Source of the DNA: Deltaproteobacteria bacterium RBG_13_52_11
Lineage (GTDB): Bacteria; Desulfobacterota; B13-G15; RBG-16-54-18
Direction of reading: 5' to 3'
Length of the DNA: 35,985 nucleotides
Assembly: GCA_001797745.1 (NCBI GenBank)
Contig: MGQF01000050.1
Span: forward strand, 77,226 to 113,210
The notes beneath the pieces are model-generated. The model worked only from the letters and a program-made list of their open reading frames with translations. It did not search any database and was not told the origin of the DNA. Positions 1 to 35,985 of the stretch are shown here, piece by piece. Each line of letters opens with the position of its first letter. Position 1 is the first letter of the stretch. A program made the translations under genes and the position numbers.

Positions 1-357
1 AACGCGGCGGGGAACGGGCCCTCAACGCATATCGGTAATGCCTGGAATGAGAACCTTCTGTTCCAGGCATGGTACAAGCTAGGATTACGGGTTATAGATA
101 TCAAGGATCCGTATCATCCTGTTGAGGTCGGCCATTATGTAGGTCCGGATATCGGCCAGTGGACCGGCGCTGAGATGGGGCCTCCTGGGGGCAAACTCGT
201 TTCAGAATACAGAAAATATGTCGATACGTATGATGTGGTTTTTGGAACAGACGGGCTGCTTTACGTCTCCGATGGAGCAGGCGGCGGTCTTCGGGTACTC
301 AGATACACAGGCCCGGGCATGAACTCTCCAAAAGACACTGCTAAGGACAAGAAATAA
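1..357 (+). CDS. C-terminal fragment of an LVIVD-repeat-like beta-propeller protein (5' end lies outside the window)
   Basis: Frame 1 is open from base 1 to the TAA at 355-357. The translation contains GLRVIDIKDPYHPVEVG and GGLRVLRYTG, which resemble LVIVD-type repeats. The listed ORF 175-357 is only the part after an internal Met. Confidence 0.45.
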   Translation, partial: NAAGNGPSTHIGNAWNENLLFQAWYKLGLRVIDIKDPYHPVEVGHYVGPDIGQWTGAEMGPPGGKLVSEYRKYVDTYDVVFGTDGLLYVSDGAGGGLRVLRYTGPGMNSPKDTAKDKK

Positions 358-372
358 AGTCCCCCTTTCTAT

Positions 373-1182
373 TTATTCAGCCGTTGAAGAAGGGCGTCTT
401 GCCCTTATATATCGAACACCTGTCCATATCAGCACCGCCACGAAAATAATGCGCAATACAGCATCGGAGAGTGCGTGAGCGAGTGTCCCTCCCAGGTAAG
501 TCCCGATGAGAATTCCAGGAATCAGCCCCAGGAGAAGATTAACCCTGACGTTTCCAAGCCGCCAGTGCGTATAAGCTCCCGCACCGCCTGAAGGCACCAT
601 TGCAAGGAGTGAGCTTCCCTGTGCCGTGTGCTGTGAAAAACCGGCAAACAGGACCATCACGGGCACCATAATGGATCCGCCGCCCACGCCCATCATACCG
701 GACAGAAATCCGGTAAATGCCCCGGTCAATAACAGTACCATAACCTTCATTAATCCCCCCTCCGTAGCATGGATATGGGGAAGATAGGGTTTGGAAAGCA
801 GCAGGATAGAAACAAAAACCAGAAAGCAGCCGAAGAAGCGCTTCAACTTCCACTCGGGAAGTGAATGCGCAAAATGAGCGCCGGCGCTGGCAGTCACCAC
901 CGCCGTTGCTGCCAACAAAAGAGAGGCCGTTACATCAACGGAACCATACATCCCGTAGGCAACAGCACCCGATATTCCCGTGAATACAAGGACCACTAGA
1001 CTCGTTCCATGTGCGGTGTGCTGATCGAGCTTAAGAATGCCGACCATGAGCGGGATCATGATGACACCGCCGCCGAGTCCGACGAGGCCTCCGAATGTAC
1101 CTGCCAATAAACCTATAAGAAAGCTTATGGTATAATTTAATAAAAGTGAAATGTTAGGTGTACGTTTGGGGATATGCTCCAT
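373..1182 (-). CDS. TauE/SafE (DUF81) family anion/sulfite exporter-like membrane protein
   Basis: 269 aa and highly hydrophobic. It has two internal halves, each with a GLxGxGGG(V/S)IM(I/V)P motif typical of the TauE/SafE family. Confidence 0.85.
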   Translation of the reverse strand: MEHIPKRTPNISLLLNYTISFLIGLLAGTFGGLVGLGGGVIMIPLMVGILKLDQHTAHGTSLVVLVFTGISGAVAYGMYGSVDVTASLLLAATAVVTASAGAHFAHSLPEWKLKRFFGCFLVFVSILLLSKPYLPHIHATEGGLMKVMVLLLTGAFTGFLSGMMGVGGGSIMVPVMVLFAGFSQHTAQGSSLLAMVPSGGAGAYTHWRLGNVRVNLLLGLIPGILIGTYLGGTLAHALSDAVLRIIFVAVLIWTGVRYIRARRPSSTAE

Positions 1183-1340
1183 GACAATGTATTCGCTATA
1201 AAAATGCCATTAAAACAAACAGGCCGGTAGTTTCCAATGTTTTTCTTTAAAAATTTACTTTTATTTATCATATTTGCTGCGGGACTTGAACAAAAAATAA
1301 TTGCTTCTCATATAATCCATTCTACTAGAATGAATGTTCG

Positions 1341-2378
1341 CTAAAGTCTCAACAGCCTTTGTGCGTTCAAGTAACAAATTTTTTTCTTATCGGTGTCACG
1401 TAACGGTAGTGATTCAACAACCTGCGCCGCTTCTCTGCTTGATTCGTACGGATAGTCCGTAGCGAATAATACCTTATCGGTTCCCAGCACTGAGCATACA
1501 AATTGAAGCACAGGCTGCCAATACATCCCGCTAGTCGTAACATAAAAGTTATCTCTGAAGCACTGGGCCGGGCTCTTTCCAAAATCCTTATAGAAGGCAG
1601 CAGACGCTGGGTCCTTTTTCTCTTCCAGAAACCGGCTATCCATGCGCCACAGCCAGAAAGGCAACGCCTCCCCTAAGTGACCAAGGATAATCTTCAATCC
1701 GGGGTACTTATCAAAGACGCCACTCAATATGAGACGCATGGCATGTAAACTGGCTTCGGCGGCAAATCCCAACAAGGCACTCGCTAATCCCGGGTAGGTT
1801 AAGTAAGGCTTAATCATATCGGGAGATGGCATTTTTGGATGGATGTATATCGGTACATCCAGTTTTTCCGCCTGCTCGAATATGGGCCAGTATTTCCGAT
1901 CGTCAAGATATTCTCCCCTGATGTGTCCGTTTACCACTGCCCCCTTCAACCCCAGCTTTATTACCGCTCGCTCGAGCTCATCAGCGGCTGCATCGGGATC
2001 CTGAGGGGCTATGGCGGCAAATCCGGCGAATCTTTTCGGATAGCGCGCTACTACACTGGACAGCTCGTCATTGATGCTTCTGGCCATAGCGGTGCCGTCT
2101 GAGGCGTCAAACATCTCAACCCCCGGGAAGGAGATTGAAAGTACCTGCATGTCGATACCGGCTTCATCCATCCGCTTCAACCGCCCTTCTCCCAAATCGG
2201 TGAGCGGGTTTGGTCGATCAGGGTCCAACAAACGGAAGCTAGTTGGCGACCACCAGTCCCTGACAAATCTTTTCCCTCCTTCTTCAATCAACTCCCGCCT
2301 CGGCCAATCTTTTCTGGAGTACAAATACTTTACATACTCCTCGGTATGGAAGTGCTCTTCTATGGCAATCTTTTTCAC
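1341..2378 (-). CDS. Amidohydrolase-2 (ACMSD / LigW / gamma-resorcylate decarboxylase) family enzyme, putative non-oxidative hydroxybenzoate decarboxylase
   Basis: The N-terminus KKIAIEEHF is the hallmark metal-binding start of the LigW/gamma-RSD-type amidohydrolase_2 family. The length (~345 aa) and a C-terminal FATDYPYE motif also fit. The ORF is open to a TTG at 2396, but the GTG at 2376-2378 preceded by AAGGGGG is the more likely start. Confidence 0.8.
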   Translation of the reverse strand: MKKIAIEEHFHTEEYVKYLYSRKDWPRRELIEEGGKRFVRDWWSPTSFRLLDPDRPNPLTDLGEGRLKRMDEAGIDMQVLSISFPGVEMFDASDGTAMARSINDELSSVVARYPKRFAGFAAIAPQDPDAAADELERAVIKLGLKGAVVNGHIRGEYLDDRKYWPIFEQAEKLDVPIYIHPKMPSPDMIKPYLTYPGLASALLGFAAEASLHAMRLILSGVFDKYPGLKIILGHLGEALPFWLWRMDSRFLEEKKDPASAAFYKDFGKSPAQCFRDNFYVTTSGMYWQPVLQFVCSVLGTDKVLFATDYPYESSREAAQVVESLPLRDTDKKKICYLNAQRLLRL

Positions 2379-2446
2379 AACAACCCCCTTTCGCAATTAT
2401 CTGCCTGGGCATATCGAAATGTCGAGACTATATCCCAGAACGGCCG

Positions 2447-2472
2447 TAATTACTCAGGCGTCTGAGTAATTA
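2447..2472 (-). promoter_or_regulatory. Perfect 11-bp inverted repeat TAATTACTCAG-N4-CTGAGTAATTA (candidate operator or intercistronic hairpin)
   Basis: Read directly from the sequence. It lies between the stop of the 4-Cys ORF (2485) and the decarboxylase start, about 70 bp upstream of that start. No U-tract follows on the transcribed strand. Confidence 0.4.
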
Positions 2473-2484
2473 GCCAACAGAGGA

Positions 2485-2781
2485 TCAGAGTTCTACCTGA
2501 TCAAGTTTCTCGCCGATGTATTCGTAACCGCAAGAACAGGTGAAATGATCCATGGTGATATTGTATAGACCAGGTGGAACGCTATGATCATTAATTACTT
2601 TGTTGGCAAACTCCTTCCCCCCCGCTTCCGCATACAGTGGTGCCTTGAAGGACTTTCTATTAAGTTTGCTCATGCATGTGGGGCATTTCCATCGTACAAG
2701 ACCCTGCTTTGGCGGCAGCGACGACTCACCACTTTTGCTACGCTCATATAGTTTTTTGACCATCTCAATCTCTGTCTTCAT
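2485..2781 (-). CDS. Small 4-Cys (CPTC...CSCG) zinc-ribbon-like hypothetical protein
   Basis: 98-aa ORF packed between dctM and the decarboxylase on the same strand. It has two CxxC-type pairs (CPTC and CSC). I recognise no family. Confidence 0.5.
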   Translation of the reverse strand: MKTEIEMVKKLYERSKSGESSLPPKQGLVRWKCPTCMSKLNRKSFKAPLYAEAGGKEFANKVINDHSVPPGLYNITMDHFTCSCGYEYIGEKLDQVEL

Positions 2782-2806
2782 TTTCTCATCCTTCCAGAAT
2801 TCATCT

Positions 2807-4105
2807 CTATTGCATCATCCTCACGAGGTAGAGTGAAAGGCTAGGGAACGCGACGAGAAGTGCCACATTGATGACATCCGCAATTAAGAAGGGGATCACA
2901 CCACGATACACAGTGCTCAGCGGGACACCGCTGAGCCCGCTTATGAGAAAGATGTTATTGCCTACTGGCGGAGATATCGATCCTATAGCGATCATCCTGA
3001 CTATTATTACCCCATACCAGATAGGATCAAAACCCAGGGCAACGACAAGTGGATAGATTATGGGAATTGTCAGCATAACCAGCGGCAGCTCCGGTAGGGG
3101 ACCTCCAAGAACTAAATACATTAGTATTATAGCTATCATAACTACAATTGCCGGAAGATGGAGCCCAACAACCCACTCACTCATTGCAAATGGCAAGCGG
3201 CTCAAGGCCATGAAATGCATAAACATGAAAGTCCCTACCAGCATCAGCAATATCATGCCGGTCATCACCACTGTTTCCTTAAAAGAATTGACCAACCTCT
3301 TAACCGTAAGCTGCCTGCCGATGGCTGCGATAACGATAGATCCAAAGGCACCGACCGCTCCCGCTTCTGTTGGAGTAAAAACGCCCAGATATATCCCTCC
3401 TATTACTGCTATGAACAATGTTATAGTTGCCCAAGCATTTTTTAGCGAAAATACCTTTTCTTTTAAACTCGTCTTCGGTCCAGCCGGTCCCATGCTGGGA
3501 TTCATTCGACAGACTATGTAAATGGTAGCCATATAGAAGAGCGCCTGAATCACCCCGGGAATAATGCCGGCAACATAAAGTTTCCCTATAGACTGCTCCG
3601 TCAATATGCCGTACATCACAAAGGCGATACTCGGAGGTATCAGAATATCCATACTGGCCGAACAGGATATCGTGGCCGTAGAAAGCCCATCGTCGTAACC
3701 ATATTTTCTCATCTCAGGCAAGGCAGTCTTAGAGAATACTATTATGCCTGTCCACGCCGTACCGCTAATTGCTGAGAGAAAAGCACAGGCAACTACGGTA
3801 GCTGATGCTAAACCGCCCCGCAATTGGCCGATGCACTTATGTGCGCTGTAGTATAGATCAGAACCTATGCCGGTTTTTGATATGACATATCCCATCAGAA
3901 CAAACATTGGCATGACGGATATAGTGTAGAAAGCGATATTCTCATAGGGTATCGCACCTGCCATATTTAAGGCTTGTCCAAAACCCCTGATGCAGAACAC
4001 ACCCAGAAAACCCACAATTCCCATCGCCAGGCCAATCCACATGCCGGTGGCAAGTAAAAAAAGCATTACCATGACGCCAATAAGACCTACAAGTTCCGGA
4101 CTCAT
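2807..4105 (-). CDS. dctM: TRAP transporter large permease subunit
   Basis: 432-aa polytopic membrane protein with DctM-type motifs (IPPS, FTPTEAGAVGA, GFDPIWYGV). Its start overlaps the dctQ stop by 4 nt. Confidence 0.9.
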   Translation of the reverse strand: MSPELVGLIGVMVMLFLLATGMWIGLAMGIVGFLGVFCIRGFGQALNMAGAIPYENIAFYTISVMPMFVLMGYVISKTGIGSDLYYSAHKCIGQLRGGLASATVVACAFLSAISGTAWTGIIVFSKTALPEMRKYGYDDGLSTATISCSASMDILIPPSIAFVMYGILTEQSIGKLYVAGIIPGVIQALFYMATIYIVCRMNPSMGPAGPKTSLKEKVFSLKNAWATITLFIAVIGGIYLGVFTPTEAGAVGAFGSIVIAAIGRQLTVKRLVNSFKETVVMTGMILLMLVGTFMFMHFMALSRLPFAMSEWVVGLHLPAIVVMIAIILMYLVLGGPLPELPLVMLTIPIIYPLVVALGFDPIWYGVIIVRMIAIGSISPPVGNNIFLISGLSGVPLSTVYRGVIPFLIADVINVALLVAFPSLSLYLVRMMQ

Positions 4106-4575
4106 GCTTTAAAAACCTCTATTACTTTCTGCGCACAAATAACAATCATGGAAAAAAAGAGAAGGATAAAGCCCATGGCCACAATTACATAAAAGGGGTA
4201 TATAGGAACGTCAAGCGTCGGCGATCTGACATCGTTTTGTATCATAAAAAGACATGCCATAAAGGCTCGCCATCCCATAATGATTACCAGCCATGATCCG
4301 GCAAATATCGTGATGGCATCAAAAAGCGCCTGCCCTTTTGGTGTAAGCCGCTCCGTCAGTATGTCTACGCGTATATGCCTATTCGCCATGGCTGCCGGCA
4401 CTATACCCACGATTAAGATCACCATCATAAACTCGATCATCTCGGTTGAGCCTGTGATGGGGCGGGTAAATACATAACGCATAAAGACATCGGTCACGGT
4501 GAGCATCATGATCATCCCCACCGTGACCATGGCTGTATACGACGCCACCCGGCTGAGAAAGTTCATTACTTTCAT
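4102..4575 (-). CDS. dctQ: TRAP transporter small permease subunit
   Basis: 157 aa with four predicted TM segments, immediately upstream of dctM and translationally coupled to it. Confidence 0.85.
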   Translation of the reverse strand: MKVMNFLSRVASYTAMVTVGMIMMLTVTDVFMRYVFTRPITGSTEMIEFMMVILIVGIVPAAMANRHIRVDILTERLTPKGQALFDAITIFAGSWLVIIMGWRAFMACLFMIQNDVRSPTLDVPIYPFYVIVAMGFILLFFSMIVICAQKVIEVFKA

Positions 4576-4677
4576 TACTTTTTCTTCTCAAGTAGCTTTA
4601 TAGTTTACCTCCGGCGAGCTGAACCGCACAGCCGCCGCTTGCCGGCTGGCGGAGTCAGACGGCGAGGCGAGGCACCA

Positions 4678-4719
4678 GCACCTGTTGAGCGGCGTGTTTA
4701 CGCGCCGCTCAACAGGTGC
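4678..4719 (-). other. Perfect 17-bp stem / 8-nt loop hairpin in the dctP-dctQ spacer
   Basis: GCACCTGTTGAGCGGCG-tgtttacg-CGCCGCTCAACAGGTGC, read directly. It sits in a GC-rich ~170-bp insert within the 247-bp intercistronic gap. There is no U-tract. Confidence 0.6.
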
Positions 4720-4737
4720 ACAAGAAACGCTGCCAGA

Positions 4738-4782
4738 GGCAGGTGGGTATGCTATAAAGCTTTTCGAGCACACCCACCTGCC
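4738..4782 (-). other. Second hairpin (11-bp stem, 23-nt loop) in the dctP-dctQ spacer
   Basis: GGCAGGTGGGT ... ACCCACCTGCC, read directly. It lies 40 nt downstream of the dctP stop on the mRNA strand. Confidence 0.5.
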
Positions 4783-4822
4783 GATTGAATACAACGTTAA
4801 GGTTTAATCTGAGCTCTCTTAT

Positions 4823-5875
4823 TTATTGATACTTCTTTATGAGTTTTTTGTATTCTTCATAAATTGCCTTAGCCGGCCTGCCCTTGGCCTCATTGTCTGT
4901 TATCCATTCCTGATGAACGGGTGCGGCAGCATCGGCCCACAGTTTCACTTCTTCTGGTGTCAGGTACGTAATCGTGTGCTTGGCCTCTCGAGCTACGTTC
5001 ATTGCCTTCTGGATTTCAGTCATATCCATCTTGATGGTCTCTTTCTGATACCAGGCGCTTGCTTCCTCGAATATTTTCTTTATATCCGCTGGGAGCTTGT
5101 TCCATGTGTCTTTGTTGACAATTAGCTGATCCATGCCCGCATCGATACCGGTGTAATCATTGCTACCGACGACAAGGTGGTACTTGAACGATGGAATGGT
5201 GCCGAATATCATCGCCACAGGGAAATGGTTTACCCATCCCTCGACCACGTTCGTGCTGAGAGATACGGCAATATCGGTGGGAGGTATGGGCGTTGCTGCT
5301 CCACCCTGCTGGGTAATGACCTTGGATATCAAGGCGGAAGAAATGGCAAGCTTCATACCTTTTACATCAGCCGGCAACTTCACCATCTTCTTGGTCGTAT
5401 GGATTTGATCGGGAGGCATCATCCTGCATGCGAGCAGTTTGACGTCGGCCCACTCGTTTTTGATAGCGGGAAACTTGTTGTAGAGTTTCCACCAGATCTT
5501 GGTGCCTGCAGTCATAGACGGAATACCCATGAACGGCAGGTAGGGAACGCTATAGGAAAGGGGCATATAGGATGCGATGCTGAGTGGACCCAGTTGGGCC
5601 ACGTCCGCAGTCCCGGTCTTTATTGCCTTTACCTGTTCAGGAATCGGTACTAACGTACCGGCCCAGTAATAGATGAACTTGACTCTGCCGTCGCTCTTCT
5701 GTTCAATCATGTCACCCCATGCCTTGGCCATCTTGCCAATTCCGGAAGCTGCCGGACTGGTATGAGAGTAGATAAGCTCAATGGGTTTTGTCGGTGCCGG
5801 CTGTGCATGTGCAGCCACAAGGGAAAGGGTGAAAACTACCAGTACCGCCATGCTGATTAATAGACTCTTTTTCAT
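4823..5875 (-). CDS. dctP: TRAP transporter periplasmic substrate-binding protein (DctP type)
   Basis: 350 aa with an N-terminal signal peptide (MKKSLLISMAVLVVFTLSLVAAHA). It is the first gene of the P-Q-M array. Confidence 0.88.
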   Translation of the reverse strand: MKKSLLISMAVLVVFTLSLVAAHAQPAPTKPIELIYSHTSPAASGIGKMAKAWGDMIEQKSDGRVKFIYYWAGTLVPIPEQVKAIKTGTADVAQLGPLSIASYMPLSYSVPYLPFMGIPSMTAGTKIWWKLYNKFPAIKNEWADVKLLACRMMPPDQIHTTKKMVKLPADVKGMKLAISSALISKVITQQGGAATPIPPTDIAVSLSTNVVEGWVNHFPVAMIFGTIPSFKYHLVVGSNDYTGIDAGMDQLIVNKDTWNKLPADIKKIFEEASAWYQKETIKMDMTEIQKAMNVAREAKHTITYLTPEEVKLWADAAAPVHQEWITDNEAKGRPAKAIYEEYKKLIKKYQ

Positions 5876-6061
5876 TTTTCCGACCTCCTCGAAGGATGCT
5901 TCAAAAAAAACAGGATCTATTGAGCATTTTTAGCTATAGCTTAAGTGATCCCGGTTTTTCACGCCTCCTTCATTTTTTCGATTTTCCATTATGGATAACC
6001 TTCTTAACATTAATTTGCACTTTGAATGCCTTTAAGATCCTCACCTCCCTTCCAAGATATT

Positions 6062-6543
6062 TCATGTGCCGGACGCTTTTATATAATCCGCGGCTTTTCC
6101 CCCGGCTATGCGGCCGCTGTTCAGGGCAAAGCCCATTGTATTGCCCGGTAGGACAAAGACATAGGTGTCGCCGTATGGCGAAATGTCTCCGAGAGTTTGG
6201 GATCCAATTCACCGGGCATGATGTAAATCAATTCCATACCCATTTCCGAAGGTGCTGCCCCCCACCTCCCAGGCCATGCGAATACATCCCCTTCCAGACC
6301 GGGGATTCTGAAAGAATGCAAATCACGGCCCCACGCATATCCAGTATACTTTTTAATTATTTCGGGGTTGTCGCCAAATCCACCGGTCGCGATGGTCACG
6401 GCTTTGGCAGTGGCCTCAATGGGTTCCCCGGATCTATCATCTTCCGCCACGACGCCTGTAATTCAGTCCCCTTGTTTCAGGATTTTCTTGACCGGGTTTT
6501 TCAGAAAAATCCGGATCCCCATTTCTTTCGCTCTTTCAGTCAT
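6062..6543 (-). pseudogene. Decayed remnant of an FAD-dependent oxidoreductase (FAD_binding_2 / fumarate-reductase-flavoprotein/KstD-like)
   Basis: The minus-strand translation gives MTERAKEMGIRIFLKNPVKKILKQGD*ITGVVAEDDRSGEPIEATAKAVTIATGGFGDNPEII..., with an in-frame TGA at 6463-6465. A typical C-terminus, GFALNSGRIAGGKAADYIKASGT*, follows in a different frame and ends at 6062. The N-terminal GxGxxG domain and most of the middle are absent. Confidence 0.6.
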
Positions 6544-7223
6544 GATTTTATACCTATTTCCCGCACACCCAACCCTCTTAAAATAAAATCAACGAGGGAA
6601 TCCACATGCTTCTTGTTTGGCTTATCCCTTAAGGTCCAACCTCTTAACGCCAGAAAGGCCAGGAGATAACTAATTACACTGCTCAAAAAGTCCGAATCGC
6701 CTTTGATTGACGTTGTTTTTTTTACCTCCTCTAAGAGGCTACGCCAGAAGCCAACCACGTTTTGATAGTCCATATCCAGAACGATTCGTAAGTGCTTCTT
6801 ATCTAGGTATTTGCTTTCTGAATATATAAATTGAACGTGCTTTTTATTTTCAATCATAAACAATAGGGTATAATGGAGAGCCTCAGTCAACTTTTCCACG
6901 GGATCGTCGATTTTTTCAAAGTCGGATTTTTTTAAATAATTGTACCAGACCTTCTGCATGTGTTTATGCACCAAATACAACACGTCATCTTTAGAAGAAA
7001 TATAATGATAGAGCTGTCCAATGGACATGCCGCATGCCTTTGCTATCTCGCGGGTGGTCGTCGGATGGTATCCCTTCTCGAAAAATATCTTGGAGGCCCC
7101 ATCCACGATCTGTTGATGCCTCTTTTCAATCAACGAAGAATCCTGAGTAGAGGCAAAACCCAGATCTTTTGAGAATACCTCACTCTGGTTTTTAGTAATC
7201 AAGCCTTTTGGGGTCTTGGCCAT
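6540..7223 (-). CDS. TetR/AcrR family transcriptional regulator
   Basis: 227 aa. The N-terminal HTH region (GYHPTTTREIAKACGMSIGQLYHYISSKDDVL) is typical of TetR_N. Confidence 0.9.
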   Translation of the reverse strand: MAKTPKGLITKNQSEVFSKDLGFASTQDSSLIEKRHQQIVDGASKIFFEKGYHPTTTREIAKACGMSIGQLYHYISSKDDVLYLVHKHMQKVWYNYLKKSDFEKIDDPVEKLTEALHYTLLFMIENKKHVQFIYSESKYLDKKHLRIVLDMDYQNVVGFWRSLLEEVKKTTSIKGDSDFLSSVISYLLAFLALRGWTLRDKPNKKHVDSLVDFILRGLGVREIGIKS

Positions 7224-7338
7224 GGGAATCCCTACAGTTTGTTACAGATTCATATTAGATCAAACGCTCGACCTATTACTATCAAAGGAATTTTCCCCTG
7301 TCAAGGTTTTTTCAGTTCCTTTTTAATGCTATAAAAAA

Positions 7339-7600
7339 GGTAAGGTTTGCAGTTTCGGACCTACTATTTTGATACCGTATTGTCATTAAACGCCCTTCTT
7401 GTTCTCTGAAATTCGCTATTCTGTGATTGTAGCGCCAGCCGTATTCCCCAAGGGATTATGAAGGGGGTAACTATCTTCTGATACCACCTTTGGCACCACT
7501 TTGTGTTTAATGACCAGTACTTACTGCTTGAACATCGTAGGCATTGCAATTTCATACCTACATTAAGTACCATTGTAGGTCCGAAATTGCAAACGTTACC
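7339..7600. mobile_element. MITE-like non-autonomous element with 26-bp terminal inverted repeats
   Basis: The left end is GGTAAGGTTTGCAGTTTCGGACCTAC (7339-7364). The reverse complement of the right end (7575-7600) is GGTAACGTTTGCAATTTCGGACCTAC, matching at 24 of 26 positions. Sequences related to the left end recur at 9634 and 19625. I saw no clear target-site duplication. Confidence 0.45.
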
Positions 7601-7635
7601 CTCCTCGATTATGACATTACAACCGGCAAGGTCTT

Positions 7636-9591
7636 TCAGCTTTTTAGCTCAGGTATATCCTCATAGTAATCCAGGGACTCCGGATTCTTCAATGCATCTC
7701 TATTGAGGACCGCCCTCCCGTGTATGATGTTCGTGACAGCGCTCTCGACCTTCTTCATATTCAGGGTATAGGGGATATCGGGAACTGCAATGATCTTAGC
7801 GGGAACATGTCTGGGAGAGGCCTTTTCCCGTAAGGTCTTGGTAATCTTTTTCTTCAGTTCGTCGGTAAGCTGAGACCCCTCAGCAAGCTTGACGAAAAGG
7901 ATGACACGCTGATCTCCCTGCCAGTTCTGCCCGATAGCCAGACTGTCTGCGATTTCTTCCAACTGCTCCACCTGGTTATAGATCTCGGCGGTGCCGATGC
8001 GAACCCCAGAAGGCTTTAAAACGGCATCAGAACGGCCAAAGAAGGTAAACCCACCACTATCGCTATGGTGCACGACATAATCCCCATGCCGCCACACATT
8101 GGGATAAACATTAAAGTAGGCATCCTTATATCTCTTATTGTCCGGATCATCCCAAAAATACAGGGGCATGGAAGGAGCCGGTGCCTCACAGACGAATTCA
8201 CCTTCTTGGTCAACGACGGGCTTGCCATTTTCGTCGTATACATCGACCTTCATAGCCAAAGCCGCAGCCTGCAGTTCTCCGGCAAAAACCGGAAGCGTAG
8301 GACTTCCCGTGCAGAAGCACCCATTGATGTCGGTGCCCCCGGCACTGGAATTAAACCAGACATCCTTTTTTATTTCCTGGTACACATACTCAAATCCCTC
8401 CGGAGAAAGGGGTGACCCTGTCTGCCAGATCTCCCGGAGTGATGACAGATCGTAATCCTTCCCGGGTTTCATTCCTTCGCTCTTCATAACATTGATATAG
8501 GTCGCACTGGTGCCGAACATGGTCACTTTCTCTTCCTCAATCAATTTCCACATGGCACCGGAATCAGGATAATTGGGGTTGCCGTCGTATAATACGAGCG
8601 TGTTGCCCACTGCCAGAGAGCTCATAATCCAATTCCACATCATCCAGCTACAGGTGGTGATAAAAAAGTGGACATCTTCTCTTCCGAGGTCGCTTTGAAG
8701 CATCAGCTCTTTAAGATGATTAATCAAGATACCACCTGCACCCTGTACCAAACACTTGGGTTTTCCCGTGGTCCCGGAAGAAAACATGATATACAGCGGA
8801 TGATCAAAGGGCACTTGTTCGAACTGGATCTCAAGTCCGCTCTCCTTCGCGAGAAAATCCTCATACAGAACAGCCTTCGGTATAGTACTAATGTCAGGCC
8901 TCTCTTCAGGATACGTCGTGACGATGACCTTCTCAAGAGAGGGCATGCCCTTTACGATCTCTGCCACATTGGGAAGCGTATTAAAAGGTTTTGCCTTATA
9001 AAAATAGCCATTAACCGTAAACAATACCTTCGGCTCAATTTGGCCAAAACGATCTAACACTGCCCCTGGACCGATGTCCGTAGCACAGGAAGCCCACGTG
9101 GCGCCGATACTGGTAGCGGCAAGCATGGCAATGGCCGTCTCCATCATGTTAGGCATGTAGGCAGCGACCCGATCCCCCGGGGTAACCCCTATCTCGCGAA
9201 GTGACTTCGCCAGACGCGCTACCGTGTCATAGAGCTCCGCATAGCTCATCTTCGCCTTCTTTTGTGTCTCCCCCCTGAATACCAAGGCCGTATGATTATC
9301 CCGGTGTCTCAGAAGATTCTGGGCAAAATTCAACCGCGCCCCAATAAACCACCGCGCTCCCGGAAACTTACTGAGATCGTCAACAACCGTCTCATAGTTT
9401 TTAGAAGCCTTGATCTCGCCAAACTCCCACATAGTGGCCCAAAACTCAGGGATGTTATCGATGGACCATTGGTACAGATCTTTGTAAGACGCAATTTTTT
9501 TACCGTACTTCTTGTTGACATGCGCCATGAAGCGGGTCATGTTGGCATTCTTGATATGTTTCTCCGATGGTTCCCATAAAGGTTTTTTCAT
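7636..9591 (-). CDS. Acetoacetyl-CoA synthetase (acetoacetate--CoA ligase), AMP-forming
   Basis: 651 aa. The N-terminus (LWEPSEKHIKNANMTRFM...YKDLYQWSIDNIPEFWATMWEF) is characteristic of the acetoacetyl-CoA synthetase subfamily of acyl-CoA synthetases. An AMP-binding motif, MFSSGTTGKPK, is present. Confidence 0.88.
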   Translation of the reverse strand: MKKPLWEPSEKHIKNANMTRFMAHVNKKYGKKIASYKDLYQWSIDNIPEFWATMWEFGEIKASKNYETVVDDLSKFPGARWFIGARLNFAQNLLRHRDNHTALVFRGETQKKAKMSYAELYDTVARLAKSLREIGVTPGDRVAAYMPNMMETAIAMLAATSIGATWASCATDIGPGAVLDRFGQIEPKVLFTVNGYFYKAKPFNTLPNVAEIVKGMPSLEKVIVTTYPEERPDISTIPKAVLYEDFLAKESGLEIQFEQVPFDHPLYIMFSSGTTGKPKCLVQGAGGILINHLKELMLQSDLGREDVHFFITTCSWMMWNWIMSSLAVGNTLVLYDGNPNYPDSGAMWKLIEEEKVTMFGTSATYINVMKSEGMKPGKDYDLSSLREIWQTGSPLSPEGFEYVYQEIKKDVWFNSSAGGTDINGCFCTGSPTLPVFAGELQAAALAMKVDVYDENGKPVVDQEGEFVCEAPAPSMPLYFWDDPDNKRYKDAYFNVYPNVWRHGDYVVHHSDSGGFTFFGRSDAVLKPSGVRIGTAEIYNQVEQLEEIADSLAIGQNWQGDQRVILFVKLAEGSQLTDELKKKITKTLREKASPRHVPAKIIAVPDIPYTLNMKKVESAVTNIIHGRAVLNRDALKNPESLDYYEDIPELKS

Positions 9592-9633
9592 AGCTACTCT
9601 CCTCCACTATATCCTTAATTTAAAGGGTAAAGT

Positions 9634-9670
9634 CCGATTATCCGGACCTAATATTTTCACGGTAAAATAT
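9634..9670. repeat. Copy of the dispersed intergenic repeat (GGGTAAAGTCCGATTATCCGGACCTAATATTTT)
   Basis: Closely matches 19625-19657 (GGATGAAGTTCGGTTATCCGGACCTAATATTTT) and the left end of the 7339 element. It contains GTCCG-N6-CGGAC. It lies 45-80 bp upstream of the acetoacetyl-CoA synthetase start. Confidence 0.5.
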
Positions 9671-9792
9671 ACATAATATTTTCGGAAAACCCCTTACAAA
9701 ATCTCAAGATAAAAGATTTGGCCGCTTTTCATTTCTTCCTTGTTGGGACGATGATCGTGGTCTTCTTAAATCTTGTAGCTTTTGCTATTAGC

Positions 9793-10764
9793 TCATCGCT
9801 TCGTAGCTAATTGTAAGATGGAGCGGTACGTTCGGTTATCCCGAAGGAAGCCCATAATACCTTGCGGTGCGAGTAACATTATGCCGACCAGTATTATGCC
9901 CTGTATGAGCAGACTGATTCCAGCATATCGAGCTAGCAGGAAGTGCAAAAATACAACGACAGCCGTTCCAACAATCGGGCCCTCTTCAATACTCATGCCC
10001 CCTATGACTGTAGCGAGCATTAAAATCATTGTCCACCGTATATTGAAGGCGCTTGTCGGCTCTATATAGCCTTGATAAATGTAAAAGATGGCCCCAGCTA
10101 TTCCCGTTACGAAGGCGCCAATGACGAAAGAATACAGCTTTAATTTGAAAACATCTATCCCGCAACTGGCGGCAGTTCTATCATTATCGCGAATCGATGC
10201 AAGCCCCAATCCTAGCTTTGAACGCAAAATTAATCGCATAAGAAAAACCGATGCAATCCCGATAACGAGAGCAAGCCAGTAAAACTCCGTCATGGAAACC
10301 CCAGTCACCCCTTTTACCATATAGCCCGCACCCCCACCGTGCATCTCACCTCCGACAGGTCTCCAGAGAAAAAATACAATCCTCAGCGCTTCAGGTATAA
10401 CGAGTGTCCCGATAGCGAAATAGATGCCGCTCAGTCTGAAAACAGGAATAGATATGAGTATAGCAAACGCTGCAGCTACTATAGCTCCAGCTATTATTCC
10501 TAGATAAAAAGGTAACCCCATCCACGTGCATATTACCAGCGTGTATCCTGCCAGCCCAATGAACGCAGGCTGGCACAAGGATATCAGACCGGAGTAGCCA
10601 GCAAGCAAATTCCACATATTCGCCATGGTCAGATATACAAAATAGAGAAAAAGGTACAGGACCCAACTACGGGGCGCTCCTACTATCGGAAGCACCATGA
10701 GCAAGACTATGAGCACTGCAGACGGTAACAACCCTCCACTCAATCGATGAATGATATCCCTCAT
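9793..10764 (-). CDS. Branched-chain-amino-acid-type (LivM-like) ABC transporter permease
   Basis: 323-aa polytopic membrane protein of the LivM/BPD_transp_2 type, last gene of the five-gene ABC array. Confidence 0.85.
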   Translation of the reverse strand: MRDIIHRLSGGLLPSAVLIVLLMVLPIVGAPRSWVLYLFLYFVYLTMANMWNLLAGYSGLISLCQPAFIGLAGYTLVICTWMGLPFYLGIIAGAIVAAAFAILISIPVFRLSGIYFAIGTLVIPEALRIVFFLWRPVGGEMHGGGAGYMVKGVTGVSMTEFYWLALVIGIASVFLMRLILRSKLGLGLASIRDNDRTAASCGIDVFKLKLYSFVIGAFVTGIAGAIFYIYQGYIEPTSAFNIRWTMILMLATVIGGMSIEEGPIVGTAVVVFLHFLLARYAGISLLIQGIILVGIMLLAPQGIMGFLRDNRTYRSILQLATKR

Positions 10765-10771
10765 ATTTCTC

Positions 10772-11644
10772 CTAACGGCCGAATATGCCTTGGGGCCTTA
10801 CGGCTAAGACTATAAGCACCATGCCATAAGCAATCAGCATTTGAGCCGCACAACCCAAGAAATAACCACCAAGCGTTTGAGCCAACCCCAGGACCATGCC
10901 CCCTATAAATGTCCCCACCATGCTGCCTAAACCTCCTATTATAACCACGCCAAAAGCAATGATGAGAAAGGAGACTCCTGATTGCGGGGTAAATGGAAAA
11001 GTCAATCCAAGGAACACACCGGCTAAAGCGGCAGTTGCCATAGAGATAGCGAAGGCGAGGGCATACATGCGGCCAGTATTAATTCCCATCAGCTGAGCTG
11101 CCCTCCTATCCTGAGAGGCAGCATTGATAGCCTTGCCCAAATAAGTCCTGCTCAGGAATTCACGGAGGGAAAACATCACTATTAAAGCGGCAATAAAATC
11201 GAGTAGATATGCGAGCGGGACACGAGTGCCGCCGACACCAAAACTTACAAGCGCGTAAGAAGTTGTCAAACCCCTTGACATCGGAGACCAAATGATCTGT
11301 TGAAAATTTTGAAGTGTAAGAGAAATCCCAAAGGCGATTATCAATGGAGCTTCCATTGATATTGCAAAAGCGCGGCTCAAGAGATATTTTTGAATAGCGA
11401 AACCCATTACAAATAAAAGGGGCATACCGATGACGAGGCTTAGAATAGGGTCAATCCCTAACATAGTCATTGCTGCATAAGCGAAGTAGCTGCTGAATAG
11501 GACGAGATCTCCGTGAGCTACGTTAATCAATTTCATGACCCCGAAAACGAGAGAAAGACCTAAGGCAATTAACGCGTATAATCCGCCTAATAGAATACCC
11601 ATCATGATCGGAGTAGATAAGTCCCCTAAAAATTCTAAAGTCAT
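10772..11644 (-). CDS. LivH-like ABC transporter permease
   Basis: 290-aa polytopic membrane protein. The INVAHGD motif near the N-terminus is typical of LivH-type permeases. Confidence 0.85.
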   Translation of the reverse strand: MTLEFLGDLSTPIMMGILLGGLYALIALGLSLVFGVMKLINVAHGDLVLFSSYFAYAAMTMLGIDPILSLVIGMPLLFVMGFAIQKYLLSRAFAISMEAPLIIAFGISLTLQNFQQIIWSPMSRGLTTSYALVSFGVGGTRVPLAYLLDFIAALIVMFSLREFLSRTYLGKAINAASQDRRAAQLMGINTGRMYALAFAISMATAALAGVFLGLTFPFTPQSGVSFLIIAFGVVIIGGLGSMVGTFIGGMVLGLAQTLGGYFLGCAAQMLIAYGMVLIVLAVRPQGIFGR

Positions 11645-11666
11645 CTCTACAATCTCCTAATAAATT

Positions 11667-12386
11667 TCATATACCAAAGTATGCTTTTTTAACCTCCTCT
11701 TCTTCCCGAAGATCCGCTACATTCCCGTTCAAGACAACACGCCCCGCCTCCATAATATATGCCCTGTCGGCCTCGTCGAGGCTTCGCCTTACATTCTGCT
11801 CAACAAGGAGGATAGTAATGCCTCTTTCTCTAATTTTTCTCAAAGCCTTATACACGTTATTAATAACTATAGGGGCCAGCCCAAGGGACATTTCATCAAG
11901 AAGCATAAGCTTTGGGTTTGACATGAGACCCCGCCCTAAGGCGAGCATCTGCTGTTCGCCCCCGCTTAGTGTTTTAGCCAGTTGATTCTTCCTCTCTTCC
12001 AGTATAGGAAAGAGTTCATACACTATTTTAAAGTTTTGTTCTTTCTTGGGCCTCGCCTTAGGATTGTATGAACCTAGTATGAGATTGTCGAGCACGCTCA
12101 GGTCGGGGAAAACCCTTCTTCCTTCTGGAACTTGGGAAATACCGAGAGCAACTATTTGAAAGGGATCCAGAGTGGTGATGCTCTTCCCCTCAAACTCAAT
12201 GCCGCCCTTAGCAGAACGAATTAAACCCGATATTGTATCCAGCAGGGTGGACTTGCCCGAACCATTGGCGCCAATAAGAGCTACAATTTCTTGGGGTTTA
12301 ACTTCTAAGGATACATTCCACAGGGCTTGAAAACCGCCGTAAAATGTATCTATATTGCTAACTCTCAGCAAAGTTTTTTTAGGCAT
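11667..12386 (-). CDS. LivF-like ABC transporter ATP-binding protein
   Basis: Walker A GANGSGKST, signature LSGGEQQ, Walker B LLDE, and a C-terminal KKAYFGI typical of LivF. Confidence 0.88.
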   Translation of the reverse strand: MPKKTLLRVSNIDTFYGGFQALWNVSLEVKPQEIVALIGANGSGKSTLLDTISGLIRSAKGGIEFEGKSITTLDPFQIVALGISQVPEGRRVFPDLSVLDNLILGSYNPKARPKKEQNFKIVYELFPILEERKNQLAKTLSGGEQQMLALGRGLMSNPKLMLLDEMSLGLAPIVINNVYKALRKIRERGITILLVEQNVRRSLDEADRAYIMEAGRVVLNGNVADLREEEEVKKAYFGI

Positions 12387-12431
12387 TCCCTCGCCTCTCC
12401 ACCTTACGTTAAATCAGACCTATGTATATCA

Positions 12432-13148
12432 TTAACCGAAGTAGGCTCCAATTACTTTTTTATTTTTCATTACCTCGGTCGGCTTGCCTTCAGCGATTTT
12501 CATGCCTTCATCCATCACTATAATCCTGTCAACCGCCTTCGTCATTACTTTCATAACATGTTCGATTAATATAATTGTTATCCTCATTTCGTTTATTTCT
12601 TTTAAGAGGTCTAATACCTGTGGAATTTCCGTTTCATTTAAACCCGCAGCAAGTTCGTCAATCATCAGTAGTGTCGGTTTGGTGGCTAAGACCCTCGCTA
12701 GTTCGAGTCTTTTGAGCGATATCTCTTCTAAATCATCAGCGTGCATATCTTTCTTTTCTGAAAGCCCTACAATAGTAAGTACTTTAGCAGCTTCATGCTC
12801 AGCTGTAGATTTACTAAGGCCTCTTCCAAATATTGCTGCTACCACTATGTTTTGTAGAACTGTTAATTTAACAAAGGGCTGTGGAATCTGATAGGTCCTG
12901 GCAATACCAAGGTGGCACATTTTATGTGGGGGAAGACCTGTGATGTCATGTCCTTTAAATTTTATTGTTCCGGAGTCAGGCTTATACTCACCAGCTATGA
13001 CATTTAGTAATGTTGTCTTGCCGGCACCGTTTGGGCCCATCAACCCTATCACTTCACCAGCCTGCACATCAAAACTCAGGTCTACAACAGCAGCTAAGCC
13101 TCCGAAATATTTATGTACTCCATCCACTGAAAGAACCGGTGTTTTCAA
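12432..13148 (-). CDS. LivG-like ABC transporter ATP-binding protein
   Basis: Walker A GPNGAGKTT, Walker B MIDE, and a C-terminal VIGAYFG typical of LivG. Confidence 0.88.
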   Translation of the reverse strand: MKTPVLSVDGVHKYFGGLAAVVDLSFDVQAGEVIGLMGPNGAGKTTLLNVIAGEYKPDSGTIKFKGHDITGLPPHKMCHLGIARTYQIPQPFVKLTVLQNIVVAAIFGRGLSKSTAEHEAAKVLTIVGLSEKKDMHADDLEEISLKRLELARVLATKPTLLMIDELAAGLNETEIPQVLDLLKEINEMRITIILIEHVMKVMTKAVDRIIVMDEGMKIAEGKPTEVMKNKKVIGAYFG

Positions 13149-13204
13149 GCCTGCGCACCTCCCTTAGATAAAAAAATAGGGTGACAAATGTTCAAGGTTC
13201 ATTC

Positions 13205-13406
13205 CTTAAAAGATATAGGGTGGGAAGACTGCTTCAGCCGTTGCCTTAATGAAATCGTACTCGGCAAAGACCGTGGGCATTACTTTGTTTGTCTTCCCAC
13301 CCTATATCATACCTCCCTCATATTAAGCTCGGCTCCGTAACGTGGGCCGGCTCTTTCGATTGCACCAACTAGGTCGCGTACATAACACGCTCATCGATAT
13401 CCCCCG
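13205..13406 (-). pseudogene. Relic of the C-terminal ~65 codons of a second, paralogous ABC substrate-binding protein
   Basis: The minus-strand translation directly after the intact SBP stop reads GGYR*ACYVRDLVGAIERAG ... GGKTNKVMPTVFAEYDFIKATAEAVFPPYIF*. The intact SBP upstream ends with GPGYRSVQVLIDAIKRAG ... QKTDKPWVWECPVVFSKHDFIKESAKPLFPIPYNK*. The relic carries stops, a frame break and an internal deletion. Confidence 0.6.
13212..13308 (-). other. Perfect 18-bp inverted repeat (GATATAGGGTGGGAAGAC ... GTCTTCCCACCCTATATC) with a 61-nt loop
   Basis: Read directly. It lies inside the SBP relic, between the SBP gene and the first ATPase gene. On the mRNA strand it is followed by UUUUAA. Confidence 0.6.
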
Positions 13407-13407
13407 T

Positions 13408-14739
13408 TTATTTGTTGTACGGAATGGGGAATAGCGGCTTGGCCGACTCCTTTATGAAGTCGTGCTTGGAGAAGACTACCGGGCATTCCCATACCCACGG
13501 TTTGTCAGTCTTCTGCCACTGGCCAAACACGAGCGGCCCCCGGCTAAAGTGGTTCTCATCAAACTTGACACGATGACCAATTGTCATCAAATCGGTTTCC
13601 GCCAGGGCGGCATTAACCTTCTCTCCGTTAAGTGTGCCAGCCCTTTTAATAGCGTCAATGAGAACCTGGACTGAGCGATAGCCTGGTCCAACACCTCTGT
13701 TTAATTGTTTCTTTGTCTCTTTAGACCATTTTTCAGCGAGCGACTGTGGGGTTGTGCCTCCAATACCTGGTGAATTGGCGAATGACGGATCCCACCATAT
13801 CTCACAACCGATGCCGAGTGGTATGTCACCACCCCAAGCTTTTATGTCTTCATAGAAAAGTGGCGCTCTGCCAATGGAGACCATCTTGGGCTTAAAGCCC
13901 TGCGTGGCACATTGTCTCAGCAGCGTCCCAACGAAGGGAGCGGGAGCATTACCCCAGAGTATTTCACACTTATAATCTTTCCACGCTTTTATGACAGACG
14001 TAAAGTCCGTCGTGTCCATAGGCGCTAGGCCGACCTTTTTTGCTACACCGCAGACATCATAGCCCATTTTCTTTAGGAAGCCGGGGAATAGCCCATACCA
14101 GCCAACCCCGTCGGGGTCATCGGACGCGAAGACAGCCACCTTCTTATTGGTCTTGTTGCCGTACAAGTCCAGCATGGCCTGCCAAGTATCCGTTATTGTG
14201 TATCCAGGTTTAGCTCGGAAATCTCCCGGTGGAGCCGGTATGACGATGGCAAACAGACCAGTGGCCCAGGTGTATTGCCAATGTCCTTCAACTGCCTGCC
14301 GCATACCCAACCACGGTTCCACAGGACCGGTTGAAGTAACGTATGGGATCTTAAACCTGTCGGCTACAGTAGATACGCCAGCGTGCATCGGCGGCGGTTC
14401 ATCACCTGATGCCAGGAAGTGTACCTTATCGTTAACAATCAAGGATTCGGCAAGAGTCCCTCCCTTTTGTGGGTCGCTCTCGGTATTAACGACCACAAGT
14501 TTGATGGGCAATTTACCGTTATACTCTTTTACAGGCACTCCACCTTCTTTGTTGATATCCTCGACAGCCGCTTTCATCCCAAATACGTAGCCCTCGCCGA
14601 AACCGGCATACATGCCGGTTAACGGAGCCGGTACGCCGATACGAATTTCTTCTTTTGGTCCCTTCTTGCACCCGCTGAAAATCAGCGCGCTTGCCAAAAC
14701 GATCATGAACGAAACTACAATAAACTTTTTCATTGTCAC
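13408..14739 (-). CDS. Liv/Peripla_BP_6-type ABC transporter substrate-binding lipoprotein
   Basis: 443 aa with a signal peptide and lipobox (LIFSGC). It is the first gene of the ABC array. SBPs of this family are known to bind amino acids, urea/amides or aromatic acids. Confidence 0.85.
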   Translation of the reverse strand: MTMKKFIVVSFMIVLASALIFSGCKKGPKEEIRIGVPAPLTGMYAGFGEGYVFGMKAAVEDINKEGGVPVKEYNGKLPIKLVVVNTESDPQKGGTLAESLIVNDKVHFLASGDEPPPMHAGVSTVADRFKIPYVTSTGPVEPWLGMRQAVEGHWQYTWATGLFAIVIPAPPGDFRAKPGYTITDTWQAMLDLYGNKTNKKVAVFASDDPDGVGWYGLFPGFLKKMGYDVCGVAKKVGLAPMDTTDFTSVIKAWKDYKCEILWGNAPAPFVGTLLRQCATQGFKPKMVSIGRAPLFYEDIKAWGGDIPLGIGCEIWWDPSFANSPGIGGTTPQSLAEKWSKETKKQLNRGVGPGYRSVQVLIDAIKRAGTLNGEKVNAALAETDLMTIGHRVKFDENHFSRGPLVFGQWQKTDKPWVWECPVVFSKHDFIKESAKPLFPIPYNK

Positions 14740-14973
14740 TACCTCCCTTCTAAAATTAAGAAATCTTATCTGCCTACTTCCTCACATGAGCATGGGCATA
14801 GGCATCACCTCCTTCTTCCTCAACTAAATTCGCGTTCAAGATTTATTTACTTAAGAACTCAATAATAGATTTAGCACTCCTTTAAACCCAGGTCCGCGGA
14901 CAAGACAAAAAAGCTGATCAGGAGATTTACAACACCGGCAACTTCACGACCAAAATCTTTGTTTGTCTTGTTC

Positions 14974-15915
14974 CTACGAGCCTCCGTGCTCCTTGGTCCA
15001 TTTCAGCAGATAATTCACCAATCCCTGCCTTAGGCTCGTAGCCCTTTCAGGGGGCCATTCCTGAAACCCCCGGCCGGTCTTTAAACCGAGATCACCTTTC
15101 TCAACTTTTTCTTTCAGTATAGGTGAGGGACCATGAGAGTCTTCAATGTGTTTCAGAACATAGTTATGAATGGCCAGGGTCAGATCAAGACCGGCCAGAT
15201 CGGCGTTTTCCATCGGGCCTAAAACCGGCAGCCTCAAACCAAAGCTGTTTTTTACGGCCTCATCGACCTCAGCAGGATCAGCAATCCCATTCTGGACAAT
15301 GGAGATCGCCTCTCGCCAGAGGGCATGTTGAAGCCTGTTTGCCAAAAATCCGGGCACATCCTTTTTTACCCGTACGGGTTTTTTCCCCACAGCCTTCATG
15401 AGGGCCATGGTTTTTTCCATGGTCTCTTCAGAGGTTTCCTTTGCCTTGACAACTTCTACCAGCGGGATCAGGTGGGGAGGATTCCAGAAATGGGTCCCGA
15501 CGATCCTCTCCCGACCTTTCGCTTTTTCTGCTATTTCTGTGGGGCTGATGACAGACGTGTTAGTAGCCAGAATTGCTTTCTCATGACATAATCTATCCAA
15601 TCTCTGGAAGAAATCCTGCTTCAATGCCAGATCCTCTCCAATAGCTTCTTCGACGAAATCCGCGTTGGAGACAGCCTCTTCAAAGTCGTTTGTCGTTTTG
15701 ATCAGTTTAATGGCTGGTTCAATATCTTCCTGGCGACCAATACCATTTTTTGCCATGAGTTCCAGATTGGCTCGAACCGTCTTCACGACCTGGGGTAATA
15801 CTTCAGGTCTGCGTGCCCAGATCGTTGTGTTATAGCCCTTCACGGCAAAGATCTGAGCGAGCCCCGGGCCCATCATCCCGGCGCCGAGGACAGTGATGTT
15901 CTTTATTTCTGACAT
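14974..15915 (-). CDS. 3-hydroxyacyl-CoA dehydrogenase-family (3HCDH) NAD(P)-dependent dehydrogenase; candidate (S)-3-hydroxy-5-oxohexanoate dehydrogenase
   Basis: 313 aa with the Rossmann motif VLGAGMMGPG and 3HCDH_N/C architecture (NPPHLIPLVEV). It sits next to a BKACE gene, as the 3HCDH-family beta-hydroxy-acid dehydrogenase does in carnitine catabolism. Confidence 0.75.
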   Translation of the reverse strand: MSEIKNITVLGAGMMGPGLAQIFAVKGYNTTIWARRPEVLPQVVKTVRANLELMAKNGIGRQEDIEPAIKLIKTTNDFEEAVSNADFVEEAIGEDLALKQDFFQRLDRLCHEKAILATNTSVISPTEIAEKAKGRERIVGTHFWNPPHLIPLVEVVKAKETSEETMEKTMALMKAVGKKPVRVKKDVPGFLANRLQHALWREAISIVQNGIADPAEVDEAVKNSFGLRLPVLGPMENADLAGLDLTLAIHNYVLKHIEDSHGPSPILKEKVEKGDLGLKTGRGFQEWPPERATSLRQGLVNYLLKWTKEHGGS

Positions 15916-15927
15916 ATTAATATCCTC

Positions 15928-16719
15928 CTACCCTGCGGTATAACCGCCGTCTGTGCAAATAATGGCTCCGGTCAAAAAGTCGGAGGCCCTTGAAGACAGA
16001 AAGATAACCGTCCCAATAAAATCCTCCGGCTCTCCCAACCTCCCGAGGGGGATTCGTTTGAGGAAATTCTTGTAAAATGCCTGATCATCAAACATCCATT
16101 GTGTCAAAGCCGTCCGAAATACCGTGGGCGCGATAGCGTTAACATTAATACCGTACTGGCCCCATTCGCACCCCAGTGATTTCGCTAAAAGATGGACAGC
16201 ACCTTTGGACGGGCTGTATCCGGTATAGTTGGCCATGCCCAACTCACCGCGCGCCGATCCCAAAAGGATCACCTTGCCGCCCTTTCCCTGTTTGATCATG
16301 ACCTTTCCGACTTCTTTACAAAAGAGCCATGTCCCCTTGACATTGGCATCCATGATCATATCCCATTCTTCCAGGGGCTGGTCGACGATGGGACCCGGCT
16401 TATTCACGCCAGCCGCCGTAATCAGAATGTCTATCCTGCCGAATTTATTAACCGTATCTTTGACTACTCTCTTGACATCTTCATATTCAATGGGTGAGCC
16501 TGCGGAATAGGCCGCGACACCACCCTCCTTCTCTATTTCTTTTACGAGGGGTTTAAGCTTTCCCTCGTCTCGGCCGGTCGCCATGACCTTTACACCGGCC
16601 ATTGCCAATGCCATGGCAGCGGCATGACCAAAACCACCAGTGGCACCCGTGATGAGGGCTACTTTCCCTGAGACATCAAATAAATCTTTTAGCAGGTCCA
16701 TTCCTTTTTTCATCGCCAT
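15928..16719 (-). CDS. Short-chain dehydrogenase/reductase; candidate phloroglucinol reductase
   Basis: 263 aa with TGATGGFG, NAAG-like TAAG, a catalytic Ser and YSPSK. The family assignment is firm; the substrate is inferred from gene context only. Confidence 0.7.
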   Translation of the reverse strand: MAMKKGMDLLKDLFDVSGKVALITGATGGFGHAAAMALAMAGVKVMATGRDEGKLKPLVKEIEKEGGVAAYSAGSPIEYEDVKRVVKDTVNKFGRIDILITAAGVNKPGPIVDQPLEEWDMIMDANVKGTWLFCKEVGKVMIKQGKGGKVILLGSARGELGMANYTGYSPSKGAVHLLAKSLGCEWGQYGINVNAIAPTVFRTALTQWMFDDQAFYKNFLKRIPLGRLGEPEDFIGTVIFLSSRASDFLTGAIICTDGGYTAG

Positions 16720-16776
16720 TTTTTTACTCCCTCCTTAGGCATCAGGTTTTAGCCTGTTCTCCACCTTACCCCGATC

Positions 16777-16791
16777 TATCCGTAACGGATA
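16777..16791. promoter_or_regulatory. Perfect palindrome TATCCGT-A-ACGGATA in the BKACE-SDR spacer
   Basis: Read directly. It lies in the 99-bp gap between the BKACE stop (16819) and the SDR start (16719). Confidence 0.3.
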
Positions 16792-16818
16792 CCGGCCATA
16801 ATCTATAGAATGGATGTC

Positions 16819-17742
16819 TTAATAATTAACTTTGTCAATGCCCTTAAGCTGAAGTATCTCCCTCGCTTCATCTTCGGTGGCCGGTTCATATCCGAGCTCG
16901 CGGATAATGCGGATGGCCTTCTCAACCTGTTCGGCGCTGCTCTTGGCCAGCACGCCTTTTTCAAGGTAGAGGTTGTCTTCCAGACCTACTCTCCAAAACC
17001 CGCCCTCAAGCACATTGATCACGCCCATGGGGAACTGGAACCTTCCGGCCGCACAAACAGACCATTTAAAGTCTTCACCCAGTAATTTTTTGGCTTCCCT
17101 GATCATGTAGAGCAGGTTGTCTCCGGTAGCAGGAATACCACCAAGGATACCCATGACAAACTGCAAGTAGATCGGTTTTTTGAGGTAGCCCTCTCTTATA
17201 AGCTGGTCAACGTTATTGATCTGTCCTACATCATAGATCTCAATCTCCGGCCGGGTATTCATTTCATTCATGGCCTTTAAGTAGATGTGTAGAGATGCAA
17301 AGTGATTTGAGAAGATAAAGCTCTCTGTCCCTTCAAGATAGGCCTTCTCCCAGGGATACTTGAACTCCTTGACCTTCTGCACCACCGGATACAAGGCAAA
17401 GTTGAGTGACCCGGCATTAAAAGTGGCCATCTCAGGCTTTAATGCGCTCACAACAGCGAGCCTCTCCTGCGGTGTCATGGTCGGACTTCCGCCGGTAGTG
17501 GGAGTTATCACTACCTTTGATTTGGCCTTTATGCCGCTCAAGATCTCCTTGAAGATTTCACCACTGGAAGAAGGAGAGCCGTCCTTAGGGTTCCTGGCGT
17601 GAACATGTACAACGGCAGCGCCCGCATTATGAGATCTCACCGCCTCGTCGATGATATGTTCCGTGCTGAATGGGAGATATTCGGACATTGATGGCGTATG
17701 AATAGCTCCTGTCAGAGCTGCGGTAATGATTACTTTAGACAT
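16819..17742 (-). CDS. BKACE (beta-keto acid cleavage enzyme, DUF849) family protein; candidate triacetate acetoacetate-lyase
   Basis: 307 aa. The N-terminus VIITAALTGAIHTPSMSEYLP and the overall TIM-barrel-type pattern are typical of 3-keto-5-aminohexanoate cleavage enzyme relatives. Confidence 0.8.
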   Translation of the reverse strand: MSKVIITAALTGAIHTPSMSEYLPFSTEHIIDEAVRSHNAGAAVVHVHARNPKDGSPSSSGEIFKEILSGIKAKSKVVITPTTGGSPTMTPQERLAVVSALKPEMATFNAGSLNFALYPVVQKVKEFKYPWEKAYLEGTESFIFSNHFASLHIYLKAMNEMNTRPEIEIYDVGQINNVDQLIREGYLKKPIYLQFVMGILGGIPATGDNLLYMIREAKKLLGEDFKWSVCAAGRFQFPMGVINVLEGGFWRVGLEDNLYLEKGVLAKSSAEQVEKAIRIIRELGYEPATEDEAREILQLKGIDKVNY

Positions 17743-17909
17743 TTCAATCCCTCCTTCATTGAATGTTATGAGATCAATAGCATTATCACCGATCCGCAGG
17801 CCTCATTGCCATCATACCAAAATGACCGTGTGCCGCATAGGTTTTTACATCCTTTAACTCGACTTTTTTTATAATCCTTGGCACCTACTAGTACAGGTAA
17901 AAAATCCTG

Positions 17910-18683
17910 CTATTGATCGCCTTCATCAACAATGGCAACAATCCGGACAATGGACCCATCGCCCTTCTCCCAGCGGATGGGGAAGCCGGCCAGGGTGACC
18001 CTCTTCCCCAGGACCTTGTCAATATCGCCGCCGACATTCTCGTAGCCCATGATGCCGTTACGCAGGAGCAGGTTATGGCACGGCTCCCATTCGGGAAAGT
18101 CTTCCAGCACATCACGCCCGGTCTCCTTTTTGTATTCCTCGCAGACATCCGGCCGTATCGGGTTCTTGCCGTGAACAGGGCCATGGGGGCCGATGGTGGT
18201 GGCGAGGGGATGATCCAGTGCCTGCTGGTCAACGCCGACGCACTTCACGCCCTTAGCGACGAACCACTCGCCCGCTTCTCGGTAGAGGCCGGGGGAGTAG
18301 CAGAAATACTTGGTGCTATCACCCCAATAATGGTGCCAGCCTGTATGAACTATCACCATGTCGCCCTTTTCAATTTTGGGCCTAGCCCTCTCCAGGTCTT
18401 CGGGCATAATCTTTTCCCACTTATTCTTCGGTATATCCACGACGACGCCGGTGCCATAGTACTTTTCCAGGGGGATATCGGCAGTGTACATACCGCCCTC
18501 AAAGACATGGGCCGGTGAATCGGCATGGGTCGTGCAGTGCATGGTGGTCGTGATGACCTGGGAGAGAACCCCAGATTTGGCATGATAATGCATGCGCTCA
18601 ATCTTGACATCGGCAAAATACGGCCACAGGGGTACTTTGTCACCAAAAGGATGGCTTAAATCATATAATTTTACTTTTCCCAC
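17910..18683 (-). CDS. Cyclase-family (kynurenine formamidase / isatin hydrolase-like) metal hydrolase; candidate dihydrophloroglucinol cyclohydrolase
   Basis: 257 aa. HCTTHADSPAH matches the HxGTHxDxPxH metal-binding motif of PF04199-type cyclases. It lies directly downstream of the IclR gene. Confidence 0.75.
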   Translation of the reverse strand: MGKVKLYDLSHPFGDKVPLWPYFADVKIERMHYHAKSGVLSQVITTTMHCTTHADSPAHVFEGGMYTADIPLEKYYGTGVVVDIPKNKWEKIMPEDLERARPKIEKGDMVIVHTGWHHYWGDSTKYFCYSPGLYREAGEWFVAKGVKCVGVDQQALDHPLATTIGPHGPVHGKNPIRPDVCEEYKKETGRDVLEDFPEWEPCHNLLLRNGIMGYENVGGDIDKVLGKRVTLAGFPIRWEKGDGSIVRIVAIVDEGDQ

Positions 18684-18736
18684 AGGTTCACCTCCTACTA
18701 GTTATATTACTCAGACCAACCCATCATATTTTGTAA

Positions 18737-19468
18737 TTATACATTATTATTATAATGGTAATGGAGTTGAGCCGAAATCTTTGTTGCAGTATCCTTCAAT
18801 GGAGAAACAATAGGTGAATCATTATCCCATGTAACCCTCGGAGAGGGTCCGGCAACTACAACAGCTGCCACCGGTTTTTCTTTATAGTTAAATATAGGGG
18901 CACCAACAGCATTAATACCAATGTCGATCTCCTCATTATCGAAAGAGAATCCTTGCCGCCTTATATCTTGTAACTGACGTTGAAACATCTTTGGATCCGT
19001 AATGGTATTCGGAGTAAAACGAGGCATTTGTCCATTGAGAAGGCTGTCCCTGACCTCAGGAGGAGAAAAAGCCAGTATGGCTTTGGCTCCGGCTGCTGCA
19101 TGGATCGGGAGCCTGTCTCCGATGGTGCCAGCAATACGGACCTGTTGAGGTCCCTCAGCAATGTAAGCCATGACTGTACTGTTGCCTACAAGCACTTCAA
19201 AAACAATAGTCTCTTTAAGTGTGCTCCGTAGATCATCAATATATGACTTTGCAATATAAACCAAATTAGTATTGAGAAATTGATTGACAGTCCATCCAAG
19301 ATTGGTAATGGACGGTCCAAGCATGAATTTTTTTGTCTGAGGATTCTGTTGGAGAAAGCCGTACCTCATGAGAATAAGGAGAATTCGAGAGACTGTTGCC
19401 TTATGAAAACCCAATTTCTTACTAATCTCAACGGTCCCCATTTCTTGATTGTATGGGGTAAAGGCCAA
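18737..19468 (-). CDS. IclR family transcriptional regulator (true start probably further upstream, up to 19510)
   Basis: HTH region EISKKLGFHKATVSRILLILMRYGFL plus a C-terminal IclR effector domain. The listed start is a TTG. The frame stays open for 14 more codons (IKKFNSIEKVIEIL) that look like the usual IclR N-terminus. That extension begins at an ATA (19508-19510) placed 6 nt after AGGAG. Confidence 0.85.
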   Translation of the reverse strand: MAFTPYNQEMGTVEISKKLGFHKATVSRILLILMRYGFLQQNPQTKKFMLGPSITNLGWTVNQFLNTNLVYIAKSYIDDLRSTLKETIVFEVLVGNSTVMAYIAEGPQQVRIAGTIGDRLPIHAAAGAKAILAFSPPEVRDSLLNGQMPRFTPNTITDPKMFQRQLQDIRRQGFSFDNEEIDIGINAVGAPIFNYKEKPVAAVVVAGPSPRVTWDNDSPIVSPLKDTATKISAQLHYHYNNNV

Positions 19469-19534
19469 CAGTATTTCTATGACCTTTTCGATGGAATTAA
19501 ATTTCTTTATTTTCGTCTCCTATTATAAGACATG

Positions 19535-19551
19535 GTATCATAATATGATAC
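19535..19551. promoter_or_regulatory. Perfect palindrome GTATCAT-AAT-ATGATAC, candidate IclR auto-operator
   Basis: Read directly. It lies between a sigma70-like promoter and the IclR start region, about where transcription would begin. Confidence 0.45.
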
Positions 19552-19556
19552 AATAT

Positions 19557-19585
19557 TATTTATACATTTTTAATAAAATTGTCAA
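19557..19585 (-). promoter_or_regulatory. Sigma70-like promoter for the IclR-led operon
   Basis: The minus strand reads TTGACA (19580-19585), a 17-nt spacer, then TAAATA (19557-19562). An alternative -10, TATAAA, would give a 15-nt spacer. Confidence 0.4.
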
Positions 19586-19624
19586 GCGAAGTTTTTTTAT
19601 TTGTTTTCAAAAAAAATTTATAGG

Positions 19625-19690
19625 ATGAAGTTCGGTTATCCGGACCTAATATTTTGATAACGGAGCGTTATTAAACGCTTTTCTCTATAT
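19625..19690. repeat. Copy of the dispersed intergenic repeat, longest match to the interior of the 7339 element
   Basis: CGGACCTAATATTTTGATAACGGAGCGTTATTAAACGCTTTTCT aligns with 7357-7400, CGGACCTACTATTTTGATACCGTATTGTCATTAAACGCCCTTCT, at roughly 35 of 44 positions. The 5' part matches 9634-9670. Confidence 0.5.
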
Positions 19691-20053
19691 CTTTATCTTT
19701 TCAATGCAAAAAAACCTTGCAGTTGTGCCTAAAAAAGGAAGCCACGAAAAGGAGACTGGTTTGAGCTCAAAATGGATAACGCTTTTCATGTTTGACTATG
19801 CACATCGGAGATATCTGTAATGTTTGACTTTTGGATCTGACCACAACATGTAGAATAATGATCTAACCATACTTTAAGACTGTTACGAGAAAGGAGCCGA
19901 TCGGGAATTGTTTACCTGAACTTGACAGTAATAGATGTAGACTAAAACTCTTTCAATCATTTGGAGACAAAAATCTTTCTGAGATGCGCGTGATTCACTA
20001 TCCCTCGAGACAACCGAATCCTTGAACCACCATATATTGAGATGCTTTCTTGT

Positions 20054-20082
20054 TTGACAGATAAACCTTATTTCAATATATA
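20054..20082 (+). promoter_or_regulatory. Sigma70-like promoter upstream of the OsmC-like gene
   Basis: TTGACA (20054-20059), a 17-nt spacer, then TATATA (20077-20082), about 40 nt before the ATG at 20124. Confidence 0.45.
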
Positions 20083-20123
20083 AATATCGTCTAGAAAAGA
20101 TGAAATCTTGAAAGGAGAGGAAA

Positions 20124-20594
20124 ATGGGAAAGATTATCCATACATCCAAAATCACCATCACACGGGTTGAGGGCTCAACTCGCAAAGCCTTTGTCGAAGG
20201 ATTCAAAGAACCGATATTCTACGGTGTGCACGGAGGAATTAAGCGATTTTACGGGATTGAGCCGAAAGAAGAACATCCAGCTACCCTTGACCACATCATA
20301 GGGGGTGTGGGAGGGTGAATGATGGGAACCTTGGCTAGGTTTTTGGCCGAGAAAGATATTCCGACCACCGAAGATCGTTACTGTGCCCGTGTGGAAGGCG
20401 ACATTGAAGATGTTAATGGTATCCTCAAAATCACCCGGATAAAAGTCAATTATAATCTTAAGATTCCTCCAGGGAAGGTAAATGATGCCCGCCAGGCATT
20501 CGAGCAGTATCTTCCTTACTGCCCTGGCGCCCAAAGTGTCATCGGCTCTATCCATATCGAGCATGCTTTAAAAATAGAAGAAGAAAAGCTATGA
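20124..20594 (+). CDS. OsmC/Ohr-family peroxiredoxin-like protein with an in-frame UGA (candidate selenocysteine) at the peroxidatic Cys position
   Basis: ORFs 20124-20318 and 20319-20594 are contiguous and in the same frame, separated only by the TGA at 20316-20318. The joined 156-aa product reads ...HPATLDHIIGGVGG[U]MMGTLARFL... and ...YLPYCPGAQSV.... These match the two conserved Cys motifs of OsmC. The RBS GGAGAGG lies before the ATG. Confidence 0.65.
20324..20344 (+). promoter_or_regulatory. Candidate bacterial SECIS hairpin
   Basis: GGGAACCU-UGGCU-AGGUUUUU: five Watson-Crick pairs extended by G-U pairs, with a G-containing apical loop about 17 nt after the UGA. This is within the spacing range usual for bacterial SECIS elements. 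Confidence 0.4.
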
Positions 20595-20617
20595 TCAGAA
20601 TTTTCACAATGTTGTGA

Positions 20618-20746
20618 AAGTTTCTTGACAACCATTGTATGGCTGAATATGTATGGCGTTTCAACCATCGTAGATACTCTCGTACTAAGCAAGTTACTAA
20701 GCTGCTAAAAATGCTTTATAATTACAAACACGTACATAATAATTAG
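20618..20746 (+). pseudogene. Relic of the C-terminus of an IS1595-family (ISXO2-like) transposase
   Basis: The translation is KFLDNHCMAEYVWRFNHRRYSRTKQVTKLLKMLYNYKHVHNN*. The (Y)xxE(Y/F)xxRxNxR motif is the characteristic C-terminal signature of IS1595-type DDE transposases. There is no upstream coding continuation. Confidence 0.45.
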
Positions 20747-20792
20747 TGGCTAAAGTAGCACTTTACCCATCACAATATAGGTTACTTTTGTA

Positions 20793-20820
20793 TTGACACT
20801 TGTCAAGCATGTGCTATAAT
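20793..20820 (+). promoter_or_regulatory. Near-consensus sigma70 promoter whose -35 box is embedded in a palindrome
   Basis: TTGACA (20793-20798), a 16-nt spacer, then TATAAT (20815-20820). The -35 box is part of TTGACA-CT-TGTCAA (20793-20806). Confidence 0.55.
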
Positions 20821-21059
20821 TCTCAAGAACATAATGGCACTAGCTCCTGTTTGAGCGCCGAGGGATGGGTAAATATTATTAATTATTATTTATAATGAAG
20901 ACATACAAGGAACCCGAACCAATGAACCCTGAGAAGTAAACGAGGAGACCCCGGAATTATACAATGGAAACCCATCCTAATTTTTCAGAGGCATAACGTA
21001 AGATTAAACTTACAAATAATTTAAGGAAGGTTAAAAACAATGAAAAAAAGAGGTTAGGT

Positions 21060-21094
21060 GGGGGAAGGAATACAGAAAGTTCCTTTCCCCCTTT
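21060..21094 (+). terminator. Terminator/attenuator-like hairpin just upstream of dctQ2
   Basis: GGGGGAAGGAA-tacagaaag-TTCCTTtCCCCC (11 bp with one bulge), followed by TTTACATTT. It is preceded by a 5-codon mini-ORF, ATG AAA AAA AGA GGT TAG (21040-21057), which has an AAGGAAGG RBS. Confidence 0.4.
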
Positions 21095-21134
21095 ACATTT
21101 ATGAATGAAACTAGAACTGAAAGGGGGTTCTTAC

Positions 21135-21650
21135 ATGGGAAGAAAAAAAGCATATGGAGATCGTAGTAAAGGATTGTTAAATACGGTAAAAGGCGTCAGC
21201 AGCTTTCTTAATATCATTGCAGGGGTCGCTCTCACATTCCTTATGTGTCTCACCATCGCCGACGTTATCTTGAGATTTTTCAGAAGGCCTATTGTTGGTA
21301 CGTACGAACTGGTGGCCTTTTCAGGGGCCGTGGGGATCGGTTTCGCCCTCCCTCTTACCTCCTGGGCGAGGCAGCATATCTTTGTTGATTTTGTGATTAT
21401 GAAGTTTTCACGGAAGGTGAAAGATGCCTTCAACGTTGCTACGAGATGTTTGGTGATAGCGCTATTGTTACTGGTTAGTTGGAACATGTTCAAGTTTGGA
21501 CAGACTTTGCAGAATGCAGGGGAGGTTTCCCCCACGTTACAGATACCCTTTTATCCTATTGCTTACGCAGTGGGGGTTTGCTTCTTCATTCTGTGCCTGG
21601 TGTTCGTGTGCGATATTATAAAAATATCAGGAGGTGAATACGATGTATGA
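21135..21650 (+). CDS. dctQ: TRAP transporter small permease subunit (second copy)
   Basis: DctQ-like protein of about 171 aa with four TM segments. The ATG at 21135 follows AAAGGGGG; the listed 21105 start is less likely. Its stop overlaps the dctM2 start. Confidence 0.8.
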   Translation: MGRKKAYGDRSKGLLNTVKGVSSFLNIIAGVALTFLMCLTIADVILRFFRRPIVGTYELVAFSGAVGIGFALPLTSWARQHIFVDFVIMKFSRKVKDAFNVATRCLVIALLLLVSWNMFKFGQTLQNAGEVSPTLQIPFYPIAYAVGVCFFILCLVFVCDIIKISGGEYDV

Positions 21651-22944
21651 GGTCATGATAGGACTTATTGGCCTGGCAGTATTGTTAGTCTTGTTCCTTA
21701 CAGGGATTGAGTTAGGATTTGCGATGGCATTGATTGGTTTCCTCGGATTCTCTATCATTGTATCCACAAAGGCTGCGTTGAACCTAATCGCCAAGGATTT
21801 TTTTGATGTCTTTGCATCGTACGGGTTCACCGTCATACCCCTCTTTATCCTGATGGGTCAGGTTGCATTCAATGCGGGGATTGCGAGGAGGCTGTTCAAC
21901 ACTGCCTTTAAATTTATTGGCCATGTTCCCGGAGGCTTGGCCATGGCCACGGTGGCAGGTGCAACGGCCTTCAAGGCCATCTGCGGCTCATCACCTGCCA
22001 CGGCTGCCACCTTTGCCAGTGTGGCCGTGCCTGAGATGGATCGATATAAGTATAGCAAGAAGCTATCCACGGGGATTGTGGCTACAGTAGGAACCCTTGG
22101 GGTCCTTATCCCGCCGAGTGTCACCTTGATCGTATTCGGCATCATCACAGAACTGTCCATTGGTAAATTGTTTCTGGCTGGGATCATTCCAGGGCTGATC
22201 ATCGCCTTCTTTTTTATCTGTATCATCTATGTTTGGTGTAAGATCAACCCGAAGTTAGGCCCTAAGGGCAAAAAATCAACGTGGAAGGAAAGGATAGCTT
22301 CCCTTCCAGAGTTTGCAGTGGTCGTTGTTATCTTCGTGCTGATGATATGGGGACTGATGAAGGGGATATTTACCCCAACCGAGGCAGGGAGCGTTGGGAC
22401 CGGATTAGTCCTCCTTGTGTCTGTTGTAAGAAGGGATATCGATTTCAAGGGGTTCCTCAAATCAATCGCAGAATCTTTGCGTACTGCTTGTATGGTCCTG
22501 ACGCTCATCGCAGGTTCTACCATCCTGGGCCATTTTCTCGCCGTGACGAAGCTCCCCATGATTGCGGCCGATTGGGTTGTGGCGCTTCCTCTGAACAAAT
22601 TCATTATTATGATCATAATCAGTTTTATCTATCAAACAGGGGGATCTTTTATTGACGATCTGGCTTTCATGGTGCTTGCCACACCGATCTTTTATCCTGT
22701 GATCATCAAACTGGGTTTTGATCCTATATGGTTCGGCATGATCATTGCGATTACGGTTATGATTGGGGTTGTTATTCCACCGGTGGCGATCAATGTCTTT
22801 GTAGTAAAGAATATCACCAAGGTGCCATTTAGCGTGATTTACAGCGGCGTCTATCCCTTTTTGATCAGTCTTGTGGTTGCCGCCGTGCTGTTGTTCTTCT
22901 TCCCACAAATCGCCCTTTGGCTCCCCAATCTAATGATGAAGTAG
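21643..22944 (+). CDS. dctM: TRAP transporter large permease subunit (second copy, no adjacent dctP)
   Basis: Paralog of the 2807-4105 product, sharing IPPS, FTPTEAGSVG and GFDPIWFGM. The ATG at 21643 lies 8 nt after AGGAGG and forms an ATGTATGA overlap with dctQ2. Confidence 0.9.
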   Translation: MYEVMIGLIGLAVLLVLFLTGIELGFAMALIGFLGFSIIVSTKAALNLIAKDFFDVFASYGFTVIPLFILMGQVAFNAGIARRLFNTAFKFIGHVPGGLAMATVAGATAFKAICGSSPATAATFASVAVPEMDRYKYSKKLSTGIVATVGTLGVLIPPSVTLIVFGIITELSIGKLFLAGIIPGLIIAFFFICIIYVWCKINPKLGPKGKKSTWKERIASLPEFAVVVVIFVLMIWGLMKGIFTPTEAGSVGTGLVLLVSVVRRDIDFKGFLKSIAESLRTACMVLTLIAGSTILGHFLAVTKLPMIAADWVVALPLNKFIIMIIISFIYQTGGSFIDDLAFMVLATPIFYPVIIKLGFDPIWFGMIIAITVMIGVVIPPVAINVFVVKNITKVPFSVIYSGVYPFLISLVVAAVLLFFFPQIALWLPNLMMK

Positions 22945-22951
22945 CAATGGA

Positions 22952-22986
22952 GGGGGAAGGGATGCCCTTTATTCCTTCCCCCTTTT
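22952..22986 (+). terminator. Rho-independent terminator after dctM2
   Basis: GGGGGAAGG-gatgccctttatt-CCTTCCCCC followed by TTTT. The stem and 3' flank closely resemble the hairpin at 21060. Confidence 0.6.
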
Positions 22987-23080
22987 CATTCATGGGATGT
23001 GAAGGAGTAATAGATCACCATATTATTAAACCGAAAGAATTATATTCGATCGGAATATCTTAAGAACGGGGAGTATGCAA

Positions 23081-23212
23081 ATGGATAACTGGACGTTTGG
23101 CATTTCTATGATCGTGGTGGGCATGGGAGGAACACTCTTGACACTTTGGATCTTGAGCCTCATCATGGGCGTTTTGAAAAAGGTTTTCCCTTATAAAGAA
23201 GATAAAAATTAA
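23081..23212 (+). CDS. OadG/GcdD-like small membrane subunit of an Na+-translocating decarboxylase
   Basis: This 43-aa ORF is absent from the supplied track because it is shorter than 60 aa. Its sequence is MDNWTFGISMIVVGMGGTLLTLWILSLIMGVLKKVFPYKEDKN, a single TM helix of the OAD_gamma type. GGGGAG is its RBS, and it sits directly upstream of the beta subunit. Confidence 0.55.
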   Translation: MDNWTFGISMIVVGMGGTLLTLWILSLIMGVLKKVFPYKEDKN

Positions 23213-23233
23213 TAATAAAGGAGATTAAGAGAA

Positions 23234-24373
23234 ATGTTCGAAGCGATTGTAGGCGGATTGAACGGACTTGTTAGTGGATTTGCCCATCTCCATTGGTCTA
23301 ATCCAATCATGATTGTGGTTGGCCTTGTTCTCCTCTATCTGGGGATCAAAAAGAACTTCGAACCCTTACTCCTCGTCCCCATTGGGTTTGGGTGTATCTT
23401 GGTGAATATCCCCTTAGCAGGGCTGATGGAGAAAGGGGGATTTCTCAAGGTCATCTACGATGCAGGGATTATGACGGAGCTGTTCCCGCTCCTCATCTTT
23501 GTGGGTATCGGTGCCATGACCGACTTTGGTCCCCTTCTGGAGAATCCGAAGATATTTCTTCTCGGGGCTGCAGGACAATTTGGGATTTTTCTCACCTTGG
23601 TCTTAGCACTGGCCTTAGGTTTTACTCAATTAGAAGCTGTCTCCATTGGAATCATCGGTGCCTGTGACGGGCCGACGGCGATCTATGTCACCTCTCAATA
23701 TGCGCCACATCTCTTGGGTGCGGTCTCGGTGGCTGCGTATTCGTATATGTCGCTGGTACCTGTCTTCCAGCCTCCTATCATGAAGCTCTTAACTACTAAG
23801 GAAGAGAGGATGATCAATATGGGGGAGGTGAGAAAATCGGTTTCCAAGACGACCAAGATTGCATTTCCTCTGGTTGTTACCGTCATTGGCGGCCTCATCG
23901 CACCTAAGGGGTTACCGTTGTTGGGGACGATCATGCTGGGTAATCTGATGAAGGAGTGCGGGGCCGTGAGCCGGTTGACCAAGGCCTCTGAAAATGAGAT
24001 CGCCAACATCGTCACCCTTCTTTTGGGAATCGCTATCGGAGCCACCATGGATGGCAGGGTCTTTTTAACACACCAGACCCTTATTATCTTGGCGCTTGGT
24101 TTCCTGGCCATTTGTCTTGACACGGCATGTGGTGTGTTATTCGGAAAAGCAATGAAGGTTATGTCAGGCGGGAAGATTAATCCTCTTATTGGAGCCGCCG
24201 GCATCTCAGCCTATCCCATGTCGGCGAGAGTGGTCCAGAAAGAAGGGCAGAAGTATAATCCCAAGAATTTCCTCCTCATGCATGCCATGGGAGCCAACAC
24301 TGGTGGCCAGGTCGGCTCTGTGATGGCCGCTGCGGTTATGCTTTCGGTGCTCAAGGGTATGGGGATTATTTAA
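23234..24373 (+). CDS. Na+-translocating decarboxylase beta subunit (OadB/GcdB/MmdB family)
   Basis: 379 aa. The N-terminal pattern NPIMIVVGLVLLYLGIKKNFEPLLLVPIGFGCILVNIP is diagnostic of the OAD_beta family. Confidence 0.9.
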   Translation: MFEAIVGGLNGLVSGFAHLHWSNPIMIVVGLVLLYLGIKKNFEPLLLVPIGFGCILVNIPLAGLMEKGGFLKVIYDAGIMTELFPLLIFVGIGAMTDFGPLLENPKIFLLGAAGQFGIFLTLVLALALGFTQLEAVSIGIIGACDGPTAIYVTSQYAPHLLGAVSVAAYSYMSLVPVFQPPIMKLLTTKEERMINMGEVRKSVSKTTKIAFPLVVTVIGGLIAPKGLPLLGTIMLGNLMKECGAVSRLTKASENEIANIVTLLLGIAIGATMDGRVFLTHQTLIILALGFLAICLDTACGVLFGKAMKVMSGGKINPLIGAAGISAYPMSARVVQKEGQKYNPKNFLLMHAMGANTGGQVGSVMAAAVMLSVLKGMGII

Positions 24374-24430
24374 ATTATCGTCATCACTTCAGAGCCACGA
24401 GCTCCCTATCAGGGGAGCTAAACATTTTTA

Positions 24431-24472
24431 ACGGCCCATTAAGTAGTATAAGGGGCCGTTTTTGTTTCTTTC
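24431..24472 (+). terminator. Rho-independent terminator after the decarboxylase beta gene
   Basis: ACGGCCC-(15-nt loop)-GGGCCGT followed by TTTTTGTTTCTTT. Confidence 0.55.
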
Positions 24473-24690
24473 GTTAGACAACCTTGCCTGACAAAAACAA
24501 CTCTCGATGTCTCTTGCCCCAGCATTAAAACCCTCAAACCAGAGGGTCATACACAACCTCCCAGTAGGTTACCCTGCGTGGTAGGCTTGACTCTTGCAAT
24601 CGGGATCACTATCATTCTTTATGGCTTATTGTGGGGTTTTACTATCTACCGTTCCTGATGTTACGTTGAGATACATATGAAAGATAAAAA

Positions 24691-25470
24691 ATGGCCTTTG
24701 CGTTAGGTATGGATATCGGTTCATATTTCTCAAAAGGGATCATCCTCGGTGATCGCAAGCCCGTGGCGTCCTCTGTGAGCCCCTCAGGAGGAGATTACCG
24801 GGCAACTGCTGAGAGGATACGCGAAGCGCTCCTTTCCGAGGCAGGAATCAACCAAAAGGATATCGTCTATACGATTGCCACAGGATACGGATCAAAACAG
24901 GTGCCCTTTGCAGACGCACTCAAGACGGACATCGTCTGCATTGCCAAGGGAATAGCCTCGTTAGACCCCTCCGTACGAACGGCCATCGACGTGGGAGATC
25001 TCTACACCAAGGTTGTTCTCACGGATGACAACGGAAGCGTGCACAACTTCTTACTGAGCGGAAAGTGCGCAGGTGGCAGCGGCAGGATCTTGCAAGTGAT
25101 TGCCAAGGTGTTGCAGGTTAAGGTTGAAGAGATCGGTGCTCTGTCCCTCAAGTCCCGAAAGAAGGTAGACTTTAACACCGGATGCGCCGTCTTTGCGGAA
25201 TCTGAGGCCATTTCCCGAATCGCTGAGGGGACCACCAAGGAGGATTTGTTGGCGGGCCTTCACCGAGCCCTTGCAGCCCAGATCAATAGCTTGGCAGAGA
25301 GGTTAGGTGTTGAAAAGGAGCTGGCCCTGGTGGGCGGCGGGGCGAGAGATGCAGGTCTTGTCCAGGCGATGAAGGACATCAGAGGCCACGATATCATCGT
25401 GCCGCCGGAACCCCATTTCACGGCCGCCCTGGGTGCAGCAATCATTGCCATGGAAAACTCAAGACCTTGA
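24691..25470 (+). CDS. BcrAD/BadFG/HgdC-family ASKHA ATPase (activase / reductase ATP-binding subunit), divergent copy
   Basis: 259 aa. The two cluster-ligand Cys contexts are present (SGKCAGGSG and NTGCAVFAESE). The phosphate motifs are atypical: GMDIGSYFSK and DVGDLYTK replace GIDxGST.TK and DIGGQD.K. Confidence 0.85.
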   Translation: MAFALGMDIGSYFSKGIILGDRKPVASSVSPSGGDYRATAERIREALLSEAGINQKDIVYTIATGYGSKQVPFADALKTDIVCIAKGIASLDPSVRTAIDVGDLYTKVVLTDDNGSVHNFLLSGKCAGGSGRILQVIAKVLQVKVEEIGALSLKSRKKVDFNTGCAVFAESEAISRIAEGTTKEDLLAGLHRALAAQINSLAERLGVEKELALVGGGARDAGLVQAMKDIRGHDIIVPPEPHFTAALGAAIIAMENSRP

Positions 25471-25848
25471 ACCGCTCAACGTCCATGTCAGTTGCTGTGC
25501 CGCTTTGGAGGACATAAAAACGCCTTCCATAACCTCATTATCTTTTTTCGGTGAATAGGTAAAATGCGTGCCCCACGCCGCTCCATCAGCCTCACGTGCT
25601 AAAAGACGCTATTTGTTTTGTGGAAAGATCTTGCAAATACTCATTGCACTAGAAATCTTTCTGACCTGATGTAGTTGCATCGTCGGCAGATGTTCTTATT
25701 GATCTTTGAGACCAAATAATGTATTTTGCTCGCAAAGGGCTGTTGCAGTCATAGGGGGGGACCTCGGCATTCCGCTCTCTAAAAGGCGTGTGGATTTCCG
25801 TAAGGCATGTTCAGCCAACGGTTAGATTTTGAAAAAGGAGAAGGGCTG

Positions 25849-27009
25849 ATGAATGGTACAGCGGGTAACGTTTTGTCCACGGTAGAAAGGCATTACAAAG
25901 ACTACGGGCTCAGGGCAAAGGAACTGGGCAATGAAGGGAAAAAGGTGATCGGCTATATTTGTTCCTTTGTCCCCCTCGAGATGATCACCGCAGCAGGATG
26001 TATCCCTTTTCGGATGAGGGGAGATATCCATGAGCCCATCACGAAGGGAGATACGCTCCTGGAGACCATTGTATGCCCTTTTATCCGCAGCTGTTTTGAT
26101 CTGTCGGTGAAAGGTACATATGACTTTCTCTCCGGTATGGTCATCCCTCACGCCTGTGACAGCATGGTCAGGAGCTACAGCGTCTGGAGCTATTCTCTCA
26201 AATTTCCTTACTTCCATTTCGTCAATATTCCCACTGTCTGCAACGAATCTTCCCTTGAATTCTTTAACGCAGAATTAGACACGTTCAGGAAAAGCCTGGA
26301 AGATTTAGTGGGAAAAAAGATTACAGACGATGATCTGGTTGAGGCCATTCGGTTGCACAATGAAAACAGAGATAAGGCACGAGCCCTCTACGAATTTAGA
26401 AAGGAAGATCCGCCACTCATCTCTGGGACAGAGGTGACAATGGTGCTCACTGTTGGATCAAGCTTACCCATCCTTGAATCCAACGCATTATTTGACGAAG
26501 TTTTGATAGAAATTGGTCAAAGAAAGAAATCCCCTCTTACGAAAGGTCCCCGGATACTCATAGACGGCGCCTGTGTGGATAACTTCGAATTGGTCAAGAT
26601 CGTTGAAGAGAGTGGAGGCAATGTGGTGATTGATACTCTTTGCAACGGTACCAGAGATTACTTCCCCCATACGGACGTTGGGGAGGATCCCGTAAAAGCA
26701 CTGGGTCGTCGGTATATGGAGAAGATCAATTGTCCCAAGACCTACCGGAAAAACAAAACAGACACCTTCGAAGGGGATAGTACGGACCGATTCGGTGATA
26801 TCGGAGCGTATGCCAAGGAGTTCAAGGCCGACGGCGCGATCCTCTATGTGTACAAGTACTGCGATCCATTTGGGTTTGAGGTCCCCGCCAGGAAGGCATA
26901 CTACGAATCCATCAATGTCCCGGTCCTCCACCTGGAGGATGTATATTCGGCAGGGACCATCGGCCAACTCAAAACAAGGATCCAGGCATTTCTGGAGATG
27001 ATTGGGTAG
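25849..27009 (+). CDS. BcrC/BadD/HgdB-family subunit of a benzoyl-CoA reductase / 2-hydroxyacyl-CoA dehydratase-type enzyme
   Basis: 386 aa from the ATG at 25849, with RBS AAAGGAG. VIGYICSFVPLEMITAAGCIPFRMRG and a C-terminal ADGAILYVYKYCDPF ... VPVLHLEDVYS are typical of PF06050 proteins. Confidence 0.85.
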   Translation: MNGTAGNVLSTVERHYKDYGLRAKELGNEGKKVIGYICSFVPLEMITAAGCIPFRMRGDIHEPITKGDTLLETIVCPFIRSCFDLSVKGTYDFLSGMVIPHACDSMVRSYSVWSYSLKFPYFHFVNIPTVCNESSLEFFNAELDTFRKSLEDLVGKKITDDDLVEAIRLHNENRDKARALYEFRKEDPPLISGTEVTMVLTVGSSLPILESNALFDEVLIEIGQRKKSPLTKGPRILIDGACVDNFELVKIVEESGGNVVIDTLCNGTRDYFPHTDVGEDPVKALGRRYMEKINCPKTYRKNKTDTFEGDSTDRFGDIGAYAKEFKADGAILYVYKYCDPFGFEVPARKAYYESINVPVLHLEDVYSAGTIGQLKTRIQAFLEMIG

Positions 27010-27040
27010 TGCGGATTTTGAGACAAGGAGGATTGAGGTA

Positions 27041-28444
27041 ATGGCTGAGGAACACAAAGACAAAAAGCACGAAAAGAGGAGGACGGCAACCCAGGCGGCT
27101 GCCTTCATCACCCCAATGGTCAAGGAATTTTTTAAGGATACCCTCCGGACACGGGCAGAGGGAAAACAGAAATTGGCCTATACCTTTATCTGCTGCCACC
27201 ACGAGGAGATCCTCCGGGCCATGGATATACTGCCCCTATGGACCGAGAATTTTGCCGGTATCTGCGGGGCAAAGAGAGACGCCGAGCGATTCCTCCAGAG
27301 GGCCGAATCCTTGGGCCTCTCACGTTCCCTCTGTACCTATGCCCTGTGCGGGATCGGCTTTGACCAGTGGCGAGAAGAACTGGGCGAGATGCCTCCGGAT
27401 GCCCCATGGGGTGGACAGGCGAGACCCGATTTTATGATATCCAGCGGGCAGATCCTCTGTGATCCGAGGTCCAAGTGGTACCAGGCCTCTCAGCAGTTTA
27501 TGCCGGATGTCCCGATCTACAACATAGACCTTCCCTATCCGCTCTACGATCAGAAAAGAGATCACCGAAAGGTGTGGGGCTACTATCACAAATATATCGT
27601 CGCACAGTTGCGCGGTCTCGTGGCGTTCTGTGAGGAGCAGACCAGTAAGAAGATGGATTATGATCGCTTAAGCGAGCTCGTTGACCTGACCGATCGAACC
27701 TGGAACCTGATCCATGAAACCTATGAGCTGCGACGGGCGGTGCCGACTCCCATGGGGACCGGCGATGCGATGAATACCATGGTGCCAATAAACTTTTGGA
27801 TGGCCACCCAGAAGGCCTATGATTTCTTTATCGAACTTAAGAAGGAATTAGAGGAAAAGATCGCCAAGGGAGAAGGTGAGGTCGAAGACGAACGGTATCG
27901 GCTTATGTGGGGAGGCGGATTGCCCTCCTGGTTTGCCCTGAACGATTTCAATTACTTCAACGGCAAGGGCGCCTCTTTTCCTGTTGAGACAACCTATCGC
28001 TCGGTCGTGCCCCTCTATGAGATGGATATCCCGAAAACCAAAGACCCCATCGAGCATATTGCGTGGCGCTGGCTCTGGTACTGGACCTTCTGGTATGAAA
28101 AGGCCAGGAAACGACCGGAATCCGAGCCCGATGTGGAGCGCTTAATTACCTGGATCGAAGACTACAAGATCGATGGCATCGTTATGCATGAGGCATTTTC
28201 ATGCCGGACCTGGCACGTGGGCCTCATCTGGCAACTGCATCAATTGGGTAAGATTTACAAACCCATCCCTGTCTTAACGCTCGGAAAGGATGGAAAAAAG
28301 GAAAAGACGTACCGGGGGCTTCCTTCCCTGATTCTGGAAAGTGATATCATAGACATCACCTCGTATTCAGAGGTGGACACCAGAAACAAGATCGATGCCT
28401 TCATCGAAACCCTGGAGTCCATCCGGCAGAGCAAGGCAGCGTAG
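27041..28444 (+). CDS. BcrB/BadE/HgdA-family subunit of the same enzyme
   Basis: 467 aa from the ATG at 27041, with RBS AAGGAGG. Family motifs: LAYTFICCHHEEILRAMDILPLW, IDGIVMHEAFSCRTW and PSLILESDIIDITSYSEVDTRNKIDAFIETL. Confidence 0.85.
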   Translation: MAEEHKDKKHEKRRTATQAAAFITPMVKEFFKDTLRTRAEGKQKLAYTFICCHHEEILRAMDILPLWTENFAGICGAKRDAERFLQRAESLGLSRSLCTYALCGIGFDQWREELGEMPPDAPWGGQARPDFMISSGQILCDPRSKWYQASQQFMPDVPIYNIDLPYPLYDQKRDHRKVWGYYHKYIVAQLRGLVAFCEEQTSKKMDYDRLSELVDLTDRTWNLIHETYELRRAVPTPMGTGDAMNTMVPINFWMATQKAYDFFIELKKELEEKIAKGEGEVEDERYRLMWGGGLPSWFALNDFNYFNGKGASFPVETTYRSVVPLYEMDIPKTKDPIEHIAWRWLWYWTFWYEKARKRPESEPDVERLITWIEDYKIDGIVMHEAFSCRTWHVGLIWQLHQLGKIYKPIPVLTLGKDGKKEKTYRGLPSLILESDIIDITSYSEVDTRNKIDAFIETLESIRQSKAA

Positions 28445-28456
28445 TTCCGGGGTCTA

Positions 28457-29299
28457 ATGACAGCATATTTTGCAGGCATTGATGTCGGTTCTACCATGAC
28501 CAAAGCGGTGATCCTGGGCAACGGGATCATCGCCTCAGTTATTGGCCCTACTGGACCGGAGCAGCGCAGGCTCGCCAACAAGGTCATGGAAGAGGCCTTG
28601 AACAAGGCCGGTATCCCCTTTGGGTCCATCACCTACATCGTCTCCACCGGCTACGGAAGAATTAACGTCCCTTTTGCCGACAAGCAGGTCACGGAAATAA
28701 CGTGCCATGCCAAGGGTATCTCCAGTCTCTTCCCGGAGGCCAAGACTATCATTGACATCGGGGGACAGGATTGCAAGGCAATCAAGATTAATGCCGGCGG
28801 CAGACCGAATGATTTTATCATGAACGACAAGTGTGCTGCTGGCAGCGGCAGATTTATCGAGGTGATTGCCGATACCCTGGGTATAAGGCTGGACGAGGTT
28901 GGAGGGCTTTCTTTACAAGCTAAGAATCCCGCAAAGATAAGCAACATCTGCACCATATGGGCCCAGCAGGAGGTGGCGACCAGGTTATCAGAAGGCGTGC
29001 CTATTCCCGACCTGCTTGCTGGGGTCCATCAATCCCTGGCGGATAGGATATCCAGGATGGTCAATCGACTCCGGGTAGAAGAGGCAATTGTCCTGACCGG
29101 CGGTGGCGGCAAGAACAAGGGCTTGGTTAAGGCCCTTTCCGAGCAATTGGGCCATGAAATTCTGGTGCCAGAGGAACCATTGATCACCGGAGCCCTCGGC
29201 GCTGCCTTGGTGGGAAGAGAGATTGCGGAAAATGCTCGCAAGGAGAATATGCTATTAGAGACAAAAGAACGCATTTTGGAGGAAATACAGATTTTGTAG
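28457..29299 (+). CDS. BcrAD/BadFG/HgdC-family ASKHA ATPase, canonical copy
   Basis: 280 aa with GIDVGSTMTKAV, DIGGQDCKAI, NDKCAAGSGRF, a second Cys in SNICTIWAQQE, and LTGGGGKNKG. Confidence 0.88.
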   Translation: MTAYFAGIDVGSTMTKAVILGNGIIASVIGPTGPEQRRLANKVMEEALNKAGIPFGSITYIVSTGYGRINVPFADKQVTEITCHAKGISSLFPEAKTIIDIGGQDCKAIKINAGGRPNDFIMNDKCAAGSGRFIEVIADTLGIRLDEVGGLSLQAKNPAKISNICTIWAQQEVATRLSEGVPIPDLLAGVHQSLADRISRMVNRLRVEEAIVLTGGGGKNKGLVKALSEQLGHEILVPEEPLITGALGAALVGREIAENARKENMLLETKERILEEIQIL

Positions 29300-29372
29300 C
29301 AACTTTGGCATAACGTGCCCTTCATCCTAAGATTTTGAATCCCGGCAATGCTTGCTCCGAGTTATGGCCTCC

Positions 29373-29588
29373 TTACTTTCCCTCTTTCTTGCTGTGGCTG
29401 CCGCTCGTCATCTGAGCGACAATGAAACCGAGAATAAAGCCTATGAACATCGCCAAAGGCAGCAAGATAATCTGCGACATGCCTATTTCCCAGAATAACA
29501 ATCGCAGGGTGACAACCTGGGCGTTTTGGACAAGTATTATAAGAAAGAGGCCGATTAAGACCAATACGACAATGGTTTTCGGTTTCAT
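29373..29588 (-). CDS. LapA-domain (DUF1049-like) small inner-membrane protein
   Basis: 71 aa with two TM helices. The pattern (ILVQNAQVVTLRLLFWEIGMSQIILL) resembles lipopolysaccharide assembly protein A domain proteins. Confidence 0.5.
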   Translation of the reverse strand: MKPKTIVVLVLIGLFLIILVQNAQVVTLRLLFWEIGMSQIILLPLAMFIGFILGFIVAQMTSGSHSKKEGK

Positions 29589-29852
29589 CGTAATCCTCCC
29601 CCTTCACTGTATCATTGCGAACTTTGAACAAGGGCTTGCATTATTTATATCATCTTCGAGATAAAAACTCCATTTAAATCATCTCGGTTTGTCTGTCACA
29701 AAGTCAGTGCTGATTTCTGTTTACAAAAGACCTTAAGGAGACTAGACTTGATAACAAAGGACTTCTAAACTGTAGCTGATCTTCCAAAGGATGATTGAGA
29801 GGACCAGCAACGCACCGACAGAACAGCAGTCGTATTACGTCGGCGAAAGGGA

Positions 29853-30587
29853 ATGAACATGGATAAAAAGAATGCAGATCTTCTTATCCTTTTATGTTTA
29901 TGTATATTCGTTGTAGCATTGTTTCTTCCCCTCAAACTGCGCGCGGAGATTTATAAGTATGTCGACAAGAACGGTACGATTCATTTTGTCGATGATTTGG
30001 GCAAGGTGCCAGCAGAATACAGGAATCAAGTGACCGTGCGTGAGGAGAAGCCCAAAGCACCTCCTCAGGAAGAAGTACCGGCAGCTGTTACTGAGAAGAA
30101 AGGTGAAACGCCGGAGGAAGCGCGGACACGGCAGATGCTCGAGAGCTTAGAGGAGAAGAAGAAGCAGGAGGAGGAAAAGGCCCGAGAAGAATTCGATCAA
30201 AGCCTGGTGACGAAGGTGACGATAAGGGGGAATCACGTGTTGGTCCCTGTCACCCTTGGTTATGGAGGTAAGGAGGTTCAAGCCTCACTCGTTCTGGATA
30301 CCGGTGCTGATCTCATAACACTCCATCGGCCGATCGCGGATCAATTAAATGTTCCGCTAACTAACAGGGCTAATGTGCGGGTGGTAGGAGGAAAGGTGAT
30401 TAATGCCGGTGTGGCGACACTGGATTATGTGAGAGTCGGACCATATGAAGCGAAGGCGATACAAGCCTTGGTCATATTCCCACAGGGGCCTGCTACCAGC
30501 CATGATGGGTTATTGGGGATGAATTTTTTACGCGGTCTTGAATACAGTATAGATTTCGAAAATCAAGTGATCAGGTGGAAACCGTAA
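29853..30587 (+). CDS. DUF4124 domain + retropepsin-like (clan AA) aspartic protease domain protein
   Basis: A signal/TM segment is followed by IYKYVDKNGTIHFVDD (DUF4124-like) and an E/K-rich linker. The C-terminal domain has LVLDTGADLITL and GLLGMNFL, typical of bacterial retropepsin-like proteases. Confidence 0.65.
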   Translation: MNMDKKNADLLILLCLCIFVVALFLPLKLRAEIYKYVDKNGTIHFVDDLGKVPAEYRNQVTVREEKPKAPPQEEVPAAVTEKKGETPEEARTRQMLESLEEKKKQEEEKAREEFDQSLVTKVTIRGNHVLVPVTLGYGGKEVQASLVLDTGADLITLHRPIADQLNVPLTNRANVRVVGGKVINAGVATLDYVRVGPYEAKAIQALVIFPQGPATSHDGLLGMNFLRGLEYSIDFENQVIRWKP

Positions 30588-30620
30588 TAGGAACAAATCT
30601 CCCGCGCGATTAAAATCCTT

Positions 30621-31952
30621 TTAAGACCTCTCTTCAATCTCCCCCACCAGGTCATAGGGCCCCGCCTGAGTGATCTTCACCGTTACGGTCTCCCCGATCT
30701 TGGCCATCCCCTTCTTGATATGGACCACTCCATCGACCTCCGGGGCCTGAAAAGCAGTCCTCCCCTGCGGAACTCCCTTTGGTTGTACGCTTACCCCATC
30801 GATCAAAACCGGGATAATAGATCCTACCATTTCCTTATTCCTCTTCCACGAGATCCCCTGTTGTAACTCCATGATCTGGGCGGCCCTTTCCTCGGCAATC
30901 TCGGAGAAAATCTGGCCCTTCATCCGGGAGGCCTTGGTGCCCTCCTCAGGAGAATACCGGAACACTCCCAGATGAGTGAACTCTACCTCTCGGACAAAGT
31001 CCAAGAGCTTCCTGAATTCCCGTTCCCCCTCTCCGGGGAATCCCACCATAAGGGTAGTGCGCAGGTGGATCTCCGGGTAAGCTCTTTTTAAGCGATAGAC
31101 CAACCTCCTGATCCCTTTTTCTGAGACCCTTCTCCCCATGCGGCGCAAGAGGGTATCATCGACATGTTGAATGGGAATATCGAGATAGGGGCAGATTCGC
31201 TCCTCTCCGGCGACCATATCCAGGAGTTGAGGGGGAAAATTGGCCGGATGGGGGTAGGAATAGAGGACCCTGATCCACTTGAGTCCCTCGATCTTTGTCA
31301 GGGTCTTCAAGAGTCGATAGAGCCCTTTCTCCTCTCCTCTGTCAGTCCCATACGCCGTGGTATCCTGTGCTACCAGGGTAACTTCTACGACGCCCCTGGC
31401 GACCAAATTCTCCGTCTCACGGATGACTGAACCCAACTCCCTGCTTCTATACCTTCCCCGGAGCCGAGGGATGAGGCAAAAGGTGCAGGGGTGAGAGCAC
31501 CCTTCCGCGATTTTCACGTAGGCAGAATGGGGTGTGTTGGTGATGATTCGAGGGGTATGGTGGTCATAGAGATAACGGGGTTTCCCGATCAGTTTCCTGG
31601 GACCACCTTTCTTCAACCATTGCGGTATCTGAAGGAAATCACCCGTTCCTGTCCAGAGGTCGACCTCGGGTATCGATTGAACCAATTCCTCGCCATAGCG
31701 TTGGGGGAGGCATCCGGTGACGATCAGTGTATTGATCGCCCCTTGCCCCTTTGCCCGGGCTGCTTCCAAGATTGCCTCGATAGATTCCTGTACGGCCTCT
31801 TGGATAAAGGCACAGGTGTTGATAATAACCACGTCCGCTTCATCCAGCGTGGAGGTGAGTACGAGGCCGTCGTTTGCCAAGATGCCTAGAAGCACTTCAG
31901 AATCTACGTGGTTCTTGGGACAGCCCAAACTGACGAGAAAGACCTTTGTCAT
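30621..31952 (-). CDS. rimO: Ribosomal protein S12 methylthiotransferase
   Basis: 443 aa. It has the N-terminal MTTase motif SLGCPKN, the radical-SAM motif CSHPCTFCLIP and a C-terminal TRAM-like domain. Length and pattern fit RimO better than MiaB. Confidence 0.85.
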   Translation of the reverse strand: MTKVFLVSLGCPKNHVDSEVLLGILANDGLVLTSTLDEADVVIINTCAFIQEAVQESIEAILEAARAKGQGAINTLIVTGCLPQRYGEELVQSIPEVDLWTGTGDFLQIPQWLKKGGPRKLIGKPRYLYDHHTPRIITNTPHSAYVKIAEGCSHPCTFCLIPRLRGRYRSRELGSVIRETENLVARGVVEVTLVAQDTTAYGTDRGEEKGLYRLLKTLTKIEGLKWIRVLYSYPHPANFPPQLLDMVAGEERICPYLDIPIQHVDDTLLRRMGRRVSEKGIRRLVYRLKRAYPEIHLRTTLMVGFPGEGEREFRKLLDFVREVEFTHLGVFRYSPEEGTKASRMKGQIFSEIAEERAAQIMELQQGISWKRNKEMVGSIIPVLIDGVSVQPKGVPQGRTAFQAPEVDGVVHIKKGMAKIGETVTVKITQAGPYDLVGEIEERS

Positions 31953-31970
31953 TATTAAATGTGAGGCAAC

Positions 31971-31997
31971 AAAAAAAAGGGGGGTATGCCCCCCTTT
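31971..31997 (-). terminator. Rho-independent terminator downstream of the bamD-like gene
   Basis: The minus strand reads AAAGGGGGG-CATA-CCCCCC-TTTTTTTT. This G6/C6 stem with a U8 tract lies between the bamD-like stop (32045) and the rimO start (31952). Confidence 0.75.
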
Positions 31998-32044
31998 ACG
32001 AATTTACTTTCATCATTAATGATCTTCTCACAACCCCTTTCCCT

Positions 32045-33265
32045 TCATTTTATATCTTCCCCCATTTTTTCAACCTTTTTCCCCTTGATCTCGATCCTGC
32101 CGGTATCCAAGTGGAGGGTAATCTCATCTCCCCTTGTCCACTCTCCAATGCCCCTTATCTTGGCATCCTCCGTCATCACCATAGTTTTCTCAGTTGGGGA
32201 CCAAACGGCCTTCTTGCAGAAGATTTCTTGTTCCCCACGTTCCACCACCACCTCATCCCTGGCCACCATCTCCCTAGGGACATTACCCGCATCCATGGTC
32301 AGCAGGAGGGACTCGGCACGAATCATAACCTCTTCCCCCAAGGCCACCACGTCGCCTGTGTATAAAATGGCATTTTTCTCGGGGATGTTTTTAGTACTTT
32401 TGGCGGTGATGCGAAAAGGAAGGTTTTCTCCCGCCTTTGCAAGAGTCCTGGACTCTCTCAAACCCACTTCCTCGCTCGCAGGCGAGGCAGCAATCACACC
32501 TTCGACCTTCAGGCTGGCCAGAAGCTTTCTACCCTCCTTGGCAAAGGGGCTTTGAGGATAATCCTGTACCAGTTGTGTTAAGGGGGGGAGTGCCTCAGGG
32601 TCCTTCTCCTGTTTGTGCAGGGCAAAGGCAAGGTAATAGAGGGCCTCATCATCTAGGCCGCAGGCGGGGTACTTCGCCAACGCTGAGGACGCCCTCTTCT
32701 CTGCAGCAGAGTATTTACCCTTGCGGAGATAGAAGTGGGCGATATAGAGCTCGTTCTCTGCCAGTCTCCGCTGACAGAATAAGATCTTCTCCTGTGCCTT
32801 CTGCGCGAAGATGGTATCAGGGTAATTCGCTACCACATTTTGAAAGGCGGTCAGGGCCCTTTCCGTGGCCTTCTGGTCCCGATCCTTCGTTAATACCTGC
32901 CGGTAATGGCAAAGCCCTAATTGATACTCCACATAGGGGATATCGGGATGAAAGGGGTGCTGCTTTTTGAACTCCATATATCTGGTGATGGCCTCGGGAT
33001 ATTCCTTCCGGAAGAAATAACAGTCTGCAATCCGGATATCCGCCTTAGGGGCATAGAGCTCATCAGAGGGGAAGTAGTCCTTTAATCGGGTGAAGACCTC
33101 TATGGCCTCTTTATATTTTCCGTCATTGAATAAGACTATGCCATTGGTGTAGAGTACGGCGGGGTCCTTAGGAGCGGATTGGATCTTCTTCTTGCCGGCG
33201 CAGCCGACGAGCAACAGGGAGCATATCAGTACCACCCCCATCAGCTGAAAATATTTTGCCTTCAT
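32045..33265 (-). CDS. bamD: BamD (YfiO)-like TPR outer-membrane lipoprotein with a C-terminal OstA/LptA-like extension
   Basis: The lipoprotein signal is MKAKYFQLMGVVLICSLLLVGC, starting at the Met at 33265. TPR/BamD-like repeats follow (FNDGKYKEAIEVFTRL..., RIADCYFFRKEYPEAI...). The last ~140 aa are non-TPR and beta-rich, with LptA-like patterns (ILYTGDVVA..., TEDAKIRGIGEWTRGDEITLHLDTGRIEIKG). Confidence 0.7.
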   Translation of the reverse strand: MKAKYFQLMGVVLICSLLLVGCAGKKKIQSAPKDPAVLYTNGIVLFNDGKYKEAIEVFTRLKDYFPSDELYAPKADIRIADCYFFRKEYPEAITRYMEFKKQHPFHPDIPYVEYQLGLCHYRQVLTKDRDQKATERALTAFQNVVANYPDTIFAQKAQEKILFCQRRLAENELYIAHFYLRKGKYSAAEKRASSALAKYPACGLDDEALYYLAFALHKQEKDPEALPPLTQLVQDYPQSPFAKEGRKLLASLKVEGVIAASPASEEVGLRESRTLAKAGENLPFRITAKSTKNIPEKNAILYTGDVVALGEEVMIRAESLLLTMDAGNVPREMVARDEVVVERGEQEIFCKKAVWSPTEKTMVMTEDAKIRGIGEWTRGDEITLHLDTGRIEIKGKKVEKMGEDIK

Positions 33266-33325
33266 ATCATCATCCCCCTTCAATGCTGTATTCTATCATA
33301 TACAAAAATACCGTTTCCGTCAACA

Positions 33326-33883
33326 TTATAAGTCCAGCTGTTCACTGATCCCCTGCATGGCCTTGAGGCTCAGCTCGGCGAATTCCTCCAGGCTCAGGCC
33401 GAGCTTTTCGCACTCTCTAATGGCATCTCTGCGCACCCGTCGAGCAAAGCCCTTTTCCTTCATCCTCTTCACTATTGAAGAGGGTTTGACGCTGATTATC
33501 TTCTTGTCGGGATAGACCAGCGTGGTGGCCACGATTAAACCGGTGATGGACTCCGCACAGGTAATGGCAAAATGCAAGGGTTTCTCCCGTCTCATATGTA
33601 ATGCCTCGGCATTGTGGGCCTTGATGGCATCAATGATATCCTCCTTAACCCCCTTTTCCCGGAGGATCTCCTCGGTTCTCAGGGTATGACGGACAGGATC
33701 TTCCTTGGTCTCATCATAATCCAAATCATGGAGGAGACCGACGATTCCCCATCTATCGGGTTCATGACCCAACCGCTTTGCCAGGGCCTGCATCACCGCC
33801 TCAGTGGCTAAGGAGTGTTTGATGAGGACTTCCTCTTTACAATAATCCCTCAGCACATCAAAGGCCTCTTCTCGATTGATCAT
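33326..33883 (-). CDS. HD/HDIG-domain metal-dependent phosphohydrolase
   Basis: 185 aa with the H...HD signature (KHSLATE ... GLLHDLDY). Confidence 0.75.
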   Translation of the reverse strand: MINREEAFDVLRDYCKEEVLIKHSLATEAVMQALAKRLGHEPDRWGIVGLLHDLDYDETKEDPVRHTLRTEEILREKGVKEDIIDAIKAHNAEALHMRREKPLHFAITCAESITGLIVATTLVYPDKKIISVKPSSIVKRMKEKGFARRVRRDAIRECEKLGLSLEEFAELSLKAMQGISEQLDL

Positions 33884-34029
33884 CGCAACCCCCTGTGGAT
33901 CTTCGCTAACAAAAAACCATAGACGCTCAAAATAGTCAAGTTTTAGATCAGTTTTCCCTTGAAAAATTCTTTCGATACCTTTATCTTAAAGTTGATTTAT
34001 CCTTGCTATCGAAAAAGGAATATCCTTTC

Positions 34030-35322
34030 ATGCAGAAAAAGAGGGTTGTTATAACGGGGTTAGGCGCGGTCACCCCCATAGGAATCGGAAAGGAACCGTA
34101 TTGGCGGGCCCTCATGGAGGGGAAAACGGGGGTGGGTCGGGTCGAATTTCCCAATTTTGATATGGAGCAGTTCAGAACGAGGATCGGAGCGCAGATAAAA
34201 GACTTCTCCCTTCATGATTACCTTCCCTTTCATAAGGGTGACCGACACGTGGGTCGGGCCTCCCAATTTGCCCTCGTGGGGGCCAAGTTGGCCCTGGAGG
34301 ACGCAGAGATACAGCTCCTGCCCCGAGAGGGGGTGGAGGGAAGATACGAGCTCAACCACTCCGATTCCTTCAAGATCGGGGCGATTCTGGGGGTGGCGGC
34401 TGAGAATATGGAGATCGTGGAGGGTTCTTACGATAATTTGTTAAAGCACGGGGGGCCCCGGAGGCTTACCCCCTTCGCCCTCCCCAATGTCTACACCAGT
34501 TCGGTGGCCTCCAACGTCACCGAGAGATTCGGAATTCGGGGGACTACGTATGTGGTCTCCTCAGCCTGTGCCTCGGCCAGCCACGCCATTGCCACCAGCT
34601 ACGACAGGATACAGGATGGTCCCGAGGAGATGGTCCTCACCGGCGGCGCTGATGCCTGCATTACTCCCCTCCCTTTTGGGGGGTTCATCGCCCTGCGTGC
34701 CATGTCCACCCGCAACGACGAGCCGCAGAAGGCCTGCCGCCCCTTTGATCTGCACCGGGACGGCTTCGTCATGGGGGAAGGGGCAGGGATAATACTTTTG
34801 GAAGAGTTGAACCATGCCCTTAAGAGGGGGGCACCCATCTATGCCGAGCTCATCGGCTACGGCATGACCTCCGATGCCTTTCACATCGCCGAGCCGGACC
34901 CCTCGGCCATCTCGTTGTGCAGGGCCATCGAACAGGCCCTGGCAAAAGGAGGGATCGCCCCAGAAGAGATCGATTACATCAACCCCCATGGGACATCCAC
35001 CAAATTGAACGATGCCACCGAGACCAAGGCCATAAAAACGGTCTTTGGAGACTACGCCTATCAGATACCCATCAGCGCCACCAAGTCTATGACTGGACAC
35101 CTCCTCGGAGCAGCTGGCGGAGCGGAGGCTATCTGCACGACCCTCACTATCAAACGTGGAGTAATCCACCCTACCATCAACTATGAGTTCCCAGACCCTG
35201 AGTGCGATCTGGATTATGTCCCCGAAGGCCCTCGTGAGAAGGAGGTAAGAACAGCACTATCCATCTCTGCGGGGTTCGGGGGGGTCAACTGCGTACTCCT
35301 CTTCAAGGCCTTTGAATCGTAA
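34030..35322 (+). CDS. fabF: Beta-ketoacyl-[ACP] synthase II
   Basis: KRVVITGLGAVTPIG, active-site SSACASASHAI, and HGTSTKLND / GHLLGAAGG motifs. The ATG at 34030 is preferred over the listed TTG at 34003. Confidence 0.85.
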   Translation: MQKKRVVITGLGAVTPIGIGKEPYWRALMEGKTGVGRVEFPNFDMEQFRTRIGAQIKDFSLHDYLPFHKGDRHVGRASQFALVGAKLALEDAEIQLLPREGVEGRYELNHSDSFKIGAILGVAAENMEIVEGSYDNLLKHGGPRRLTPFALPNVYTSSVASNVTERFGIRGTTYVVSSACASASHAIATSYDRIQDGPEEMVLTGGADACITPLPFGGFIALRAMSTRNDEPQKACRPFDLHRDGFVMGEGAGIILLEELNHALKRGAPIYAELIGYGMTSDAFHIAEPDPSAISLCRAIEQALAKGGIAPEEIDYINPHGTSTKLNDATETKAIKTVFGDYAYQIPISATKSMTGHLLGAAGGAEAICTTLTIKRGVIHPTINYEFPDPECDLDYVPEGPREKEVRTALSISAGFGGVNCVLLFKAFES

Positions 35323-35324
35323 CT

Positions 35325-35921
35325 ATGCCTTGGGAAATTAAGGCCTCACTGCTCGCTATCATCCCCATCTTCGTCGCCATGGATGCTATAGGGGTCCTCC
35401 CCATCTTTACCTCCTTCACCGAGGAGATGAAGGGGAGAGAGAGGAAGCGGGTAGTGCGGGACTCCATCCTGACGGGTTTCGTGGTCAGCCTGGGGTTTCT
35501 CGCCGTGGGAAAGCTCATCTTTACAATCATCGGGGTTACTATCCCCGACTTTAAGGTGGCTGGCGGCATCATCCTGCTGGTCATCGCCATCCACGATCTG
35601 CTTTTCCCGGAAAAGAAGCGCGGAATAGCCGGGGAAACCGTGGGGTTCGTACCGTTGGGTGTGCCCCTGATCGTGGGCCCTGCCGTACTCACCACCATCC
35701 TCATCTCGGTGGATGCCTATGGATATATCTCTACCATCATCTCCCTGATCGTCAACCTCATCTTCGCCTGGTGGGTCTTTTCACGCGCCGACCTCTTGAT
35801 TCGCCTCCTGGGAGAGGGCGGGGCCAAGGGGTTGGCCAAGGTGGTCAGCCTGCTGCTGGCTGCCATTGCGGTGATGATGATAAGGAGGGGGATCATCGGC
35901 ATGATACAGGGAGGCATGTGA
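35325..35921 (+). CDS. MarC family (UPF0056) integral membrane protein
   Basis: 198 aa with six predicted TM segments. The N-terminal IIPIFVAMDAIGVLPIF pattern is typical of the MarC family. Confidence 0.7.
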   Translation: MPWEIKASLLAIIPIFVAMDAIGVLPIFTSFTEEMKGRERKRVVRDSILTGFVVSLGFLAVGKLIFTIIGVTIPDFKVAGGIILLVIAIHDLLFPEKKRGIAGETVGFVPLGVPLIVGPAVLTTILISVDAYGYISTIISLIVNLIFAWWVFSRADLLIRLLGEGGAKGLAKVVSLLLAAIAVMMIRRGIIGMIQGGM

Positions 35922-35925
35922 ACTG

Positions 35926-35985
35926 ATGGCTGCGAAGGTCTCTATCGCCAGATGCACCAAGTACGCCTATTCGCAGGTACTGGCG
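35926..35985 (+). CDS. 5' end of an ORF, possibly a DUF362-type protein (truncated by the window edge)
   Basis: The ATG at 35926 gives MAAKVSIARCTKYAYSQVLA. This resembles the usual N-terminus of DUF362 proteins, but only 20 codons are visible. Confidence 0.3.
   Translation, partial: MAAKVSIARCTKYAYSQVLA

Follow-up and report, generated by a model that had tools for sequence, protein, structure and literature searches.

A block of four enzyme genes headed by an IclR-family regulator gene very likely encodes the anaerobic phloroglucinol degradation pathway published in 2023, and on the sequence comparisons set out below it would very probably allow a Gram-negative anaerobe to open the phloroglucinol ring and yield acetyl-CoA from this building block of plant phenols. 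The block lies in a 35,985-nt stretch of Deltaproteobacteria bacterium RBG_13_52_11 (contig MGQF01000050.1), referred to here as the window. Zhou et al. 2023 (mBio, PMC10470551) already describe such clusters in Archaeoglobus, in Deltaproteobacteria MAGs, and in Gram-negative sulfate reducers, and the locus is a further example of a known pathway and not new in kind.

If this reading is correct, phloroglucinol would probably be taken up by the adjacent Liv-type ABC transporter and then reduced with NADPH to dihydrophloroglucinol by the SDR, acting as phloroglucinol reductase (PGR). A Mn-dependent dihydrophloroglucinol cyclohydrolase (DPGC) would open the ring in a hydrolytic retro-Claisen reaction, and TfD would oxidize the resulting (S)-3-hydroxy-5-oxohexanoate to triacetate (3,5-dioxohexanoate). 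A Zn-dependent BKACE enzyme in the role of the triacetate acetoacetate-lyase (TAL) would transfer the acetoacetyl unit of triacetate to acetyl-CoA, giving acetoacetyl-CoA and acetoacetate. The acetoacetate set free by the lyase would be salvaged through activation by AacS, and a thiolase encoded elsewhere would finish the conversion to three acetyl-CoA; no thiolase gene is present in the window. Gene content, homology, diagnostic residues, and synteny were observed directly, and catalytic activities, transporter ligand, and regulatory logic are what we infer.

Features of the phloroglucinol locus and its surroundings, in window coordinates
Feature	Position	Strand	Basis
Palindrome GTATCAT-ATT-ATGATAC, candidate IclR operator	19535..19551	minus	between TTGACA box (19580-19585) and ribosome-binding site
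IclR-family transcriptional regulator	18737-19468 (TTG start, 243 aa) or 18737..19510 (near-cognate start)	minus	Pfam IclR_C 7e-38, HTH_IclR 2e-07
DPGC, dihydrophloroglucinol cyclohydrolase (predicted), short form, 257 aa	17910..18683	minus	Pfam Cyclase PF04199 2.9e-35
BKACE-family triacetate (3,5-dioxohexanoate) acetoacetate-lyase (predicted), BKACE15/3LOT type, 307 aa	16819..17742	minus	Pfam BKACE PF05853 8e-100
PGR, phloroglucinol reductase (predicted), classical SDR, 263 aa	15928..16719	minus	Pfam adh_short_C2 7e-54
TfD, (S)-3-hydroxy-5-oxohexanoate dehydrogenase (predicted), 3HCDH family, 313 aa	14974..15915	minus	Pfam 3HCDH_N 9e-59, 3HCDH 5e-23
Liv-type ABC transporter, candidate substrate importer	9793..14739	minus	Pfam
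Liv-type binding lipoprotein	13408-14739	minus	
Liv-type ATPases	12432-13148 and 11667-12386	minus	
Liv-type permeases	10772-11644 and 9793-10764	minus	
Acetoacetate-CoA ligase AacS (predicted)	7636..9591	minus	TIGR01217 equivalog 869.6 bits vs cut-off 520.9
Tentative feeder module	1341..7223	minus	Pfam
TetR regulator, feeder module	6540-7223	minus	Pfam
TRAP transporter DctP/Q/M, feeder module	2807-5875	minus	Pfam
Amidohydro_2 hydroxybenzoate-decarboxylase-like gene, feeder module	1341-2396	minus	Pfam

A first-pass annotation had described a run of five minus-strand genes (14974-19510) whose products belong to the IclR regulators, cyclase-family hydrolases, BKACE enzymes, SDRs, and 3HCDH-family dehydrogenases. 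The ORF list and the Pfam families agree with this, each family being assigned by Pfam, and the motifs it quoted were all found: HCTTHAD in the cyclase protein (residue 49), TGATGGFG and YSPSK in the SDR (residues 24 and 168), and GAGMMGPG in the 3HCDH protein (residue 11). Its phloroglucinol reading is supported by homology: all four enzymes are related to those of Clostridium scatologenes or to cluster-anchored orthologs, three of them with 47-59% identity. The proposed Gram-negative anaerobic host fits a BamD/LptD-like gene and oxygen-sensitive BCR/HGD-type enzymes, with best matches in Deltaproteobacteria/Thermodesulfobacteriota MAGs. The statement that no single gene is diagnostic was too cautious, as the DPGC, TfD, and BKACE are each more diagnostic than had been assumed.

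The DPGC candidate is 47.6% identical to CsDPGC versus 28.8% to isatin hydrolase, the CsDPGC sequence, like that of CsTfD, having been recovered from an OCR-damaged supplement. Trp20, Tyr22, and the metal ligands His49, His53, Asp55, His203, and Glu215 are invariant between the window protein and clostridial DPGCs, and Trp20/Tyr22 together with these ligands are the residues named as diagnostic of DPGC (PMC10470551). The idea that the cyclase protein is only a formamidase fares badly, with the arylformamidase model (cut-off 223 bits) giving 61.7 bits. Compared with the only biochemically characterised DPGC, the window protein is a short form, missing two insertions of about 6 and 27 residues. 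The published DPGC table places short-form DPGCs of Deltaproteobacteria and of Rubrivivax gelatinosus, a known phloroglucinol degrader, in the same UniRef50 cluster (PMC10470551).

The 3HCDH protein is 55.4% identical to CsTfD (as recovered by OCR) versus 35.7% to Hbd (4KUH), and it has in common with TfD the specific motifs GTHFWNPP.LIPLVEVVK, QHALWREAISIV.NGIAD, and SFGLRLP.LGP. The protein keeps the catalytic Ser121, His142, and Asn193 and lacks the CoA contacts of Hbd (Lys56/Asn221), the combination of retained Ser/His/Asn and lost CoA contacts that Zhou et al. 2023 give as diagnostic of TfD (PMC10470551). Between the window SDR and its counterpart in the clostridial reference cluster (L082) identity is 58.6%; the L082 protein ends in GGYWAN, matching what the CsPGR primer encodes. 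Its best PDB match is 5G4K (252 bits, the next being 187), which we take to be a PGR; the L082 ortholog is 57.6% identical to 5G4K, about as close as the window SDR is to L082. The Ser-Tyr-Lys residues are in place, and the cofactor motif is TGRD (T48-G-R50-D51) instead of TR(S/N). The window SDR belongs to class A, whose members are 50-57% identical to the L082 ortholog, and a second, more distant SDR class is likewise paired with DPGC homologs.

For the BKACE protein, the best NCBIfam model is NF053538, "3,5-dioxohexanoate:acetyl-CoA acetone transferase," at 403.6 bits just under the cut-off of 430, and the closest solved structure is 3LOT (52.8% identity), an uncharacterised protein presumably from Archaeoglobus fulgidus. 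HVH and GLEDN, which correspond to the zinc-ligand positions of Kce, are conserved. BKACE15 of Paracoccus denitrificans (8RIO/8RIP/9HNF), which is experimentally active on 3,5-dioxohexanoate, accepts several beta-keto acids, and has a gene context suggesting aromatic degradation, is alike in architecture (about 307-310 aa) and has in common the N-terminal TGAIHTPSMS and equivalents of its catalytic E171 and R254, although the two proteins (8RIO for BKACE15) are just 45.8% identical and the score against NF053538 falls short. The amino-binding Glu14 of Kce is replaced by Ile14, and a hydrophobic residue here is diagnostic according to Zhou et al. 2023 (PMC10470551). The earlier assignment of this protein as the TAL needs correcting as to clade: the clostridial ortholog in L082 (285 aa versus 307 aa) has Trp in place of Ile14 and is 34.7% identical, and the predicted TAL here belongs to the BKACE15/3LOT-type clade (Ile14) and not to the clostridial CsTAL clade (Trp16). 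Both BKACE subtypes are found beside short-form DPGCs, which implies that their roles are interchangeable.

Synteny was examined in 80 loci with a DPGC gene, taken from species-representative genomes of several phyla. The DPGC gene has an SDR gene next to it in 68 of them, a TfD-like neighbour in 52, and a BKACE neighbour in 33, and the order cyclase-BKACE-SDR-TfD is the same in L003, L004, and L005. The functional unit probably reaches downstream to the co-conserved Liv-type transporter and AacS. Liv-type orthologs (45-83% identity) adjoin DPGC clusters in L003, L011, L014, L034, L042, L068, L072, and L078, which span several phyla; the best solved match of the binding lipoprotein scores only 43 bits, too low to infer a ligand. 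A stable hairpin at 13212-13308 lies inside the transporter region (−47.5 kcal/mol, z = −4.8). AacS homologs (51-89% identity) occur in 8 DPGC loci and immediately follow TfD in L004, L005, and L021. Tentatively, the module beyond AacS may feed the phloroglucinol system, its membership being a matter of inference. Its decarboxylase-like protein is nearest to LigW (242 bits), then to gamma-resorcylate decarboxylase (226 bits), and L010, L021, and L005 have Amidohydro_2 genes within the cluster or next to it, L005 together with a TRAP transporter.

At 19510, the upper end that the first-pass annotation set for the block, stands an ATA codon, 6 nt downstream of an AGGAG ribosome-binding site; it is not a canonical start, and the frame read from it completes the IclR HTH. 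The matching codon is ATA in L003, ATT in L004, and ATG in more distant IclR homologs, and substitutions 3' of the non-canonical start in L003 and L004 are of the coding type. Given the spacing and the codons of these two loci, the coordinate is defensible, and AUA at 19510 is a probable near-cognate start, with a canonical TTG start at 19468. A close IclR homolog (86% identical) heads the cluster in L003 and L004, as in the window. Seven of the 80 loci (L003, L004, L007, L019, L022, L023, and L028) have an IclR homolog directly upstream of the DPGC gene on the same strand; three more have an IclR-family match farther off or on the opposite strand. The IclR-family gene of L005 is only 41% identical, downstream, and on the opposite strand. 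The candidate operator palindrome, a single copy within the block, recurs in front of the IclR homologs of L003, L004, L019, and L023 (Desulfobacterota and Actinomycetota), differing at no more than 2 positions. The IclR protein would probably bind this palindrome over its own promoter and repress the operon, and probably release it upon binding phloroglucinol or an intermediate.

Could the same four enzyme types act on another substrate, be it a related polyhydroxybenzene (hydroxyhydroquinone, for instance) or a phloroglucinol carrying a methyl, acyl, or carboxyl group? Identities to characterised enzymes of only 35-59%, the TGRD motif, the existence of the second SDR class, and a BKACE clade unlike CsTAL with a relative that takes several beta-keto acids leave room for this. 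Sulfate reducers degrade hydroxyhydroquinone by a reductive route to which no genes are known to have been assigned, which also counts in its favor. Against it, the substrate contacts Trp20/Tyr22 are unchanged from the clostridial DPGCs, AacS is consistent with acetoacetate as a product, R. gelatinosus has a short-form DPGC, and the 66-87% identity that DPGC homologs keep across many phyla points to a single shared substrate; we regard another substrate as unlikely.

That the cluster is a decayed remnant or a chance juxtaposition without a common pathway is much less probable still. The non-canonical IclR start and the 99-259 nt gaps between several genes could be read in this way, but none of the ORFs is broken or truncated in comparison with its homologs, catalytic residues are intact, gene order is conserved, and L003 and L004 have a non-canonical start too, followed by substitutions of the coding type. 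Least probable of all, to the point of being largely refuted by HMM scores and synteny, is a BKACE/3HCDH pair for carnitine or lysine (3-keto-5-aminohexanoate) catabolism beside an unrelated SDR and cyclase, the latter for instance a kynurenine formamidase. The pairing does occur in carnitine catabolism, as the first-pass annotation noted, JGI pipelines auto-name homologs "kynurenine formamidase," and the generic NCBIfam models that match are those for 3-hydroxyacyl-CoA dehydrogenases and gluconate 5-dehydrogenase. The comparison with profile models that the annotation had proposed places these rivals far below their NCBIfam cut-offs, however, with carnitine dehydrogenase models at 157-165 bits (cut-offs 414-592) and the Kce model at 264.5 (cut-off 382), alongside the low arylformamidase score and the loss of Glu14. 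The four genes co-occur in dozens of genomes, and the verified clostridial reference cluster shows the same generic sub-threshold NCBIfam pattern.

The phloroglucinol reading places the locus beside the PGR-DPGC-TfD-TAL cluster of C. scatologenes (PMC10470551), which has the same four enzyme families in one cluster, an associated regulator and transporter, a PGR-like SDR, and the same key DPGC and TfD residues. The clostridial system differs in having a longer DPGC (312 aa versus 257 aa), a CtfAB CoA-transferase where the window has an ATP-dependent AacS, an MFS instead of an ABC transporter, and, in L082, a sigma54-dependent activator gene upstream of the cluster instead of IclR. In the anaerobes Pelobacter acidigallici (Gram-negative) and Eubacterium oxidoreducens, phloroglucinol is converted to acetate or acetyl-CoA with dihydrophloroglucinol, 3-hydroxy-5-oxohexanoate, and triacetate as intermediates (PMC10470551). 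Both are phloroglucinol fermenters, whereas the window host looks like a member of the Desulfobacterota and not like a fermenter. Collinsella reportedly follows a branch in which an aldolase splits 3-hydroxy-5-oxohexanoate after the PGR and DPGC steps; the window has these two steps in common with it, with TfD and BKACE in place of the aldolase. A Collinsella-like aldolase branch might also operate in the DPGC and SDR loci without TfD or BKACE, many of them from Dehalococcoidales.

Four genes whose products fall into the enzyme families of phloroglucinol ring cleavage lie consecutively on one strand (14974-18683), and the same set is found in related loci. The first-pass annotation had described five consecutive minus-strand genes, counting an IclR regulator, and had read them as a phloroglucinol operon; the ORF list and Pfam families bear out this arrangement, every motif it quoted was located in the gene to which it had been assigned, and homology, diagnostic residues and synteny support the pathway interpretation. 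We consider it very probable that the locus is a degradation operon for phloroglucinol or a very close analogue, and we infer the catalytic functions of all its enzymes from these same three lines of evidence. Phloroglucinol is a central intermediate in anaerobic flavonoid and tannin breakdown, and carriers of the pathway help set phenolic carbon mineralisation in anoxic sediments, peat and guts. The locus adds one well-supported example of the Desulfobacterota type and leaves the 2023 picture of the pathway unchanged.

Genes and sequence features of the locus and its surroundings in the window
Feature	Position	Strand	Basis or remark
IclR regulator	18737-19468 (canonical ORF)	minus	Pfam HTH_IclR and IclR_C
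DPGC, cyclase family	17910-18683	minus	Pfam Cyclase PF04199, 2.9e-35
BKACE enzyme	16819-17742	minus	Pfam BKACE PF05853
SDR (PGR candidate)	15928-16719	minus	Pfam short-chain dehydrogenase
TfD, 3HCDH family	14974-15915	minus	Pfam 3HCDH_N and 3HCDH
Peripla_BP_6 binding lipoprotein, two ATPases, two permeases	9793-14739	minus	Pfam; downstream of TfD
Hairpin in transporter block	13212-13308	minus	binding-protein gene to first ATPase gene
TetR gene, DctPQM TRAP transporter, Amidohydro_2 protein	1341-7223	minus	possible feeder module
Palindrome GTATCAT-N3-ATGATAC	19535-19551		candidate operator
41-nt element, two copies	19615-19655; 9617-9657		upstream of IclR; directly upstream of AacS start
41-nt element, weaker copies	7330-7370; 7572-7600 (inverted)		flanking TetR upstream region
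257-aa ORF	5896-6669	plus	no Pfam match
AT-rich, gene-poor gap	19656-21100		GC ~0.38-0.41
OsmC-like remnant	20319-20594		sub-threshold
Sigma-70 promoter	20793-20820	plus	perfect consensus, extended -10
Terminator-like hairpin	21060-21090		12-bp stem, just before DctQ gene
DctQ/DctM permease genes	within 21105-29299	plus	no adjacent DctP
OAD-beta	23234-24373	plus	Na+-translocating decarboxylase beta subunit
ATPase, HGD-D, HGD-D, ATPase	24691-29299	plus	reductase-like set

The framework for comparison is the set of enzymes that Zhou et al. 2023 (PMC10470551) characterised in Clostridium scatologenes (Cs): PGR, an SDR phloroglucinol reductase that uses NADPH; DPGC, a dihydrophloroglucinol cyclohydrolase of the cyclase family that depends on Mn2+; TfD, an (S)-3-hydroxy-5-oxohexanoate dehydrogenase belonging to the 3HCDH family; and TAL, a BKACE enzyme that acts as triacetate acetoacetate-lyase. 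Diagnostic residues given there are Trp20 and Tyr22 for DPGC, replacing the isatin-hydrolase substrate residues; Ser122, His143 and Asn194 for TfD, with loss of Lys56 and Asn221 of Hbd; Trp16 for TAL in place of Kce Glu14; and for PGR a TR(S/N) motif for the NADPH 2'-phosphate (PMC10470551). The same paper names Desulfopila aestuarii and Desulforhopalus singaporensis as cluster-bearing examples, and among the entries of its DPGC table are short forms of 257 and 251 aa in Deltaproteobacteria MAGs and others in Desulfobulbaceae and Syntrophus; the table also covers Rubrivivax gelatinosus, a known phloroglucinol degrader (PMC10470551). Apart from Zhou et al. 2023, CAMPER and citations in passing, literature searches gave nothing that describes this locus variant. 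Since the exact C. scatologenes enzymes were not recovered (a protein search with OCR-derived CsDPGC gave at most 85% identity), a clostridial-type cluster (L081/L082, gene order SDR-TfD-DPGC-BKACE-CtfAB) was used as an undamaged stand-in, alongside approximate CsDPGC and CsTfD sequences recovered from OCR-damaged supplement alignments (PMC10470551). Two features validated the stand-in: its DPGC shares 83-85% identity with the OCR CsDPGC, and its SDR ends in GGYWAN, in keeping with the CsPGR reverse primer.

The window DPGC is 47.6% identical over aligned columns to the OCR-recovered CsDPGC, compared with 28.8% to isatin hydrolase. Its metal site (His49, His53, Asp55, His203 and Glu215) is invariant with the Cs and Fp DPGCs, it reads W20-P-Y22 in numbering identical to the reference Trp20/Tyr22, and the QALDHPL and WEPCH motifs are likewise invariant in an alignment of clostridial and window-type DPGCs. 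It is a short form of 257 aa, without the clostridial insertions of ~6 and ~27 residues; the long-form CsDPGC is, to our knowledge, the only DPGC assayed.

The SDR carries TGATGGFG at 24, GSARG at 154 and YSPSK at 168, and is 58.6% identical to the PGR ortholog of the clostridial-type cluster (L082), itself 57.6% identical to 5G4K. This structure, which we take to be the Clostridium PGR and which is reportedly the one described by Conradt et al. 2016, is also the best PDB match of the window SDR, at 252 bits versus 187 for the next, a gluconate 5-dehydrogenase. The cofactor motif, T48-G-R50-D51, keeps the Thr and Arg and has Asp where TR(S/N) has Ser or Asn. Two classes of SDR lie beside DPGC genes, 50-57% (class A) and 37-45% (class B) identical to the clostridial PGR ortholog; the window SDR belongs to class A, whose members conserve the Thr and Arg and vary at the last motif position (S/T/N/D/A).

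For TfD, identity to the OCR-derived CsTfD is 55.4%, as against 35.7% to Hbd. Window Ser121, His142 and Asn193 correspond to CsTfD Ser122, His143 and Asn194 (the catalytic His and the Ser/Asn of stereo-recognition), long TfD-specific motifs are common to the two proteins, and, by alignment with OCR-derived references, the CoA-contacting Lys56 and Asn221 of Hbd are absent, with a non-Lys residue in a Gly region and an 'FGLRLP' stretch in their places. The TfDs of the two closest loci, L003 (7551) and L004 (13150-14094), are only 62-63% identical to that of the window, unlike their IclR, DPGC, BKACE and SDR, which are 85-93% identical; the TfD of a further relative, L005 (8738-9673), is 89% identical. 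These identities suggest that the TfD gene has been replaced inside otherwise conserved clusters.

The BKACE enzyme does not belong to the CsTAL clade: it has Ile14 (TGAIH) where Kce has Glu14 and clostridial TAL has Trp (TGAW in the L082 ortholog), it is 307 aa versus ~285 aa, and it is 34.7% identical to that ortholog. Over its full length the protein instead matches best NF053538 ('3,5-dioxohexanoate:acetyl-CoA acetone transferase'), with 403.6 bits, a score just short of the cut-off of 430 and 139 bits ahead of the next family. It shares 45.8% identity with the Paracoccus denitrificans enzyme BKACE15 (8RIO) and 52.8% with 3LOT. BKACE15 has been shown experimentally to act on 3,5-dioxohexanoate, also called triacetate, and the genes around it point to aromatic degradation. 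Counterparts of its catalytic E171 and R254 are kept in the window protein (PEIEIYD, WRVGLEDN), as are HVH at 46-48 and the GLEDN motif, the positions of the zinc ligands (His/His/Glu) in Kce. The TAL step is thus plausibly encoded here, by a clade other than that of CsTAL. BKACE neighbours of short-form DPGCs are of both subtypes: L033 and L076 carry the clostridial one and most of the remaining loci the BKACE15 one, which argues for the same role for both.

Rival assignments for these families point to carnitine or 3-keto-5-aminohexanoate breakdown for the 3HCDH/BKACE pair and to formamidase activity for the cyclase protein. Both had been raised alongside the phloroglucinol reading, and the carnitine dehydrogenase models score far below their cut-offs. 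If the TfD were an L-carnitine dehydrogenase, the equivalog models of that enzyme should recognise it, and they give 165.1 versus 592 (NF005716) and 156.7 versus 414 (NF005471); if the BKACE were Kce, NF052387 should do so, and it gives 264.5 versus 382, with the amino-binding Glu14 replaced by Ile14. The name 'kynurenine formamidase' is given to DPGC homologs by JGI pipelines, and the equivalog model for kynurenine (aryl)formamidase, TIGR03035, gives the window protein 61.7 bits where 223 are required. For the SDR, the TfD and the BKACE enzyme, too, the top NCBIfam models stay below cut-off; these are the models for gluconate 5-dehydrogenase, 3-hydroxyacyl-CoA dehydrogenase and BKACE. NCBIfam holds no dedicated model for PGR, DPGC, TfD or clostridial TAL, and such generic sub-threshold matches are therefore uninformative rather than contrary evidence.

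In a pattern scan of species-representative genomes, DPGC relatives turned up in at least 525 stretches, of which the best 80, 66-87% identical to the window DPGC, were compared. These derive from Desulfobacterota, Chloroflexota, Actinomycetota, Acidobacteriota, Bacillota and one Pseudomonas; those nearest to the window belong to MAGs of Deltaproteobacteria, Thermodesulfobacteriota and Desulfobacteraceae, and none is identical to it. Within this best 80 of at least 525, the DPGC neighbours include an SDR in 68/80, a TfD-like gene in 52/80, a BKACE in 33/80, a Liv-type ABC transporter in 12-16/80 and a confident homolog (51-89% identity) of acetoacetate-CoA ligase (AacS) in 8/80. An IclR-family gene is near DPGC in 10/80, seven times directly upstream on the same strand. 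The window order IclR-DPGC-BKACE-SDR-TfD is repeated in L003 and L004; L005 has the same enzyme order, and its sole IclR-family gene is 41% identical, downstream and on the opposite strand. Many loci pair DPGC only with a class B SDR, which shares 40-45% identity with that of the window: L046-L050, L057, L059, L063, L065-L067, L070, L071 and L073, mostly from Dehalococcoidales and Chloroflexia. L048 among them has TfD and BKACE and the rest have neither; the latter may act on another substrate or continue downstream by another route, for instance with an aldolase.

What is mildly new at this locus is all accessory, namely a BKACE15-type lyase as TAL, AacS replacing CtfAB, a co-conserved ABC importer, a candidate IclR operator, a near-cognate start and a possible decarboxylase feeder. 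Among its accessory parts, the DPGC in its short form, a BKACE15-type enzyme in the place of TAL, the co-conserved transporter, AacS and the candidate IclR operator are not known to have been studied biochemically; the practical value of the locus is mainly in annotation.

The longest canonical IclR ORF begins at a TTG at 19468, a start that would drop the first 14 residues, the beginning of the HTH domain. An upper gene boundary at 19510 had been proposed earlier and is reasonable, with an ATA codon (19508-19510, minus strand) 6 nt after an AGGAG ribosome-binding site. Because this codon is ATA in L003, ATT in L004 and ATG in more distant homologs, and substitutions past it in L003 and L004 are mostly at third positions, the gene likely starts at a near-cognate AUA. 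The sequence upstream of the gene contains a TTGACA box together with a palindrome that is kept upstream of the IclR homologs of L003, L004 and the actinobacterial L019 and L023; no second copy lies between any other genes of the block, and we regard the palindrome as a candidate operator. A separate 41-nt element occurs twice at 88% identity, with weaker copies near TetR (see table). It has a 26-nt core for which 0 chance matches are expected, contains a GTCCG-N6-CGGAC inverted repeat and is absent from all 82 related loci. A sigma-54 promoter was rejected by inspection, the spacing being wrong; the element may serve the neighbouring TetR as operator, or it may be a small repeat.

Downstream of TfD, the Liv-type ABC transporter is co-conserved with the DPGC cluster across phyla. 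Its binding protein (13408-14739) carries a lipoprotein-type signal (…LIFSGC) and has only PDB matches too remote to indicate a ligand, at 43 bits or less. In L042, a Dehalococcoidales MAG locus, the transporter (10150-15088) is 69-83% identical to that of the window, compared with 44-72% for the catabolic enzymes; this stronger conservation, together with the lipoprotein-type signal, hints that the transporter module moved horizontally between phyla. The hairpin in the transporter block, formed by a perfect inverted repeat of 18 bp with a short run of U after it, is very stable (-47.5 kcal/mol, z = -4.8); plausibly it terminates transcription in part or stabilises the mRNA, which would raise expression of the binding protein over that of the membrane components. 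The minus-strand block also encodes a 651-aa AacS candidate, which passes the TIGR01217 equivalog (869.6 bits versus 520.9) and NF002937 (923.3 versus 639). Whereas C. scatologenes uses CtfAB at the acetoacetate step, the window has this candidate, which would logically take over the acetoacetate that the lyase sets free.

The Amidohydro_2 protein of the possible feeder module is closest to 5-carboxyvanillate decarboxylase (LigW) and gamma-resorcylate decarboxylase. Genes 41-49% identical to it sit inside the cluster in the relative loci L010 and L021, and L005 has two Amidohydro_2 copies upstream of DPGC with a TRAP transporter. This arrangement suggests a feeder that would take up a carboxylated precursor and decarboxylate it to phloroglucinol, 2,4,6-trihydroxybenzoate, a flavonol breakdown product, being one example. 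A 257-aa plus-strand ORF that overlaps the TetR 3' end on the opposite strand is probably not a real gene. A larger, rather unlikely reading would make the five genes the core of a ~18 kb polyphenol-funnelling island (1341-19655) in a Desulfobacterota-like anaerobe. It would jointly comprise a dedicated high-affinity Liv-type phloroglucinol importer, a BKACE15-type lyase standing in for the TAL of clostridia, AacS salvaging acetoacetate at the expense of ATP, a decarboxylase of the LigW/gamma-resorcylate type that, with an upstream TRAP transporter for uptake, would convert a carboxylated precursor to phloroglucinol, and an AUA-started IclR repressor with a second regulator on the 41-nt element of the IclR and AacS promoters. 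None of these parts is known to have been characterised before for the phloroglucinol pathway.

On the plus strand, the ATPase/HGD-D set resembles class I benzoyl-CoA reductase (BCR) or double-cubane reductases and falls below every equivalog cut-off. A link of the DctQM, OAD-beta and BCR-like genes to DPGC was rejected, with no co-occurrence in the best 80 of at least 525 loci, the sole exception being weak TRAP-permease matches (26-41% identity) in 3/80. The gap that precedes them holds only the OsmC-like remnant, and no Rfam families or tRNAs were found in the window, this gap included. Since the sigma-70 promoter there is followed by the terminator-like hairpin before the DctQ gene, the sequence suggests a leader or attenuator of ~240 nt ahead of that gene.

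Follow-up and report, generated by a model that had tools for sequence, protein, structure and literature searches.

A conserved four-gene module of Desulfobacterota for a predicted ATP-driven iron-sulfur radical enzyme with the architecture of class I benzoyl-CoA reductases

Gene organization of the module

The stretch of DNA analysed here (hereinafter the window) comprises 35,985 nucleotides of contig MGQF01000050.1 from Deltaproteobacteria bacterium RBG_13_52_11. It contains a module of genes for an ATP-driven iron-sulfur radical enzyme with a build like that of class I benzoyl-CoA reductase (BCR). Specifically, ATPase1 (24691..25470; 259 aa; PF01869, 5e-49; TIGR00241, 206 bits), an ASKHA ATPase of the HgdC/BcrAD type, is followed by a spacer of exactly 378 bp (25471..25848), an N/C-like subunit (25849..27009; 386 aa; PF06050, 8e-80), an O/B-like subunit (27041..28444; 467 aa; PF06050, 3e-49) and ATPase2 (28457..29299; 280 aa; PF01869, 3e-60; TIGR00241, 272 bits; bzdQ, 183 against a cutoff of 380), a canonical ATPase of the HgdC/BzdQ type. 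Inspection of the open reading frames (ORFs) of the window recovers all four on the plus strand, with the sizes and order reported in an earlier note on this DNA. The N/C-like ORF is open from 25807 and the O/B-like ORF from 27002; the starts at 25849 and 27041 are favoured by homologues of 386 aa and 467 aa, respectively, and by ribosome-binding sites (GGAG for the N/C-like gene).

A terminator-like hairpin on the plus strand 3' of the upstream OadB-like gene (24400..24419; 8-bp stem with 5 GC pairs, then a T-rich tail), recognized by consensus match, likely delimits the transcription unit of the module on its left side. A candidate σ70-like promoter (24587..24615, plus strand; TTGACT-17-TATCAT, 10/12 matches) precedes ATPase1, and no σ54 −24/−12 site was found between 24420 and 24690. 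The spacer is only 93 bp in the sister loci L096 and L097, and alignment with them places an insertion of ~285 nt (roughly 25535-25815), absent from both, inside the 378 bp of the window. An imperfect 17-nt inverted repeat is present in the spacer (25510-25526 and 25783-25799). Neither a second copy nor an Rfam match was found, and the folding energy is not in excess.

Conservation of the module

Of the ~96 related loci of Desulfobacterota, which include that of strain NaphS2, about 95% keep the order ATPase1-N-O-ATPase2, with sequences 72–86% identical. An ATPase1-like gene lies upstream of N-O in 63 of the 67 testable loci and an ATPase2-like gene downstream in 54 of 56; one or both ATPases are missing beside N-O in L018, L019, L098 and L099. 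The curated family models (Bzd, Bcr, Had and DCCP) all score the module proteins far under their cutoffs, which bears out the placement of the module outside every characterised family of these kinds. The clade is very conserved, abundant and uncharacterised, and occurs in sulfate-reducer-type bacteria.

The earlier note had read the gene set as class I BCR architecture. The two non-identical ATPases plus a heterodimer with the six-Cys double-cubane set agree with that reading; the gene order does not, being neither bcrCBAD nor bzdNOPQ. ATPase-N-O-ATPase is an arrangement in its own right, and a fixed one.

Cluster ligands and active site of the two large subunits

The N/C-like subunit is predicted to be the electron-storage subunit with an [8Fe-9S] double cubane, a cluster to which a two-electron storage role has been given in a reductase (PMC11971306). 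Its putative ligands are Cys38, Cys76, Cys103, Cys265, Cys295 and Cys338; the six ligand Cys of BzdN (36/73/100/263/293/327) all align with Cys of this subunit, and the six are invariant in 16 homologues. BzdN is the closest solved relative (155 bits), while MbdN matches weakly (61 bits). The dehydratase partner HadC, which carries a [4Fe-5S] cluster, has Cys at only four of the six positions. Among NCBIfam models, that of DCCP scores highest (220 bits, cutoff 350), followed by BzdN (167, cutoff 454), HadC (149, cutoff 700) and BcrC (141, cutoff 421).

The O/B-like subunit, the more conserved of the two (92% mean column identity), is predicted to be catalytic and to bind a [4Fe-4S] cluster on Cys98, Cys140 and Cys388. 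With residue roles taken from PMC11971306, these Cys align with BzdO Cys95, Cys128 and Cys380, Glu69 aligns with the catalytic Glu65, and Tyr100 and Tyr319 correspond to Tyr97 and Tyr298, which bind the thioester. The ring pocket of BzdO, by contrast, is replaced: Trp46 by Cys52, Ser44 by Ile50, His131 by Arg143, Gln274 by Leu294, and Glu381-Gly382 by Arg389-Thr390. Residues specific to the clade are Cys52, Cys75, Cys103, Asp141, Arg143 and Arg389. The best solved match is MbdO of the 3-methylbenzoyl-CoA reductase MbdONQP from Thauera chlorobenzoica (PDB 9G87, 9GAI; 77 bits), in which the third cluster ligand likewise sits in a Ser-Cys-Arg-Thr motif, followed by BzdO (69 bits) and HadB (56 bits). 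The AlphaFold model has low confidence (pLDDT 62) and retrieves BzdO, MbdO and HadB in Foldseek with TM of 0.60–0.66 (0.65–0.66 for MbdO). The NCBIfam scores are 88.8 bits for HadB (cutoff 750), 80.7 for BzdO (cutoff 449) and 59 for BcrB (cutoff 487), and a wider-clade profile also scores highest on HadB, with 286 bits versus 257 and 243 bits.

An ordinary class I BCR of a fourth sequence type, with the remaining pathway encoded elsewhere in the genome, is improbable. Subunit composition and cluster ligands are as in BzdNOPQ, many relatives have an acyl-CoA ligase and an ABC transporter upstream, and the acyl-CoA dehydrogenase and OadB of L096 could represent the glutaryl-CoA and glutaconyl-CoA steps of a lower pathway. 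Accepted BCR types are mutually only about 24–26% identical (PMC11971306); therefore, low identity alone does not exclude an ordinary BCR. However, the BzdO residues of the benzoyl pocket are replaced, the BzdO, BcrB, BzdN and BcrC models score as low as given above, and dienoyl-CoA pathway genes are in no neighbourhood. In NaphS2-type and related Desulfobacterales, benzoyl-CoA is handled by class II BamB. In addition, an Hgd-like six-gene cluster of strain BzS1, comparable to the module and possibly of the same clade, was undetected in benzene- and toluene-grown cells (PMC13416013).

There is a slight probability that the module resembles DCCP and reduces, at the expense of ATP, a small molecule other than a CoA ester, with the double cubane as active site and the large subunit as accessory. 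This reading would agree with the top NCBIfam match of the small subunit, with the presence of all six ligand Cys, and with a genomic context that is highly variable between loci, often made up of housekeeping genes, with pathway genes nowhere consistently linked. DCCP with DCCP-R (PDB 6ENO, 7YYL) shares with the module the six [8Fe-9S] ligand Cys and an ATP-dependent reductase partner of the HgdC type. However, the score of 220 bits is below the model cutoff, and the spacing C-X37-C-X26-C-X161-C-X29-C-X42-C departs from the 7-Cys motif of DCCPs, the seventh Cys being absent. DCCPs are homodimers with one homodimeric ATPase and act on small molecules, whereas the module has a fixed heterodimer with a CoA-type catalytic partner. 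In that partner, which is the more conserved subunit, the catalytic Glu, the three Cys of the cluster and both Tyr are retained, and acyl-CoA ligases often adjoin the module.

The two ATPases

Each ATPase carries two Cys contexts of the bridging-cluster kind, as had been read from the sequence: Cys126 (KCAGGSG in ATPase1, KCAAGSG in ATPase2) and Cys165 (GCAVFAE and ICTIWAQ, respectively). Alignment to the cluster ligands of HgdC, HadI and MbdQ confirms both positions in both proteins. ATPase1 and ATPase2 are 41% identical and are therefore two different proteins. The phosphate-2 motif of ATPase1 is degenerate (DVGDLYTK, not DIGGQDxK), and its G-D-L-Y motif is invariant across 63 upstream ATPase1 paralogues; ATPase2 has the canonical DIGGQD. 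Among solved structures, ATPase1 matches HadI (204 bits), HgdC (176), MbdQ (170) and MbdP (134), and ATPase2 matches HadI (243) and MbdQ (231). ATPase2 resembles MbdQ, and MbdP, like ATPase1, departs from canonical ATPase motifs. Compared with MbdONQP, however, the ATPases of the module are more HadI/Q-like than P-like, GGQ(D/T) is wholly lost in ATPase1, and the gene order is different.

The nearest solved relative of both ATPases, HadI, is the activator of the (R)-2-hydroxyisocaproyl-CoA dehydratase HadBC. A 2-hydroxyacyl-CoA dehydratase with its own activator pair, likeliest of the (R)-2-hydroxyglutaryl-CoA type, is a serious rival to the acyl-CoA reductase proposed below, though on balance unlikely. 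Such an enzyme would use ATP catalytically and recycle the electron, and its product glutaconyl-CoA would be decarboxylated by a Na+-translocating biotin decarboxylase. HgdC is likewise near both ATPases, and HadB tops both the NCBIfam list of the O subunit and the wider-clade profile. Using ATP only catalytically would be in keeping with a strictly anaerobic life, and a dedicated ferredoxin would not be needed. HadBC/HadI and HgdAB/HgdC (PDB 3O3M, 4EHT, 1HUX) share the fold and the three-Cys catalytic cluster with the module. However, the module keeps the six-Cys double-cubane set that is lost in known dehydratases; its operon has two different ATPases in fixed positions, in contrast to the one homodimeric activator of known dehydratases; and the CoA-transferase gene that usually accompanies dehydratases is absent.

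Genomic neighbourhood

Genes for DctQ, DctM, an OadG-related small subunit (23075-23212; 45 aa) and an OadB-like protein (23234-24373), identified by family matches, occupy 21105..24373 on the plus strand. These neighbours, the Sec-OsmC gene and the divergent phloroglucinol cluster were all correctly named in the earlier note. The link to the module is another matter: among ~96 loci, DctQM-OadG-OadB adjoins it only in the sister lineage L096/L097, and in the window the hairpin lies between the two. The DctQM-OadGB unit is probably outside the enzyme.

Decarboxylase parts nevertheless adjoin the module in two separate lineages, as OadG/OadB and as an MmdA-like carboxyltransferase (767 bits) plus BCCP directly after the module in NaphS2 and L094, and these would suit the dehydratase route. 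So would a GlcD/GlcF-like FAD/FeS 2-hydroxyacid dehydrogenase directly upstream in the P0161 locus, a third lineage, and the TRAP and Liv-type transporters with CoA ligases, which could serve to import and activate (hydroxy)dicarboxylates. On the other side, the decarboxylase neighbours are found in only those 2 lineages of ~96 loci, with the terminator-like site between them and the module here. For the GlcD/GlcF-type pair, D-lactate dehydrogenase, an enzyme common in sulfate reducers, is an equally good assignment.

The annotated ORFs of the window include no crotonase-type hydratase or hydrolase, no ferredoxin and no aryl-CoA ligase, consistent with the claim that the usual companions are missing; the sole CoA ligase gene, for acetoacetate-CoA ligase, is on the minus strand. 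The description of the module as an orphan holds for the window but not for the family. Specifically, of the 48 loci whose upstream DNA is long enough to tell, 18 have an acyl-CoA ligase gene just upstream, in many cases together with a Liv-type ABC transporter. Genes for Mo-enzymes of the xanthine-dehydrogenase family occur near the module in L003/L049, L089, L092 and L094. This family includes 4-hydroxybenzoyl-CoA reductase.

A functional tie to the polyphenol/phloroglucinol genes, for example reduction or dehydroxylation of a polyphenol-derived aryl-CoA feeding phloroglucinol degradation, had also been considered and is very improbable. The window has a full set of phloroglucinol genes close by, along with an amidohydrolase of the ACMSD type and TRAP systems, and hydroxylated rings would be well matched to a polar active site. 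However, the adjacency is unique to the window. PGR, DPGC and TAL orthologues adjoin the module in none of the ~96 loci, the BKACE genes of L051 and L057 share just 39% identity with that of the window, and L096 has an acyl-CoA dehydrogenase and an ABC transporter on the side in question. In the window the clusters are divergent and ~5 kb apart, with Sec-OsmC between them, and four enzymes and NADPH suffice for the phloroglucinol route, which has no need of an ATP-driven reductase (PMC10470551). The neighbours in the window give little reliable clue to the substrate.

A possible ATP-dependent acyl-CoA reductase

Our best reading, to which we assign a probability of about 45%, is that the products of the four genes form a single heterotetramer of the BCR/HAD radical-enzyme superfamily, a new type of ATP-dependent acyl-CoA reductase whose substrate is not benzoyl-CoA. 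This reading is favoured because the six double-cubane Cys are present and invariant, while HadC keeps four, and because the large subunit keeps the cluster Cys, the Glu and the two Tyr of BzdO, with MbdO and BzdO as its nearest solved relatives. Because two ATPase paralogues are fixed in the same flanking positions, they are read as a heterodimeric pair like P/Q or A/D, unlike the single homodimeric activator of dehydratases. The acyl-CoA ligases upstream and the Mo-enzyme genes nearby in related loci point the same way. There is also a precedent: strictly anaerobic Desulfobacterota reduce tetrahydronaphthoyl-CoA by an ATP-dependent class I-type enzyme (PMC12016498).

The reductase would work like a class I (Bzd/Mbd-type) aryl-CoA reductase. 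ATPase1 and ATPase2 would form a heterodimer bridged by a [4Fe-4S] cluster via Cys126 and Cys165 of each protomer. Stoichiometric ATP hydrolysis, for the most part probably at the canonical site of ATPase2, would push low-potential electrons drawn from the cellular ferredoxin pool onto the [8Fe-9S] double cubane of the 386-aa subunit, and from there they would move on to the three-Cys [4Fe-4S] cluster of the 467-aa subunit. The acyl-CoA, its thioester held by the two Tyr, would then undergo a two-electron reduction with Glu69 as proton donor. As for the substrate, the more polar, thiol-rich pocket (Cys52, His53/54, Asp141, Arg143) suggests a carboxylic acid that is difficult to reduce, such as a substituted aromatic or an alicyclic one, which a CoA ligase encoded outside the module would activate.

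Several observations speak against the reductase. The large subunit is about as distant from HadB as from BzdO and MbdO, the dehydratase activator HadI is closest to both ATPases, and the MmdA-like protein with BCCP, OadB and the GlcD/GlcF-like pair suit a hydroxyglutarate-type dehydratase route. Among the loci with gene calls, no ferredoxin or dedicated electron-donor gene lies beside the module, and no dienoyl-CoA hydratase, dehydrogenase or hydrolase gene is a neighbour of it. Stoichiometric ATP use is expensive for strict anaerobes (PMC11971306).

A close counterpart in build is BzdNOPQ (Azoarcus/Aromatoleum-type, PDB 8S02; PMC11971306), with a heterodimer of a ~380-aa six-Cys and a ~450-aa three-Cys [4Fe-4S] subunit, a catalytic Glu, two thioester-binding Tyr and two different HgdC-type ATPases. 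The module differs in its order (N-O-P-Q in BzdNOPQ), in identity (~20% for O and, as estimated from the alignment, roughly one third for N), in scores far below the equivalog cutoffs, in its strictly anaerobic hosts, and in having no ferredoxin or BzdV-type donor genes. The Thn system that reduces tetrahydronaphthoyl-CoA shares with the module the ATP-dependent class I type and the strictly anaerobic Desulfobacterota hosts, but its genes are Bzd-type, in the order N-O-P-Q, within a 22-gene beta-oxidation-like operon with a ferredoxin (PMC12016498). NaphS2 has an orthologous module as well, whose O subunit shares 78% identity with that of the window; it is at a locus separate from Thn and adjoins a σ54 two-component system.

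Organization of the module

The gene order and sizes described in the earlier note were borne out by the ORF listing and domain scans, and the two cysteine contexts to which it had drawn attention are present in both ATPases. The module (24691-29299, + strand) consists of ATPase1 (BcrAD_BadFG domain; 259 aa; 24691-25470; PF01869, 5e-49), a 378-bp spacer (25471-25848), the N/C-like small subunit N (386 aa), the O/B-like large subunit O (467 aa), and ATPase2 (280 aa; 28457-29299; PF01869, 3e-60). N and O are HGD-D proteins (PF06050, 8e-80 and 3e-49, respectively). Their ORFs open at 25807 and 27002, while the corrected starts at 25849 and 27041 have GGAG-type ribosome-binding sites and give the protein lengths of hundreds of homologues. 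Each ATPase contains Cys126 and Cys165 in the same contexts as the [4Fe-4S]-bridging cysteines of HgdC, HadI, and MbdQ. The module has the hallmarks of the BCR/HAD superfamily, namely two PF06050 subunits and ASKHA ATPases with two bridging cysteines.

Between oadB and ATPase1 lie a hairpin resembling a terminator (24400-24419) and a site resembling a promoter (24587-24615). No sigma-54 promoter was found 5' of ATPase1 in the window; sigma-54 activators are encoded upstream of the module in strain NaphS2 and in one other locus (L095). Relative to the loci of the sister lineage (L096 and L097), the spacer contains a ~285-nt insertion (~25535-25815), which is bracketed by an imperfect 17-nt inverted repeat (25510-25526/25783-25799). 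We searched the insertion for a second copy, an Rfam match, and a folding signal, and found none (folding z-score 0.27); a small mobile element that has since decayed is a possible origin. An RNA element in the spacer was rejected on the blank Rfam search, the same z-score, and the origin of the extra length as an insertion.

Abundance and hosts of the clade

We collected ~96 related loci. An exact-peptide-pattern genome scan with the window protein gave only six loci, and metagenome contigs were then scanned by alignment. N has >2,300 database homologues, the best 120 of which are 386 aa long and 76–83% identical, plus one at 97%. O is more conserved than N (72–86% identity; mean column identity of 92% among loci), and its 90%-identity cluster contains 1,747 sequences from wetland, lake, aquifer, and marine sediments. 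The hosts that are named belong to Desulfobacterota, as MAGs of Desulfatiglandales, Desulfobacterales, and Desulfobacteraceae and as strain NaphS2, a naphthalene degrader in culture (O 78% identical). Because NaphS2 is cultured and carries the operon, it offers a direct experimental entry point. The abundance and conservation suggest an important, as yet unassigned, step of anaerobic carbon turnover.

The module genes are already visible in databases, but mislabelled, either as 'benzoyl-CoA reductase subunit B/C' or as '2-hydroxyacyl-CoA dehydratase'. Because databases use these two labels, metagenome studies could take the genes as evidence of class I benzoyl-CoA reduction or of amino-acid fermentation. 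The residue-level comparison shows that neither label is justified.

Relationship to characterized families

The curated cutoffs for class I benzoyl-CoA reductase (BCR) were those of TIGR03190/03191/03192 and TIGR02259-02263. N scores 220 bits against the double-cubane cluster protein (DCCP) model NF040772 (cutoff 350), 167 against BzdN (454), 149 against HadC NF052456 (700), and 141 against BcrC (421). O scores 89 bits against HadB NF052455 (750), 81 against BzdO (449), and 59 against BcrB (487). The ATPases score 131 and 183 bits against BzdQ (380), 121–152 against BcrA (578), and 108–142 against BcrD (313). The module thus lies below the equivalog cutoffs of both Bzd- and Bcr-type class I BCR, and below the curated dehydratase cutoffs of the HadB and HadC models.

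Among solved structures, N is nearest to BzdN (155 bits), and O to MbdO (77 bits), followed by BzdO (69) and HadB (56). In a library of 50%-identity representatives, O has 1,081 relatives at E <= 1e-3. The closest is 60% identical, 420 aa long, and aligned over residues 11–357 only; the following full-length representatives are 48%, 47%, and then <=40% identical. The 150 representatives listed of these 1,081 all reach 120 bits or more, far higher than the score of any solved enzyme, and 60 of the 150 likewise fall below the cutoff on every curated model. HMM and PDB scores stand in here for a tree with BcrB/C, BadD/E, HgdA/B, FldB/C, and LcdA/B. With the profile of the wider clade, which comprises more distant relatives of O, HadB reaches 286 bits, a little more than BzdO (257) and MbdO (243), which by score places the clade on a branch between the known reductases and dehydratases, inside neither.

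Judged by these comparisons, the module belongs to none of the characterized families. It is an operon of a known superfamily and represents a distinct, abundant clade with its own gene order, active-site signature, and degenerate ATPase partner. Specifically, the order ATPase-N-O-ATPase differs from bcrCBAD, bzdNOPQ, mbdONQP, thnBCDE, and hgdCAB. A literature search for the clade (Deltaproteobacteria bzdN/bcrC, MbdO, and Desulfobacterota 2-hydroxyacyl-CoA dehydratase) found no description of it. One paper reports an Hgd-like six-gene cluster in strain BzS1, not detected in benzene- or toluene-grown cells (PMC13416013), which may or may not belong to the clade of the module.

The match of N to the DCCP model brings in a DCCP-like small-molecule reductase, which is very unlikely. 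DCCPs are homodimers that score at least 350 bits against NF040772 and have the seven-cysteine motif C-X19-C-X18/19-C-X29-C-X166-170-C-X32-34-C-X32-C, whereas N remains at 220 bits, has six ligand cysteines with the spacing X37/X26/X161/X29/X42, and pairs with a different large subunit.

Predicted cluster ligands and active site

In the crystal structure of BzdNO (PMC11971306), BzdN Cys36, Cys73, Cys100, Cys263, Cys293, and Cys327 are the ligands of the [8Fe-9S] double cubane, and BzdO Cys95, Cys128, and Cys380 are those of the catalytic [4Fe-4S]-OH2 cluster. Of the other BzdO residues, Glu65 and His131 lie by the water ligand, Tyr97, Tyr298, and Gln274 are the binding residues for the thioester oxygen, and Trp46, Leu302, and Leu383 surround the ring (PMC11971306). 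In the HMMER alignment to 8S02_B, N Cys38, Cys76, Cys103, Cys265, Cys295, and Cys338 align with all six BzdN ligands. These six predicted [8Fe-9S] ligands, the set of a Bzd-type small subunit, are invariant in 16 homologues. In contrast, HadC, the dehydratase partner, has cysteine at only four of the six positions.

By alignment, O retains the core of a Bzd-type large subunit: the three cysteines predicted to bind the [4Fe-4S] (Cys98, Cys140, and Cys388, corresponding to BzdO Cys95, Cys128, and Cys380), the catalytic glutamate (Glu69 for Glu65), and the thioester-binding tyrosines (Tyr100 and Tyr319 for Tyr97 and Tyr298). Other positions are changed, namely BzdO Ser44 to Ile50, Trp46 to Cys52, His131 to Arg143, Gln274 to Leu294, Leu302 to Val/Ala322-323, and Glu381-Gly382 to Arg389-Thr390. 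As far as a sequence alignment can tell, O therefore lacks the Bzd-type benzoyl-ring pocket and proton relay. The single residue inserted at the exact site of the BzdO Trp46 insertion is Cys52, and this site also corresponds to the first double-cubane ligand of BzdN. Three extra cysteines, Cys52, Cys75, and Cys103, are invariant within the tight family of close relatives; Cys75, Asp141, Arg143, and Arg389 are common in the wider clade too.

The AlphaFold model of O, built on database homologues with a shallow alignment (72–86% identity), has a pLDDT of 62, with the cluster-binding loops below 50. Because the model is poor, only its fold-level matches were used; with low confidence, the predicted fold matches BzdO, MbdO, and HadB at TM 0.60–0.66.

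In the BzdNO work, the parts retained here account for how ATP drives the two-electron reduction of a CoA thioester (PMC11971306). Because the module retains them, we favour, at a probability of roughly 45%, a BCR-like reductase of an acyl-CoA other than benzoyl-CoA. In such an enzyme, the ATPase pair with its bridging cluster, the six-cysteine N, and the three-cysteine O with its glutamate and tyrosine would together drive acyl-CoA reduction. The reading in the earlier note, a BCR architecture with an open substrate, is reasonable in view of the six-cysteine N and the two non-identical ATPases. An ordinary benzoyl-CoA reductase would couple stoichiometric ATP hydrolysis to two-electron reduction of benzoyl-CoA to the 1,5-dienoyl-CoA. 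The module shares with class I BCR two non-identical ATPase subunits encoded beside the catalytic pair, but the altered ring pocket and the scores below the equivalog cutoffs make this reading improbable.

The ATPase pair

ATPase1 and ATPase2 are 41% identical. An ATPase1-like gene is located 5' of N in 63 of 67 testable loci and an ATPase2-like gene 3' of O in 54 of 56, and the two positions are never exchanged. The phosphate-2 motif of ATPase1 is always DVGDLYTK, whereas that of ATPase2 and all solved relatives is DIGGQ(D/T)xK. The phosphate-1 and adenosine motifs of ATPase1 are also deviant. We infer that ATPase1 and ATPase2 form an asymmetric dimer with a single competent ATP site.

A more far-reaching reading, tentative and rather doubtful in our view, is that the clade might constitute a fourth type of ATP-driven double-cubane/[4Fe-4S] enzyme, specific to Desulfobacterota, whose chemistry has yet to be linked to a gene and whose ATPase pair is asymmetric, ATP being hydrolysed by only one protomer. 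In strict anaerobes, such an enzyme could reductively dehydroxylate, deaminate, or dearomatise substituted aryl-CoAs, and candidate substrates could be 3-hydroxybenzoyl-, gentisyl-, protocatechuyl-, 4-aminobenzoyl-, and para-alkylbenzoyl-CoA. Or it could be a double-cubane dehydratase heading a hydroxyglutarate-type route with a Na+-pumping decarboxylase. If the module combines a BzdN-like double cubane with a re-modelled active site and an asymmetric pair of ATPases, as predicted, it would widen the known BCR/HAD range and carry this design into strict anaerobes, organisms regarded as avoiding ATP-coupled reductions.

Four loci (L018, L019, L098, and L099) have intact N and O and lack one or both flanking ATPase genes; their ATPases may be encoded elsewhere, or another activator may be borrowed. 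An MBL-fold/ODP-like gene (~310 aa) lies between ATPase1 and N in a Desulfatiglandales MAG (L093, 7430-8371) and directly 5' of ATPase1 in another lineage (P0161 locus, 6918-7841). It may encode an accessory protein, e.g. a thioesterase or an oxygen-protection protein.

Neighbouring genes in related loci

The flanks of the module vary widely across loci. In many loci of a freshwater lineage, a c3/ResB/HU/HDAC block lies 3' of the module. The window, NaphS2, and other lineages lack this block, and we therefore read it as lineage synteny and rejected it as a functional link. Among the 48 loci testable on the 5' side of the module, 18 encode an acyl-CoA ligase there, which is a generic FadD-like protein of 527 aa or a PaaK-like one of 433 aa (549 bits; cutoff 646) and often has a Liv-type ABC transporter beside it. 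Xanthine-dehydrogenase-family Mo-enzyme genes are near the module in L003/L049 and L089 and in the NaphS2-type loci L092 and L094. In other lineages, the module is located amid cell-division or other housekeeping genes. No ferredoxin or dienoyl-CoA pathway gene was found in the loci with gene calls, and the associations of class I BCR (ferredoxin or donor system, dienoyl-CoA hydratase, dehydrogenase, ring hydrolase) are absent from the window and the ~96 loci.

In NaphS2 (L092, ADZZ01000749.1, 8014-16917) and the near-identical L094 (7660-14424), an MmdA-like carboxyltransferase (767 bits) and a biotin carrier are encoded just 3' of the module. In the P0161 lineage, a GlcD/GlcF-like FAD/FeS dehydrogenase and an MBL-fold gene are just 5' of it. 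These neighbours bear on the main rival, a 2-hydroxyacyl-CoA dehydratase, perhaps one of the hydroxyglutaryl type that supplies a biotin decarboxylase. A dehydratase would remove water from an (R)-2-hydroxyacyl-CoA by syn-elimination and need ATP in catalytic amounts only, which agrees with the argument from energetics that stoichiometric ATP consumption is avoided by strict anaerobes. The ATPases are HadI-like, the wider-clade profile leans to HadB, decarboxylase parts are near the module in two lineages, and the third lineage has the 2-hydroxyacid-dehydrogenase-like pair. Dehydratases of the Had, Hgd, Fld, and Lcd types, however, have a three-cysteine [4Fe-4S]/[4Fe-5S] beta subunit that has lost the double cubane, and a single homodimeric activator, whereas N keeps the double-cubane ligand set intact and the operon fixes two distinct ATPases. 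We consider a dehydratase rather unlikely and retain the acyl-CoA reductase as the favoured reading.

NaphS2-type genomes also encode a sigma-54 two-component system or other sensor kinases 5' of the module, and, beyond the biotin carrier, hydantoinase A/B (L092) and the xanthine-dehydrogenase-family Mo enzyme.

Neighbouring genes in the window

The neighbours listed in the earlier note (DctQM, OadG-related and OadB-like proteins, an OsmC-like protein, and a divergent phloroglucinol set) were correctly identified. The weight placed on them mostly did not hold, and only the hint of a decarboxylase is kept. DctQ, DctM, a 45-aa OadG-related small transporter subunit (NCBIfam), and an OadB-like Na+-decarboxylase beta subunit are encoded at 21105-24373 (+), with no DctP there, and the window contains no carboxyltransferase or biotin carrier. 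Outside the window, this unit accompanies the module in just two loci, L096 and L097 of the sister lineage (O 86% identical), and, because the four genes are conserved in L096, they may encode a transporter-type assembly, not a classical decarboxylase.

A complete anaerobic phloroglucinol degradation set is encoded at 7636-19468 (-): an IclR regulator, cyclase-family DPGC, BKACE/TAL (404 bits; cutoff 430 for 3,5-dioxohexanoate:acetyl-CoA transferase), SDR/PGR, and 3-hydroxyacyl-CoA-dehydrogenase-type TfD; genes for a Liv-type ABC transporter and an acetoacetate-CoA ligase (923 bits) come next. The set matches the four enzymes of the published pathway (PMC10470551). Its position near the module would fit a polyphenol-specific role, but phloroglucinol genes occur in none of the other ~96 loci, and such a role is highly improbable. 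A link through the BKACE genes of L051 and L057 was rejected, as these are only 39% identical to the window TAL.

The OsmC-like gene (20124-20594, +) contains a TGA in frame at 20316-20318 (...IGGVGG-U-MMGT...), where a selenocysteine would occupy the peroxidatic position. L096 has an acyl-CoA dehydrogenase and an ABC transporter in place of the Sec-OsmC and phloroglucinol genes. At 1341-7223 (-), a 351-aa ACMSD-family amidohydrolase_2 with no NCBIfam match adjoins a complete TRAP system (DctP, DctQ, and DctM) and a TetR regulator. This region may be a non-oxidative hydroxybenzoate decarboxylase module that feeds the phloroglucinol pathway.
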